Below are positions 1 to 64,000 of a DNA stretch of 64,000 bases, piece after piece; positions within the stretch are counted from its first letter, which is position 1; each line of letters opens with the position of its first letter. A program made the translations under genes and the position numbers. The notes under the pieces are model-generated. The model was not told the origin of the DNA, searched no databases, and saw nothing but the letters and a program-made list of their open reading frames with translations. This DNA is from Flectonema sp. DT1601 (Eukaryota): contig OZ025803.1 in assembly GCA_964019425.1 (NCBI GenBank), positions 1,116,001-1,180,000 on the forward strand, written 5' to 3'.

Positions 1-565
1 TTTAGAAAGACTAGAAATGCTTGAGAGACCTCCTGAGAGCTGATTCCTTGCAAAAGGAAAGTCTAATCGTTTCTAATCATCGACGTTGATGACCGCGCGG
101 TCTCTATTTCATAATCTGAACTGACGAGTTAATTGTTTCGTTCTTATGATGAGAACCACACAGTATTCGACTTGTACAGTTCATTCCTACTGCAGCACTG
201 AAATATTGTGCGGACTTTGTCAGGTTGATCACCTGTCGGTGATGTTGAGTAAGTACCTTTTGAGAAATATATATTTATCATTCCTCAGATTTGGTTGAAA
301 ATGGGAAATCAGACGGGTGCTGCGCGTGTTAAAAGAAGTTGACTACCACTGTTGATTAGTTAGTAATTAATTTAATTATTTCATCAGGTTGTGGCTACAG
401 ATCAACTAATTCCCTTGTGTGTCAACAGCTACTATTCATCTTCTGGTTAATATCTAATGTGTTACAGAACACTAAATCTATGAAGTCACTCGTAGCTACT
501 GAAACTCTTCATACAATCTGAGCGTCATAGTCTCGAGGGAGGGGGGGAGACAATCCCATTTGGAT

Positions 566-610
566 AAGTAAAGTAAAGTGAAGTAAAGTAAAGTAAAGTG
601 AAGTGAAGTG
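566..610. repeat. (AAGTR)9 pentanucleotide microsatellite
   Basis: Nine tandem aagta/aagtg units read directly from the sequence. Confidence 0.85.
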
Positions 611-675
611 GGACGTATCGTAACTCGTCTGTGCCGTCCCTCAGAATCTTTAAAAGAAAAAAATAAATAAATTAA

Positions 676-1317
676 ATGACAACAACAACAATAGCAACGG
701 TGAGTACTTTTAGTGTTCTCTTAGCAGTCGTCATGTTAGTTGGGAAGTTGGGGGATTCACTTGGTCCGCTATTTATATCATCACATCCAATACAGCTACT
801 GATACTGAATGCGAATGACATCCACTGTCTAGGAACCGCATTATTAGTAGAACCTAAGACATGGTTTGTGACCTGCGCAGTGAGGAGAATGATCGAAGAT
901 CCACTTTTCTACGCATTCGGTTATCAACATGGTGAGCAGGCTGTGGAATATCTTTCTCTTTACGTCCCAGCAATCCATAAAGCTAAAAGTATTATCCGCA
1001 AAGTGAGTTACTTCGCTGTTATGTTAGACCCAGGAATGGTTGTTTGTCTATTTGCCGGATGTATGAAGATGAGTCCTTATCTATTCTGGTCGCTTAACTT
1101 CACTGGAACAGCTCTTCGATTACTTGGAATCTATCACTTAGCGCAGTCTTTCCCAGATCATATTAACTCCGCTTTGATGGTTATAAAAGATTATCAAATA
1201 GTGGTCGCGTTATTTCTTTGTGGATACGTCGCTATTAGAGTTGTGTTAGAATACCCTGCGGTGATCAACTTAGTGCTCGGTAGGGGTAACAGGAAAGTAA
1301 GAGAAGCAGATAAATAG
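676..1317 (+). CDS. Multi-pass membrane protein, possibly DedA/VTT-like (213 aa)
   Basis: Intact ORF with several hydrophobic segments. The 'EDPLFYAFGYQHG' and 'LFAGCMKMSPYLFWSLNFTG' segments resemble DedA-family motifs; the family call is tentative. Confidence 0.6.
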   Translation: MTTTTIATVSTFSVLLAVVMLVGKLGDSLGPLFISSHPIQLLILNANDIHCLGTALLVEPKTWFVTCAVRRMIEDPLFYAFGYQHGEQAVEYLSLYVPAIHKAKSIIRKVSYFAVMLDPGMVVCLFAGCMKMSPYLFWSLNFTGTALRLLGIYHLAQSFPDHINSALMVIKDYQIVVALFLCGYVAIRVVLEYPAVINLVLGRGNRKVREADK

Positions 1318-1431
1318 CAAATTACTGTTCCATTCGTGTAAGTTAGAATTAATAAACACTTGTTAACACTAATAAATTACCATAAACCAGGCGTTGTGTT
1401 AGTTTACTTCTCTACAGAGAATAACAACAAC

Positions 1432-1950
1432 ATGTCATACAGCGGTAAGGTCGTACGTTGGAACAGTCGTGGGTTCGGGTTCATTCAGTGCAATGACTTC
1501 GATGAGGATCTGTTCGTTCACTTTTCTGCATTTGGAGGAGGTGATCTGACTGAGGGAGAGACCGTCACTTTCGATGTTGAGGACGATCCAAAGACTGGTA
1601 AGAAGAGATGTACCGCCGTTGAAGGTCCAGCTATCAACCGTGAACGTCCACCAGCAAGCAGAGGTGGAGGTGGTAGAGACAGATACGACTCCAGAGACCG
1701 CAGAGGTGGAGGTGGAGGCAGAGATGGAGGCAGAGATAGGTACGACTCAAGAGATAGATACGAGCGTAGAGGAGGAGGTGGAGGTGGAGGCAGATACGAC
1801 TCAAGAGACAGGTACGAACGCAGAGGAGGAGGTGGAGGAGGAGGTAGAGACAGATACGACTCCAGAGATAGATACGACCGCAGGTAAGTATTAATAATTG
1901 ATGAAGAGTATTGCTGCAAACAATGCGACGGAAAAATATAAAACAGGTAA
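1432..1950 (+). CDS. Cold-shock domain protein with RG/RD-rich tail, copy 1 (151 aa; intron 1884-1946 inside the last codon)
   Basis: CSD motifs GKVVRWNSRGFGFI and DLFVHFS, followed by GGGG/RYDSRD repeats. ATG at 1432 follows a pyrimidine-rich acceptor (ttctctacag). A GTAAG...AAACAG intron restores AG|G-TAA. Confidence 0.92.
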
Positions 1951-2578
1951 ACCCGACATCTCGCAGTAAAAAAAAAAAGGAGCTTTCAGCTTTTTTTATC
2001 CCATTATCCCCATCCCTTCCTCCCCTCCCCTTTTCTTAATTATTCACAAAGTGTTTTTTTTTTTTTGAGGACGGATTCCAGCTAAAGCGGTAGCATGTGA
2101 CAGTCGCGGAGATGGTCAGAAGAAAGGAAAGACTTTAGGCTTTTTGGAAAGTGTGCTGCTGTCTGTTTCTGAAGGCTGAGATCCAATAACCATCTACTTG
2201 GCTTTTTTTTCGTTTTCAATTTATTAATTCCCCGAAAGTTTCGTGTGGTGGACCTGCAGCTCTTCGGTTTTTGTTTTTCGATTCGATTCGCTTGCTGACT
2301 GCCCGCTGTGTGGATCGGGGGAGTAGTTTTAATTCTGAAAAAAAACGATTTGCAGTTTGAAAGAAATGTTGTTTTGATTATTTGCGGTGCTGGTACTTCA
2401 GTTGCTCAGCTAGTCCACCGAAAATACGATTTTCTGTAGAAAGAATGATTGCTGCTACCCTTTGATTGAATTTAGTAGAGTTGCAGAGCCGTTGATGTTG
2501 TCACCACCGGAAAAGGTCCCCCGATTGCTACTTTTTGAAGTTACAAAAACGATCCAACTCAGAGTTTACAACAACAAT

Positions 2579-3060
2579 ATGTCATACAGCGGTAAGGTCG
2601 TACGTTGGAACAGTCGTGGGTTCGGATTCATTCAGTGCAATGACTTCGATGAGGATCTGTTCGTTCACTTTTCTGCATTTGGAGGAGGTGATCTGACTGA
2701 GGGAGAGACCGTCACTTTCGATGTTGAGGACGATCCAAAGAACGGGAAGAAGAGATGCATCTCCGTTGAAGGTCCAGCTATCAACCGTGAACGTCCACCA
2801 GCAAGCAGAGGTGGAGGTGGTAGAGACAGATACGACTCCAGAGACCGCAGAGGTGGAGGTGGAGGCAGAGATGGAGGCAGAAGATACGACTCAAGAGACA
2901 GATACGATTCCAGAGACCGCAGAGGAGGAGGTGGAGGTGGTGGAGGCAGAAGATACGACTCAAGAGACAGGTACGACCGCAGGTATGCTGATGACAAATA
3001 GTTTCCTCTCAACCACTTGGATCTGTTATCGATCACTCCACGAATACTAAAAACAGGTAA
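2579..3060 (+). CDS. Cold-shock domain protein with RG/RD-rich tail, copy 2 (135 aa; intron 2983-3056)
   Basis: Near-identical paralog of copy 1, with a GTATG...AAACAG intron at the same position followed by G-TAA. Confidence 0.92.
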
Positions 3061-4131
3061 ACAAAAGATCTCACAGATACCAACTGTTGACTTCAATCGG
3101 TTTCTTAGCCGAGGGTCTGAATAGTTTAATTATGTTTTAAATATTTATTCTTGATGTCACATTCTTTTTAATTATCACAACACTTCCTTCTGTGGAGGTT
3201 TTCAGCCTTCAGGGGAAAAAAAAAAAAAAAAAAAAAAATTAAACACCAAGGATTCCCGTAGGGCGTCTTCACACAGATTGCCAGATTTACGTTCTGAAAA
3301 ACTCTTTGCATTGAACCTGGCTGGTGAGCAAGCGATCCGAGACCGCATATTTAATAGCGTGACCTCGTTTGGTTTTGTTCTTTATGTCGGTAGTTAGGTT
3401 CTTTGATTTGATTTGATTTGATTTGATTTGATTAAAAAACCGATTTCAAGTTGCTTTGCAGTTAATTTCGGTTTTACGATTTGCTTCTTAATGGGTCATT
3501 TATAAAAAGTTGCAGTTGCAGAAGAAAAAAAAAAAGAAAAAGAACAGTTCCTGAACAGCTGACTAGGTTGATGGCTGGATATGGGTTTAAAGCACTGAGC
3601 TCAGACGTCTTTCCCCCCTTCTTTTTTCCCATAATTTTTTTTTTTTTTTTTTTTTTAATTTGTTGGATTGTACGACGAAATCAAAGCACAAACTGTTAGT
3701 AAGCATGTATTGATCCCGACCTGCAGTTTGATTGCCAATAGTGTGTCCATGAGGTAGTTGAGATTTTCTACTTTGCAAAGGTTTAACGTAATTAATAATT
3801 TATACATTTCCTTTATTTTAAAAGATTACATTAAACTGATCGACTAATTAATATTCCAAGAGAGGAGAATGGGCAATCGACTGAGAAATAAAAGTAGCCA
3901 AGTAATTCTACTCCAGCGTTTCCCGCAAGAGAAAGTTCCTCTGGTTCACTGGAACGAGATGAAATTATGAAATCGGAGGATCATATTCGATTTGGAACAT
4001 TATTATCTTCTTGCGCATAATTTCACGCTCCTCTGTCTGGTTTAATAAAGACACACTTAATCCATTCCTCAATTAATAATATTTTCAACTCAGTCTGTCC
4101 CTCTGTCGGAAGGAGGGGGGGGGAGGTCAAT

Positions 4132-7100
4132 ATGGATGACCCGGCGGTGTTGGTGGTTGGGTTAGTCGCCTGCATAGCCTGCAGATGTGTATCTATAAGT
4201 AGTGGTGCTACTGCTACTACTACTGTCACTACCACTGCAGCTGTTGATGTGAAGGATGCCGCAGATGTACCCTCGTCGTCATCGGATGAGGGAGAAACTA
4301 CAACAAGAAGAACAACTCGAAGATTATCAAATCCATTCGGAAAGAAGAAACAAGTCGACGTCGATCTCAGCTGCATCCGAATTACAGAAGTTCGAGGTTC
4401 TGGAGTACCGAGTGAGATAAAACCACCGTTGCATTTCAGCCACAACTTCAACCTTGGGACAATATACCTCTGGAGAATAGTTCGAAGACAGGGACGACCT
4501 CCACTCGGTAGGATGAGTCAACGAGTTGTAGTAATTTCTAATAAATATTTCTTACTTTGTAAAGTAAGTGGCGCTGTTCACAGAATGATTCCTCTCGAAC
4601 ACATCACTTGCTTAGCAATCCACACCAGAATAGCGAGAAAGGTAGAAACTGACTGGTTGATAGTTCAGTTCTCCAGAGACGTTGGCGAGCCTTCGTTGGC
4701 ATTGCAGCTTTCCTTTAGTCCAGACAATCCTCCAGAGTGCTCAACAGCGAGTATGATGTCGAAGATAATAGCGTCAGTTAGAGAACCTCGCAGTTATTCT
4801 TCCTTAGCGGTTCATTTTGTTCCTCCAGAAGTTAATATTAAATCAGAGCAATTCGGAAGAGTCTACGGACCCTTCACAAAAGATGACTCGTACATGGGAC
4901 CTGCAGGTAAGGCTGCCCAAATAAATGAAACCATAACTCGAGAAGAGCTTCAAGAACAAGACTCTACTACTTCAGTAAACAAATCTGAGACTGAAAATGT
5001 TGTCAAAACTGTTTTCTGGGGAGACCCAGAACCCGCTGTTCACGTTACGTCTCCTTTTGGGAAGAGTGCAGCTGCTGCTGCGATTAGTCTTCCCAATAGA
5101 GGACCTAATGATGTTTATAAAAATACTTTAAAACTCAGACCTGGTGATGTCGTTCGCGTGAAGCCACGACCCAACTCAAAGTACGAAGTTGGACAAGTTC
5201 TTCAAATCACAAAGAACGGTCCTCTAATAGCTGTTGGATCCTCAACAGGAAGGATTTATTCAATTATTGAACCAATAGAGACTGATGGTGTTTATACGAT
5301 TCTGAGACCGACTCCTGTTTTCAAATTAAAGGATCCCAACTCAGAACAGATGTTGTTGTTAAAGGAAGGTCAAAAGATAAAGATCCGATCTCTCTCTCAA
5401 CTTCATGATACCACTTGGGGACTTCTTTACGGAAGTGGTTGGGTTTGTGTAGAAGATAAAGAGGGAATACTAAATGCAAAACATCAAAAGGGTTTCACAT
5501 CAGAGAAAGAGACGGAACAATCGACTGACCCGATAACACCACTTTATGGTCTCGGTCCCGATTCGAGTTACAATGCAGATGAAGTTGTTCCAAAAACACC
5601 AAAGAAAGGAGAAGATGGCAGAGATCAACCTGTTGTAGTTGCTGTTCGTATTCGACCATTTCTACCTCACGAGGGAGATGTTCCATGTTCGATGTCTGTT
5701 GAAGATGAGACAACTGTTAGATGTCAGGCTGAAGAGTTTAAATTCGATCACATCATTGCTTCACCAGAACTACTTCCGATATCAGAATCTGAAGATGGGA
5801 CAATTGAAAAGATAATTCAAAACACCCTTTCAGCAACACGTAATGGATACAACTCTTGTATTCTAGCATACGGTGCTTCTGGTAGTGGTAAAACTCATAC
5901 TATTCTTGGTTCTCTTCAGAGTGAACAATCCACTGAAACGTTTGGAATAGTCCAACTCATCTTACGAAGTATTTGTGGACCTGATAACACGTCAGCGTCT
6001 ACGATGAGTATTTCCTGTTTTGAGTTGTACGCTGAAAAAGCTCGTGACTTGTTAGATGTGAATGACTCGGTCTTTAGTAAAAAGAGAGTCAGACTGCATC
6101 CTATTCTGGGACCTTATTTAGAAGGTGTTACCACAAAGAAAATAAACCTTTCTGGAAGAGGTAAGGAAGAGGTTCTTGAAGTTATCTGCAAGGCAAAGGA
6201 AAAACGATCAACAGCTTCGACTCATGGAAATCAATATTCCTCACGTAGTCATGCGCTGATACAATTAGAAGTTAATTCAGCCAAGATATCAATCGTTGAT
6301 TTAGCCGGGTCGGAGCGCGCGAGGAGGTACCGAGACGACTCTATGCACGAAGCGTCAGCTATCAACTTATCTCTGACTGTATTAAGAAAGGTAATCGACT
6401 CTCTGACTAAGTCAGCAAGCAATATTCCTCCTTACCGAGAATCGATCTTAACGTTCTTACTGTCGGAGTCACTGGGAGGTAATTCTCACACTACTTTAAT
6501 AGCAACTGTTGCTCCTTCAATGAATAACGTAGAGGATTCTCTCGCTACGTTGAGATATGCGGCTAAGGCTCGTAGAATAACAAATAAACTATCTGTTCCT
6601 CGAGTTGAAGATATTGTCAGTAGTCTTCGTGTTGGCTCTCCAAAAGTAGCAACTGCTCTGGAACGCGATATTAATCTTCTGGAAGGAGAGAAGGCGGAAA
6701 ACTCGAAACAGTTCGGACAAACATCATCCTCCGACACCAACTCTCAGTCGTCAAATACTTCAGAGAAACAACTTCCTGACAACTCTGACTATTATAATAG
6801 AATTGAGAATAGTTTAGATAAAAGAATAGCTCTTCAGGAAGTTATTTTAGAAATTAGAAGAGAGGAGAGGGATAAAATAAATAGAAGTCGACTAACTAGG
6901 AAACCATTAGCGTCACCAACACCTCCACAAACACCAGAAATGAGAACAGATTATCAACAGCAGGCAGATGATGAAATAGTTCCGCCACCAGAAACAGAAG
7001 CAGTCGCTAAGTTGATGAGAGCTCTGAGTGGTAGAAATCGAATGTTGTCACCTGAAGCTCCTCGTTCAGAGTCTTACTCAACAATAGCACTCAGTCCAAG

Positions 7101-7962
7101 TAGACAACGATCTCGAGGTATTACTTCAACTGTAAGGTCACCCAGTTCAAGGACAAGTAGTATCTTCGCGTTAGGAGCAAATAGTCCTTCGTCAGTTGAA
7201 TATCAACCTTCAATGTCTTACTTGAGTCTTGGGGATACTTCTCCTCATAGATATTTAGATGGTAATCCTCCAGCGTATCGGAGTAGTCCGTCTCCAGTTC
7301 GATCCCCTCGGAGTCCTAAAAGGTCCCCGCTTAGTGATGTTTCAACATACACTGAAGTCACACAACCGCGTAGTCCAAGTAGTGAGTATCCTTACCTTGA
7401 TCCTGTCACAGCATCTGTTAAACCTGTTGAGAGTGTTGTTGTTGATAAAATTAATTTAGTACGAAGGTCTTGTAGTCCTGTCGTAGAACTTCCTTCAGAA
7501 AGGATATTTAAGCGTCGAGGATCTGGTTCTCCTTCAGTGAAGTCGATTGCTGCTAATAGACTACTTGTAAATAGAGAACCAAATCATCAGGAAATAAGAT
7601 CTGTTTCAGTGACTTCACCACCGAAAGACTTTACAAGAAGTCCGGACAGTAAAAGGGTTTCTAGATCAGTTCATTTTGAAGATCAATTACTTGTCTCTTC
7701 TCCTCCCAAAGCTTTATCTATGAGACAACAAGCTGAAGATCTTCGTCGTCGTATTCAACAAATTGCAGCTCCGCCTTCTGTGAAGACACCTCACTCGCAA
7801 TCACAACCACCACGTCAGTCACAATCACTTCAAATATCACCAGCACTTCATCCTTCACTCGCGTCAGTTGGATACGCTCATCTACCGAAGAGGGATACAA
7901 GTCAACAACAACCGATGACTTCATTAATAAGTAAAAGGATGTACGGATCTTTTAATAGGTGA
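4132..7962 (+). CDS. Kinesin with a central motor domain, N-terminal PH-like region and Ser/Pro-rich tail (1276 aa)
   Basis: Motor motifs VAVRIRP, P-loop AYGASGSGKTHT, switch I NQYSSRSH, switch II DLAGSER, PYRESILTFLLSESLGGNS and TLRYA. Confidence 0.93.
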   Translation: MDDPAVLVVGLVACIACRCVSISSGATATTTVTTTAAVDVKDAADVPSSSSDEGETTTRRTTRRLSNPFGKKKQVDVDLSCIRITEVRGSGVPSEIKPPLHFSHNFNLGTIYLWRIVRRQGRPPLGRMSQRVVVISNKYFLLCKVSGAVHRMIPLEHITCLAIHTRIARKVETDWLIVQFSRDVGEPSLALQLSFSPDNPPECSTASMMSKIIASVREPRSYSSLAVHFVPPEVNIKSEQFGRVYGPFTKDDSYMGPAGKAAQINETITREELQEQDSTTSVNKSETENVVKTVFWGDPEPAVHVTSPFGKSAAAAAISLPNRGPNDVYKNTLKLRPGDVVRVKPRPNSKYEVGQVLQITKNGPLIAVGSSTGRIYSIIEPIETDGVYTILRPTPVFKLKDPNSEQMLLLKEGQKIKIRSLSQLHDTTWGLLYGSGWVCVEDKEGILNAKHQKGFTSEKETEQSTDPITPLYGLGPDSSYNADEVVPKTPKKGEDGRDQPVVVAVRIRPFLPHEGDVPCSMSVEDETTVRCQAEEFKFDHIIASPELLPISESEDGTIEKIIQNTLSATRNGYNSCILAYGASGSGKTHTILGSLQSEQSTETFGIVQLILRSICGPDNTSASTMSISCFELYAEKARDLLDVNDSVFSKKRVRLHPILGPYLEGVTTKKINLSGRGKEEVLEVICKAKEKRSTASTHGNQYSSRSHALIQLEVNSAKISIVDLAGSERARRYRDDSMHEASAINLSLTVLRKVIDSLTKSASNIPPYRESILTFLLSESLGGNSHTTLIATVAPSMNNVEDSLATLRYAAKARRITNKLSVPRVEDIVSSLRVGSPKVATALERDINLLEGEKAENSKQFGQTSSSDTNSQSSNTSEKQLPDNSDYYNRIENSLDKRIALQEVILEIRREERDKINRSRLTRKPLASPTPPQTPEMRTDYQQQADDEIVPPPETEAVAKLMRALSGRNRMLSPEAPRSESYSTIALSPSRQRSRGITSTVRSPSSRTSSIFALGANSPSSVEYQPSMSYLSLGDTSPHRYLDGNPPAYRSSPSPVRSPRSPKRSPLSDVSTYTEVTQPRSPSSEYPYLDPVTASVKPVESVVVDKINLVRRSCSPVVELPSERIFKRRGSGSPSVKSIAANRLLVNREPNHQEIRSVSVTSPPKDFTRSPDSKRVSRSVHFEDQLLVSSPPKALSMRQQAEDLRRRIQQIAAPPSVKTPHSQSQPPRQSQSLQISPALHPSLASVGYAHLPKRDTSQQQPMTSLISKRMYGSFNR

Positions 7963-8394
7963 GTGTTCATTTTAACTTTTTGTGACATCCAATTCGTATG
8001 GAAAACCATATCATCTCTCACACACTCTGAGAGGACTTTGGTCAGCAGCGGTGATGACTTCTTTGGAACGCTTTAAAGTTTAATATTTTGTGCGTTAGCT
8101 ACGTACTTTGATAGGAATTCATCTCATCTTAGAAAGCTCTATGTTAAGCTGAAAGTATCCAACGAAGAATAACAGATTTCCCTCCTCCTTTTCCCTTCTA
8201 GATTAGTTATTGTAGTAGAATTCATTACTGTTATTGTTATTTCCATTCTTTTTTTTTTATATATTTCTTTCTTACTGAAAATTTTGGAATTTCTTCCAAA
8301 GACACGGCTTCGAGGAGTTGGTTGGTTTTTTTTTTTTTATTTGTTTCATAATTTTTGAATGACATCTTTTCCTTGTCAGTTTAGTTGATATAAC

Positions 8395-9780
8395 ATGAGC
8401 GGAGAAGACTACACTGTGGGACATCAATTGCTTCTAAATTTAGAATGTTTAGGATTCTCTGTTGATGATGTTGTCCTCAGAAAGGTTCCAACCAGAGCAC
8501 TACCTCAAAGATATCGAACCTTTCGATTAGATGAAAACATGTTCAGCTCTGGAAGTGGAGCGACTGCTGCTACAGAAGTTGTTTTATATTTTATAATGAC
8601 TTCACTTCCGTGGGCTGAGGTTGCTAATCAATTACCGTGTTCTGGAGGTATGGCTGGACAGAGATCTTCAATAATCCAAAGATACAATGAAAATGTTCAG
8701 GTTTATTTAACTGAACTCGATATGACATTTCCATGTGTTGAAACAGATCAGCTATCGAGTTTTAAGAAGAATGCGACCCATCTTCTTGAACTACTAAAAC
8801 ATATTTTACCAAAAGATATGGGACACGCCAGGAGGTTACTAACTGAATCAGGTCATCGAATGGCGTGGGTTTGTTTACGACTATCGTCAATTATATTACA
8901 ACATCAGGCGATTGGTAAAATAGAAATATATTCTCTGACTGGGATGCCGGATACAAAAGTTCATCAAAACGTTCTAAAGAGTCAGGTCGTTAGAGAATCA
9001 CTGAAATTCCAAAGTGTGATCGAAGAATACCAAAACACTGAAAACAGCATCAAAGAAGTTACTCAAATACTTTTGGAAGACTACGAGAATGCAAAACTAC
9101 GAAAGCAAACAATTCAAAAACAAGTCACTTCAAGTCTGAATGACAATACTCACATTGACGCGACGGTTACTTCTACGGCATTGGCAAAAAGAAAAGAACT
9201 TTTGGCTGCGTTTGCAGAAGTTAAAGAGAAACACATCGACTTAGAGAAGCTACTCTCGACTTCTAATAAAGATGAGGAGACGTTATCAATTAACTCACTT
9301 CAACAAACATGGATTGAGTCAGGTGGTGATGGTGATCTTCGTACAGCTGTTGATGACAATACTTATTCATCAAATGATCAACTTGACTTGGTAAAGTTAA
9401 GTAGCAAGTGGTTGCAATGTTTAAAAGAAATTCACGAATACTCTTCAAAAGTTAGTCGGAAGAAGAACTCGGGAATATCTTCAATAAAAGTTCTCGTAGA
9501 TGAGTGTGAGAGTCAGCTTCCTATTCTGAAACAACTACTGTCTGGGTTGGAGTCACAAAACACTGCCATGAATTGCGATTTAAAACCCAAATTAGAATCA
9601 GAGCTACAGCTACTGAGAAAACGAATTCAACAACATCCACTCAACTCACTCATTGCTCTCGAAACGAGTCGACAGGACTCGTTTAGTACCTCTCCTCAAC
9701 CTCTCGGTAGCTGTCCACTTCCAATACAACAGAACAGAGACACTAGTCCTTCGTCTTGGTTGTATTATCCAAGTGGGTGA
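8395..9780 (+). CDS. HAUS6 (augmin subunit 6)-like coiled-coil protein (461 aa)
   Basis: The N-terminal pattern LLLNLECLGF...MF...EVVLYF...FPC...FKK resembles the HAUS6 N-terminal domain and is followed by coiled coil. Recognised by eye only. Confidence 0.55.
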   Translation: MSGEDYTVGHQLLLNLECLGFSVDDVVLRKVPTRALPQRYRTFRLDENMFSSGSGATAATEVVLYFIMTSLPWAEVANQLPCSGGMAGQRSSIIQRYNENVQVYLTELDMTFPCVETDQLSSFKKNATHLLELLKHILPKDMGHARRLLTESGHRMAWVCLRLSSIILQHQAIGKIEIYSLTGMPDTKVHQNVLKSQVVRESLKFQSVIEEYQNTENSIKEVTQILLEDYENAKLRKQTIQKQVTSSLNDNTHIDATVTSTALAKRKELLAAFAEVKEKHIDLEKLLSTSNKDEETLSINSLQQTWIESGGDGDLRTAVDDNTYSSNDQLDLVKLSSKWLQCLKEIHEYSSKVSRKKNSGISSIKVLVDECESQLPILKQLLSGLESQNTAMNCDLKPKLESELQLLRKRIQQHPLNSLIALETSRQDSFSTSPQPLGSCPLPIQQNRDTSPSSWLYYPSG

Positions 9781-10046
9781 ATTATACTGAGATTTCCATT
9801 TAGATATTTTATAATGTGCCGTATTAGATATTCTTTCATTTGTTTGTTTTTTTATATTATTTTTGATAGAGTTCCTTAAGTGATTTGTCTTTATTAAGAT
9901 CTTGTCTTTATTTACTTCTTCAGACAGGTTTAATGTGATTGTTGTTGTCGTTAATTAGTTGACATCTTTGTTAACTATCGTACTGTTGTAGGGTAATTGA
10001 AGGTTTGTTGAATTGTTATCTTATCTTTCTGACAGGTCACCGGCAC

Positions 10047-13000
10047 ATGGACCGAAGTGTCAGCCCCATTAGGTTGGTGGACAGGTCTCCAGCTCGGGGA
10101 GTGATGGGTCTCACGGAGTTAACAAATCGGTCGAACAGTATTGTGAACGACACCAGTCGAATGTTGATGGAATTGGAAGAAACAGCTGCAAACAACAGAC
10201 TGGCACACGAGAGAGCAACGAGACTGAGCCCGAGAGCTGGAGCAGCACCACCTCCGCTGACACCTTCCAGCATTCTGAGAACTGCATCTCCGCGTATTCC
10301 CATTTCAGTTCTGCCTTCATCAAGTGCATTGGCAACAGCTGATGCACGAGAAGAAGCAACCATGTTGAAAAAGGAATTGGCAAAGCAGACTGATCGTGTC
10401 CGAGACTGTGAAAAACAAAGACTGATGTCTGAAGCAGACTTAACAACGAAGTTAAATACGAAATCAAAACTTCTCGAGCGACTGAACGATGACTTACACA
10501 CTCTGGTTGGTAAGGACGCATCAAAAGAAGAAGTTCTTCTGAGGATGGAAATTGAAATGCGTCAACTACGTGACGCCCTCACTACCAGCACTGAAAGAGT
10601 TGTTTCTCTCGAAACGGAACTCGCTCGTAAAGATGCAACACTTCGATCGGTTGACACGGATTCTCACGCCTCAAGATTGACGTTAACGAAAGCTCAACAA
10701 GAACTCGATCGAATGGTCAAAGTAAAAGAGAAATTAGATGAAATGCTTGCAATCAATCAGAGAAGTCTCGCAGACTTACAACAGCAGGTCTCTGAGAAGG
10801 ATGTTTCCATCCTGAACCTCGAAACCGCTTTACGTGAAGTTGACGGTATGATAACCTTGTTTTATTATTCTTATTAAGTGAGAGTGAGTACCAACAAGTG
10901 ATTTAATGAACATGGCTTGTAGGCTGTCAATCCTATTGTTTTGCTCTTGGCGCAGCCCTTCGACCCTGTTCTCGCTTGTTTCACGAAGATCTGTTTTCTA
11001 TGATCCCTCAGTGTGCTATCTGCCATTGTTGAAAGATTCGAGGTTTCCTGTTCGATCTTATTCTGGCGTTCGTTAGTCGCACTTAACGCTGCAGACGCTG
11101 CATGTTCAAGTCTCCTCTGCCGTTCATTGGTTTGTCCCAAAGCTTCACTCCCTTGGCTCCAGGCAGTGCTAAACTCCTCCTTTGATAATAGCAAGCATTC
11201 CCTCCTTCACACAGAGCCTCGCAGAAGACTATCAAAAAGATCAACATCCTTACCCCATAATTTCCTTTCTTCTCTTCGGAACGGACGACACCTGTTGACT
11301 TGGCAGAATGTCGTTCATTCAGTAGCTTCCCGACACCTCACCGTCTGGTGCACCATTCGGTGCTCAGCTCCCCGCAGGCCTTGAAGATCTGTTTTCCGAG
11401 TCTGTCTGATGCCATCTGGGCCGTTACGACACTACTCCTTCAGTCTGGGGACTTTGGGAATTCTTGAATGCAACTTTTCTCGGCGAAAATCAAGAAAAAA
11501 AAAGAAATAAAAACAACCCAACAGGTCGCTCTGCTGATATAATGCGAGCCTTGGAAGACAAGGCTCGTGCTGATGCCGTTAGAATGGAGGAAATGGGAAA
11601 GAGAAACACTCACCTGTTGGGTGTTGTTGAATCATTGAAAAGAGACCTCTCTGATCTAACCAATGAGAAGAGTAGTATTGGTAATGATTTTAGTAATCAA
11701 TTAGAAAAGATGACTTACAATGATAAAACATTAAATGACAGATTACTAACAGCTCAGAAAACTATCGATTGTGTTGAAGCTCAACTAGCAGCTGTCAAAG
11801 CTGAACAGTTAACCAGCTCACAGGATGCTGCTGTTCGTCAACAAGAACTCGAAGCAGAGATTGAACGTCTGAATGATCTTTTATCTGAACATGTCGCATA
11901 CAACGCTCCAGGTGGTGGTAGTAGTGATGACAGTGCTAAAGTTAGAGCTCTCGAAGATAGACTTGATCAAATGATACTTGATGAGTCGAGTAATCAAGAA
12001 AGGTTTCATACTCTTCAAGCTGAAATTGAAAAACTAAAAGGTGATTCAAACAAGTACCGCGATGCTCATAAACGAGTTATTGCACAACTTGAACAAGAGA
12101 GAGTAACTCACAGGAACTCACTTGATGAGGCTTCACAAAAAGTCCGCGATGCAGAACGTCGCAGTCAAGAGGCAGAAGATGCTGTCCATACTTTGAAAGC
12201 TGAAAAACAGAGAATGCAGGATGAGGTCAACAGTCTTACGGCTGATTTAAAACTTTCTCAATCTCAGAGAGAGTTAGAAAGGAAACGACTCGACGAATCC
12301 CTCGCGTCTGCTCAAGAAAGAATCACATCAGCTAAGAGTGCCCAGGCTGAGGTTGAGCGTAAGAATGACCTTCTTCAGTCTCAATTCGATTCAATGTCTC
12401 AACAGTTATCTGAAGCTCAGGAAGCTCTCTCACGTGCGAAGGGATCTGCGGAACGACTCAGACAACAGCTCGACCAACAAACAGCTCGTCACAGTGAAGA
12501 AATATCACAACTACAGGATAAGTTACAAGACACAAATACTCAACTTGAAGAAACAGAAAGTCAGAGAATTAGAATAGAACTTCTTCACTCAAGGCTGTTA
12601 TCTGATAATGAATCTCTGAAGGCTGAACTCGCAAAGAAAGACGAAGCCCGTCTGAAGGCATTAGAAACCCTTGAACGTGAAAGAGATGAAGTCAGAGGGC
12701 GTATCGAGTCCGCACTCAGAGAATCTCGTGAGACGATGGAACATCTCCAACACGAGATTGAAAGTCTCACCAAACAACTCAGCGACACAAAACGTTTATT
12801 ACGAGACTCCCAAGAAACTATTCAGGAGCGCAAGGCTGAAAAGGATCGCCTCATGGCAGCCTATGAGGCTGAAAAGGAACAAACCCGTGCCAGCAATGCC
12901 GAAAAGCAGGCGGAACTCAAACGTCAGCTCCAGAAAGCTGAAAGTAAAGTTCAGACTTTAGAACTTCAAGGCCAGCGACTATCGACTCAAATAAAAGATT

Positions 13001-15020
13001 TAGAAGAAGAATTAGAAAGAGAGCGCCAGCGTTACAAACAAGCACAAGACCAACTTGATGAAGAGCGTCTCAATCACAGAAGGATGCAGTCAGATAGAAT
13101 TAATGATCTCAGAAATCAGATACAACAACTTCAAGACTCTCTCTCTGATAAGGATAATGAATTATCTGAAGCACTTCGAAAGATTGACGTCATTCAACTT
13201 GACTTAGAGCGAAACGAGAAGCAAGTTCGATCCCGGGTGATGGAATTAGATTCCACTGAGCAGCAGCATAAACGGGACCGGGACAATTGGCAACGTCAGC
13301 TTGAAGAATCTGATGGTGCGATGCAGAGACTATCGATAGATATCACAGAGTTAAAACAACAACTCGACGGATCCAATGACGAAGTCGAAAGATCAAAGCA
13401 GCAGACGAAACAACTGCAGTCAGATTCTGACCAGGCTGATGCTGACAAGCAGCGCAGAATTCAACAGCTGAGAGACAAGTTGAATGCTGCTGATGATTTG
13501 ACTACTCAACTGCAGCTTCAAATCCTCACATTGAGAGGACAAGTTGATGATGCAAATGATCAGGTGACTGAAGCTAATAAACAATCTCAACTCAAAGATG
13601 CTGAAGTGACTCGAATGGAAGATAAGCTCAAGAAGTACCAAAACGCTGGTGAACAACTTGCAGCCCTTCAGGAACAAAATGAAATCCTGGAAGACGAACT
13701 CAAAAAACTTCGCCGCGAACTCGAATCTTCCCTGGCCGAGACTGAAGACTACAAGAGACGCGCAGATAACTTCAAGGCCAGGAGAGAAGAAGACGAGAGT
13801 GCTATGGAGTCTCTTCGTCGTCAAAACAGCATGATCAATGAAAAGAGAAAATCTGAAAGAGACGAATACGAAGACGAACTTCGCAAAAAGAACGCAGAAC
13901 TCTTTTCTCTTAAAGAACAACTCACTCAAGCAATGAAGGAGAATGGAATTAAGCAACAGCTCGACGACTCAATTAAAAAGGTCGACGAATGGAAAAAACA
14001 CGCAAATGAGCTCACATCTCAAAACGAAACCTTACTCACGCAGATTCAGGAAATGCAAACTACGAAGGCCTCACCAGAAGAGATGCAGCAAAAGGATGAA
14101 GAGATCAGCGACCTGCTTGCGAAGTTGAACGCTGCGATGGAGCAGCGACAGGTTGACTCCCTTCGTATTACTGAACTTGAACAAAGGTTACAGGATTTAG
14201 AAACTGAGAATCAAGCTCTCGGTGACAAGAGTAAGGAACTGGAACAGCAGTCTAACGAACTCCGTTTCTTGATTGGTACCAGAGCTCAACTTGTAGAGCA
14301 AATTATGAAACTTCGCGAGAGCATTCAAAATACAAGAAATGAACTCATGAAGATAACTCGCGAGAAAACATACAAGAAGCTCGCTTCTGGTGTTGCGGCT
14401 GCGACTGCTAAGAGTGACAAGGCTGTCGTCGACTTCACTCAATCGACTCTCAAGAAGATTGACTTGTCGAAGAAGTTGGTTGGTGTAATCGTCGGAAAGT
14501 ACTTTACGTCTTATGAGAAACTGCAACACGGATCGTCTTCAGGTCACTACGCAGTTGCACATGATCCACAGTCAGAGATGTTTGGAACTACTGACGTTAA
14601 GGAAGCCTACGTAGAGCCTGGTGATGGCAGCACTCAACCATCACCAAAATCAGTTCCTACTCCGATGCCAATTGGTAGTTCAATTGGAGGATCTATTAAG
14701 TATGTCTTTGAATAGCATCATTGAAGTATTATAGGAGAAAGAATTAAATTAAAATAACTAATTTATCAAACAGGAACTTAGACGGGATCGGTATGGTCGG
14801 TCTTAAGGAAGAATCGGGGACAGCTACCAGTACACCAACTGGGAGCCCTCGAGTACCTGTGAGAGGTTTGTTCTTTTTAAGGATTTTAGTATTCATCTGA
14901 GTGTGTAATTATTAAAAATATTTATTAAAACAACAAACAGATCCAACTAAGAAACCTCTCACGAAGAAAAGTAGTCAAAGCAAGATTGTCACTCGTACGT
15001 CTGTTAGGTCGTCGAAGTAG
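10047..15020 (+). CDS. Large coiled-coil (cytoskeletal-type) protein, ~1381 aa, 4 exons (introns 10846-11524, 14700-14773, 14866-14940)
   Basis: ORFs 10005-10877 and 11464-14715 join in phase via G|GTATG...ACAG|GT. Two short 3' introns lead to TAG at 15018-15020. The sequence is heptad-rich in E/Q/K/R/L. Confidence 0.85.
10877..11482 (-). other. Foreign, decayed coding-like insertion in intron 1 of the coiled-coil gene (possible transposon remnant)
   Basis: This intron is 679 nt against a typical 58-83 nt. Its core is more GC-rich and carries broken antisense reading frames (e.g. 10874-11194). Boundaries are approximate and no TIR/TSD was seen. Confidence 0.45.
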
Positions 15021-16281
15021 TTGAGGTGATCTTTTTGTTCTTTCCTTTTCCCCTCCACAATACTTACTTATTTCTATTCTCTCTCTTTTTATTTTTTTGA
15101 CCAACTTACTGAGAGATCCTTTTTTATAAAAAATATGGATCTGAGTTTCTTCTGTCTACACATCGGCAGTTCTTTGGAGTCGAGTAGGTTGAGTGGTGTC
15201 TTCGATTATCGAAATCTAGCCTGAAACTTATTTTACTCTGATTGAAAAAAAAAAAAAGGTCATCAGAAAAAAAAAAAAAAAAAAACCAAAATGTTGGCGC
15301 TACTAACACTTGTTTACGAGAAGCAGATTTTTTTTTTTTTTGAATTCTTTTGTTTCCCCGCAGTTCTTGTCCTTTTATTCTCTTTTTAATTTAAAAAATA
15401 TCCTTCCTTTCGGGCGATGTTGTCCAGCCTACTCCCCATCTGTAAACTACACTACTGTATTGGCTACTTTATATTTAACGATCCTTATTCCGTACTTCAC
15501 CTAAAGTGGTATATGTGCGCAGACAGCTGCTTTCAGTGGGGATTTTTGCACGAATTTTCAACTTCGTTGTTGTTACTGTTGGTTGCAAATACAGTTTTTT
15601 TTTTTTTTTTTTTTTTTGAATCTTTTTTTTCCCCTTTATTAACACAGTAACCCTCCCCCAAAAATTTCTTTTTTGTACTAGAATTTTATTTTTTATTTAT
15701 TTTTGGTTTTTTTTTTTTTTTTTTGCACACAACGGATTTTTTTCCTTTTTTTTTTGTATGAGTTTTTTTTAAAATAAAATAAAATACTTTTACTAACTAT
15801 TTATTAGTTCGTAATTTTGGTATAATAAGTTAGGCAAAAGATGGAAAAAGCTGAAAATTATCGTCCAGTAGTTAAATTATATTTCTTCAGATGAAGTTAA
15901 TCCAACAGTCCATCTCTGAGTCTTCGGAAACGACTCGTATTCTAACTTAAAAATAAATAAATAAAACTGTTGAACAGGATGTGTGAACCATCTGTCTGTA
16001 ATTAAATACAGCAGAACTCTGGTCTATTATGTGATGTTGCATTGGTTCACTTTTTTTTTTTGTGTTTTTAAAAAAAAGTAAAGTTATCTACTTGTTCTTT
16101 CTCTCTTGTTGTTTCATCCCTGTTGATATGTTTATCCTTTTCCCCTCTCACTGTCCCTATCGTAGAATACTCCTTGCGTTGTTTTGGATTATGAAAAGAA
16201 TTGATTAGAAGAATTAATTTATGTTATTTATTTAATGTTATTACTCATCTCTTTTATAGTCAATTCAGTCAGTTAGAGAAC

Positions 16282-19200
16282 ATGGCTGAGATCATTCCTC
16301 TCCCTCCTCGACGTCAAGTTCATCGTCGTCTCCATCGACTTGGATACTACTGTTCTACTGAGAGTTCACCAACTGAATTAAATAATGATGAAGCATTAAA
16401 TCAACTGTTGCGGATTAGTGTTTTCGCATCAATTAAAAATCAACATGAGAGGGAAGAGATGTGTAAAAACATATTAAAAACAGCACCAAAAATAGTATTG
16501 TTAGGTGGGGATAAATTAGTACGCCAAGGTGTTGGTGGAGGGAAGACATATTTACTACTAAAAGGAACAGCTGTTTCGTACAACGTTGACGGGTCAACTG
16601 ACGTGATGAAGTCTGAAAGTGTGATTGATCTTCTTGAACTCTACAGAGCGTGTCCTCGACTCTCAACAGTCGTAGTGACGTCTGAAGAGCTTCTTGCAAT
16701 TCAAATCTCAAGGAGGATTTTTAAAGCCTCCTCACGAAGTCTTTCTGCTGACTCCAGCAGAGATGTCGAAGATCATTTTAGAAAATTATTTAATAAATTC
16801 ATATCAAAAACATTTTTATCAAAAATGAACTTCTTTGACGGAGGTAAACAAATACCTCCAAAACTATTCGAAAGTTTTGACACGGTAACTTATAATAAAC
16901 ATGAAGAGATTCCTCACAGTACTCAATTGACAATAATATTACGTGGGAGTATAGCCATGTATAGTTCACGTGAAGAAATTCCCATAAATTACACCGAACC
17001 TGAACAACTCATACGAAGTCATCACGACGTCTTAGACATTTCTACGAGGGGAGCTTACGGAGAGTTACAAAAAGCAAAGAAAGACATCAACAGCAAGTAC
17101 CTTCTCAACATAACGGGATCTCAGCCTCACGGTGCTGATCAAACTTCACTTTTATTAAAAAAAACAAATTCTGAAAGGGATACATTCGCTTCAGATACTC
17201 TTTTCGACTTGTCTCCTAACCTTATGAGTACAAGATTAAGTGAAGCTAGGGGTAGCAGTGCCTATGCTGCATCTTTTTTAAAAGGAATAGGAAATAATGA
17301 CCTCAATGAACAACAGAGTACTGCCGCACAATTAAACTTTTTAGATTCAGAACAGATGAAGTTACTTATGAATGAAGAGATCAGTTCCATTGGAATACCA
17401 AAACAGAAACTCAATAAAATTCAAAAAGCACCTCCTACTCCTCTTCCGATTGGGATTGATATCCTAAACAGCTCCTCAAGACATAAGGGATCTAATACAG
17501 TTGTTGTTGATTCGAATGTTGGTATTCTACTTGAAGGAAGTTCCGTATCAGAACTATCTCTGCTACACGACGTTCCGAGAACTGGTCATCTGATCGCGAG
17601 AACGCATTGCATCGCATTGAGAGTGACGTCTTCAAATTTTAAAAAGCTGATTAGGTTTGATCAGTGTCCTGTTTCTATTGGAAAGGGAATTACTTCAAGA
17701 TCTGAAAAGACTTATGAAAAGTTTATTATATTGAGAAACTTATCAAAAGTAACTCTGTTGACAATACCGGAGTTCTCGGATCCAGTTGTGGCTTCTCGAG
17801 GACCGCAGTGGTTCCTGAGGAGAATAAGCGAAGAAGTCAAATTCGTAACTTTCAGCACCGACGAAATCATCTCTGAAATGTATGAATCAAAAGTAGATTT
17901 AGCGATTCTAATCAGAGGGAAGGTCAGAGTAGAAACTCAAATAGGAACCACCACCTCCTACAGATATTTAGGAGATGAGAGCTGCCACGGAGAACTCAAT
18001 TTATTGTATGACATGCCTCGAACAGAACGGTTGGTTGCAGAGTCTGAATGTTCTTGTGTTTTACTTCAGAAGAAAGACTTTGAGAAAGTACTAACAGAAG
18101 CAAAGTATAATAAAGAATCTTTAACATCTCTCTGGTTAGATGAATACCGTAGTGTACTCGCTAATTTGATAACAGTAAGGTCAAAAGTCTTTTCATCTTG
18201 GCAACAAGCGATGGACGTGGCGAGCGTATGTATTCCGCAGACAAGTATTGCTGTTGATATTAATATCCCAAATATGAGTCACGCTACTCAGAATTTTGGA
18301 GGTTCATTCTGTAACCCATTTGGTAGTGTTGGGATTGATAACAACACGTCAGCTAGTTTAAACCTCCCGGCGTTGACTTCTATTTGTCAGACGAATGATA
18401 ATTTAATATCGCAACCCACGCGGATGGGATCAAAAACTTTTACTATTCCGAGTCTAAGAAGTTTTGTAAGTGGGTCTGAAGGCAGCTCACCCAATAGTCC
18501 AAAGTGTCTAGTTCTCAGTGATGAGGTGGAATCACCTCGTGGGATTAGAGCAAAGCTGAGGTCTCCTTCTAATGAAAATGATGGGTCGGAACCTCTCAAA
18601 AAAAGTTCAAAATCGATTTTACAAACTCACGTTGCCGGAACGGTTCTCAGCAATCCAGATAACGGAGATCTTAATGAACATATTATTATTGTTGTTAATG
18701 GAAAGGTTCGAATTAAACATCAACAAGACGTTGATGATAATCTTAAGAATGATCTCATCTTACGAGACGGTGATATCTACGGAGACGTGGCAGTCTTCTG
18801 TCCAACTCCTCGACACTTAGAAGTTATTTGTGAACTTGACACCACTGTCTGTATACTCGATAAGACTGATATTCCTTCAGCTGTTGTTGAACAAGTCGAA
18901 TCTCGTGCATGGCAATATTTAAGAAATGAAATATTATTTGAGATCCTTTCTAATATAAATGTTTTCGTATCTGTTGGTCGTGGGTTGGTTAAAACATTAG
19001 CTCAGAAGTTAGTTTATAAAGTGTACCATCCTCGGGATTATGTTCTACTAGAAGGGTCAGATGGATATCAATCGATGTATTTAATATCGAAGGGGAGTGT
19101 GAATGTTACTGTTGATGGTCTTTACTCATCATCACTTAGGGATGGTAGTCATTTTAATATTTTAGGAATGTTGCATGCAACTCCTAGAAAGTTTACTTTG

Positions 19201-22200
19201 GCAGCTACGAAATCAACTCATGTGTTCTCAATAACTCGTCAAGACTTTACCAATTGCCTTCGAAACAAACACCCCAACAGCTATAGTGCTTTTATTTTCC
19301 GAAGTGCTGCATTGTTTCACACTGCTACACTGCAGATCCTCGTTAACGCGGTTCCGCTATTTGCTAATGCATCGACTCAGATGCAAGGTTTGTATTTATT
19401 ATTAAAACTATTTGAGTTGACTGATGCGATTGATTTTATATTACAATCCGCCTAACAAAACAGAAATGCTAAGCGAGTGTCTAAAGCACTCAATGTATGA
19501 AGCAGGATCAACAGTTGTAGAACAGGGAGAGGGAGGTGATGGGATGTATTTCATAAGCAGAGGTAAGCTCTCCGTCTCAATTGATGATGTTGTTGTGAAG
19601 ATAATAAAAGACGGCGACTTCTTTGGGGAAGTCGCTTTATTTTACGACACTCCGAGAACAGCGACAGTCACTGCAGAAAGTCACAGCCACCTATTCGCTC
19701 TCAGCAAGGAAGACTTCGTTAACGTCGCTACTCAGTTCCCACTTGAGAATAATGTGATAAAGAAGATGGCTGAAAATAGATTTTATGATTTTGTTTTATC
19801 GATTTTAGTTAAGAAAGTTCCGTTGTTTGCTTCTGCGTCAGTCGCTTTCTTAAATGATTTACTGAGGAAGTTAGAATCTAAAATGTACAACAGCGGTGAA
19901 GTTGTCATTAATCAAGACGACACTGGTGAGGAGATGTATTTCGTATCTCGTGGGGAACTCGACATCTGCGTCAACGGTAAGAATGGTTTGAATTTATTTC
20001 ATTCATCTTTTGTTTTCTTAAAAATAATAAAACAAAACAACTCAAAACAGTCCATTCTCTTAAAGACGGTGATTTCTTTGGTGAGATAGCCTTAGTGTAC
20101 GACACGCCTCGAACTGCGTCAATTACAGCAGCGGTAAGTACACAAGTTTTCGTACTAAATAGAACTGACCTCCACAGTGTGATGAGGAAATATAAACAAG
20201 AAGGTCAACAGATATTAACAATTAGTAGACAAAGGTTGAATAAGTGTGTTTTGAATGACTTGATTAGAAAGGTTCCCATGTTCAAATTTTGCAAATCCGA
20301 CGATTTCATTTCTAAGATTGTTGACTGTCTTGTCCCAAGAGGATATGCTGCAGGTGACCTCATCGTTGAGGAAGGAAATGGAGGCGACGAAATGTACTTT
20401 GTTTCAAGAGGTGAGTTGCATGTGACTGTCGGTGGTGTTGTTATCAACAGAATGCAAGACGGGGATTTCTTTGGTGAAATCGCTCTCATATTTGACACAC
20501 CCCGAACGGCTACCATCACCGCAGCAACAAAAACACAAGTCTTCGTTCTTCATAGAAAACAATTCGCAAGTGTTCGAGTACTCTACGTTGACGATTCTCA
20601 TATAATACATCACACGGCTTTATCTAGACTTCGTTTATATACTTTGACTGACCTTATTAGAAAGGTTCCAATGTTTAATAGCTGTAGGGATAGCGTACTT
20701 ATAAAGGATATCTCAGAGATGTTACTTCCGAAAACATTCATCGAAGGGGAGAAGATCATAAGTGAAGGAGAAGGTGGTGATGAAATGTATTTTGTCAGCA
20801 GAGGTCGATTACAAGTAATTATTGATGGAAAGATTGTTCACAAGTTAACAGATGGTGATTTCTTTGGTGAAGTTTCATTGGTGTTTGATGCGCCTCGGAC
20901 AGCTTCTATCGTTGCTGAGACTAAGGGATCGCTTTTTGTTTTGAAAAAATCAAGTTTTCAGAGTGTGACATCCGCATACCCTGAAGAGACTTCGTACATT
21001 CGAACTTGTGCTCTCACTCGATTTCATGACATCTACCTGACGATGATTAAGAAGGTTCCTCTGTTCTCAAATGTTATGATGGGAAACAATCTATTCGTCA
21101 CGTCTTTAATTGAATTATTAAAACCTGCTCGTCATTCTCAAGGTACTTATGTTGTACGAGAAGGTGAGGGGGGTAGTGAAATGTATTTTATTCTGCGGGG
21201 ACAGCTTGCGTTGACAATTGGTGATCAATATATAGGTTTGTGTTTGTGTTTATTGTTCAACGCGGATAACTTAATGAGGACATTAAAATAACAACAACAG
21301 GACGTCTTCGTGACGGGGACTACTTTGGAGAGGTAGCCTTGCTGTACGACACTCCGAGAACGGCTTCTATTTATGTTGAGTTAGATTCTCAATTTCTGGT
21401 ACTCAGTCAGGAAGACTTCTTAAAGTGCGTTGTTCAGTTTCCACAGTTCCATAAAGAAGTTCAGCAACAGGCTGATGTCAGACTTCGAAATTTTGTCCTA
21501 CTTCAGATGGTTGAGAAAGTCCCGCTCTTCTATCACTGCGGAAGAGAGTTCAGTGAAGACTTAACTCAGTTACTACAACCCAGACTTGTTGAGAAGGATT
21601 TCATTATTATGAAGGAACACGAAGCAGGTAATGAAATGTTCTTTATATGTCGAGGTGAGGTAAGTATGCACAGAGATGGTGAATTCCTAGCCAGGGTTAC
21701 TGACGGAGGAATCTTTGGTGAGATCTCACTTGTTTACGACACCGCTCGTGTTGCGACTATCACGGCCACAGTGAAGACTCACTTGTTCGTTTTGAGTAAA
21801 AATGATTTCGATGTTGTAATGAAAAGATACCCTCGAGCTGCACGACTTCTCCTCGGTGTTGCAAAAGAAAGATTTCTTCAAATAGTTCTTCTTGATTTGG
21901 TTCGGAAGGTTCCTATCTTCAAAACAACAGATACTGTGAAACCAAACATGTCATTCTTGAAAGAAATCACATCTCGTTTGATCCCAAAACACTTCAACGC
22001 TGATGAGATCGTCGTCCTGGAGGGTGAAGGTGGTGATAAAATGTACTTCGTAAGCAACGGTAAGCTGCAGATAACACAACAGGGAAGTCCTCGTATGCTA
22101 TTTTATATTTTAATTACAGTCACTCACAACTACTAATTAAATACCACAACTACAGTATTCATCTTAGCAGACGGTGACTTCTTTGGTGAGATAGCCTTGG

Positions 22201-25200
22201 TGTACGACACTCCCAGAACAGCAACAATCACTTCAGTGACTAACTCACAATTATATATCTTAACCAGATCAGATTTCCACGACGTTATTATGACCTACCC
22301 GGATGAATCAGAAGGCATTGTAGAGATAGCAAAGAAACGTCTTCATGAACACGTCTTGAATGATTTCGTCAGAGATGTTCCACTCTTTGCGAGCTGCTCT
22401 GAGGAATTAGTAACTCAAATTGTTAGCGCCCTCCACCCATCAGTCGTTGATGGTGTTGTTATTTCTGAAGGAATGGGTGGAAATGAAATGTATTTCATAA
22501 GTAGAGGTCGACTTAATGTCTCATTAGGTGACAAGGAAGAGATTGTTCACAGACTTCAAGACGGTGATTTCTTTGGTGAAATCGCTCTTTTGTATGACAC
22601 GCCTCGAACAGCGACTATCACGACAGATGGTCCTGCTCAGTTATATATTTTAAGAAGAAATCAATTCTTATCAATTATCGAAACAAACAGCGAGGTCGCT
22701 GAAAGCATTAGAGAAGTAGCTCTCAATCGTTTTCGTGCAATCGTATTGGAAGATATCATATCAAAGATTCCTTTATTCTCTGATGATGATGATGACTCCA
22801 CATCGACTGAATCATTCCTTCAAGAAGTCGTCAAAAGATTAAAAATTAGATCATTCGAAAAGGACACTTTTATAATAAAAGAAGGTGAGGGAGGTGAGGA
22901 AATGTTTTTTGTTTCCAGAGGGAAGTTATTAGTTTACTCAAATGGAAAGCTGGTTGGAAAGCTCAAAGACGGAGGATTCTTTGGTGAGGTAGCTCTTCTT
23001 TACGACACTCCCAGAACAGCGAGTATCAGAGCTGAAACAAAAACTCAGCTATTCGAACTTTCAAAGAAAGATTTCGAAGAAGCTATCAAACCATTTCCTT
23101 TGAAGTCATCAAAAGTACAGTCGATTGCTAAAGAACGATTTCGTAAGTTCGTATTAGGAGATATGGTCAGAAAGGTTCCTTTATTCACGAGATGTAAAAC
23201 AACTGAAATGATAGAGGAAGTAATTGACCTCCTCCAACCTCAACTGTTTCCAGCAAACAGTACCGTCATCCAAGAAGGGGAAGGGGGATCTGAAATGTTT
23301 TTTATTTCAAGAGGTTCTCTCTCTGTTCTTAATTCCAAAGGAAATCAAGTCCACAGACTTGTTGATGGGAATTTCTTTGGTGAGATCGCAATGTTATTTG
23401 ACACTCCTCGAACAGCATCAGTGGTTACGTTAGTAGACAGTTACCTGTTCTCATTATCTGGTGAAGCATTTCGTGATGTTATAAAGAAATATCCTCATGA
23501 AGCAGCGTGGACTCGAGAAATAGCGGAATCACGTCTTCGTAAACATGTTTTACAAGACATCGTTAAGAATGTTCCGATATTTGCTTCTTGTAAAGAAGAT
23601 GCTTTCTTAACCAACATTGTGAGCCACTTAAAACCAAGAGGGTACTCTGAAGGACAAACTGTTATAACCGAAGGAGAAGGTGGTGATGAAATGTTTTTCA
23701 TCTCAAGAGGTGAACTCGAAATCATGTCTTCTAACGGAACAATATTACGAACCCTTCGCGATGGTGAGTTCTTTGGTGAGGTCGCTTTAGTGTTCGACAC
23801 TCCGAGAACAGCGACTATTAGAGCTGCTGCGAAAAGTCAACTTTTTGTTTTATCAAAAAAAGACTTCCAATCCGTCATTGAAACCAATCCAGCGATCGGA
23901 AAATCGATTCAAACGATCGCCAGGGAGAGGTTTTGTGGATTCGTGTTGACGGAGTTCGTGAGAAGAGTTCCTTTATTCCAATATTGTAGTCAGGACTTTA
24001 TTAATTGTTTAGTCGATAAAATGGAACCGAGTTCATTCGAAACTGGAGACATAATAATAAAAGAAGGACACGGAGGACAACAAATGTACTTCGTCAACAG
24101 AGGAATCCTCAACGTTGTTGTTGGTTCCGATGGAGGGGAAATTGTTCATACGATGAAAGACGGTGACTTTTTCGGTGAAGTCGCACTCGTATTTGAAACA
24201 CCGCGGACAGCGAGTATAATAGCCACTACTAAATCACAATTATTTATATTAACGAAGGATGACTTCAATTCAGTTATCAATGAATTCCCTTCTGAGTCAG
24301 ACAGAATCAGAGCCGTTGCTTCTGAAAGATTTCTACAATTCATCCTCCACGACATCGTTAAGAAGGTTCCTTTCTTCTCTGAATGTAAGTCAAGTGAGTT
24401 TTTAAGTCAAATAGTTCAGCTTCTCATTCTAAAAACTTACGAACAAAACGATCTAATTGTTGAAGAAGGAGAAGGTGGTGATGAAATGTATTTTGTTAGC
24501 AGAGGTGTTTTAGATGTTTTTGTATGCGGAGAGAAGGTCACTAAATTATGTGACGGCGACTTCTTTGGTGAGGTAGCTCTCGTATACGACACTCCTCGCA
24601 CCGCTTCAATTATTGCAGTTGAGAAGTCACAATTATATATTTTAACAAAAGAAGACTTAAATCGAGCTCTGATAGACCATCCTGAAGAAGTTCAAACCAT
24701 TAGCATCTCTGCGAGTATTCGATTAAAACAGTTCGTACTCTTTGATTTAGTAAGAAAGATTCCAATGTTCAAGGAGTGTACTGATCAAAGTATTATTTAC
24801 GAACTAGTCGATTTCTTATCACCCAGAAGTTGTATTGAGAACACTACTATCGTATCACAGCAACACGGTGGTGATGAAATGTACTTCGTAAGCAGAGGAC
24901 AGTTAGCAGTAGTAGTCGATAATAAAACTGTTCACACACTCAAAGACGGTGATTTCTTTGGTGAAGTAGCTCTCGTGTATGATACGCCTCGTACAGCAAC
25001 AATCACATGTTTGTGTCAGACTCAGTTATTCGTACTGACTAGGAGAGATTTTAATGCGGTCATTGAAAAATACGCCGGCACCCCAATTCATACGGCGATC
25101 TATAAAATATCTTCTCACAGATTCAAACGTTACGTACTAACAACACTCGTTGCTAAGGTTCCGATGTTCGAAGGGGTTTCTCAGGAATTTATTCACAGCG

Positions 25201-28200
25201 TTGTAGAGTTTCTAAAGCCTCGCAGCGTAAGCGGATTTGTGATCAAAGAGAACGACGACTCGAGTGAGGAAATGTATTTTGTTAGCCGAGGAGAGCTTCG
25301 AGTTACTGTTGCTGGTAAGGTATGAAATTATTGTTTCTGAAGTCCCCCTTTTTGGAAGTTGTCTTTAATATGATTCAAAGTATTCATCCGAACCTGATTC
25401 TTGTTTCTGATTTCAGTCAGTTTAAAGATAGTCTTACGGTGCTTCTTACGGAGTGTTTCTGTGGTTCAAAAATTAAATAAATAAAACAGACGGTACACAC
25501 AATGAGAGATGGAGACTTCTTTGGTGAAATCGCCCTGCTGTACGACACTCCCAGAACAGCATCCATCATAGCTGACCAGCCAACACAGTTGTTCATCCTG
25601 TCGAGAGCTTGCTTCGGTTCTGTAATCGACGCACACCCAACCGACGCTGAACCGATTAAAAAAATAGCAAGAGAGAGACTCGAACTGTACGTTCTGAATG
25701 ATTTGGTTAAGAAAGTTCCGATATTTGGAGCCGCAGAGGATGCGAATATAATAAAAAGGATCATCGCTGCTCTCATCCCTCGTAGTATTTGTAAAGGCGG
25801 GTGGGCGGTAAAGGAAGGCGAGTCAGCGAATGAGATGTTCTTCGTTTCTCGTGGAGAGCTGCGAGTAATAATGGAAGTTAACGGAAAGGAAGTTGTTGCT
25901 CAGTCTCTCAGAGATGGTGATTTCTGTGGTGAGGTTGCAATGGTATTTGATACCCCTCGCACAGCATCCATCATGGCTGCTGTTAAGACTCAAGTCTTCG
26001 TATTGACTCGAACTTCTTTTAATCGAATCTTAAAATCACAATCTGGTTGTCTTAAAGACAAAATGATTGAAGTCGCAAGAGAAAGGTTTAATAACTACAT
26101 CCTAAGAGATCTGGTCAGAAAGGTTCCAATATTTTCGAAAGCAGACAATAATTTTATTATTCAACTGGTGGCCGTAATGAACTCCGAGACATTCAAACCA
26201 GGTGAAGATATCGTATTCGAGGGTCAGGGTGGTGATCAGATGTACTTCATAAGTAGAGGTCGCTTAAATGTTATTTTATCAGGAGAACGTGTATTCTTAT
26301 TAAGCGACGGGGATTTCTTTGGAGAAATAGCACTCATTCTAGACACTCCACGAACTGCTTCGGTTGTTGCGGAAACAACAACAACTCTGTACTCTCTACA
26401 TCGAAATGACTTCAATCAAATCCTCACCAGACACCCAAAGATCCGTCGCTGTATTGAGCGAGTTGCTAAAGATCGTTTTAATCAAGTCGTATTGCAAGAA
26501 CTTATTAAAAAGGTTTCGATGTTCTCTCACTGTGACGATGACTTTATTAGTAACTTAGTTGAAAAAATGGATCATAAAAATGTTTCTGAAGGGGATTTCG
26601 TAGTCCGCGAAGGTCAAGGAGGCGATGAAATGTTTTTTGTAAGTAGAGGTATGTGTTTATTGTACTTTTTACTTCACATCAGTGATGACATGAAACCCTA
26701 AACTGATACTCAAACAGGTCACTTGGATGTAATCGTTTCTGTTGGATCAGAAGAAACAGTCGTGAGCTCATTAAAAGATGGTGACTTCTTTGGTGAGGTT
26801 GCATTAATTTATAGCACACCTCGCACTGCATCAATAAGGTCAACTACTCCTTCGACAATTTATGTTTTAAAAAAACAACATTTTCAACAACTGTTGTCGA
26901 CGAGTACTGCTGCTGAGGAAATTAAAAGAGTCGCGGAGTGTCGGTTTAAAAATCACATCCTACACAACTTGGTAAAGAAGGTTCCTCTCTTTGCTGATTC
27001 TGATAGTGACTTTATAACTGATTTAGTAGAGTGTTTGGATGCTCAATTTGTAACTCCAGGACAGAAAGTAATTAGAGAAGACGAAGGAGGTGATGAAATG
27101 TATTTTGTAGTGAGAGGAGTGTTGTCGACTCAAATATGTGGTGAGGAAGTACACGTTCTCAGAGATGGTGATTTCTTTGGTGAAATAGCCCTCTGTTATG
27201 ACACACCTCGTACAGCAACAATTACTTCTATCGGAGACAGTGAACTGTTTGTTCTTTATAAAGATGAGTTCACTAATGTGATGATGAAGTACCCGAAGGA
27301 GGCTCAACAAATTCAACAAATTGCTCGCCAGCGTCTCAACGCGTTTGTTCTTCGAGCAATTATTGAACGAGTTCCTCTCTTTAGTCAAATCACTTGCACA
27401 GATCAATCTAGTAGACAGGAATTCATATCTGAACTTGCATCTCGTCTAACGTACCACGTCATAGAGCCCCCAGAGAATAGGGAACAGTATTTCTTTGAGG
27501 AAGGTTTGCAAATAATTACATTTTCCCTTTTATTTTGACTTATAAACAACAACAACAACACAACAGGAGATGAAGCTGACGGAATGTATTTCGTAAGTCG
27601 AGGATCTGTCATTGTTTTGATTGACTACGAACAGATGTTTAGTATCAAAGACGGAGGATTCTTTGGTGAGATAGCCTTGATATACGACATACCTCGTAGG
27701 GGTAGCGTCGTTATTCAAAGTACGGTTTCTATTTTTAAACTTAAGAGGAATGATTTCAATGAGATCACCAGAAAGTATCCTTCTATTGAACGAGGTCTTC
27801 ATGAAGCTGCGAAGATTAGAATGAAATCAATCATATCAACTGACTTGGTAAGATACGTTCCGTTATTTAGTGCGATGAGACACGATGAAGTCTTTCTTCA
27901 TGAGATCTCTTGTAGACTAACTCCTGTAGTCGTTGAAAAAGATTCTGAAATCTCATTGGAAACTCCCGGCTTACTAATATTATGTTGTGGTAAGGTATCA
28001 GTTGAAACTGTTGAAGGGGATGATGATAAAATAACAAAACCAGAAGTAATAACCCCAGGGGGTTTCTTTGGTGAGACAGCAATGCTATACGACAGAAAAA
28101 TAATTAAAAGTGCTGTTGCGATATTGAAGAGTACTCTTTATCACTTTAGTAGAACATCATTTTTACAACTACGAGACCAATATCCTCTCATTGCTGAGGT

Positions 28201-28480
28201 GTACAGAGAACCAGCTCGAAGGAAGATTAATCTTTTATTTTCTCGTAATAAATTATACTCATTTGAATATGCTTGTGAGCTGCTAGCTGACTCTACAGAA
28301 AGGGGATGTATTCGTCGATGTTATACTCGATTGTTTCTAAATATATTATCTCATCATACGAGAGTCTGTTCTCAAAGAACTGAACAATCAATAAGTATCA
28401 AAGAAAGGAAGAAGACAATCGCAATTACTAAAATTAGAAAACTCAAAAGGATGATGTCCAGTAGCCGGCTTGGTTTGTGA
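16282..28480 (+). CDS. Giant tandem cyclic-nucleotide-binding (cNMP) domain protein, ~3875 aa, 8 exons, ~26 CNB domains
   Basis: Eight ORFs join in phase via introns 19388-19463, 19986-20050, 21236-21300, 22093-22155, 25320-25489, 26649-26717 and 27504-27566. The repeated unit is KVPLF...EGEGGDEMYFVSRG...DGDFFGEIAL.YDTPRTA. Confidence 0.92.
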
Positions 28481-28657
28481 AATGAATCGATTTCCTGTTT
28501 CTGTTATTGTTTTGGTTGATATTCTTGTCACACTTCGAGAGTCTTCATTCCCGTTGTTATACATTTACACGTAACCAATAAAATACTTTTTAGTTTGTGA
28601 CGACAGTTTCCTTATCAAGTTTTCTTCCCTTTTTCAGTTATCTTTAGATTCTACAAA

Positions 28658-31600
28658 ATGCCAGTCATACTGTGCGCAGCTGACTTGTGGGGCACAAAAG
28701 TTAATTATGAAGTGAAGTTTGATAGTTTTCCGTCTGCTGTAGAGTTACAGACGCGTGTCGAGTCGCTGTTTACTTCTGAGCACGCAGCTAGAAGACCAGC
28801 TGACGTTCCAGCGATGCAGACATTTCAAGTAGACAGAATTCAGACTTTCGCTGAACGGTCCCAGCAGTGGGTTGACTTATTGACTCCAGCTCAGTTACTT
28901 GATTATTCTCAAGTATGTAAACAATTTGTGTTGAGTTGTAGTTAACTTATTGTTTTATTGTTTTTTTATAAAATAAGTAGTTATTGCTGCGTGGTCAGCC
29001 TCATATGCCTGCTGCAGGGAACTGGCCAACTCAGGGCACTTTTCCTTCACCTTTGCGAGCACACCTGTCACACGGGAATGCAACATCTCAACGACTGACT
29101 TCTTCCTGGTGAGATATGCCACTTCATCGATGAAGTGTGCGATGGGCTCCAGGATTTCCTTTGCCTGTACTGCTTCGTTCCACACCGCATCCCGTCTGTC
29201 GTTCGCAGCCTTCCTTGCTTCCACTGTGACATCGACTCCTGGCGAGAATATCCGCAAGAGTCCCTTCACGCTCTCGCAGGTGGTGCTGCCGAAGCGTTCG
29301 GATTCTTGCTGGACGAATCCAACAATGCTGTGTCTCTTGAGGCAGAGATGGCTGAGCAACCTGAACTGGCTCGTCCACCTTGTCCCGCCTGACGACACCA
29401 TTGCAGCTGGTGGTTCAGGTTTTCCTGCACTTCCTTGCCCAGCAAGCCGCGTCATCCCTGCGTAGAACGTTGCGGACGCAAAAACGAGCGACCGGTCAGC
29501 CTTCTTGCAAGTAAGAGTCGACCCTTCCAGACTGGGTTGCTCTCTTTCCTTGCTTGTGGGACTCTGACTTGCTGTGTTGGACAAGAGACGAGTAGTCGCA
29601 TCTCTCCCTCACAGAAAAGCAGCAGGAATCCCACATCACCTTGTCCATACTATCCCGTGCACGTTTATCTTGCTGATCAGTCACCTACACGGAATACCTT
29701 CGTGATGCACCAGTCCTTGTTTCTGTCAAACACCGCCTGTGTGCTTACCACGCTTTAACACCTGCTTGGTCTTCTTCACCCGTTCCCGGTTCTTGCCACC
29801 TGCTGGGCGTCGAGAAGTGTTGGACCTAAGGAAAAACTAAAAGGGGTTCTTTTTTTCTGAGTGCGAAAGAGGAAAAAAAAGAAAGGAAGGAAAAGAAATC
29901 ATATAAAGAAAGAATTATAACAAAAAAAAAAAAAAAAACAGGTTTACGTCTTTCAAAAAGAAAATGAATACCACAAAGAAGTACAAAGTAAAATCCCACC
30001 ACCAATTCCTGCCCCAATCAATATGTTAGCGAGTCCAGTAGCGATGTCGATGGCGCCACAGTCTCCGTTGGCTGCAATCAGTCAACCGATAATGCCGTCG
30101 GTAGCTGCACCAGTTTTATTACCGACTACTACTACAACTACTGGGGGGATCACTTCTGGGTTCCCTTCTATTACAGCAGCAGCAGCTACTGGTGGGATGA
30201 CTATTCCTTTTATTGAAAAACAACAAGCAGTCTTCGATTCGATGGACTCTTCTCGTGTTCGTTCTGTTGGACCAGAAGAGTTCAAATCAACTCTCGCAAA
30301 ACTCAGAGTTGACTATTCACTTCTCACAGTAAATGAACTTTTCGCAAAGGCTGATCAAAATCGCGACGGTGTTATTACCTACGATGAGTGGACGGCCTTC
30401 ACGGAGTTGTACCCAACTCTCCTCGACTCGCTTTACTTCAGACAGAAGGACTTCCACAACGACACTCAGCAACAAAATGCTATCGAAAATGCTAAAAGGG
30501 TTCTCTGTGACCTTCGCGAACGTGAAAAAGACGCGAGAATGATTTCAATGGAAAGCCAGGCTTCCACTTCATGTCAGGAGCAAAAGCTCGCTATGCAGAT
30601 TGCTTCAGCTCAGGAAGCTCAACAGCGTGAGAGAGACGCAAAGATCGTGTTGGAAGCTGCCCACGAAGACACCGAACGAGGTAGAGCAGAACTCAGGGAT
30701 AGAATAATGGAACAAAACCAACAGAAAGAGAGGGAACGTCAAAAGCAGGTCGCAGTCTTAGAATCCACTCGCGACGTTGAATCTGTTCAAAGAAAGCTTT
30801 CCATGCAGGAAGCAGAACTCGCTAAATCGGAAGAAATGCTCCGCGAAATGCAACGCCGTGTCACAGAACAGAGAATAGAAGTTGAAACACATGCCTCTAC
30901 AGTTGAGCACACGAGAGGTGATTTAGCAACTGCCCAAGGAGCAGAACACTTGGCTCAAATTGTGTTAGTCGAATCGCAGAAGGACACTCAAGCCTGTGCT
31001 GACAGAGTCGCAATGGCGGAAACTGAAGTCGCAGCTCGCCAAGAACGCGAACGCGAAGCGACAGGTTGCCACCGTGAATCGCAGAACGACACCGCCAGAC
31101 AATTAGCAAAACGTGATATGGAAGAGCGAGAGCTCACTGCTGCTAAAGAACGCGAGGCTGCTCAACGTCTTGTCGAAGAAGAAATCATCCGTCAGGTTGA
31201 AGAACAGGAACGCGCAACTCAACAACTTGAACACGAGAACATGGAACTCAACGTATCTCGTCGTCAAGTCGAAGAAGAAGAACGTCCTCTTTTAGATCAA
31301 GAAGTAAAACTTCGTGAAGCCCGTGACAGTCTCGAAGAGAAGGAAGCCCGTCTTAGAAAAGATCAACGACTATTCCACACTACTCATGGCAGAGGAGGTA
31401 CCGCTGCTGACACCACAGTTGCCGTAGCTGCATCCCCAACGAGGTCGTTTTCGGCTTACAAACCTCCTGTGATTCCCCCATTGGCTTTACCTCTTTCTAT
31501 TCCTCCAGTTGTCGCACCAATGCCAATGATGGCTACCATCCCTCTGGTTGGGACAGCACTCTCAGTATCTCCAAGGTATGTTTAATTATACTGATTGAGA

Positions 31601-31746
31601 ACAGTTTGATATCAGTCACACAATTATTTATAATAATGAACAGCAACAACCGCTCTCTCACGCTGCCGTACGAAGCTGCACCAGCGCTGTCGGCTCTTCC
31701 GCCACCAACTAGAGGACTGTCGCCTGGAAGAGTTGGATTGCCGTAG
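28658..31746 (+). CDS. BILBO1: BILBO1-like protein (N-terminal domain + EF-hands + coiled coil), ~663 aa; introns 28913-29941 and 31576-31643
   Basis: The N-terminus AADLWGTKVNYEVKFDSFPS...RRPADVP...QQWVDLL...LLDYSQ|VYVFQKENEYHKEVQSKIPP matches the kinetoplastid BILBO1 NTD pattern across the spliced junction. An EF-hand (DQNRDGVITYDEW) and a long coiled coil follow. Confidence 0.85.
28980..29826 (-). mobile_element. Degenerate hAT-like DNA transposase fragment inside BILBO1-like intron 1
   Basis: The antisense frame 28955-29584 contains TRWTSQFRLL and W...KEILEP, resembling hAT 'TRWNS' and 'W..l..L.P' blocks. A shifted upstream frame has VTDQQ (possible catalytic D). Stops and frameshifts are present and no TIRs were found. 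Confidence 0.5.
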
Positions 31747-32451
31747 ATAAACTTATTACCTGCCATCTTTAAAAGTTAACCGTGGCGATGATGAATACTA
31801 AAAAGGAAAGGGTGTTTCCGATCCTTGTTGTTGTTTTCCTTTTCTTCTTTGCAACTAGCATTTCTGTATCTTTTTGTACTCTTTGTTTATTTTATTGTTT
31901 TCTGATGAATATTTCCCCTTCGGGGTGAATTTTTCTGTGTTCGATGCGTTTTTATTTTTTTTTTATTATTCAAAATAAATGACATCCTACAGCTGTTGGC
32001 TGCATAGATTCTCTCCTCTCTTTTTAGTTCATCCTTTTTTTTTTTTCTTTTTTTTCTTTTTGAAAATTATTTTTCAACTCTTTAATTGTTGTTGTTTATA
32101 GTTGTTGTATTAACTTGTTTTACTTTTTTTTTTTTTTTGAGCGGCAAAATTTGGTTAAGCGACTGTTCAGTTGTTTTGCTTGTTTTTGGTGGTTAGCGCC
32201 TCCGTCGTTCTTTTTATTTATTTTTATTTAAAAATTGTGGTGTAGATTGTCGCCTTCCCCAATCCCATTTCTCTGCTGCTGTTACTTCTGTTTGTGACAA
32301 ATAGTTAACTCGTCGTTGAAATAATTGTATCCACGTTACTACTTCCTTAACAGATTAATAATCTAATATTATGGTCTTCATGTGAAGACTTGTTGAGATG
32401 ATGTTTTTTTAAAAAAAATTATTTTCTTTCCTCATCTCTCAGTCGTCTCCA

Positions 32452-33186
32452 ATGGGGCAATCACTTATTGATAGAAATAATAAAATGTCTGAGTTTGGTG
32501 TTTGGTTTGTATTTCTCGCTCATCCACTTACTCTGTTGCTGTTGATGTTTTGGCCTAATTCACAAACATCGGATCCGCTTGGACGTGATGTACAAATATT
32601 GGTATTTAAAGTTATCGTTGCTGACATCATGTTTTGGCAAGCCAGGATAAGTAAACCCAACTACACTCCCATTGGAGACTCAGAAAGAGGTGTCTGTGAT
32701 AGCGACTGTGTTACGTGTTGTGATTGTCAAAGTCAGAGAATAGGCAGATCAAAACATTGTAAGATATGCCAACGATGTGTTAGAAAATGGGATCACCATT
32801 GTCCTCTATTGAATGGTTGTATTGGTGAAGGCAATCACGGGAGATATGTTTTATTCTTAACGTCAACTGCTGTTGGTCTTTCTCATTTGTCTGTTGTTGT
32901 TGGAAGTACTGTTAGTGTCTCTCTTGATAAAACAATATTTCAAAATGTAATTTATAATATGATTCCCTTATTCGTTACCCTTACCGTCATATTGCTGCTA
33001 GCGATATGCTGTGGTCTTGTTTTGTGGCATTTGTTTTTAATATCGAGTAACCAGACCACTCCTGAAGTGTTACATCCTGAGAAGTGTTTTTGGATCCATA
33101 CAGACCACCCTCGTCCATTCGATAAAGGAATACTCGCAAATACTAAACTTTGGTTTAACGAAGTGAGGGGGATTAGAGTTTCATAA
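32452..33186 (+). CDS. DHHC palmitoyltransferase (244 aa)
   Basis: Cys-rich domain RSKHCKICQRCVRKWDHHCPLLNGCIGEGNH, TTxE motif (NQTTPE), PFDKG motif and TM helices. Confidence 0.93.
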   Translation: MGQSLIDRNNKMSEFGVWFVFLAHPLTLLLLMFWPNSQTSDPLGRDVQILVFKVIVADIMFWQARISKPNYTPIGDSERGVCDSDCVTCCDCQSQRIGRSKHCKICQRCVRKWDHHCPLLNGCIGEGNHGRYVLFLTSTAVGLSHLSVVVGSTVSVSLDKTIFQNVIYNMIPLFVTLTVILLLAICCGLVLWHLFLISSNQTTPEVLHPEKCFWIHTDHPRPFDKGILANTKLWFNEVRGIRVS

Positions 33187-34100
33187 ATATTGTCTTAAAC
33201 ATCTGTTTCTGTTCTATCTTTTTTTGTACCTACAAACCTATTGTTCGGTAGAAAAGATTCTTGGCAGGCTTGTGACTTGCCTCTTTCTTTATTAGGATTT
33301 AGTACTGGTTGCCGCAACAAAAGTGTTGAAATAAAAATAAAAAAAAAATGAAGTTGGCCGATTCTTTTTTCCTTTTTCAAATTTGGTTCTGAGATGAGAA
33401 ATTTTTTTTATTTCGCGTACTTTCTTTGTTTCTCTTTCCCCTCATATTCGCACAACAATTAATAATAAATTTTGGATTACCGCAGTTTTTATTTATTTAT
33501 TTTTTTTTTATATACTGAAAGTGGAAGACGACGACATCGGGAAAATGAATTGGCTTTATCTTAAACTATACAGAAAATAGTAAAAATAACACTGTGATGT
33601 TTTGTTTGTGTCGCGAAACCCGTGAACCGACTTAAACTGATAAAGCTAAAGAAGGTTTACGTGTGCTGCCCAAAATTCTTTTTCATTCTTACAATACTTG
33701 CTAAATGCAAAAAAAAAAAAAAAAAAAAACCATTCAGATTATCCTTATACTTCGTTGACCGCAGACAGAATAGGAAATAATTCCGACTACGTCGGTACGA
33801 AATAAAAATCTTCAACCCGATTCTATTATCTAACTTTGAATCAGGTTGTCGTATTTCTATTTGTTAACAAACTGAGAGATGATTGAAGACGAGTGTTGTC
33901 ATATTAAAGTCTCCTCTCCGTTACCATCGATGGTTGAGATGGTCGAGACATTACAATCGTAGTTTTCGTTATTACAAAACAAGGTGTTGGTGTTTTTTTT
34001 ATTTGAAAAATACAAAAAAAATGATAATTCTTTAAAATATTTCATCACACAGGAGGGTGTGGGAGGGTGGGGGAGACGTTCCTAACCCACAACAACAAAA

Positions 34101-37100
34101 ATGGAAGAAAGACTTCTCGGGAAGAAGAAAGAGCAAACTGAAGTAGGAGAGCGTCGTATCCCCTTGTGGTCGAATAACGATGGATCGAAAGAGTTTTCCG
34201 ACAACAGCATCAAAACAAGTAAGTATAGTTTTATACCATTACATCCGTCGTTCTTTGTTTGGAAAAATTTACTCGAGCAGCTGGGAAGATACGCCAACTT
34301 GTATTTCTTAACCGTGTCGTGTCTACAACTGATTCCTGGACTATCTCCTACTGGGAGATTCACAACACTCGTTCCTCTAACGTTTGTGTTAACAATGACG
34401 ATGATAAAAGATACTTATGAAGATTATAAAAGACATGTTAGAGATAGAGGACTTAATGGTCAAAACATTCAAGTCTATCGCAATAATAGTTGGGAAACAA
34501 AACATTGGGACCAAGTAAAGGTTGGTGACGTCGTTGAAGTTCGAAAGACTGAATCAAAAGGTGAATTTCCAGCTGATTTACTTCTTCTTTGGAGTACAGA
34601 GAATCAAGGTTTGTGTCATATCGAAACTGCTAACTTAGATGGAGAGACGAATCTTAAAGTTCAAAAAACACACATCGACCATGAATCTCTACCTGAGTAC
34701 AACACTGACAACCCAAGTCAATATCAAGGTGAGATTATATGTCAGGCTCCTAATAAAAGTTTATACACATTCGAAGGTAAGATGGTCAGAGGAAGCCGAC
34801 CTGAGGAAACGAGTGCCATTAGTGTGAAGAGTATTCTGCTGAGAGGAGCAAAGCTTGGTGGTAGTACAGAACGTATTCAAGCTCTAGTAATCTACACTGG
34901 TAAACAAAGTAAGTTAATGATGAACCAACAAGAGAGTCGTCACAAGAGATCAACTTTAGAAGAAATGACAAATACTCAAATTATCTTTATGTTGGTCCTT
35001 CAGATGGTTCTGTGTGGAGGATCTGCTCTCGGTCTCGGAGTAGCAATGTCTGACATCACAAACCATTGGTACCTGGCAGCTGAAGGAAGTAATCCAGTTA
35101 CGGCAGCCTTTGCGGGGTTTGGAACCTTTTTAATTTTATTTAATAATTTGATCCCAATCTCACTTTATGTTTCCATGGAAGTAGTTAAGATTGTACAGGC
35201 TAAATTAATGAGTTCTGACTTAGAGATTTATCATGAAGAGTCCAACACCCCTACGGATGCCAAAACCTCTTCTCTAAATGAAGAACTTGGACAAGTGCAG
35301 TACATATTTAGTGACAAGACTGGTACCTTGACGTGTAATATTATGGACTTTCTAAAATTCTCAGTTGGAGAAGTCGCTTACGGAACTGGAACAACTGAAA
35401 TCGGTCGCGCAGCAGCCATCCGTGAAGGACGTGTTCTCAATGATGATAAGCCTGCAGGTATTAAGTTGGTTAAAGGGTTTTATTTTTATGATCAACGCAT
35501 CAGTGATGTAGCTGGAGAAGGAAGAGATTGGAATTGGCTTTCACAACCTAATGCTAAGGAGTTGGGTGACTTCTTTCGTCTTCTAGCAGTCTGTCACACA
35601 GTGACAAGTGAACAAGGAAAAGATGATGATGGGAATCCTTGTACTTTATATCAAGCTTCTTCACCAGATGAAGCATGCCTTGTTACAGGAGTGAAGTATC
35701 TCGGAGTAGAATACGTTACCAGAGATGCTACTGATATCACAATTACTATCGCTGCGGGTGGGGGGACGTCGTACGAAGAAAAATGGAAACTGTTGGAAGT
35801 GTTCGAATTCAGTTCTGACAGAAAACGTATGAGTGTTATAGTAAGAGATCCAACTGGGCAATTGCGATTGTTCTGCAAAGGAGCGGACACGGTTATCTTC
35901 GAACGCCTCCGCAAACCCGAAAGCGATGCAGAGCTGCAAATGCGAAACACAACACTCGAAAACCTCCGAACCTTTGCTGCTGAAGGTCTGCGTACTCTCT
36001 GTATTGCTGAAACTGATATTTCAGAAAAACAATACCAAGAATGGGCGCCGACATACAAAGCCGCAACCGAAGCAGTTGGAGGAAAGGAAGAAAAGGAGGC
36101 TGCTGCTCAGGCGTTAATAGAAAAAGATTTAAAACTCATTGGGAGTACTGCCATTGAAGATAAATTACAAGAGGGAGTACCTGCTTCTATTGAAATGTTA
36201 CGAGCGTGTGGTATTAATGTTTGGGTACTTACAGGTGATAAACAAGAAACAGCAATTAATATTGGATTTGCCTGTGCTCTCCTTCACAATGACATGGGTC
36301 TATTTGAGTTCGACGAAGGCGCAACTGCTGAACGAATAACTGAACAGCTTCAAGACTTTGCTCGTCAAGCAGCAAATATCCAACCTGGAAAAGATCAGGG
36401 AGTTATTGTTCAGGGGGCTGCGTTGACTCACATCACATCAGAAACTGCTCCTCCAACGAATTCTGAACTTTTTTTGGAAGTTACAAAAAAGTGCAAAGCC
36501 GTTATTTGTTGTCGTGTCTCACCAGCACAAAAAGCCGAAGTTGTGAGACTTGTTAAAACTGGACTCAAAACAGTGACTTTAAGTATAGGAGATGGAGCTA
36601 ATGATGTCGCGATGATAACAGAAGCACATGTTGGAATTGGTATCAGCGGATTAGAAGGACTGCAGGCAGCTAGAGCTTCAGACTATTCAATTGGACAGTT
36701 TCGTTTTCTTCTGAGACTCCTCCTCGTTCACGGACGATGGTCATACCGCCGAGTTACGAAAGTAATTTTATATTCTTTTTATAAAAACATATTGCTGTAC
36801 CTGACTCAGTTCTGTTTTTGTTTTTTTAATAATTTTACTGGACAGTCATTCTACGACAGGTGGGCGTTGAGTTTGTTTAACGTCGTGTTCGCATTCTTTC
36901 CGATAGTTGCGGTTGGAATATTCGACAGAGATATTGAACCTCACCGACTTATGACTCTAGACCAATTCCCAGAGTTGTATGATGAAGGTCGAAAGGGAAC
37001 TCTATTCACAACAAAAGTCTTTTGGCAATTTTCTGTAACTGCAATGTTTCAGTCAGCCACTTGTTTCTTCATTCCCGTAGCTGTTCTTCACGATGCTGTT

Positions 37101-38201
37101 GAAGATCAAGAAGGGTATTCTATTGGACTAAGTTGGTCAGGAATTACTGCTTACACGGGTGTCATTTGGGTTGTCACACTTAAATGTGCCTTGGAGACCA
37201 GGTATGATGAGTAACAATTGGTTTTATTCAACTTAACAATCAAAAAACAACAAATATAAACAGCTCCTGGACGAAGATGAACCACCTGGTGTGTTGGGGA
37301 AGTGTAGCATCGTGGTACTTGTTTCTGATTGTTTATGGAAACTTTTTCGGAACTCCTCTTAAGGTTGGTTTTGACTGGTACAAGGTATGCAATAAAAGTT
37401 CAGATTTAACTTTGTGAGATGTTTACTATTTAACAACAAACCAAAACAGATGTATGAAGTTGTTATGTCGGACTCAAAACATTGGCTCACAGTTATATTG
37501 GTGGTCTTCATTGCTTTGTTTAGAGACTTTACTTGGAAATTCTATCAAAGAGCCTTCAGACCAACTCTTCTTCATAAGGTATGTTTTGTTGTTTCCTTTT
37601 TGTTTGAAAAAAAAAACAAAAAAAAAAAGAAAAAAAAAACTTATTAAAATATCAATAACAGTGTCAAGAGTGGGAGGCTATGGTGAAGTCAGGTGCTCTT
37701 AGAAGTGACTTCAATTACAAACTGATGGAAAGAGAACATCCGGAATTCTTTGTTGGAAGGGAGAGGATCAAGCCGTCAAAAAAGAAACCAGAAACTGTAC
37801 CCGCAGATCAAATAAGGAAAGAATTGTCACCTAATTCTAATACTAGAGATCATGACGCAAAGAGCGATGGAGGTATTGGTAGCAGAAGACTAAGTAGACA
37901 TTTAGGATACAGCTTCAGTCAAGGAGATGATCAGGTTGAAGCTATCGCTAGTATTGTTCCTTCTCGACCTGTTTGGATGAGAGGCCCATCAAGATCTTAT
38001 AATACGAAACCGGGAGAGACATCCATATTAGGTCTCGTTGATAAGACAACTCCCGAGACGAAGAGTTTTTCTCCTCCACAACAGCAACAACAACCACAAC
38101 CACCTTTATATGGAGCGGCATTAAGTAACTCTCAGCGTAAGTCTCGAGACAGCAGATATCACAATCAGAAATATAATTCTATGACTCCGTATGATTCTTG
38201 A
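34101..38201 (+). CDS. P4-type ATPase (phospholipid flippase), ~1296 aa; introns 37202-37263, 37385-37449, 37579-37661
   Basis: Motifs DGETNLK, PISL, DKTGTLT, KGAD, TGDKQETA, CCRVSPAQK and GDGANDVAMI. The 3' exons join in phase and include a GYSFSQ C-terminal motif. Confidence 0.95.
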
Positions 38202-38298
38202 AGTGGGTTTTGTTTTATTTAATCAGATGTCGATTTTCTGTATTTTATCGAAACAGATAGTGTAATCAATGTTAGAGTTCACTGCAATCCTCGAACTG

Positions 38299-38330
<32 letters not shown>

Positions 38331-40319
38331 CTTTCATGTTTTTTTCGTTCAAATCAACCATCATCTGCTGGCATTGTGTAGGATAAAATATAAATAAAAA
38401 GGAAATAAATATATTTTGGTTTTTTAGTCTCACGTCAAATAACTGGCTTTTAACTAGGTCTGTAATAATATTAAAGTTAACAGAGAAATTAGAGCACAGA
38501 TTAACTTTACTGAGATTCGTTGTTTTTTTGTATTCGTTTTTCCAAAACAAGAAGTTCGACTTATTGCGAAATTTTATCCTTATACTTAAAGTCTTTGTGC
38601 TGATGGAAAAAGAATGGGGGGGGGAAAAAAAAAAAAAAACATTAAAAAAAAACATCGAAGCAAATTGATAATAAGGGAAAAAGGTTTACTTTTTTCTCTT
38701 TATTTTTCTCTTTAACATATCATTATTAGTACAGTCGAATCGGATTTTCAGATTTCATGCACAAAGCAAAAAAAAAAAAGTATTGTTCGTCTTTCTTCCT
38801 TTGTCTTTTTTTTTTTTTTTTTAATATGGCTGAAGAAAAATAATTAATCAATATATAGCTCTTGTGTCACATCTGTGGATTGTTATTTTGATTATATTTA
38901 ACATTCTTTTGAGAAGATAAAGTCTTCTATTCAGTCACGGGTTTGAGTCTAATTAAAAAAGCGAAGCTTGTTGTCAATTAAAAGTTAATTGCTGACGGCT
39001 CAACGTGTGTTCGTGTTTGGTTTTTATTTATTTCTATTTCTATTTTTTTTTTTTTTTTTAGTTCAAAAAAAAGTTTGTTAAAAAAAAAGGGCAAAGGTGG
39101 AAAAAACTTAAGTTTGTCGTTTCTTAATTTCTTTTCTACAAAATTGAATTTCATCGCTTCGGTTGACTCTTCGGAAACGGTTAAGGATTGGGTCCTCTGT
39201 TGCTGTGAGTTACCCTCCTCGAGAGCACTAATAATATTCTTTAGTAACATTTTATGAAGAGCGATAACAACTTCAACACAGAATGAAGTCCCTTAGAACT
39301 TACTGATGAAGACCTAAAATGGGACGAGTAGTATCATATTAAGGCTCCTGAAACTACATATTCTATTACCCTTTTGATGTTAGGAAACTGTGGAAATGAA
39401 TACTTTTTTTTTTACTAATCTCTTCTTTTTATTGTCACTTTTTCTATACTAAATATAATGATCCTGACTATAGTTGGGAATTATAGTTTCTTCTTTCGGT
39501 AAGTTTCGTTCTTTCTGATTTTTATCTGTTTTGTCTTTTTTCTTTTTTATGGGCAACGTGTTCCTTCACAATGTCTACAGTCGAGGTAACTCTTAGAAAA
39601 CATAAAAAGTATCAACGTGTGTCTACATGTGTGATGTAGACTTTGAATGAGTTAAACTGAAGTGACAAACCATCTCAAATGGAATCTTCTCGCTGAAGAT
39701 TAAAAACCTTCTTGGAAGTGAAAGTGATGTGATCGTCTGTTTGCAACACACTTGACTTGTGTTGCGTACGCTACAAGAAGAATGCCGTTGTCAACAGTGT
39801 GCGTCCGTAGTGGCAACTCAATTCTAACTCAACCCTCGTCTCTTGTCGTGGAAGAATTAATTTTTTTCTTTCGAAAAAATCTATTTTTGTTGATACAAAT
39901 TTATTATTACTGTAAAGAACAAAGAATCTTTTTTTTTTTTTTTCCCCTCTTATTTCATTTTATTTTGTTCTTTTTCGTTATGTTATTTTACTCTTTTTAA
40001 TAAAAAGTATTTTTTTTTTTTTATTTATATTTTTCAGTCTGTTTTTTTCAGGGGCGGTTTAGCTGTAGAATTTGTGCGTAAAAAGGGGTAAGGGGGAATC
40101 AACCAGAATTAATTCACAAGCCAAGTCGGTACTGCCAGACTGGTCGGTTTTCTGTCTGCAGGAAGCCTTTAAAAAAAAAAAAAAAAAAAAAAAGTATTAT
40201 TTACCACAATCAATTAAGCGAGGCTACAGTCTCAAACAGCTGTACGACGACAGGTTGATGACTACGCAAACCTTTCTGTTATGAGCTCCAATTATGCGTG
40301 TTGTTGTTGTTTTACTTTT

Positions 40320-40350
<31 letters not shown>

Positions 40351-40654
40351 TATTCCCTCCCACCCTAGATGTTTATATATAGGGGTATAAGGGTATAATA
40401 TTAGTAAGCAATTAGTTGGAAGTTTTTTCAACATTATTGTCACAGGAATCTCTCAAAACAAACAGAGAGAGAGTCGATATACGAAGTTGGTACCTTTCTC
40501 TGTCTCAGTTAGCATCTTCAAGTATACGTTCAGTTGTTTTAGAGAGTGAATAATGCACTCTAAAGTATTTATATGAGGAGGGGATTCTTATTCAAATATT
40601 TATTTTATATCTCTACTTTCACAGTGATAACCAAAGCAACCCTTATAACATAAT

Positions 40655-41895
40655 ATGATGCAGGTTATTTCCGTTCCTCAGGCAGTTGCCTTTGCTCCTC
40701 AGCAGGCTGTTATCCAGCAAGTTCCGGTACAGCAAGCGGTGGAAATCGCTGTGGCGCCAACGCCAACGCCAGTGTCAGTTGACCCAACTGATGTAAACCT
40801 TCGCATCTTACAAGTAATCGATCCAGCAAACAGATCTGGTAAAATTGATGTTCCCTTCACTCAGACATTCGACACCGTTGGACGTGCGGAGTGGATGAGC
40901 AGAGGAGTGACGGGTAAGAAAGACATCAGTTTGTGTATGTTATTTCAACAAAGACGATGCAATGCTGGTACCAAATGCAATCAAATCCACGCTGAGAGAA
41001 GTCTTATTCACTCACTCAGACAGGCAGCAGAAACAGTTCCACGATGCTGTTTAAAACACGGTGATGTTCATTCAGCAAACGACCACACCTACCTAATGAG
41101 ATTAGGTAACCTGAAAGCTGTCCAGCTCCAGTGCAGTAACGGCGCAGTATTCGACGTTCCGACAAATGCTTTTGGTAGAACAAACTCCTTCGAAGCTCTG
41201 TTGATGAAGGGAGAGCCAGTTATAGTTGTTTCAGCCACAAGAATCTGTCGCCTTCAACAGAGAAACTGCTGCAAATACGGCAAAGACTGTAAAAACATTC
41301 ACATCTGTAGGGAAGTTGGTAAACTTCTTCCAGAAGCAAACCCTGTTGGAAATCAAGGAGTTGCTCACTTTGATCAAACACTCAGTGAGAAGACGAGAGC
41401 TGTAGTGCCAAGCTTACCAATGCCATCGTCGCAGACATTTCCTGCAAACAACAAGAAGCGTACCAACCAAAGAAACAAGAGAAGGCTTTCAAAGGAATCT
41501 CAAGTAACAAACACCACCACTACCAGCTGTAACACTGAACCACTCCCAGTCACTCCTGAAGAAATTGAACTCTCAGGATCGGCTAAGTTTGGAAAGGGTT
41601 TTACTCTGACAGAATCATCATTGAAGACCTTCCAGCAGGCATTCAAATTCCCTCCACAGCCAAGAGTTGCTCGCAAGAAGAGACACAACCAAGAGCGTAA
41701 GCGTAACAAGAATGAATGTCTGCAGGGCGTCAACTTGGGAAACAGCTACGGATCTTCAATGGTATGTTATTGGATGTATTAAAGTAAATAATAACTTCAA
41801 CAAGATATTCTTCTGATGTTGAAGAATAACAAAACAACAAACAGTTTGGTGAGTCGATGAAACTTTGTTTGCCGCGTGACCTCCAAAACTTGTAA
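40655..41895 (+). CDS. CCCH zinc-finger RNA-binding protein (~385 aa; intron 41762-41844)
   Basis: Two C-x7-C-x5-C-x3-H fingers (CMLFQQRRCNAGTKCNQIH and CRLQQRNCCKYGKDCKNIH), a layout like kinetoplastid ZC3H proteins. Confidence 0.88.
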
Positions 41896-44800
41896 GTTCG
41901 CAGCTTGTCAATTGTTGAGTCGAAGGAGAAATATAAAAAAAAAAAAAAAAGTTTTAAAAATAAATGTCTACGACGTGGAGTATCCTTCCTAACCTTTTAT
42001 GAGTTCCTGATTGTATTATTGAGGAACACCGATCCTCAACCAGTCTGGATACACAGGCACTGCTTGTCCCCTTCCCTCCTTTCTTTTTATTCATACGAAC
42101 CGTGTCATTTATTTTTGTATTTACAACAAGTTAACTATTTGTAACTGCTCACATAAATATTCAGTCAGCCTTTTTATTTTATTTTTCTTTTCCCCTTCAT
42201 TTTTTCTCTCTCCTCTTCTTTTGGAGGGTGTTCCCGTTACCTCTGCCTACATTTAGTTATGTTAAATTATTATTTGGTAAGTTTATCCTTTTTTCAATTT
42301 AATTAATCTATTTACAAACTGAAAAAAAAAAAAAAAAAAAATGAAGAAAGAAGAAAAAAAAGAAGAGTAATAATTAACCCAATTTTTTTATACTTTTTTA
42401 TTTTTATTTTTCACAAACAACAACTGTTCGCCTTCGGTCTGCTTGCTTGTCTAGAAAGGGTGTTCTTTATGTCACTCTGGGGTAGTTTGGCAAGACAAGG
42501 GGAGTCTTTTTTTGGTGATTGTGTAGAATAGAAGCACCAAAAAAAAAAAAAGAAGGAAAAAAAAAAAAAAAAAAGAAACAAGAGAACAGTCTCTATTGTC
42601 TTAGGAGTGTTTTTATTTTTTCCCGTTCTTCACTTTTTTTGTGTATGCCACGCAATTCAGAAAAATATCATTATTCTGCTAAACAACTCGTGTATAAATG
42701 AAGATATAAAAAAGGAATAAAGATGAGAGCAATCTATTTGTTTTATAGATAAAAAAACCTGAAGCAGAAAAAAAAGCTTCTTATCTCCCCTTCATATTTT
42801 TGTTTTCCCGCTCTTTGTAGGAAGAGTTTGTGGTTGTGCACCAGCTGATGGTCTTATTTGGCAGCCTTTTGAGGTGCTTGCGACTCGCGCAAAGACTTTT
42901 TAATCTTTCTTTTTATATGAAAGACTGCGTGAACCGAAAAAAATAAAAAGAAAAGGACTCTGACTAACATGTATTCCTTTCTTAGGCGCTCAAGAAAGTA
43001 CCTCGCAGATCAATAACAATAAAATCACTTTGGCGATGTCAGTAATGATCTTGCCGCAGATCAGTTCGCAATAAGCGCTCTGAGTTATAAATATCAACCA
43101 ATGTAGGCAACCAAAAAACAAGTAGAATGTACTTCTTGTGTAAATCAAATGGTGCTTTCAAAAATGTAAATACAAGTCAAGAAAAAAAAAAAAAAGTTTT
43201 TAAACTAGGCTAAAATTTTTAAAAATACTTTAGCAAATCAGTTTGGGTTTTGTCCTCAGAGTTTTCCTTTTTTAAATAAAAACCAACCAAAGCAAACAAC
43301 ACGAAGCTGCTGTTGAAAATGCGACGAAAAGGAATTTCTGCAAGAAATTAATTACTTCTTCTGTAAGCTGGTTGTGAGTGGATAGTTTTTCCTTTGATGT
43401 TAGCTTATGTACAGACAGAAAAAAATAAAACAAAAAGAGTACAACGTTGGCATCAGTGTGCTGGTGTGTGCTATCAAAGTGTTCTTGCCAACCAAACAAA
43501 ACAAACTGATCCTTCTTTTGGTAGCTAAGTATTGTTGTTTTGCTTCAACTAAAAAAACTTGTACGAATTAAAAGAGCCGTCTCGACTTCTACACGCACCT
43601 CAATGGAAGGCTTCAATGGAAGTTATGAACTCGACTCGCGCACAATCAAAATGCCAACTCTTTGAAGAAAGGCGGACCTTTCCTCAAATTCTCCCCCCCC
43701 TCGTTTCTTTTGTTTTTTTTGTCCGATGCGATATTTTATTTTCTTTTTTTTTTATTGGGTTCTCACAGTAAGTCACAATTCAATAATCGGTCAGGGTGAA
43801 GGCTCAAGTGATTTCTTCTTCGTGCGAGTGAAAAAGAAACAGCAGGGAGATTCCTGCTGTTGTCATCCACGTTGAGGAAGCCGATGGGTCTCTTTTGACT
43901 GACGTTTTGATTTATTGTTATCACTTGTGCCTTGATATCTATCCCAATGGGAAATGGTAACTAAGTGCGGCTTATCGATGAGCAAGTGAGAACAGTTATT
44001 TAATTACAGTGGTTAATAATGTGACTTTTTTCCCTACTCTAATCGGCGACAACCCCTGTGGGAGCTAGCCGAGTTTTCTTTTTTTTTTTTTTCTCCCCTC
44101 CCGCTTTACTAAAATTTATCAACCCACTCCCTCTTTTAAAAAAAAAAAAAAAAAAAGTAAAAAAAAAACTCCCTAAAAAAGATCAGATTTTCTTTGTTCA
44201 GGGATCAGACATATTTTCCCCTCTTTTCTATTCTCTTAACCTCACGCAATAATAGGCAAGACGGGAATTGTACCGTTTGTGTACAGTCACTAAGCACACC
44301 AATTTACGATCATTTCTTCCCCCTTTTTAATTTTACATATTAGTTTACTCTTATTGACTACGCTCAAGTTGCCTTCGGCTGCCCCTCCACCTTTCTCCAG
44401 TTATTACGGTCAAGGTGCCCCTCCTGAGGTAGTACCATGTGACCCCAGTGAATTGTAAGTGCGGAGTGTTTTCTTAAGAGTGTACCATTTTGCTCTTCTT
44501 TCTCCTCTTCCACGTTCCCTTTTGCTGGTTTTTTTGAGAATACTGCTGACAACGAAAAAAAAAACAAAAAACAAAAAGATAAAATAAAATAAAAATTGCA
44601 AGCGGACAGTTCCGAGGTACTCTCCTAATATTTCCTTAAAGTATCCTCAGGAAAAAAAGCTGTCTTTTAAAAAGCAACCGCATGTGATACCACTTCTTCT
44701 GTGGCATTGTTTTCCCTTCTTGTAACCCTCAATGGTATCTTTGGGATTACTTGTTGGAAAAGAGTTTTTTATTATTATTATTATTTTTTATATTTATTGC

Positions 44801-47800
44801 TTTCGCGATTTTGTCGCTATTGCAAAATATTTCTATCTGCTACTGAAGAACCTACAGAACGAGAAAAAGAAAAAAGAAAAAAGAAAAAAAAAAAGGAACA
44901 AAAAAAAAAAAAAAAAAAAACGGTGACACAGGTTGAAAGAGAACAACTTGAGCTTGTGGACTTCCGTAAGCTCCACCTCTCTGATTCTTTATTCGTTGAA
45001 CCCGTTGACTTTTTTTTCCCTTTTTTTTTTTTTTATTTTTTGAACAAAGTATAAAAAAAACATATCTCCACCTTGTCAGAGGAGGATGAAAAACAAAAGG
45101 GGGAGGGGAAGGTAGAATTATGAAAAAGATCAAAATTCGATTAGCATCCCTTCCGCTCGAAAGACCCAATCCCTCAATTGAGGGACAGGGTTCCCCTCTT
45201 CTTTTTCTTATTATTAACAGCGACGTATCGCGGCAACTTTATTAGCCATTATTTTTCCCCGTGGCAGAATTTTTTCCCTTTCCCAATTCCCTCCACTCGT
45301 TGATTGAATACGTGAGAGTAATTCTGGTCTCGATCTATCTAGATTGCCAGCCCAATTATATTTTTTTTTCTCAACGAGGTTCATTCTTTTTTTTTTCCTT
45401 TTTTTTTTGTACATCGTAACTTCACATTAGAAGTGTTGCGTTGCGCTGACTAATTAAATGATTCTATTCTTTTTTAGATTCCCTCCCTTCCTTTGTGAGC
45501 CTGAAAAGAAAGTTTGTTTACTTTATAAAAAGAGATTGTCGTCTGAATCACTTTTTCACATCAAAATAGCTCTTCTTTGTTGCGAACTAAGAAAGTTATT
45601 TATTATTGTTCATAAATTAAAGGATTAAAGACTGATCTCTCTTTTTAGTATGGCGGGAAGGAAGGAAAAAAGAAGTAAATTTCACATTAAACAGAAAACG
45701 AAACGAATCGGCAATTCTTTTTCTCTTTTTTCGGTGTTGTTTTTCTATACCGAGGCTGAGGCTGATCATTTCTTTTTTTTTTTTCCCGCTCCCTTTTTTT
45801 CTTTTCCCCCGAGGCGTGCTTTCCCTCAGCCAGCAGTCTTTAAGTTGCGGTCTGATGTTTATTTTTCATTTTTTTTGCTACAGAATCGTTGTGTGGACAG
45901 GATTCTGCATACCTTTTTGCGTAGAATTTGAAAGTTTCCCTCTTCTTTTATTTAATTGATACTTAAGTAGAACAGAAAAAAGCTTTAGTTCGGTCCTGCC
46001 TGACTACACTTTTTTAATTTTATTTTATAATCACAACATTATTGGCAAAAGTAATTTCTCGGATTCAGGTTGAGAATCGCTGTTGCTTTTGTTTTTCCTA
46101 AGCTGAGTGATATGTTGATTTTAGGTTCGGCCTGTTTTCGGATTTGCCGTTGTGAAAAGAGAGGAAAAACATCGCGGGCAATGAATGCATCACTTTTTTT
46201 TGGTTTGGGGAAAAAATCTATTCTTGCTTGTGAAGAGATTAGTGTTTACTTTGTGATATTTGTTCGGCGGTACCGATGGTTTGTTTTTAGTTTAATTCGC
46301 TGCATATTTTAATTTTACTTCATTTGTAAGTGACTTAACCATTGCTTCGTTTCTTTTTGCAAATAGGAACAGCAGAACAGTTTTTTTTTATTGTAAAAAC
46401 TCTTTTTTTTTTTTTTTTTTTCCCTTTCTTCTTTTAAATATGCACGGATAACCCTTAACAACAAAAAAAAATGGATACTAGTTGCGCTCCCCCCCTTCCT
46501 CTAAAGTATTCTTTATTATTATTATGCAGTACTTTTCTTCTTTTCAGGCTTAAACTGCTTTGCTCATTGGAACCTGCATATCTGGACAGACGTGTCTGCT
46601 TACGTCGGGGATCTCTGTTTCCAACTACAAAACTGGGTTGTCGAGGAATCCTTTGTGTCCGATATGAAGTACTTTCAAGGGAACAAAAAAAAAAAAAAAA
46701 AAAGAGAAAAACTCTACTCATTTATTTTTATTTTCCCGCTTTTTTTTTTTTCCTTTTTTGGTCTTGCTATGATTTATTATTTTTCTTTATTATTTCCTTG
46801 TCTTGCTTTTTTTGTTTTTTTCCGGAAAAAAACAAAAAAAAGTAAATAAAAATAGCAATTACAATGCCAGGATTCTCGAGTCTTATTTGCTTAGCAAGAT
46901 CCAAGGTAGGCTAACTGCATTCGATTTTTTTATTTTCCCCTCCCTCTCTCCCTTCTGCTCAGGTTATGGATATAAGTGTCCCTCCTCTTTGCAGATTTTG
47001 CTCTTCCAAAGAGTTCTCCCGTTTAGCCCTCTCAACAAGAAGCGGGAAAAGAAAAGAAAAAAAAAAAAAAAAAAAAAAAAAACCACCATTTCGGGTCACA
47101 GTGAACGCTGTTGCATTATCTGCTGCTCCGTTTCTTTCTGAAGGAGAAAGTAAAAATAAAAAAAAACCTTTTTTTTTTTTTAATTCTAAGTAACCTCCTT
47201 TCATCTACTGAGTTAATTAGTTTGTTCTCTGTCATCGTTGCAGAAGATTAGACTTGTGTACTACAGTAGCTCTTTATAACCTTTTGAAGAGTCTGATTTA
47301 TTACGGAGGTTCTTTCACCACACAGCAGGTTTTGTTCGGTACGACCACTGGATGACTACTTGATAATACCTAAGTACCTCTGAGTGAAATGAGATTATCA
47401 CCCCTCCTTCCTTTCGTTTCCCTCTCCCCCCTGTAATACGCCTTCCTTGCGTACTCTTCGAAGCGGTGTAGCAAATGTCTTGTAAGAGAAATGCCATGTT
47501 ATTCCCCCTACTCCCATTATTTTCTTTTTAGCCATTTTTTTTCGCTTGAGAATGGCTGTCACAGTATTTATTGTTTCTTCCCAAGTGTCAGTAATTAGTT
47601 GACAACAGCTGTGACGAATAACCTGGTCAGTCACTGTAGTCACTATCTGATTAAGTGAGTAATTATATAAATATTTTACATTTTGAACAAAGTATCTCCC
47701 ATCCCACTCCCTCTGATTGCTTTGAGTGCGACAACAGTTAGAAAAGGAAATTAAGCTGCTTACAAAAGGAGTTTTTCTCTCCTTCAAAAAATGGTTGTCG

Positions 47801-49666
47801 AATCTAAAATAAAACGAGGAATCATCAGCGGAAATAGATCCCTTCTCCAACCCTCCTGTGCAAACGGGTAGGGAATAGAATCACAACGACCTTCCTCCTT
47901 TCTTTTTTTGGTTTTGTAACGCCCAATACCCATACCTAAGTCGTGGGATGCGCGCTTTTTGTCGCAGCGTCACAGCTGATGTGCTGTCCTGTTCCTTTTT
48001 AATGCTCCCTCCGCTAACGCGGTGGACAAAGAGTGGGAGTAAAGAAAAAAATAAAAAAATATAAAATATGGTTCCGCATCAATAGCGATAATCTTAAAGA
48101 ATAAAAGAATTAAAAAATAAATGAAAAGGAAAAAATGGCTGTCATCTGTGCTCGGATGAAATCTCGCTGTCCTTTCTGTTTCGTTCCCGTTCCTCAATTA
48201 TTTTACTTCTTTTTTTTAAATCAAAAAGAGCTATTTTTGTTACATTTTTTTTGGATAAAAAAAAGAAAAAAAAAAGTCAGTAACATGGTGATCTTTTTTG
48301 TAGTCTTTGGAGATTTCATCACCACCGTGGCTTTTCTTTTAATATTGATGATTTTACTTAGTCAGTTGTCGTGCTCTTCCCCTACCAAAAATAGTGATTC
48401 CAAAATAGAGAGGTTTAATGACATAATTATTCCTATTCAAAAAACGGTCCAATTATGTGTTTGCATTCTTTTATTTTTTTATTTTTAATATCTCACTGAA
48501 CGCCACCTGATTCGTACTAAAGAAATAAAAATTGAGCTGAGGCGGTGCTTCAGTTCGTTTTCGTGTGAGGGAAGTAGTAGTAAATCGAATAGCTGTCTGA
48601 AAGGAATCTAAAGGAAAAAAAATGATAAATATTTAAATGGAGGATTTGTGTGAAGGACAATTGTCTTCACACTAACACAACGTGGAGGAGAACATGGTGG
48701 TGCGGAGTCAGTTTGCCCGATGCCACTATGTGCGACCTCTGCTTGTAATTCGAAGTAGAATGTTTTTGTTTTTTGTCTTTTTTGAAATAGTAGAGAAGGG
48801 AGAAAAAGAAAAAGAAAATAAAAGTACCACAGCGCGTGAAGAAGGATTGACTAATAGCTATGTCTCTGCGTCACGCACTGAGAATAAATTGTTTTCCCCC
48901 CTTGTTTTTCTTTCCTTCTGTTCGTCTTGTGGTTGCCTTTACGTGCTCAGCTTGCAGATTGCGGTGCCTCATATTGAAGCGTCTTGGTGCAAGGTTACTA
49001 GGTGGTGATTGATTTCCCCTCCCAGTTTTCAAATTTTTCGATTCTTTTTGCTTTTCAGCTTTCTCCACCTTTCTAGGAAACACGTATAAGACCGTGGGCC
49101 TTGATAAAGTCTTTGTGCACAGCACTCAAGATCTACTTTAATAATCTGTTTACTGACATTTGTCATGGAACAGTAAAGATTGACAAAATGCGTGAAAAAC
49201 TTGATATTTTCTTTTTTCAAAAAAACGGGAGTCACTTTTAGAAGCTTTTGAGACTCACGCCCTTACTCTTTCTCTGAGACTTCGAAGAGGGGGAGGGGTA
49301 ATCCTTGTTTTTTTTAATATCCAGAGATCTCCTTGTCTCGTGACTACATTTTCCCTAATTTCTCTCGATCAACTGACACTCACCACATGAGCTCCCCTCC
49401 CTTCTCAACTCTTCTTCCCTCCCAAACGACCTGCGGTCAATAACACTGCACAGTAATGTCCTGCGTCTTCGCCAATGCATGGATGATATTCTTTTGGAAC
49501 TTGTTGGTACTTTTGTTAAATTAATTTTTCTTCTCTTGACAGGAATAGTGAATTCGAAGTAGGCAGCTCCCTTCAGGGTCATCATACAGGCTGATTTAGT
49601 TTTACATTCGCTGACGCTTTTGAAAACATCACTCAAAGTGATGTGATTAATGAATGAATTGTACTG

Positions 49667-51931
49667 ATGGGAACTCTCAAAGATCTGATACCCGACAGCG
49701 ATGATGATAATGTGGACGAGTCAATTTCAGTTTTGCGGGAGGAAAATTTAACGCTCCCCACAAGGGAGGATTTAGAGCATTATCCTGAGATGTTGAAAGA
49801 CGCAGTCAGCAAAATAGGAACTCAGATAATGCAACTTATCCTCGTACCTCGACTGATGTTATGGGTAAGACGATTGCGAAAAGAAAAAGCACAGCCGACA
49901 GCCGTATCAGGTCTAACGTTAGATATTATGAAACAACAACCTTTATATTCATCATGGCCTGACAACCTTCTGTATGAAGTGATGAATAAGTTCAAACCTG
50001 TTTACTACGATGTCGGTGAGTTTGTAGTACACGAGGGAGAGCCAAGTAGGGGGATGATGTTCTTACTCGCTGGTAGACTTGATTGCTTGAAAAGAAAAAG
50101 TAAAAGGCGTGAAAAACCAGTTTATATTACCCTCACTCACTTTAGTCCAATCTGTCTAATTGGAGACTACTCAGCATTTAGTCAAGAACCCAGAGCTGCT
50201 TCTATTAAAGCAACAGATCCATCAGTGTTGGCATTCTTATCAAATGTTGACTTTAAGAATGTCATTTCAAAGCTTGACCCGATCATATTTGAAAAAAGTA
50301 TTTCTGGGATAGTACAAAAGAAGAGTCAGGGAGTTAAACTACTACTACACCCGCCAAGTACAATATCTGATGAGCAATTGATGCAGAATATTTTATTTAA
50401 AGATGTCTCATCACAGGTTTTGGAATTTCTACGAACAAAGTGCAGCCAACACACTGTTGGTAATAAGGTAGTGTTATTCCAAGGGGGAGTGGTGCCTACA
50501 GAAATAATCTTCTTATCACATGGTCATTGTCTTGTGAGTGAATGCCTGAACGATGAAGACGAGACTAATATTGTTTTATCAGAAATAACTGCCCCCCAAT
50601 GGATTGGTACTTCCTCGATGGTAAAACAACAACCGATGCCCCACCAGATGAAGACCTGCGCTAAATGTTGTTTTTGGAAATTGCGGCTTGTTGATTTCAA
50701 GTCTCTGCGATACTCCTGTCCGGATACCTGGAGACAGTTGCAAGTAATTGAATTGCGTGAAGAAACCTTCACTACTGGTTACGAGGAGTCACAGCTACAC
50801 GACTTAGTAGCATCAGTTCCCATAATAAAACAATGTTTTGCTTCTGAGATCGAAGTATTTCAATCATCGAAGGCAACTTTAGAAGAACAAGTTATTGTTC
50901 TAAAAATACAGCCTTTTATAAGTCTCGCGGTGAAGTTTAAACTCAGGCTGTACAGACCCCTGCAAACAATAACTTCCAAGAGTGAGATATGCAACAGAAT
51001 TATAATTCCGTTATCTGGTAAGCTGACAATAGTAACTTCAGGTATTGACAGGGAATGGTATATTGGTGAACCAGCTGGTTTCACATCAGTTTTGCCACAC
51101 CGTTGGGCTCACTCATCATTTGCAGCAACAACTGTACAATGCTTAGAGCTGTCTAGTTCTTTATATGTCACTCATATGAAGGAACAAGGTAAATATCGTG
51201 AAGCAGCAAAACTATCAAAGTATTTAATAAATCCGATTGCCTGCTCTGATAGTCAGTACGATAGGAGTCAGATTGTCGTTGAGCATTTAAGGACTCCACA
51301 CATGTACCCTGTGAGCTCCTCTACCAGCTACAGTTGTACTGAGTGGGGGACAATCGATTTCATGTGGAAGGGAATCCCCAGTAAGAAGCATCGCGAAAAG
51401 ATTGCCAGGCGAGCAAAAATGGTTCAAAACAGAGATCAGGCAGCTGGTAACGTGTCGGAGCTTCAGGATCGGTTAAATGCTGTTCCGCGGATTGAGAAGG
51501 AAAAGAAAAAATCAGCTGTTTTTGAAGTCCCAATCACACCACTATCACCAGACAAGCGAGGAATGACATCGATAAATGTGATTTCAGCCTTTACGAATGC
51601 TACCTTGTCGGCAGAGAGTAGTTATGATGTTCCATTATCAATACCCTCATATGTTGACAGGTCTCCTCCTGAGGAATCGTTGCACCCAAAGCCTCCTCCA
51701 AAACCTTTTAATATCCATAAACGATTGTATCCAAATTACCTGCAGCATCCTCCCCTCAGAACTCTTCTGGGAAAGGTTCGTCGTCCTCGCTCTGCAGCCA
51801 TGGCTGCTTGTCTTGAATCGACTCCGAAGTACATTGCAAGCCCCATTCCACATTCCGAGCCCTGTCCTCCTCCTCCGTCATCTACGTTTTCAGACTCCAA
51901 GAAGGGACTCGACGTTGAGTGGGGGTTCTGA
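49667..51931 (+). CDS. cNMP-binding domain protein (754 aa; one recognisable and about two degenerate CNB domains)
   Basis: GEFVVHEGEPSRGMMFLLAG...IGDYSAFSQEPRAASI, then degenerate CNB-like repeats and a Pro-rich tail. Confidence 0.82.
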   Translation: MGTLKDLIPDSDDDNVDESISVLREENLTLPTREDLEHYPEMLKDAVSKIGTQIMQLILVPRLMLWVRRLRKEKAQPTAVSGLTLDIMKQQPLYSSWPDNLLYEVMNKFKPVYYDVGEFVVHEGEPSRGMMFLLAGRLDCLKRKSKRREKPVYITLTHFSPICLIGDYSAFSQEPRAASIKATDPSVLAFLSNVDFKNVISKLDPIIFEKSISGIVQKKSQGVKLLLHPPSTISDEQLMQNILFKDVSSQVLEFLRTKCSQHTVGNKVVLFQGGVVPTEIIFLSHGHCLVSECLNDEDETNIVLSEITAPQWIGTSSMVKQQPMPHQMKTCAKCCFWKLRLVDFKSLRYSCPDTWRQLQVIELREETFTTGYEESQLHDLVASVPIIKQCFASEIEVFQSSKATLEEQVIVLKIQPFISLAVKFKLRLYRPLQTITSKSEICNRIIIPLSGKLTIVTSGIDREWYIGEPAGFTSVLPHRWAHSSFAATTVQCLELSSSLYVTHMKEQGKYREAAKLSKYLINPIACSDSQYDRSQIVVEHLRTPHMYPVSSSTSYSCTEWGTIDFMWKGIPSKKHREKIARRAKMVQNRDQAAGNVSELQDRLNAVPRIEKEKKKSAVFEVPITPLSPDKRGMTSINVISAFTNATLSAESSYDVPLSIPSYVDRSPPEESLHPKPPPKPFNIHKRLYPNYLQHPPLRTLLGKVRRPRSAAMAACLESTPKYIASPIPHSEPCPPPPSSTFSDSKKGLDVEWGF

Positions 51932-52394
51932 ATACGTACGACGTCTATCTCGGTCCATGAAATAGATGTGGGGGATTCGCTAAAAGTAAAACTTTTTCAA
52001 GCGGGAAAACGCGGCTTCCCGTGTTATTGCAACACCTCGGTCACTGCAGAAGACTAATATTATTTATTGATTGTCACTGTGACACTTTCTGTCAATATAG
52101 TCAAAATGTTTACACACGTTGAATATATTGGCCAGTCAATGTTGATACCACTGAGTAGTTTTCTTGTCATTTAGTAAACAAATATTTAACAGCACATTCT
52201 AAAGTTAATATGTTTCGACTGTCGCGGACATTGTTTGATTTCAAGGTATAGAGTCAACTCTGTTTGCTGATACGATTTGCACAAAAAAACAAAATTTATA
52301 TTTCTCTTCCTTCAGGAACGAACACAAGGCAGGAGGAAAAAGAAAAAAAAGGCAACATAAAGTATAGCCAGACCATGAACAACTGACCCTGCAA

Positions 52395-54732
52395 ATGTTA
52401 TCGGAGACGAGACCTCGCACTACGAAGATAGAAATAGAAGTTGAAGACGCGAGTAGTGATGATGAGATACCTGGTATGCAATTGAGACCTAGGGGGGGTG
52501 CAGTCCCGGTTGGAATGGGAGGATACATGCTTCAGATATATAAAGACTCAAGTATTCAGTACAGCACGCCGTACTCAGATGTTACATTCAATGGTGAAGG
52601 TGCTGGAGAGGTGGTTGATAATTACTTTACGAGTGAATTATTATATAAACATGCTGGCACTCCAAGTGTGAGCGTCAACAGCAGTTTTGCTTCTGCCGCA
52701 CTCACACCTCCATTAACATGTAGAAGTGATCCACTTCATGGAGAGACTGATACTTCTAGTATGAGCATTGTTATTGAAAAACTTGCTGGTGATGAACTCT
52801 CCCTGTCATTCTCAGAGGGAGCTCTTATTGTTGAGTCCACTAATGACCCGGCTCTTGAAATTGTAGTCGGCAAGCGACTAACACATGTTGGTGGTTGTCA
52901 GATGGTCACTCCTCAAGATGTCTCCTCCAGCGCTCGCGGGGCCACCGTTCTCACCCTGCGATTCAGAGACGAGCAATATACACCTGACTATGCCGGTTGG
53001 CTTGAAAAGAAGGGTGCCTCAGGGCTCTTGAAGCTCTACCGTCGTCGTTGGTGTGAAATATATAAACAATACCTCCACTATGGTGTGGCCATGGGCGAAC
53101 AATGTGTTGGAAAGATTGACTTGGCAAATGCTCAGGTTGAGGTCTGCGAGTCAGGAGATCGGCTTCACGCATTTGCGATATCTGGAAGACATCTTCCGAG
53201 AACATATGAACTGGCAACCGAAACCGAAGGTGAGAGGAATGCCTGGATTAGGGCAATCACTCGCACTATAAACAAGTACGAAGCTGCAGGAGCAGAGGAG
53301 ATGGAGGACTGGCTAACTGGACTTCTTCCTTCTGCTAAGGGTTTAACACTTCAGGATTTTGACTTACACTGCGTCGTGGGAAAAGGGAGTTTTGCAAAGG
53401 TTCTAAAAAGCACTCTAAAACAACCAATAAGTCAGAATCCACAACGTAGAGAATGGCTTACAAGAGGTCTAACAGACTTCTATCAGCACTACAGACCTGA
53501 AAGGGTGTCTGGGGTTGCCACCATTATCACCCACAGCACTGGACAAGAAGAACATCTTTACAAGCAGCTACTTGGAAGGTATCCTCATGCAGAAAGTGAC
53601 CTAAAATGGTTGTTGAATCCTCCAAAAGTTCACACAGTCGCAGAAGCTGTGTTTGCTATGAAAATAGTAAAGAAAGCAGCTCTCCCGTCCATCAGAATAG
53701 CCCGAATGATGATGGAAGAAAAGGCGATCCTTCAAAGTATGAAGCATCCTTACATAGTTCGATTACATTATGCTTTTCAAAATAAGGCAAAGTTGTATTT
53801 GGTGATGACTTACTTGTCTGGGGGAGATCTTCGAACTCACTTAACTAAGCATAGAAAATTCCCTGAATCCCGAGCTAAGTTTTACTGCTGTCAGATATTG
53901 TTAGCGCTGGATCACTTACATGCACATGGAATAGTGTACCGAGATTTAAAACCTCAGAATGTTGTTCTTGATGCTGATGGCCATGCTGTTCTCACAGACC
54001 TGGGACTTGCAACAGACATAACTCAATCTGGTAGGGTATGTAGTTATTGCAGACGTTTACAATCTTTGACTCAACTCTAACACCCACAAACAGGCATATA
54101 CTTTTTGTGGAACACCTCAGTACGTAGCTCCTGAGGTTCTGCAGGGATCCGGATACACAAAGGCCGTTGACTTTTGGGCGCTGGGTATAATGGTATGGAT
54201 TTTATTCTGTTCCGATTGTGGTAATTGTAATTATGTTGGCAACAACGAAATCAACAAACAGGCGTTTGAGATGTTGGTGGGTGTGACACCATTCCAAGCA
54301 GGGGATTCGATCAGAGAAATGTTTATTAGAATAATGGAGGATGACATACGATATCCTGCAGCAGTCAGTAAGAATGCCCGAGAATTTATAACCTTTGCAT
54401 TGGCAAGGGATCCGGCACACCGACTGAACACTATTGCAACAGCCAAGCAGCTGAGATTTTTTAGGGGGACAGCGTGGTCTGATCTGCTGTCTCGTAAGGT
54501 AGCCGCTCCATATGTCCCTGAAGCAGACTTTTGCAACAATTCAAAAGAGAGACCCCTCACAGACCTGCTTTTAGACGGCTCCCCAGAGGGATCCATAAAC
54601 TCCGACCTCGAAGATGAGTTTGAAGGATTCACGTTCCTGCAGGGAATGCCGCAGCGTACATCCGAACGTCGCGGTAGGCAGGCAGCTCTAAAGCACCGAG
54701 ATCCCCTGATGGATATTCCCACAGTGACTTAG
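52395..54732 (+). CDS. PH-domain AGC-family Ser/Thr kinase (PKB/S6K-like), ~736 aa; introns 54036-54093, 54193-54261
   Basis: PH domain (GWLEKKG...RRRW...ERNAWIRAI). Kinase motifs GKGSFAKV, AMK, YRDLKPQN, DLG, TFCGTPQYVAPE (in the short middle exon), DFWALG and the hydrophobic motif FEGFTF. Confidence 0.93.
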
Positions 54733-55578
54733 TTGATTAATGAAATCAGGTGAACTGCTGCAAAAGGTACATCGCATGAGTGGTGTTTATTATGGGTTAA
54801 TAGGCATTTACATTCTGGTTGATGCGAAATAATTCCCCCTTCTTTTTTCCTTTTCCCAGGTGTGTTTCACCAGTTGTTTGATAAAAAAGGGAAAGCATGT
54901 CTTTTCCAAAAAGGTTAGTTCTGAACATATTTTTTCTTTTCCCTGTTTCTCTCCCCCATGATATTTGCTTCTAACTCAACCTCAGGGCTCCGAAATGGAT
55001 TCGCATTTCTAGTCGCTTTAACACTAAAAGCAATAGCATAAGATTGATTGTGGCCTGAAACAAGCAGGTGGGAGATTTAGATTTGTAGACCTAAAAAATT
55101 GCTAAATGACTGTTTCAATTATCAGTGTCGGTAATTTTTAAAGACACACTGAACGTTTAAAAAAGAAAAGAAAATGCATCATAAGGTGCCAATTCGCAAA
55201 CTGGCCGCAACCCATTTGATACAACAGAACCGTTGCTACTTTGACTTACTACTTTGACAATGAACACAAAGTAAAATGTCTTGTTTATATTGTGATGTTT
55301 TATTTGGTCTCTTCTCCTAGTATACTTACCTTATCCCATAACATATTTGAGAAAACACCGTCCATGAGTTAGTTTTTCTTCGGTTACAGACATCCATTAA
55401 ATGGCTTGACAGCTTCTATTGTAATGGGAAGCTCAATCGTGTAAAAAAAATCAATTCTTGTTTCAGTCACACACACAATACAACATGAACCACACATGGT
55501 AATTCTGTATTTAATAACCACTAACATCCCCTCAAAACATGTTTTACCAAGGAGCAGCTGATTTTACAGAGCAAAAAC

Positions 55579-55650
55579 AGCGGCTCCCGAGAATCGAACT
55601 CGGGTCTCCACGGCCACAACGAGGTGTTCTAACCATTAAACTAGAGCCGC
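55579..55650 (-). tRNA. trnH-GUG: tRNA-His (anticodon GUG)
   Basis: The reverse complement GCGGCTCTAGTTTAATGGTTAGAACACCTCGTTGTGGCCGTGGAGACCCGAGTTCGATTCTCGGGAGCCGCT folds as a cloverleaf with acceptor stem GCGGCTC/GAGCCGC, T-loop TTCGATT and anticodon GTG. A T5 Pol III terminator lies just downstream. Confidence 0.96.
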
Positions 55651-55721
55651 TTCAAAAGTTTTTGCTTTTTTTTTTTGCGTCTTTTATTTTTGCGTTTTTT
55701 CTATTTTGGGAACCTCCCTAG

Positions 55722-57239
55722 CCGTACTCTCAACTCCTGCTAAGTGTACGCTACAAGATGTGTAGGGCCTATGAAGAATTCAAATTAAGTCCCCACCTAC
55801 CAGCTTGTAGCCTCACAATGACGGAGGGAGGCCTAAACTACCCACCAAAAACAGCTTGGGGTCGCATAGTTTGGGATGAATATGTGTCGGGGATCCCGGG
55901 ACTCGACAAACACAGAAGCTCGTATCACTCGGAAATCAATCCAAAGCACTATAAGATGCGATCATGGAAGGTAACTAATGCAATGGAATTCAACTACTGT
56001 TTTGGAAAAGAAGAGGCAAAAGACAAAGAAGCCGGTCTACCAATTGAAGACGTGAAGGTGTACACAGATGGGTCTATTAGACATAGGACGAAGACGTACA
56101 TGACTAAGTCAGGAGCATCTGTGATAATAGTGAAGGGTAAGGAAGTTAGCATGACCGGATTCAGAATACCTGTAGCAGGAAGCTCCTACAGAACTGAACA
56201 GATAGCCGTGGAACAAGCGATGAGGATACTCCTGGAAAACAAAAAGGCATCCGAAGGAATACTTCCCACAACAAAGACGCATATTCTAACTGACTCAATG
56301 TCGCTAATACAGGCACTTGAGCGAGGACCTGAAGAACAGAAATCTGCTACAAACGCATCAATCTGGAAGTTAGCACTGAAACTGGAACACAGAGGTGTTA
56401 ATATTAACATGCAGTATGTCCCAGCACATATGGATGTGCTGTATAATGAAATAGCAGACAAGGTGGCAAAACACGCTGCAGGTACGATAAAGAAACCTCC
56501 AGATGACAGTGTGGTACTCGAGAGTTTAGTTACTAGACTGGATATGGGAACCCTTATGACTTTTCACAAGAGAAGAAAACGAGAGGAGTGGATTGGAGCC
56601 GGCGAACAGAGGCATCCACCTTTTGTAGAAGAACTGACGAGACCACAAGAAGTCCTAATGTCCCGCTTCAGAGTTGGACACTGTAGATCTCTTAAACTAA
56701 AAGGAATAAACGAACAGTGCATCTTCTGTCATGGAGATACTGCAACACCGCATCATGTGCTTTTCAAGTGCAACCACTGGTGTATCCAAAAGATGAGATC
56801 ATTGTACATACACAGCATGATTAATACCGAAACTGGTGAAGTAGTGAGTAAAGTAGAGGACTGCTTCTTAAAGGAGAATCAACGCAGCATGTCCAACTTT
56901 GTAGTGGTACTGGACCAAATAGCTGAAATACTCGGAAGACCTGGAAATCCATAATTTAAAGATGCGGTTCTTAGACCAAATGAGGAAGTAAACTGAACTC
57001 TTTAGTAATTGATAAACAAAGAAAACAAAGAAGATACGAAGCCTACGGGAACCCCCCATCCCATCCCCAATCCCCACAAAAAGAAAGTTTACAGAAGAAA
57101 GAAAGAACAACCGCGCCTAACAGCGCAAACAGCAAAGCAGGTCGAAGGAACCTGCAGTGCACACAAAAAAAACATCATAAGGATCGCTGGTTCCGAGGGT
57201 TTGCTCTCCCACTTACCTGCCTCTCTATCCCTCAAAAAA
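55722..57239 (+). mobile_element. 5'-truncated non-LTR retrotransposon (ingi/I-group-like 3' end: RNase H, CCHC knuckle, 3' UTR, short poly-A)
   Basis: The frame is open from 55722 to 56954 and has no RT domain. About 280 nt of 3' UTR end in an A-run (57234-57239) directly before the SL. The 5' boundary is approximate (~55710-55722). Confidence 0.8.
55758..56954 (+). CDS. Non-LTR-type RNase H plus C-terminal CCHC zinc knuckle (C-terminal part of a retrotransposon ORF2)
   Basis: RNase HI catalytic motifs VYTDGS, SYRTE..A, ILTDSMS and YVPAH...NEIAD..AK. Then LTRPQEVLMSRFRVGH and CIFC-x8-HVLFKC, typical of LINE ORF2 C-termini. Confidence 0.88.
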   Translation: MCRAYEEFKLSPHLPACSLTMTEGGLNYPPKTAWGRIVWDEYVSGIPGLDKHRSSYHSEINPKHYKMRSWKVTNAMEFNYCFGKEEAKDKEAGLPIEDVKVYTDGSIRHRTKTYMTKSGASVIIVKGKEVSMTGFRIPVAGSSYRTEQIAVEQAMRILLENKKASEGILPTTKTHILTDSMSLIQALERGPEEQKSATNASIWKLALKLEHRGVNINMQYVPAHMDVLYNEIADKVAKHAAGTIKKPPDDSVVLESLVTRLDMGTLMTFHKRRKREEWIGAGEQRHPPFVEELTRPQEVLMSRFRVGHCRSLKLKGINEQCIFCHGDTATPHHVLFKCNHWCIQKMRSLYIHSMINTETGEVVSKVEDCFLKENQRSMSNFVVVLDQIAEILGRPGNP

Positions 57240-57278
57240 AACCAACGATTCTAAAGCTACAGTTTCTGTACTTTATTG
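57240..57278 (+). other. Complete 39-nt spliced-leader (mini-exon) sequence, retroposed (not an SL RNA gene)
   Basis: AACCAACGATTCTAAAGCTACAGTTTCTGTACTTTATTG has the euglenozoan length, the AAC(C/T)AACG start and the conserved CAGTTTCTGTACTTTATTG end. It is followed by TTTTTTCCC rather than a GT SL-intron. Confidence 0.93.
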
Positions 57279-60200
57279 TTTTTTCCCTCCCTCGCCCCAT
57301 CCCCGTCAGCGAGTAGGAAAGCGCAGCTAGGAATTTTTCCACGCAAGCGGATCCCACAACCCGACCACCCTTCCCCACGCTCACCCCATCCACCCTCCCC
57401 CACCCCAACAAAAGAAGAAAACGGCGGCAGCCACGTGACACACTCGTGTTCGTGTAGCGAAGCGTTTCGGCGACTTCGAAGACGACGACGACGACGACGA
57501 CGTAGAAGAGACGGTGTATGTGACTGACCTTCTTCTTCCTTATTTATTTGTTTACTTTTGTTAATTACTTCCTCTTAATTTCATTCCTCTCTTAGATTGT
57601 TGTTTATTTGCTTATTTATTTGTTTGTTTATTTGTCTGTTTATCTGTCTGTATATTCTGTTACTATCTGTTATTTTGTTACATTTATCTGTAGTACATTT
57701 TTGTTATTGTTAAATTAAAACATCTTCTTCACAGTTTTTTCCCTCCCTCGCCCCATCCCCGTCAGCGAGTAGGAAAGCGCAGCTAGGAATTTTTCCACGC
57801 AAGCGGATCCCACAACCCGACCACCCTTCCCCACGCTCACCCCATCCACCCTCCCCCACCCCAACAAAAGAAGAAAACGGCGGCAGCCACGTGACACACT
57901 CGTGTTCGTGTAGCGAAGCGTTTCGGCGACTTCGAAGACGACGACGACGACGACGACGTAGAAGAGACGGTGTATGTGACTGACCTTCTTCTTCCTTATT
58001 TATTTGTTTACTTTTGTTAATTACTTCCTCTTAATTTCATTCCTCTCTTAGATTGTTGTTTATTTGCTTATTTATTTGTTTGTTTATTTGTCTGTTTATC
58101 TGTCTGTATATTCTGTTACTATCTGTTATTTTGTTACATTTATCTGTAGTACATTTTTGTTATTGTTAAATTAAAACATCTTCTTCACAGTTTTTTCCCT
58201 CCCTCGCCCCATCCCCGTCAGCGAGTAGGAAAGCGCAGCTAGGAATTTTTCCACGCAAGCGGATCCCACAACCCGACCACCCTTCCCCACGCTCACCCCA
58301 TCCACCCTCCCCCACCCCAACAAAAGAAGAAAACGGCGGCAGCCACGTGACACACTCGTGTTCGTGTAGCGAAGCGTTTCGGCGACTTCGAAGACGACGA
58401 CGACGACGACGACGTAGAAGAGACGGTGTATGTGACTGACCTTCTTCTTCCTTATTTATTTGTTTACTTTTGTTAATTACTTCCTCTTAATTTCATTCCT
58501 CTCTTAGATTGTTGTTTATTTGCTTATTTATTTGTTTGTTTATTTGTCTGTTTATCTGTCTGTATATTCTGTTACTATCTGTTATTTTGTTACATTTATC
58601 TGTAGTACATTTTTGTTATTGTTAAATTAAAACATCTTCTTCACAGTTTTTTCCCTCCCTCGCCCCATCCCCGTCAGCGAGTAGGAAAGCGCAGCTAGGA
58701 ATTTTTCCACGCAAGCGGATCCCACAACCCGACCACCCTTCCCCACGCTCACCCCATCCACCCTCCCCCACCCCAACAAAAGAAGAAAACGGCGGCAGCC
58801 ACGTGACACACTCGTGTTCGTGTAGCGAAGCGTTTCGGCGACTTCGAAGACGACGACGACGACGACGACGTAGAAGAGACGGTGTATGTGACTGACCTTC
58901 TTCTTCCTTATTTATTTGTTTACTTTTGTTAATTACTTCCTCTTAATTTCATTCCTCTCTTAGATTGTTGTTTATTTGCTTATTTATTTGTTTGTTTATT
59001 TGTCTGTTTATCTGTCTGTATATTCTGTTACTATCTGTTATTTTGTTACATTTATCTGTAGTACATTTTTGTTATTGTTAAATTAAAACATCTTCTTCAC
59101 AGTTTTTTCCCTCCCTCGCCCCATCCCCGTCAGCGAGTAGGAAAGCGCAGCTAGGAATTTTTCCACGCAAGCGGATCCCACAACCCGACCACCCTTCCCC
59201 ACGCTCACCCCATCCACCCTCCCCCACCCCAACAAAAGAAGAAAACGGCGGCAGCCACGTGACACACTCGTGTTCGTGTAGCGAAGCGTTTCGGCGACTT
59301 CGAAGACGACGACGACGACGACGACGTAGAAGAGACGGTGTATGTGACTGACCTTCTTCTTCCTTATTTATTTGTTTACTTTTGTTAATTACTTCCTCTT
59401 AATTTCATTCCTCTCTTAGATTGTTGTTTATTTGCTTATTTATTTGTTTGTTTATTTGTCTGTTTATCTGTCTGTATATTCTGTTACTATCTGTTATTTT
59501 GTTACATTTATCTGTAGTACATTTTTGTTATTGTTAAATTAAAACATCTTCTTCACAGTTTTTTCCCTCCCTCGCCCCATCCCCGTCAGCGAGTAGGAAA
59601 GCGCAGCTAGGAATTTTTCCACGCAAGCGGATCCCACAACCCGACCACCCTTCCCCACGCTCACCCCATCCACCCTCCCCCACCCCAACAAAAGAAGAAA
59701 ACGGCGGCAGCCACGTGACACACTCGTGTTCGTGTAGCGAAGCGTTTCGGCGACTTCGAAGACGACGACGACGACGACGACGTAGAAGAGACGGTGTATG
59801 TGACTGACCTTCTTCTTCCTTATTTATTTGTTTACTTTTGTTAATTACTTCCTCTTAATTTCATTCCTCTCTTAGATTGTTGTTTATTTGCTTATTTATT
59901 TGTTTGTTTATTTGTCTGTTTATCTGTCTGTATATTCTGTTACTATCTGTTATTTTGTTACATTTATCTGTAGTACATTTTTGTTATTGTTAAATTAAAA
60001 CATCTTCTTCACAGTTTTTTCCCTCCCTCGCCCCATCCCCGTCAGCGAGTAGGAAAGCGCAGCTAGGAATTTTTCCACGCAAGCGGATCCCACAACCCGA
60101 CCACCCTTCCCCACGCTCACCCCATCCACCCTCCCCCACCCCAACAAAAGAAGAAAACGGCGGCAGCCACGTGACACACTCGTGTTCGTGTAGCGAAGCG

Positions 60201-63200
60201 TTTCGGCGACTTCGAAGACGACGACGACGACGACGACGTAGAAGAGACGGTGTATGTGACTGACCTTCTTCTTCCTTATTTATTTGTTTACTTTTGTTAA
60301 TTACTTCCTCTTAATTTCATTCCTCTCTTAGATTGTTGTTTATTTGCTTATTTATTTGTTTGTTTATTTGTCTGTTTATCTGTCTGTATATTCTGTTACT
60401 ATCTGTTATTTTGTTACATTTATCTGTAGTACATTTTTGTTATTGTTAAATTAAAACATCTTCTTCACAGTTTTTTCCCTCCCTCGCCCCATCCCCGTCA
60501 GCGAGTAGGAAAGCGCAGCTAGGAATTTTTCCACGCAAGCGGATCCCACAACCCGACCACCCTTCCCCACGCTCACCCCATCCACCCTCCCCCACCCCAA
60601 CAAAAGAAGAAAACGGCGGCAGCCACGTGACACACTCGTGTTCGTGTAGCGAAGCGTTTCGGCGACTTCGAAGACGACGACGACGACGACGACGTAGAAG
60701 AGACGGTGTATGTGACTGACCTTCTTCTTCCTTATTTATTTGTTTACTTTTGTTAATTACTTCCTCTTAATTTCATTCCTCTCTTAGATTGTTGTTTATT
60801 TGCTTATTTATTTGTTTGTTTATTTGTCTGTTTATCTGTCTGTATATTCTGTTACTATCTGTTATTTTGTTACATTTATCTGTAGTACATTTTTGTTATT
60901 GTTAAATTAAAACATCTTCTTCACAGTTTTTTCCCTCCCTCGCCCCATCCCCGTCAGCGAGTAGGAAAGCGCAGCTAGGAATTTTTCCACGCAAGCGGAT
61001 CCCACAACCCGACCACCCTTCCCCACGCTCACCCCATCCACCCTCCCCCACCCCAACAAAAGAAGAAAACGGCGGCAGCCACGTGACACACTCGTGTTCG
61101 TGTAGCGAAGCGTTTCGGCGACTTCGAAGACGACGACGACGACGACGACGTAGAAGAGACGGTGTATGTGACTGACCTTCTTCTTCCTTATTTATTTGTT
61201 TACTTTTGTTAATTACTTCCTCTTAATTTCATTCCTCTCTTAGATTGTTGTTTATTTGCTTATTTATTTGTTTGTTTATTTGTCTGTTTATCTGTCTGTA
61301 TATTCTGTTACTATCTGTTATTTTGTTACATTTATCTGTAGTACATTTTTGTTATTGTTAAATTAAAACATCTTCTTCACAGTTTTTTCCCTCCCTCGCC
61401 CCATCCCCGTCAGCGAGTAGGAAAGCGCAGCTAGGAATTTTTCCACGCAAGCGGATCCCACAACCCGACCACCCTTCCCCACGCTCACCCCATCCACCCT
61501 CCCCCACCCCAACAAAAGAAGAAAACGGCGGCAGCCACGTGACACACTCGTGTTCGTGTAGCGAAGCGTTTCGGCGACTTCGAAGACGACGACGACGACG
61601 ACGACGACGTAGAAGAGACGGTGTATGTGACTGACCTTCTTCTTCCTTATTTATTTGTTTACTTTTGTTAATTACTTCCTCTTAATTTCATTCCTCTCTT
61701 AGATTGTTGTTTATTTGCTTATTTATTTGTTTGTTTATTTGTCTGTTTATCTGTCTGTATATTCTGTTACTATCTGTTATTTTGTTACATTTATCTGTAG
61801 TACATTTTTGTTATTGTTAAATTAAAACATCTTCTTCACAGTTTTTTCCCTCCCTCGCCCCATCCCCGTCAGCGAGTAGGAAAGCGCAGCTAGGAATTTT
61901 TCCACGCAAGCGGATCCCACAACCCGACCACCCTTCCCCACGCTCACCCCATCCACCCTCCCCCACCCCAACAAAAGAAGAAAACGGCGGCAGCCACGTG
62001 ACACACTCGTGTTCGTGTAGCGAAGCGTTTCGGCGACTTCGAAGACGACGACGACGACGACGACGACGTAGAAGAGACGGTGTATGTGACTGACCTTCTT
62101 CTTCCTTATTTATTTGTTTACTTTTGTTAATTACTTCCTCTTAATTTCATTCCTCTCTTAGATTGTTGTTTATTTGCTTATTTATTTGTTTGTTTATTTG
62201 TCTGTTTATCTGTCTGTATATTCTGTTACTATCTGTTATTTTGTTACATTTATCTGTAGTACATTTTTGTTATTGTTAAATTAAAACATCTTCTTCACAG
62301 TTTTTTCCCTCCCTCGCCCCATCCCCGTCAGCGAGTAGGAAAGCGCAGCTAGGAATTTTTCCACGCAAGCGGATCCCACAACCCGACCACCCTTCCCCAC
62401 GCTCACCCCATCCACCCTCCCCCACCCCAACAAAAGAAGAAAACGGCGGCAGCCACGTGACACACTCGTGTTCGTGTAGCGAAGCGTTTCGGCGACTTCG
62501 AAGACGACGACGACGACGACGACGACGTAGAAGAGACGGTGTATGTGACTGACCTTCTTCTTCCTTATTTATTTGTTTACTTTTGTTAATTACTTCCTCT
62601 TAATTTCATTCCTCTCTTAGATTGTTGTTTATTTGCTTATTTATTTGTTTGTTTATTTGTCTGTTTATCTGTCTGTATATTCTGTTACTATCTGTTATTT
62701 TGTTACATTTATCTGTAGTACATTTTTGTTATTGTTAAATTAAAACATCTTCTTCACAGTTTTTTCCCTCCCTCGCCCCATCCCCGTCAGCGAGTAGGAA
62801 AGCGCAGCTAGGAATTTTTCCACGCAAGCGGATCCCACAACCCGACCACCCTTCCCCACGCTCACCCCATCCACCCTCCCCCACCCCAACAAAAGAAGAA
62901 AACGGCGGCAGCCACGTGACACACTCGTGTTCGTGTAGCGAAGCGTTTCGGCGACTTCGAAGACGACGACGACGACGACGACGTAGAAGAGACGGTGTAT
63001 GTGACTGACCTTCTTCTTCCTTATTTATTTGTTTACTTTTGTTAATTACTTCCTCTTAATTTCATTCCTCTCTTAGATTGTTGTTTATTTGCTTATTTAT
63101 TTGTTTGTTTATTTGTCTGTTTATCTGTCTGTATATTCTGTTACTATCTGTTATTTTGTTACATTTATCTGTAGTACATTTTTGTTATTGTTAAATTAAA

Positions 63201-64000
63201 ACATCTTCTTCACAGTTTTTTCCCTCCCTCGCCCCATCCCCGTCAGCGAGTAGGAAAGCGCAGCTAGGAATTTTTCCACGCAAGCGGATCCCACAACCCG
63301 ACCACCCTTCCCCACGCTCACCCCATCCACCCTCCCCCACCCCAACAAAAGAAGAAAACGGCGGCAGCCACGTGACACACTCGTGTTCGTGTAGCGAAGC
63401 GTTTCGGCGACTTCGAAGACGACGACGACGACGACGACGTAGAAGAGACGGTGTATGTGACTGACCTTCTTCTTCCTTATTTATTTGTTTACTTTTGTTA
63501 ATTACTTCCTCTTAATTTCATTCCTCTCTTAGATTGTTGTTTATTTGCTTATTTATTTGTTTGTTTATTTGTCTGTTTATCTGTCTGTATATTCTGTTAC
63601 TATCTGTTATTTTGTTACATTTATCTGTAGTACATTTTTGTTATTGTTAAATTAAAACATCTTCTTCACAGTTTTTTCCCTCCCTCGCCCCATCCCCGTC
63701 AGCGAGTAGGAAAGCGCAGCTAGGAATTTTTCCACGCAAGCGGATCCCACAACCCGACCACCCTTCCCCACGCTCACCCCATCCACCCTCCCCCACCCCA
63801 ACAAAAGAAGAAAACGGCGGCAGCCACGTGACACACTCGTGTTCGTGTAGCGAAGCGTTTCGGCGACTTCGAAGACGACGACGACGACGACGACGTAGAA
63901 GAGACGGTGTATGTGACTGACCTTCTTCTTCCTTATTTATTTGTTTACTTTTGTTAATTACTTCCTCTTAATTTCATTCCTCTCTTAGATTGTTGTTTAT
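57279..64000 (+). repeat. Tandem array of 456/459-bp units (14 complete + 1 partial, runs off the window)
   Basis: Unit starts at 57279, 57735, 58191, 58647, 59103, 59559, 60015, 60471, 60927, 61383, 61842, 62301, 62760, 63216 and 63672. Units appear identical except (GAC)7 versus (GAC)8 in the three units starting at 61383, 61842 and 62301. Each unit ends in a pyrimidine-rich acceptor catcttcttcacAG. Confidence 0.98.

What the first reader, a model, noticed from the sequence alone, without database searches (positions are those of the whole stretch)
55579..64000. Candidate SL-trans-spliced, tRNA-gene-targeting retrotransposon system: tRNA <- | truncated LINE-An | SL-headed repeat array
Seen in order: (1) a minus-strand tRNA-His; (2) about 60-70 bp from its 5' end, pointing away, the uninterrupted RNase H-CCHC 3' end of a non-LTR element; (3) the element's A-tail abutting position +1 of a full SL exon; (4) the SL opening a >6.7-kb array of 456-bp units. 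Established: Dictyostelium TRE5 LINEs insert about 50 bp upstream of tRNA genes with their 5' ends facing the tRNA, carry tandem 5' modules and stack in tandem. Trypanosome SLACS/CZAR elements also have tandem repeats in their 5' region but target SL genes. Inference: the SL-headed array is the 5' end of a full-length element whose RNA is capped by trans-splicing at acceptors built into its own repeats. The RNase H piece would then be a later 5'-truncated copy inserted at the same tRNA-proximal site. Such an element would need no promoter or 5' ribozyme to define its RNA 5' end. I know of no description of this combination in diplonemids.
Basis: partly seen in the sequence, partly recalled or inferred. 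Interest (0 to 1): 0.9.

Follow-up and report, generated by a model that had tools for sequence, protein, structure and literature searches.

The report
Stacked RNA copies beside a tRNA
Beside a tRNA gene of a marine flagellate lie, head to tail, the rear part of a young jumping gene, a short A-tailed piece and a tandem repeat that starts with the host's mRNA leader tag; they were likely copied from RNA by the jumping gene's enzyme hopping between RNAs, and whether the repeat is itself the front of a jumping gene is untested.

Summary
The order of parts is real, with two corrections. The LINE match starts 96 nt (not 60-70) from the tRNA-His 5' end. The LINE ends at its own A8 (57172); the A6 that touches the spliced leader (SL) belongs to a separate 61-nt piece (Y). 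The SL is the exact 39-nt exon of this organism's SL gene, without that gene's flanks, and replaces the sequence upstream of the AG that ends every 456-bp unit, so this join was made in RNA and copied into DNA. The LINE is a young diplonemid family (APE-RT-RNase H-CCHC). At other loci its tails are fused directly to truncated LINEs, so stacking is a family habit. The array resembles the published Diplonema tandem repeats of 5' UTR plus upstream intergenic DNA. Best reading (0.5): a multi-part retrocopy built by template jumps, with an SL-capped array RNA as passenger. No genome or raw reads were available.

The parts
55579..55650 (-). tRNA-His (GTG) gene; 5' end at 55650 faces the stack
   Evidence: ARAGORN; Rfam RF00005 61 bits
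55651..55705 (.). 55-nt T-rich flank upstream of the tRNA (67% T)
   Evidence: sequence; composition
55706..55746 (+). Piece X, 41 nt, not LINE coding sequence; its first 15 nt also precede a truncated sister-family (F3) copy elsewhere. Either a reused target flank or an element 5' end (unresolved)
   Evidence: P0174 and P0458 begin with the peptide read from X in frame; start-anchored match 1 of 5155 control starts
55747..56954 (+). 3' part of LINE family F1 ORF: end of thumb, RNase H, CX2CX8HX4C finger; identical to P0005 residues 921-1321
56955..57172 (+). F1 3' UTR with two terminal hairpins and its own A8 tail (57165-57172)
   Evidence: fold z -4.71, 0 of 200 shuffles; P0438 34-residue read-through of this UTR ends in the A-run
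57173..57239 (+). Piece Y, 61 nt, plus A6 (57234-57239); not part of the F1 3' UTR in P0438; a Y-like sequence lies reversed before another truncated F3 copy
   Evidence: P0326 start-anchored match, 0 of 5155 control starts; no significant fold alone or joined to X
57240..57278 (+). Complete 39-nt spliced-leader exon without SL-gene upstream flank or intron
   Evidence: SL-gene contigs in X1, X2, X3
57279..64000 (+). Tandem array, 14.7 units of 456 (459) bp: 237-nt GC-rich half, host-type GTATG motif at unit position 238, 219-nt T-rich half ending in CACAG; unit 1 starts exactly where the AG of the other units ends
   Evidence: circular unit contigs in 4 of 4 runs

Best explanation
The region is a head-to-tail stack next to a tRNA-His gene (a LINE 3' piece with its A-tail, a short A-tailed piece, and a spliced-leader-headed tandem array) that was likely written into DNA by the reverse transcriptase of a young diplonemid LINE family, probably by jumping from the 5' end of one RNA to the A-tail of the next. 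Shown: the parts and their order; the SL is joined at the unit's AG; the LINE family encodes APE, RT and RNase H; at other loci its tails are fused to truncated LINEs with little or no spacer. Inferred: host read-through transcription (all long ORFs of the window lie on the + strand) produces array RNA; one acceptor takes the SL; the RT copies this RNA up to the cap, jumps onto the A-tail of the Y RNA, then onto F1 RNA, and stops after 1.4 kb. The array itself is likely a diplonemid-type tandem amplification of an acceptor plus 5' UTR; it may have been copied whole as a little-processed RNA, or only its first unit came from cDNA that was primed on, or recombined with, a resident array. On this reading the SL RNA is a passenger, and the tRNA neighbourhood is a favoured but unproven landing site.
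For: SL exon exact, complete from +1, lacking SL-gene flanks, and placed exactly after the acceptor position. No spacer between A6 and SL +1; no shared word of 9 or more letters between the 5' flank and the inner junctions. F1 has its own tail before Y. Of 16 N-terminal read-through peptides compared (from 99 family proteins; some are probably frameshifts), 3 are a LINE 3' UTR or tail running straight into a truncated LINE (P0438 34 aa, P0035 6 aa, P0028 5 aa; 0 of 500 random windows reach the latter two lengths), and P0174 switches in frame from family F3 to F1. Families hold 39, 31 and 91 near-identical members with full-length ORFs. Multi-part template-jump retrocopies are published (PMC2104539, abstract), as are SL-headed retrocopies in dinoflagellates (PMC6050394, passages) and Diplonema arrays of 5' UTR plus intergenic DNA (PMC10161547 section 7).
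Against: Fourteen acceptors and GTATG motifs in a row remain unspliced, which is odd for a mature RNA. Serial insertion at one hot spot gives the same head-to-tail look, and the reuse of X (2 proteins, one shared junction) and Y (1 protein) at other junctions fits such a hot spot. X and Y have nearly the same base composition, so F1 may have landed inside an older X+Y piece rather than being part of one event. The A-runs are short (8 and 6). In the published chimeras the LINE is the 3' part; here it is the 5' part. The junction evidence from other loci is protein read-through, not DNA.
Confidence: 0.5

Rival explanations
1. The SL-headed array is the 5' end of a mobile element (an F-family LINE or a non-autonomous partner ending in X+Y+poly(A)). 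It is transcribed by host read-through, capped by trans-splicing at its own repeated acceptors, which buffer the loss of one or more units per cycle, and copies land again and again 55-100 nt upstream of tRNA genes.
For: Unit 1 is SL-spliced at the unit's own acceptor. The unit has one ATG, followed at once by a stop, against about 4 in shuffles (P about 0.06). Units are nearly identical and form circular contigs in three studies besides the possible source. One contig of run X5 begins exactly at the G shared by SL and acceptor (depth 2, weak). Orientation is as for TRE5-A (PMC3159450, passages); 55 nt lies in, 96 nt just outside, the 37-90 bp range of TRE5-A (PMC5006619 table). The only LINE piece of the window is within 100 nt of its only tRNA: about 0.3-0.6% of 16,460 nt outside long frames (post hoc). 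X-headed junctions at +15 would lie 70 nt from a tRNA if X marks such flanks.
Against: No call links the array to an RT ORF. The F1 tail is not at the SL. The 10 codons before one full-length F3 ORF are not array (P0448). 0 of 16 read-through peptides match tRNA-His, SL or array beyond chance level. If X is the family's own 5' end, F elements do not start with the SL. Kinetoplastid INGI-clade transcripts lack the SL (PMC1874656, passages). Similar arrays precede ordinary Diplonema genes.
Confidence: 0.3
2. Independent events: a repeat-bounded host gene (or satellite) was retrocopied or gene-converted once, gaining the SL; Y and F1 inserted later into the A/T-rich DNA in front of it; the tRNA is only the neighbour at the end of a host gene cluster.
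For: Diplonema has dozens of genes with tandemly repeated 5' regions, one with a ~400-bp unit of 5' UTR plus intergenic DNA in 12 copies, and gene clusters separated by repeat regions (PMC10161547 abstract and section 7). The GC-rich half is 79 codons, open in one frame, and unit variation keeps that frame (about 1 in 10 by chance, my estimate).
Against: Needs an insertion exactly at SL +1 with no spacer. The Diplonema arrays are degenerate (71-96%), this one is not.
Confidence: 0.13
3. Assembly chimera: unrelated repeats were joined at short A-runs.
For: Both inner junctions are A-runs between multi-copy sequences.
Against: An assembler cannot invent an SL joined to the base at a splice acceptor from genomic reads; similar tail-to-LINE fusions are on record at other loci.
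Confidence: 0.07

Closest known systems
Template-switch chimeric retrocopies (Magnaporthe WEIRD/Mg-SINE/MGL, mammalian tripartite chimeras; PMC2104539, abstract seen)
   Same: Copies of two or three different RNAs fused directly, with a LINE among them
   Different: Here each part keeps its own A-tail, the LINE is the 5' part, and one part starts with a complete spliced leader; flanking repeat not testable
Repeat-bounded genes of Diplonema papillatum, e.g. DIPPA_19968 (PMC10161547 section 7 seen)
   Same: Tandem array of a ~400-bp unit made of 5' UTR plus preceding intergenic DNA, in a diplonemid
   Different: This array is nearly invariant, longer than 6.7 kb, headed by a genomic SL exon and preceded by retro-pieces; the downstream gene is unknown
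SL-relict retrogenes of dinoflagellates (PMC6050394, passages seen)
   Same: A leader added to RNA by trans-splicing found in DNA marks a retrocopy
   Different: Euglenozoan host; the copied RNA is a repeat array; an APE LINE is the likely copier
Dictyostelid tRNA-upstream LINEs: TRE5-A, and the RNase H-bearing Dp_NLTR-A / Pp_NLTR-B (PMC5006619 section 9 and passages; PMC3159450 passages)
   Same: 5' end faces the tRNA 5' end; distance of similar size; NLTR-A/B also carry RNase H after RT
   Different: TRE5 has two ORFs and no RNase H; targeting here is seen at one locus only; relationship not tested; tandem A-modules of TRE5-A are recalled, not seen in the passages read
Kinetoplastid INGI clade (ingi, L1Tc; PMC12278014, PMC5814959, PMC1874656, passages seen)
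   Same: APE-RT-RNase H in one ORF, poly(A) tail, euglenozoan host
   Different: C-terminal finger is CCHC, not C2H2; ~100-residue insert in the RT; INGI RNAs are defined by Pr77 and lack the SL
CRE clade (SLACS, CZAR, CRE1/2)
   Same: Association with SL sequence; internal repeat regions
   Different: RLE endonuclease and insertion between nt 11 and 12 of SL genes; here APE, an intact SL exon and no SL gene

Membership tests
APE-type non-LTR retrotransposon with RNase H | APE, RT and RNase H domains in order in one protein | tested here: met
   Pfam on P0004, P0002, P0003, P0163; model folds like L1 ORF2p
APE-type non-LTR retrotransposon with RNase H | 3' UTR ending in an A-tail; 5'-truncated copies | tested here: met
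APE-type non-LTR retrotransposon with RNase H | Target-site duplication | tested here: inconclusive
   none of 9 or more letters between the 5' flank and inner junctions; right end of the stack is outside the window
INGI clade of kinetoplastids | C-terminal C2H2 fingers CX2CX12HX3-5H | tested here: not met
   finger reads CX2CX8HX4C; definition from PMC5814959 passage
INGI clade of kinetoplastids | Pr77 promoter / HDV-like ribozyme at the 5' end | tested here: inconclusive
   no Rfam match in 55300-58300 but the tRNA; the family's true 5' end is not held
INGI clade of kinetoplastids | RT groups with ingi/L1Tc | not testable with these tools
   no named ingi or L1Tc row among the 123 rows of the quick tree; the 7 diplonemid rows form their own long branch, SH-aLRT 100
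TRE5 (Dictyostelium) | 5' end faces the tRNA 5' end, about 50 bp upstream | tested here: inconclusive
   orientation met; 55 nt to X, 96 nt to LINE sequence; one locus
TRE5 (Dictyostelium) | ORF2 of APE, RT and zinc finger without RNase H | tested here: not met
   RNase H present; definition
TRE5 (Dictyostelium) | Strict genome-wide association with tRNA genes | not testable with these tools
   no genome held; indirect peptide test negative
CRE/SLACS/CZAR | RLE endonuclease | tested here: not met
   APE at the N-terminus, no RLE family hit; applies to F1-F3, not to whatever follows the array
CRE/SLACS/CZAR | Insertion between nt 11 and 12 of an SL RNA gene | tested here: not met
   SL exon is whole and lacks the SL gene's upstream flank and intron
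SL-headed retrocopy | Complete leader exon in DNA, joined at a splice acceptor, outside an SL gene | tested here: met
Diplonema repeat-bounded gene | Tandem unit of 5' UTR-like DNA plus intergenic DNA with the acceptor | tested here: met
   unit anatomy against PMC10161547 section 7
Diplonema repeat-bounded gene | A gene directly downstream whose 5' region equals the unit | not testable with these tools
   array runs to the end of the window
Template-switch chimeric retrocopy | Direct fusion of copies of different RNAs | tested here: met
Template-switch chimeric retrocopy | One pair of direct repeats around the whole chimera | not testable with these tools
   right end not held

The most novel reading that the evidence does not exclude
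A diplonemid retroelement (autonomous or carried by the F LINEs) that has no promoter or ribozyme of its own: it lands just upstream of tRNA genes at the end of host gene clusters, is transcribed by read-through, takes the host spliced leader at one of a long row of built-in acceptors, and uses the row as a reserve against the units lost at each cycle.
Probability: 0.3. Interest if true: 0.85.

Novelty: new variant of a known kind. Interest (0 to 1): 0.58.

Why it matters
At the least, the locus shows that trans-spliced RNA is copied back into a diplonemid genome with its whole leader, by a LINE family that fuses RNAs into stacks; this offers a route by which the repeat-bounded genes of diplonemids could arise or move. 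If the array proves to be an element's 5' end, it would be a third answer to the LINE 5'-end problem in polycistronic euglenozoans (beside Pr77 and insertion into SL genes) and a case of tRNA-upstream targeting outside amoebozoa and fungi. Searches listed no paper that describes this combination; the library lacks most subscription journals, and the long text supplement of PMC10161547 (its repeat section) gave no hit for 'spliced leader' among the 7 files held and may bear on this.

Tried and rejected
No whole genome held, so nothing beyond 64000 and no DNA flank of other copies. Run search: no RNA holder listed. Only contigs were laid; none bridged tRNA-LINE, UTR-Y or A6-SL; holes prove nothing. 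Run X4 holds the array unit but showed no LINE or SL cover at 90 or 80 in 100, X6 nothing; not used as evidence. Contig depths were not used as copy numbers. A loose end at 57152 in X3 vanished and was dropped. A 22-letter unit motif found nothing in metagenome, viral or prokaryote collections. Locus searches: none in viral contigs; 16 loci at 28-40% identity in JGI, 0 of 16 with a tRNA, too distant to matter. Idea that flank peptides P0329, P0035, P0328 hide tRNA genes: scores 24.5-35.5, null 90th percentile 34.6 (1286 of 1324 control peptides), real tRNA 46-48; rejected. Idea that X+Y is a structured RNA or ribozyme: z between -1.0 and 0.6; no Rfam hit; rejected. ATG scarcity in the unit is only P about 0.06. 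The longest-match part had a bug (all zeros) and was redone. Six of the first 15 leads (P0045, P0172, P0331, P0332, P0336, P0360) were dropped as point variants or frameshifts before the count. The careful tree did not finish; the quick tree is reported. RT insert: Foldseek no match at E 0.001, no likeness to a host segment tried, Atlas gave no answer. Earlier findings by place and sequence: nothing.
Full report
Setting. The window is eukaryotic: long intron-broken ORFs, every frame over 220 codons on the + strand, 8 of 10 tested with Pfam families such as kinesin, kinase and cNMP-binding. The host is a diplonemid: the closest relatives of the element protein outside its own set are Flectonema neradi transcripts at 43-58%, and the leader exon is 39 nt, as in Diplonema papillatum (PMC10161547, passage). 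No genome was held.

The parts. tRNA-His lies at 55579-55650 on the minus strand. After 55 T-rich nt comes a 41-nt piece X, then LINE sequence from 55747: a contig of run X1 matches from there and continues upstream as the longer element, and tblastn agrees. The frame holds RNase H and a CX2CX8HX4C finger and equals residues 921-1321 of P0005 letter for letter. The 3' UTR ends in two hairpins (z -4.71, 0 of 200 shuffles) and A8. A 61-nt piece Y and A6 follow, then the leader (57240-57278), then the array.

The leader is retro-copied. SL-gene contigs in 3 of 4 runs carry the same 39 letters, with another upstream flank and a GT intron. In the window the exon has neither. Every array unit ends in CACAG, and unit 1 starts after the leader with the letters that follow that AG in all other units. 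This is what trans-splicing at the unit's acceptor produces, so this join passed through RNA. Fourteen complete units are present, 11 identical and 3 with one more GAC. A unit is a 237-nt GC-rich half, a GTATG motif like the host's likely intron donors, and a T-rich half with only three AG. The unit forms circular contigs in X1, X2, X3 and X4; X1 may be the source sample; X3 and X4 hold a variant with one substitution and a 9-letter insertion in the T-rich half. One X5 contig starts at the G shared by leader and acceptor, as expected where both forms meet, but it has depth 2 and other causes are possible.

The LINE family. Searches gave three sister clusters of 39, 31 and 91 members (15 of each listed), about 60-74% alike between and mostly 97-100% within. 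Full-length proteins of 1305-1321 aa have APE, RT and RNase H and fold like L1 ORF2p (pLDDT 87). In a quick tree of 123 RT segments the 7 diplonemid rows form one long branch (SH-aLRT 100); no named clade reference was among the rows, so the clade is not assigned. They share an insert of about 100 residues between the last RT motifs (169-171 residues against 69-82 in the 65 other rows with a plausible count; one row at 350 was a mismatch of the motif).

Other junctions, read from proteins. Gene callers read through the flanks of truncated copies, so the first residues record flank DNA. Of 99 family proteins, 22 had unmatched starts of 4 or more residues; 6 were dropped as variants, 16 compared with the window. 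P0438 carries 34 residues of the F1 3' UTR, ends in the A-run and passes into a truncated F3 without Y: F1 ends at 57172 and Y is separate. P0035 and P0028 also show a LINE UTR or tail running into a truncated LINE (0 of 500 random windows give matches as long). P0174 switches from F3 to F1 in frame. None matched the leader, the array or tRNA-His beyond one 4-mer. P0448 shows 10 codons before a full-length F3 start; they are not array. That these proteins come from the same organism is inferred from identity, not shown.

How it likely works. The family fuses RNA copies head to tail. With no spacer at SL +1 and no duplicated target word at the inner joints, the simplest account is end-to-end jumping: the RT copies an SL-capped array RNA to its cap, moves to the A-tail of Y, then to F1, and stops. 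Double jumps are published for fungal and mammalian LINEs (PMC2104539, abstract); SL-marked retrocopies for dinoflagellates (PMC6050394, passages). [quoted passage not shown] Against this account: many acceptors left unspliced, short tails, and the chance that X+Y was one older piece split by F1, as their like composition suggests.

It survives in a changed form: the array could head an F element or a non-autonomous partner ending in X+Y+A. For it: near-invariant units, few ATG (P about 0.06), TRE5-like orientation (PMC3159450, passages), a distance near the TRE5-A range of 37-90 bp and the NLTR-B range of 39-64 bp (PMC5006619, passages and section 9), and a post hoc chance of under 1% for the position. 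Against it: no link to an RT ORF, the F1 tail is not at the leader, no second tRNA-linked copy, and INGI-clade RNAs of trypanosomes lack the leader (PMC1874656, passages).

Comparison. Not CRE/SLACS (RLE, insertion into SL genes; PMC12278014 and PMC5814959, passages). Not TRE5 by protein. INGI-like in domain order but with a CCHC finger. PMC4558846 and PMC11613528 (passages) gave no precedent for this arrangement. Verdict: real, retro-derived, a new variant of known kinds; the most novel reading needs the sequence past 64000.

Noticed in passing
proteins P0004 residues ~690-800 (family-wide; not in the window): A ~100-residue folded insert in the RT of all diplonemid family members (pLDDT 82-93). 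Its best structural neighbours are almost all PDZ domains, but weakly (best Z 5.4, rmsd 2.7, 75 aligned). A possible protein-binding or targeting module; unproven.
   Followed up: partly
window 57279-57515 (GC-rich half of the unit): 237 nt = 79 codons, open in one frame with an arginine run; if the T-rich halves were cis-spliced out, the units would join into one repetitive frame without a start codon. May be chance.
   Followed up: partly
window 57203-57218: Piece Y read on the minus strand holds a strong 5' splice-site-like motif; origin of Y unknown.
   Followed up: no
window 16195-28477: A very long, intron-broken gene of many cNMP-binding repeats (8 stretches in one exon alone).
   Followed up: no
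window 1342-1884 and 2414-2998: Two near-identical cold-shock-domain genes with Gly/Arg-rich repeats in tandem.
   Followed up: no
proteins P0319, P0435; P0174, P0458: The same LINE/non-LINE junction occurs in two proteins each, suggesting that chimeric copies are themselves duplicated.
   Followed up: no

What the first reader, a model, noticed from the sequence alone, without database searches (positions are those of the whole stretch)
57240..57734. Genomic spliced leader fused exactly at the repeat's AG acceptor: a fossil trans-splicing product
Seen: every internal unit reads ...catcttcttcacAG|TTTTTTCCCTCCCTCG, while the first reads SL...CTTTATTG|TTTTTTCCCTCCCTCG. The T6 is the same and the replacement is base-exact at the AG. 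Established: trans-splicing joins the 39-nt SL to the base after an AG preceded by a pyrimidine tract. Inference: the repeat is transcribed and trans-spliced, and the product was reverse-transcribed all the way to SL position 1 and integrated. Downstream acceptors remain unspliced, so the template was a partly processed multi-unit RNA, or the array expanded later.
Basis: partly seen in the sequence, partly recalled or inferred. Interest (0 to 1): 0.85.

Follow-up and report, generated by a model that had tools for sequence, protein, structure and literature searches.

The report
Spliced leader capping a satellite array
In the genome of what is likely a diplonemid (a marine flagellate), an exact DNA copy of the 39-letter leader that these cells splice onto their messenger RNAs heads a tandem repeat, just where every other repeat copy has a splice-like signal and right behind the tail of a jumping gene, so the repeat's RNA was likely spliced like a messenger and likely copied back into DNA by that jumping gene.

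Summary
Observation confirmed. The 39-mer at 57240-57278 replaces the bases up to the AG that precedes the T6 in 14 of 14 later units of a 456-bp array. It is a true spliced-leader (SL) exon: it is followed by a GT donor in contigs of 3 of 4 public runs that also hold the repeat. The host is likely a diplonemid near Flectonema.

A 5'-truncated non-LTR retrotransposon (LINE; 401 of 401 residues identical to an intact family member) ends in a short A-tail flush with SL base 1. It starts 96 bp upstream of a tRNA-His gene and has no target duplication of its own.

Best reading: the LINE's reverse transcriptase copied a trans-spliced repeat RNA to its cap end, then jumped to a LINE RNA. The SL|repeat junction rests on one assembly; no RNA was available and the array's far end is outside the window. 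This is a new variant of SL-tagged retrocopies, known from dinoflagellates.

Side result: giant-virus-like contigs carry this same SL 18-19 nt behind an early-promoter motif.

The parts
55579..55650 (-). tRNA-His(GTG) gene, 5' end facing the insertion; the only tRNA in the window
   Evidence: Rfam RF00005, E 9e-11; ARAGORN
55651..55746 (.). 96-bp spacer between the tRNA 5' end and the LINE's truncation point; T-rich, then about 40 bp of unknown origin
   Evidence: sequence; no match above 8 nt to the unit, the LINE or the SL side
55747..56954 (+). 5'-truncated LINE ORF: residues about 920-1321 of a single-ORF endonuclease + reverse transcriptase + RNase H protein; only RNase H and the C-terminus remain
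   Evidence: RNase H E 5e-12; 0 of 401 differences from intact P0006; domains of P0005; a contig in run X1 continues the ORF 5' of 55747 (loose end translated by eye)
56955..57233 (+). LINE 3' untranslated region
   Evidence: follows the stop at 56952-56954; variant copies in runs X1 and X2
57234..57239 (+). short A-tail (6 A, then the 2 A of the SL), flush with SL base 1
   Evidence: a variant copy with 2 more A also abuts the SL in one record of run X2
57240..57278 (+). complete 39-nt spliced-leader exon without its GT intron
57279..57734 (+). first 456-bp unit: C/A-rich first half, T-rich second half, ends in CACAG; only ATG is followed at once by a stop
57519..57734 (+). T-rich tract (56% T) ending in the putative trans-splice acceptor AG at 57733-57734, repeated in every unit
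   Evidence: acceptor function inferred
57279..64000 (+). tandem array, 14.7 copies, runs off the window
   Evidence: the unit closes head-to-tail in 4 of 4 runs laid

Best explanation
A whole spliced-leader exon sits in the DNA between a truncated LINE's A-tail and the first unit of a 456-bp array, and it is likely the cDNA copy of a trans-spliced repeat RNA, likely made by that LINE family's reverse transcriptase in one event with a template jump. Steps: (1, inferred) the non-coding array is transcribed, probably by read-through, and the SL is spliced onto a unit's CACAG. (2, inferred) Reverse transcription runs right to left through that RNA to SL base 1. It was primed either on a partly processed multi-unit RNA or inside an existing array; this is not resolved. 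(3, inferred) At the cap end the enzyme jumps to the A-tail of a LINE RNA, copies 1.49 kb and stops. (4, shown as anatomy only) That end is joined 96 bp upstream of a tRNA-His gene. The genomic SL has no GT donor and is probably inert.
For: Both SL ends are exact exon borders, and the 3' end replaces the unit's AG base-exactly. The acceptor resembles other sites in the window. Two cis-introns ending in ACAG restore a 736-residue kinase when removed, and putative acceptors before two ORFs end in CACAG. A reverse transcriptase source is adjacent and young: 0 of 401 differences from intact P0006. It belongs to a 39-member cluster, with two sister clusters of 31 and 91, and 4 related clusters come from a Flectonema neradi transcriptome. 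The order second template, A-tail, complete 5' end of first template is the order of known template-switch chimeras (PMC4476161, passages). No target-site duplication brackets the LINE piece alone; the best shared string is 8 nt and touches neither LINE end. One 151-nt record in run X2 joins a variant LINE 3' end and A-tail to SL bases 1-27, hinting that tail|SL junctions recur. It is a single record at depth 2.8 and below the tool's 31-letter bar.
Against: The SL|T6 junction is known only from this assembly. The AG used is not the unit's most pyrimidine-rich one: 0.64 against 0.81 and 0.71 for two YAGs further upstream. One G of overlap means the AG match alone has a 1-in-4 chance at any G. 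Unit 1 is complete, unspliced downstream and has no poly(A), which a fully processed monomer RNA would be expected to have (inference). The far end of the insertion, where a tail and target duplication should be, is outside the window. In the U6/L1 chimeras read the LINE is the first template, not the second as here. Blunt or deleting insertions also lack duplications, so two events are not excluded.
Confidence: 0.45

Rival explanations
1. The array is the 5' region of a full-length LINE whose RNA is trans-spliced. Complete copies begin SL + n units + ORF, and the window shows a head-to-tail pair of LINE copies at a tRNA-upstream site. Each unit carries a spare acceptor, so a copy that has lost its first acceptor to splicing can still be spliced in the next round.
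For: It explains tail|SL contact here and in run X2, same-strand order, and near-perfect unit identity. LINE and unit occur in the same runs X1 and X2. The LINE 3' UTR and the unit share a 37-column C-rich/A-rich stretch (0 of 300 dinucleotide shuffles, 2 of 300 block shuffles reach the score; low complexity, weak). [quoted passage not shown]
Against: At least 6.7 kb of repeat would precede a 4-kb ORF. Efficient splicing should favour the last acceptor and shorten the array (inference). The unit closes on itself in 4 of 4 runs with no listed loose end leading into a LINE (contigs drop rare forms). The related trypanosomatid L1Tc/ingi elements make unspliced RNA (PMC1874656).
Confidence: 0.2
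2. Two events. An SL-capped repeat retrocopy came first. The LINE later inserted at the SL's first bases because the family prefers SL sequence or the tRNA-upstream spot.
For: The X2 record shows another subfamily's tail on SL base 1 and ends before showing whether GT follows, so it may be an insertion into an SL RNA gene. SL-gene-targeting retrotransposons exist in trypanosomatids (PMC12278014), and SLACS-like reverse transcriptases are annotated in Diplonema (PMC10161547).
Against: No duplication around the LINE piece. Known SL-targeting elements carry a restriction-like endonuclease, whereas this family has an AP-type one plus RNase H. 0 of 54 metagenome SL matches have four A directly upstream and none of the loci encodes this LINE.
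Confidence: 0.15
3. No RNA step. The junction is a DNA rearrangement between an SL RNA gene and the array at a shared G, or an assembly or library chimera.
For: One letter of overlap. All three partners are multicopy. SL genes lie among tRNA genes in some relatives.
Against: It needs two breaks exactly at the exon borders, with no promoter or intron base kept. The SL gene's flanks in runs X1-X3 are not beside the SL here. GAC-length variants occur in blocks along the array, as in a resolved long-read array (inference).
Confidence: 0.12
4. The SL is hard-wired and used: transcripts start at SL base 1 in the DNA and mimic a spliced message, as appears to be the case in giant-virus-like contigs.
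For: 20 of 54 metagenome matches and 8 of 8 matches on one IMG/VR contig are genome-encoded SLs 18-19 nt behind a promoter-like motif.
Against: The window has a LINE tail, not that motif, upstream, and the array has no reading frame after the SL.
Confidence: 0.05

Closest known systems
SL-tagged retrogenes of dinoflagellates (PMC5585692 abstract; PMC6050394 passages)
   Same: A DNA copy of the trans-spliced leader marks an RNA that was reverse-transcribed and integrated.
   Different: Euglenozoan 39-nt SL, complete and unworn; the copied RNA is a non-coding tandem repeat; unspliced parent acceptors lie next to it; a LINE, not the LTR elements favoured in PMC6050394, is the adjacent enzyme source.
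Template-switch chimeras such as U6/L1 (PMC4476161 passages); end-to-end jumping by R2 reverse transcriptase (title seen in a reference list; content recalled)
   Same: Two RNAs joined head-to-tail in one insertion; reported for L1, L2 and RTE clades.
   Different: Here the LINE would be the second template and an SL-capped RNA the first; the enclosing duplication could not be checked.
CRE clade (SLACS, CZAR, CRE1, CRE2), SL-gene-specific retrotransposons (PMC12278014 passages)
   Same: A non-LTR element's A-tail lies against SL sequence.
   Different: Those carry a restriction-like endonuclease and sit in SL RNA genes; this one has an AP endonuclease and RNase H, and no SL intron follows.
L1Tc/ingi of trypanosomatids (PMC1874656 passages)
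   Same: AP endonuclease, reverse transcriptase and RNase H in a euglenozoan LINE.
   Different: Their RNAs are unspliced and start at an internal promoter. No ingi or L1Tc name appeared among the 120 listed of 167 homologs (most rows carry no name).
TRE5-A of Dictyostelium (PMC5911963, PMC3159450 passages)
   Same: AP-endonuclease LINE upstream of a tRNA gene in opposite orientation.
   Different: 44-54 bp there, 96 bp here; one site only, so targeting is not shown.

Membership tests
SL-tagged retrocopy | Genomic leader equals the organism's SL exon | tested here: met
   Exact 39-mer + GT in 3 of 4 runs, which also hold the unit; X1 holds LINE pieces with 2 differences in 859 nt
SL-tagged retrocopy | No SL intron; leader joined at the parent's acceptor | tested here: met
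   T6 follows; 14 of 14 other units have CACAG there
SL-tagged retrocopy | Parent RNA is really trans-spliced at that AG | not testable with these tools
   No RNA data were available to lay
SL-tagged retrocopy | 3' poly(A) and target-site duplication | not testable with these tools
   Far end outside the window; no genome held
SL RNA gene | GT donor and intron after the exon; tandem SL copies | tested here: not met
   One copy, followed by T6
CRE clade SL-targeting retrotransposon | Restriction-like endonuclease | tested here: not met
   P0005 has Exo_endo_phos_2, RVT_1 and RNase_H
CRE clade SL-targeting retrotransposon | Inserted in an SL RNA gene | tested here: not met
   Left flank is a tRNA upstream region, right flank lacks the intron
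Template-switch chimera | No duplication between the two parts | tested here: met
Template-switch chimera | One duplication enclosing both parts | not testable with these tools
   Far end outside the window
Ingi/L1Tc clade | AP endonuclease + RT + RNase H | tested here: met
Ingi/L1Tc clade | RT phylogeny and the 77-nt 5' hallmark | not tested
   No tree was built; no 5' end of a full-length copy was available
tRNA-targeted LINE (TRE5-like) | Many copies at a fixed distance upstream of tRNA genes | tested here: inconclusive
   1 of 1 site in the window fits in orientation, at 96 bp

The most novel reading that the evidence does not exclude
The 456-bp units are self-renewing splice-acceptor modules at the head of a diplonemid LINE. 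The element lets the host cap its RNA by trans-splicing, loses the front units each round, and stays viable because every remaining unit carries another acceptor. This would be the trans-splicing counterpart of tandem promoter modules and the opposite of the unspliced strategy of trypanosome LINEs.
Probability: 0.2. Interest if true: 0.8.

Novelty: new variant of a known kind. Interest (0 to 1): 0.5.

Why it matters
It is a before-and-after record of trans-splicing in one stretch of DNA: 14 unspliced acceptors beside one spliced copy. If real, a diplonemid satellite is transcribed and SL-capped, and a likely active LINE can copy capped host-type RNA to its first base. That would give Euglenozoa the RNA-recycling route known from dinoflagellates and a way to seed or move satellite arrays. 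None of the papers listed by searches describes this in diplonemids (titles and abstract starts only). It is one locus, probably without function, so its value lies in what a whole-genome check may show.

Tried and rejected
No whole genome was held, so the array's far end and other SL copies were not seen; the contig is 117,846 bp.

Sequencing runs: no RNA holder listed. The 4 listed runs hold 0.06-0.21 of the words. No contig of the 4 runs bridges SL|T6; contigs drop rare forms, so this shows nothing either way. Depths were not used as copy numbers.

Collection scans: the exact junction pattern gave 0 hits in metagenome contigs. A unit pattern gave 0 in viral and 0 in prokaryote contigs, and the LINE gave no confirmed viral locus.

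The unit itself: Rfam finds nothing in the unit or the LINE UTR, and did not flag the SL. The idea that CACGTGACAC in the unit is an SL-promoter element was dropped: GTGAC was in 4 of 28 SL-gene upstream regions at scattered places. No B-box-like match in the unit (motif recalled). No coding role on the + strand; a 106-residue stop-to-stop frame on the - strand was not studied.

LINE and other look-ups: 6 start variants of the truncated LINE protein were not in the protein collection, so no link to a downstream full copy could be made. The ESM Atlas gave no lineage. The first kinase splice test was out of frame and was corrected.

Literature: 7 supplements of PMC10161547 gave 0 hits. Its Additional file 1, on repeats and SL genes, seems not to be among them and may bear on novelty. 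Passages of PMC11771631 and bioRxiv 10.64898/2026.09.29.755400 were not useful. Earlier-finding look-ups by place, sequence and array words were empty.

Full report
Observation. The window ends in a 456-bp tandem array of 14.7 copies from 57279. The 14 complete units differ only in a GAC run. Of 15 unit starts, 14 follow CATCTTCTTCACAG and the first follows a 39-mer found once in the window.

Is it the real leader? Contigs of 3 of 4 public runs hold the same 39 letters followed by GTACAGTCTCAA, an SL RNA gene. All 4 runs hold the unit closed head-to-tail, two of them with 1 substitution and 12 gap letters. Run X1 also holds four LINE pieces with 2 differences in 859 nt, so it likely contains the same or a very close species. 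A metagenome scan gave 54 matches in 52 loci; 35 are followed by GT and 31 of these are exact. A published euglenozoan SL differs at 2 of 39 places (PMC3795323, passage). Diplonema SL genes have a 39-bp exon (PMC10161547, section 10).

Host. A window ATPase is 91% identical over 1033 residues to a Flectonema neradi protein. The long ORFs all lie on the + strand, and a kinase has two GT-AG introns. This fits a diplonemid.

Left of the SL lie six A, a 279-bp untranslated stretch and an ORF remnant with RNase H. The remnant is residues 920-1321 of a LINE protein with endonuclease, reverse transcriptase and RNase H domains. It has 0 of 401 differences from intact P0006 and 2-4 from seven others; two members did not end in register. 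The cluster has 39 members, with sister clusters of 31 and 91. Four related clusters come from the Flectonema transcriptome. The truncation is at 55747, 96 bp from the 5' end of a tRNA-His gene on the other strand. No duplication brackets the LINE piece. One 151-nt record in run X2 joins a variant LINE end, a longer A-run and SL bases 1-27. It is a hint only, and it does not show what follows the SL.

Mechanism. The anatomy is shown; the steps are inferred. Trans-splicing adds the 39-nt leader at an acceptor and discards what lies upstream (PMC1874656, passages). An exon with both borders exact, placed on the unit's AG, is what a cDNA of a spliced RNA looks like; I put this at about 0.85. The AG alone is weaker evidence (19 of 76 G positions), and two other YAGs in the unit are more pyrimidine-rich. 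The site does resemble the window's intron ends and putative acceptors. Reverse transcription moves from an RNA's 3' end to its 5' end, so a LINE tail flush with SL base 1 and no duplication suggest a jump from the cap end to a LINE RNA. This resembles template-switch chimeras (PMC4476161, passages), though with the LINE second. Whether the rest of the array came from a long partly processed RNA, from later expansion, or was already there cannot be told, because unit 1 equals the others.

Rivals. The array may be the 5' region of a full LINE (0.2), with spare acceptors in every unit. A weak shared low-complexity stretch and the TRE5-A parallel fit this; the length of the array does not. Two separate insertions (0.15) would need SL or site preference. 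This family lacks the restriction-like endonuclease of SL-targeting elements, and 0 of 54 SL matches have an A-run upstream. A DNA-level join or assembly chimera (0.12) remains because the junction is known from one assembly. A used, hard-wired SL (0.05) lacks a promoter motif and a reading frame here.

Comparison. It works like the SL-tagged retrocopies of dinoflagellates (PMC5585692, abstract; PMC6050394, passages). It meets two defining features and two could not be tested. It is not an SL RNA gene and not a CRE-clade insertion. Trypanosome LINEs of the same domain set make unspliced RNA. Searches listed no paper on SL retrocopies or SL-capped satellites in diplonemids; I saw listings only. 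Earlier unchecked notes of this scan report SL-headed retrotransposons in euglenids and dinoflagellates; they are leads, not support.

Side result. One 237.8-kb IMG/VR contig carries this SL at 8 pattern matches (4 exact, 4 with the last base changed) plus worn copies. Each of the 8 lies 18-19 nt behind an AAA(A/T)TGA motif and before an ATG. The loci encode VLTF3, Bro-N and ankyrin proteins. In metagenomes 20 of 54 matches have the same layout; none of the other 34 does. A giant-virus bin has it too (L063), and L067 carries a kinetoplastid-type SL without that spacing. AAAAATTGA is the Mimiviridae early promoter, and the Bodo saltans virus paper does not mention encoded leaders in the passages seen (PMC5871332). 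A 2021 review lists no verified diplonemid virus (PMC8061765, passage). Searches listed no paper on this; earlier scan notes describe it for dinoflagellate and kinetoplastid leaders.

Verdict. A real feature, probably a recent reverse-transcription fossil; a new variant of a known kind; interest 0.5. The far end of the array and RNA reads decide between the best reading and the novel one.

Noticed in passing
L001-L008 and L061-L064, L066, L068 (IMG/VR contigs); L012-L015, L019, L020, L023, L025, L027-L029, L034-L037, L046, L050, L056, L058, L059 (metagenome contigs): Giant-virus-like, AT-rich contigs encode the diplonemid-type SL 18-19 nt behind an early-promoter motif and shortly before an ATG: 20 of 54 metagenome matches and 8 of 8 on one 237.8-kb viral contig. 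Likely mRNA mimicry or a trace of captured host mRNAs, and a marker for viruses of diplonemids. It may be more interesting than the finding itself.
   Followed up: partly
L067:281-319: A 110-kb IMG/VR contig carries a kinetoplastid-type SL without GT and without the 18-19 nt promoter spacing.
   Followed up: no
L024, L052, L039, L017, L022, L032, L045, L057, L016: SL RNA genes lie within or beside dense tRNA clusters, up to 42 tRNA genes in 5.2 kb; 13 of 32 SL-gene loci scanned hold tRNA genes.
   Followed up: no
window 55579-55747: LINE 5' end 96 bp upstream of the only tRNA gene, in opposite orientation as for TRE5; possible tRNA-directed insertion, one site only.
   Followed up: partly
window 16195-28480: About 12 kb of consecutive + strand frames with roughly 28 cyclic-nucleotide-binding domains, broken by stops or frame changes; probably one giant intron-containing gene.
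   Followed up: no
window 1342-1887 and 2414-3001: Two tandem cold-shock-domain genes with repeated acidic tails.
   Followed up: no
window 57054-57086 and 57384-57420: LINE 3' UTR and repeat unit share a C-rich then A-rich stretch; low complexity, 2 of 300 block shuffles reach the score.
   Followed up: partly
window 54036-54093 and 54193-54261: Two short GT-AG introns (58 and 69 bp) in a PH-domain kinase gene.
   Followed up: yes
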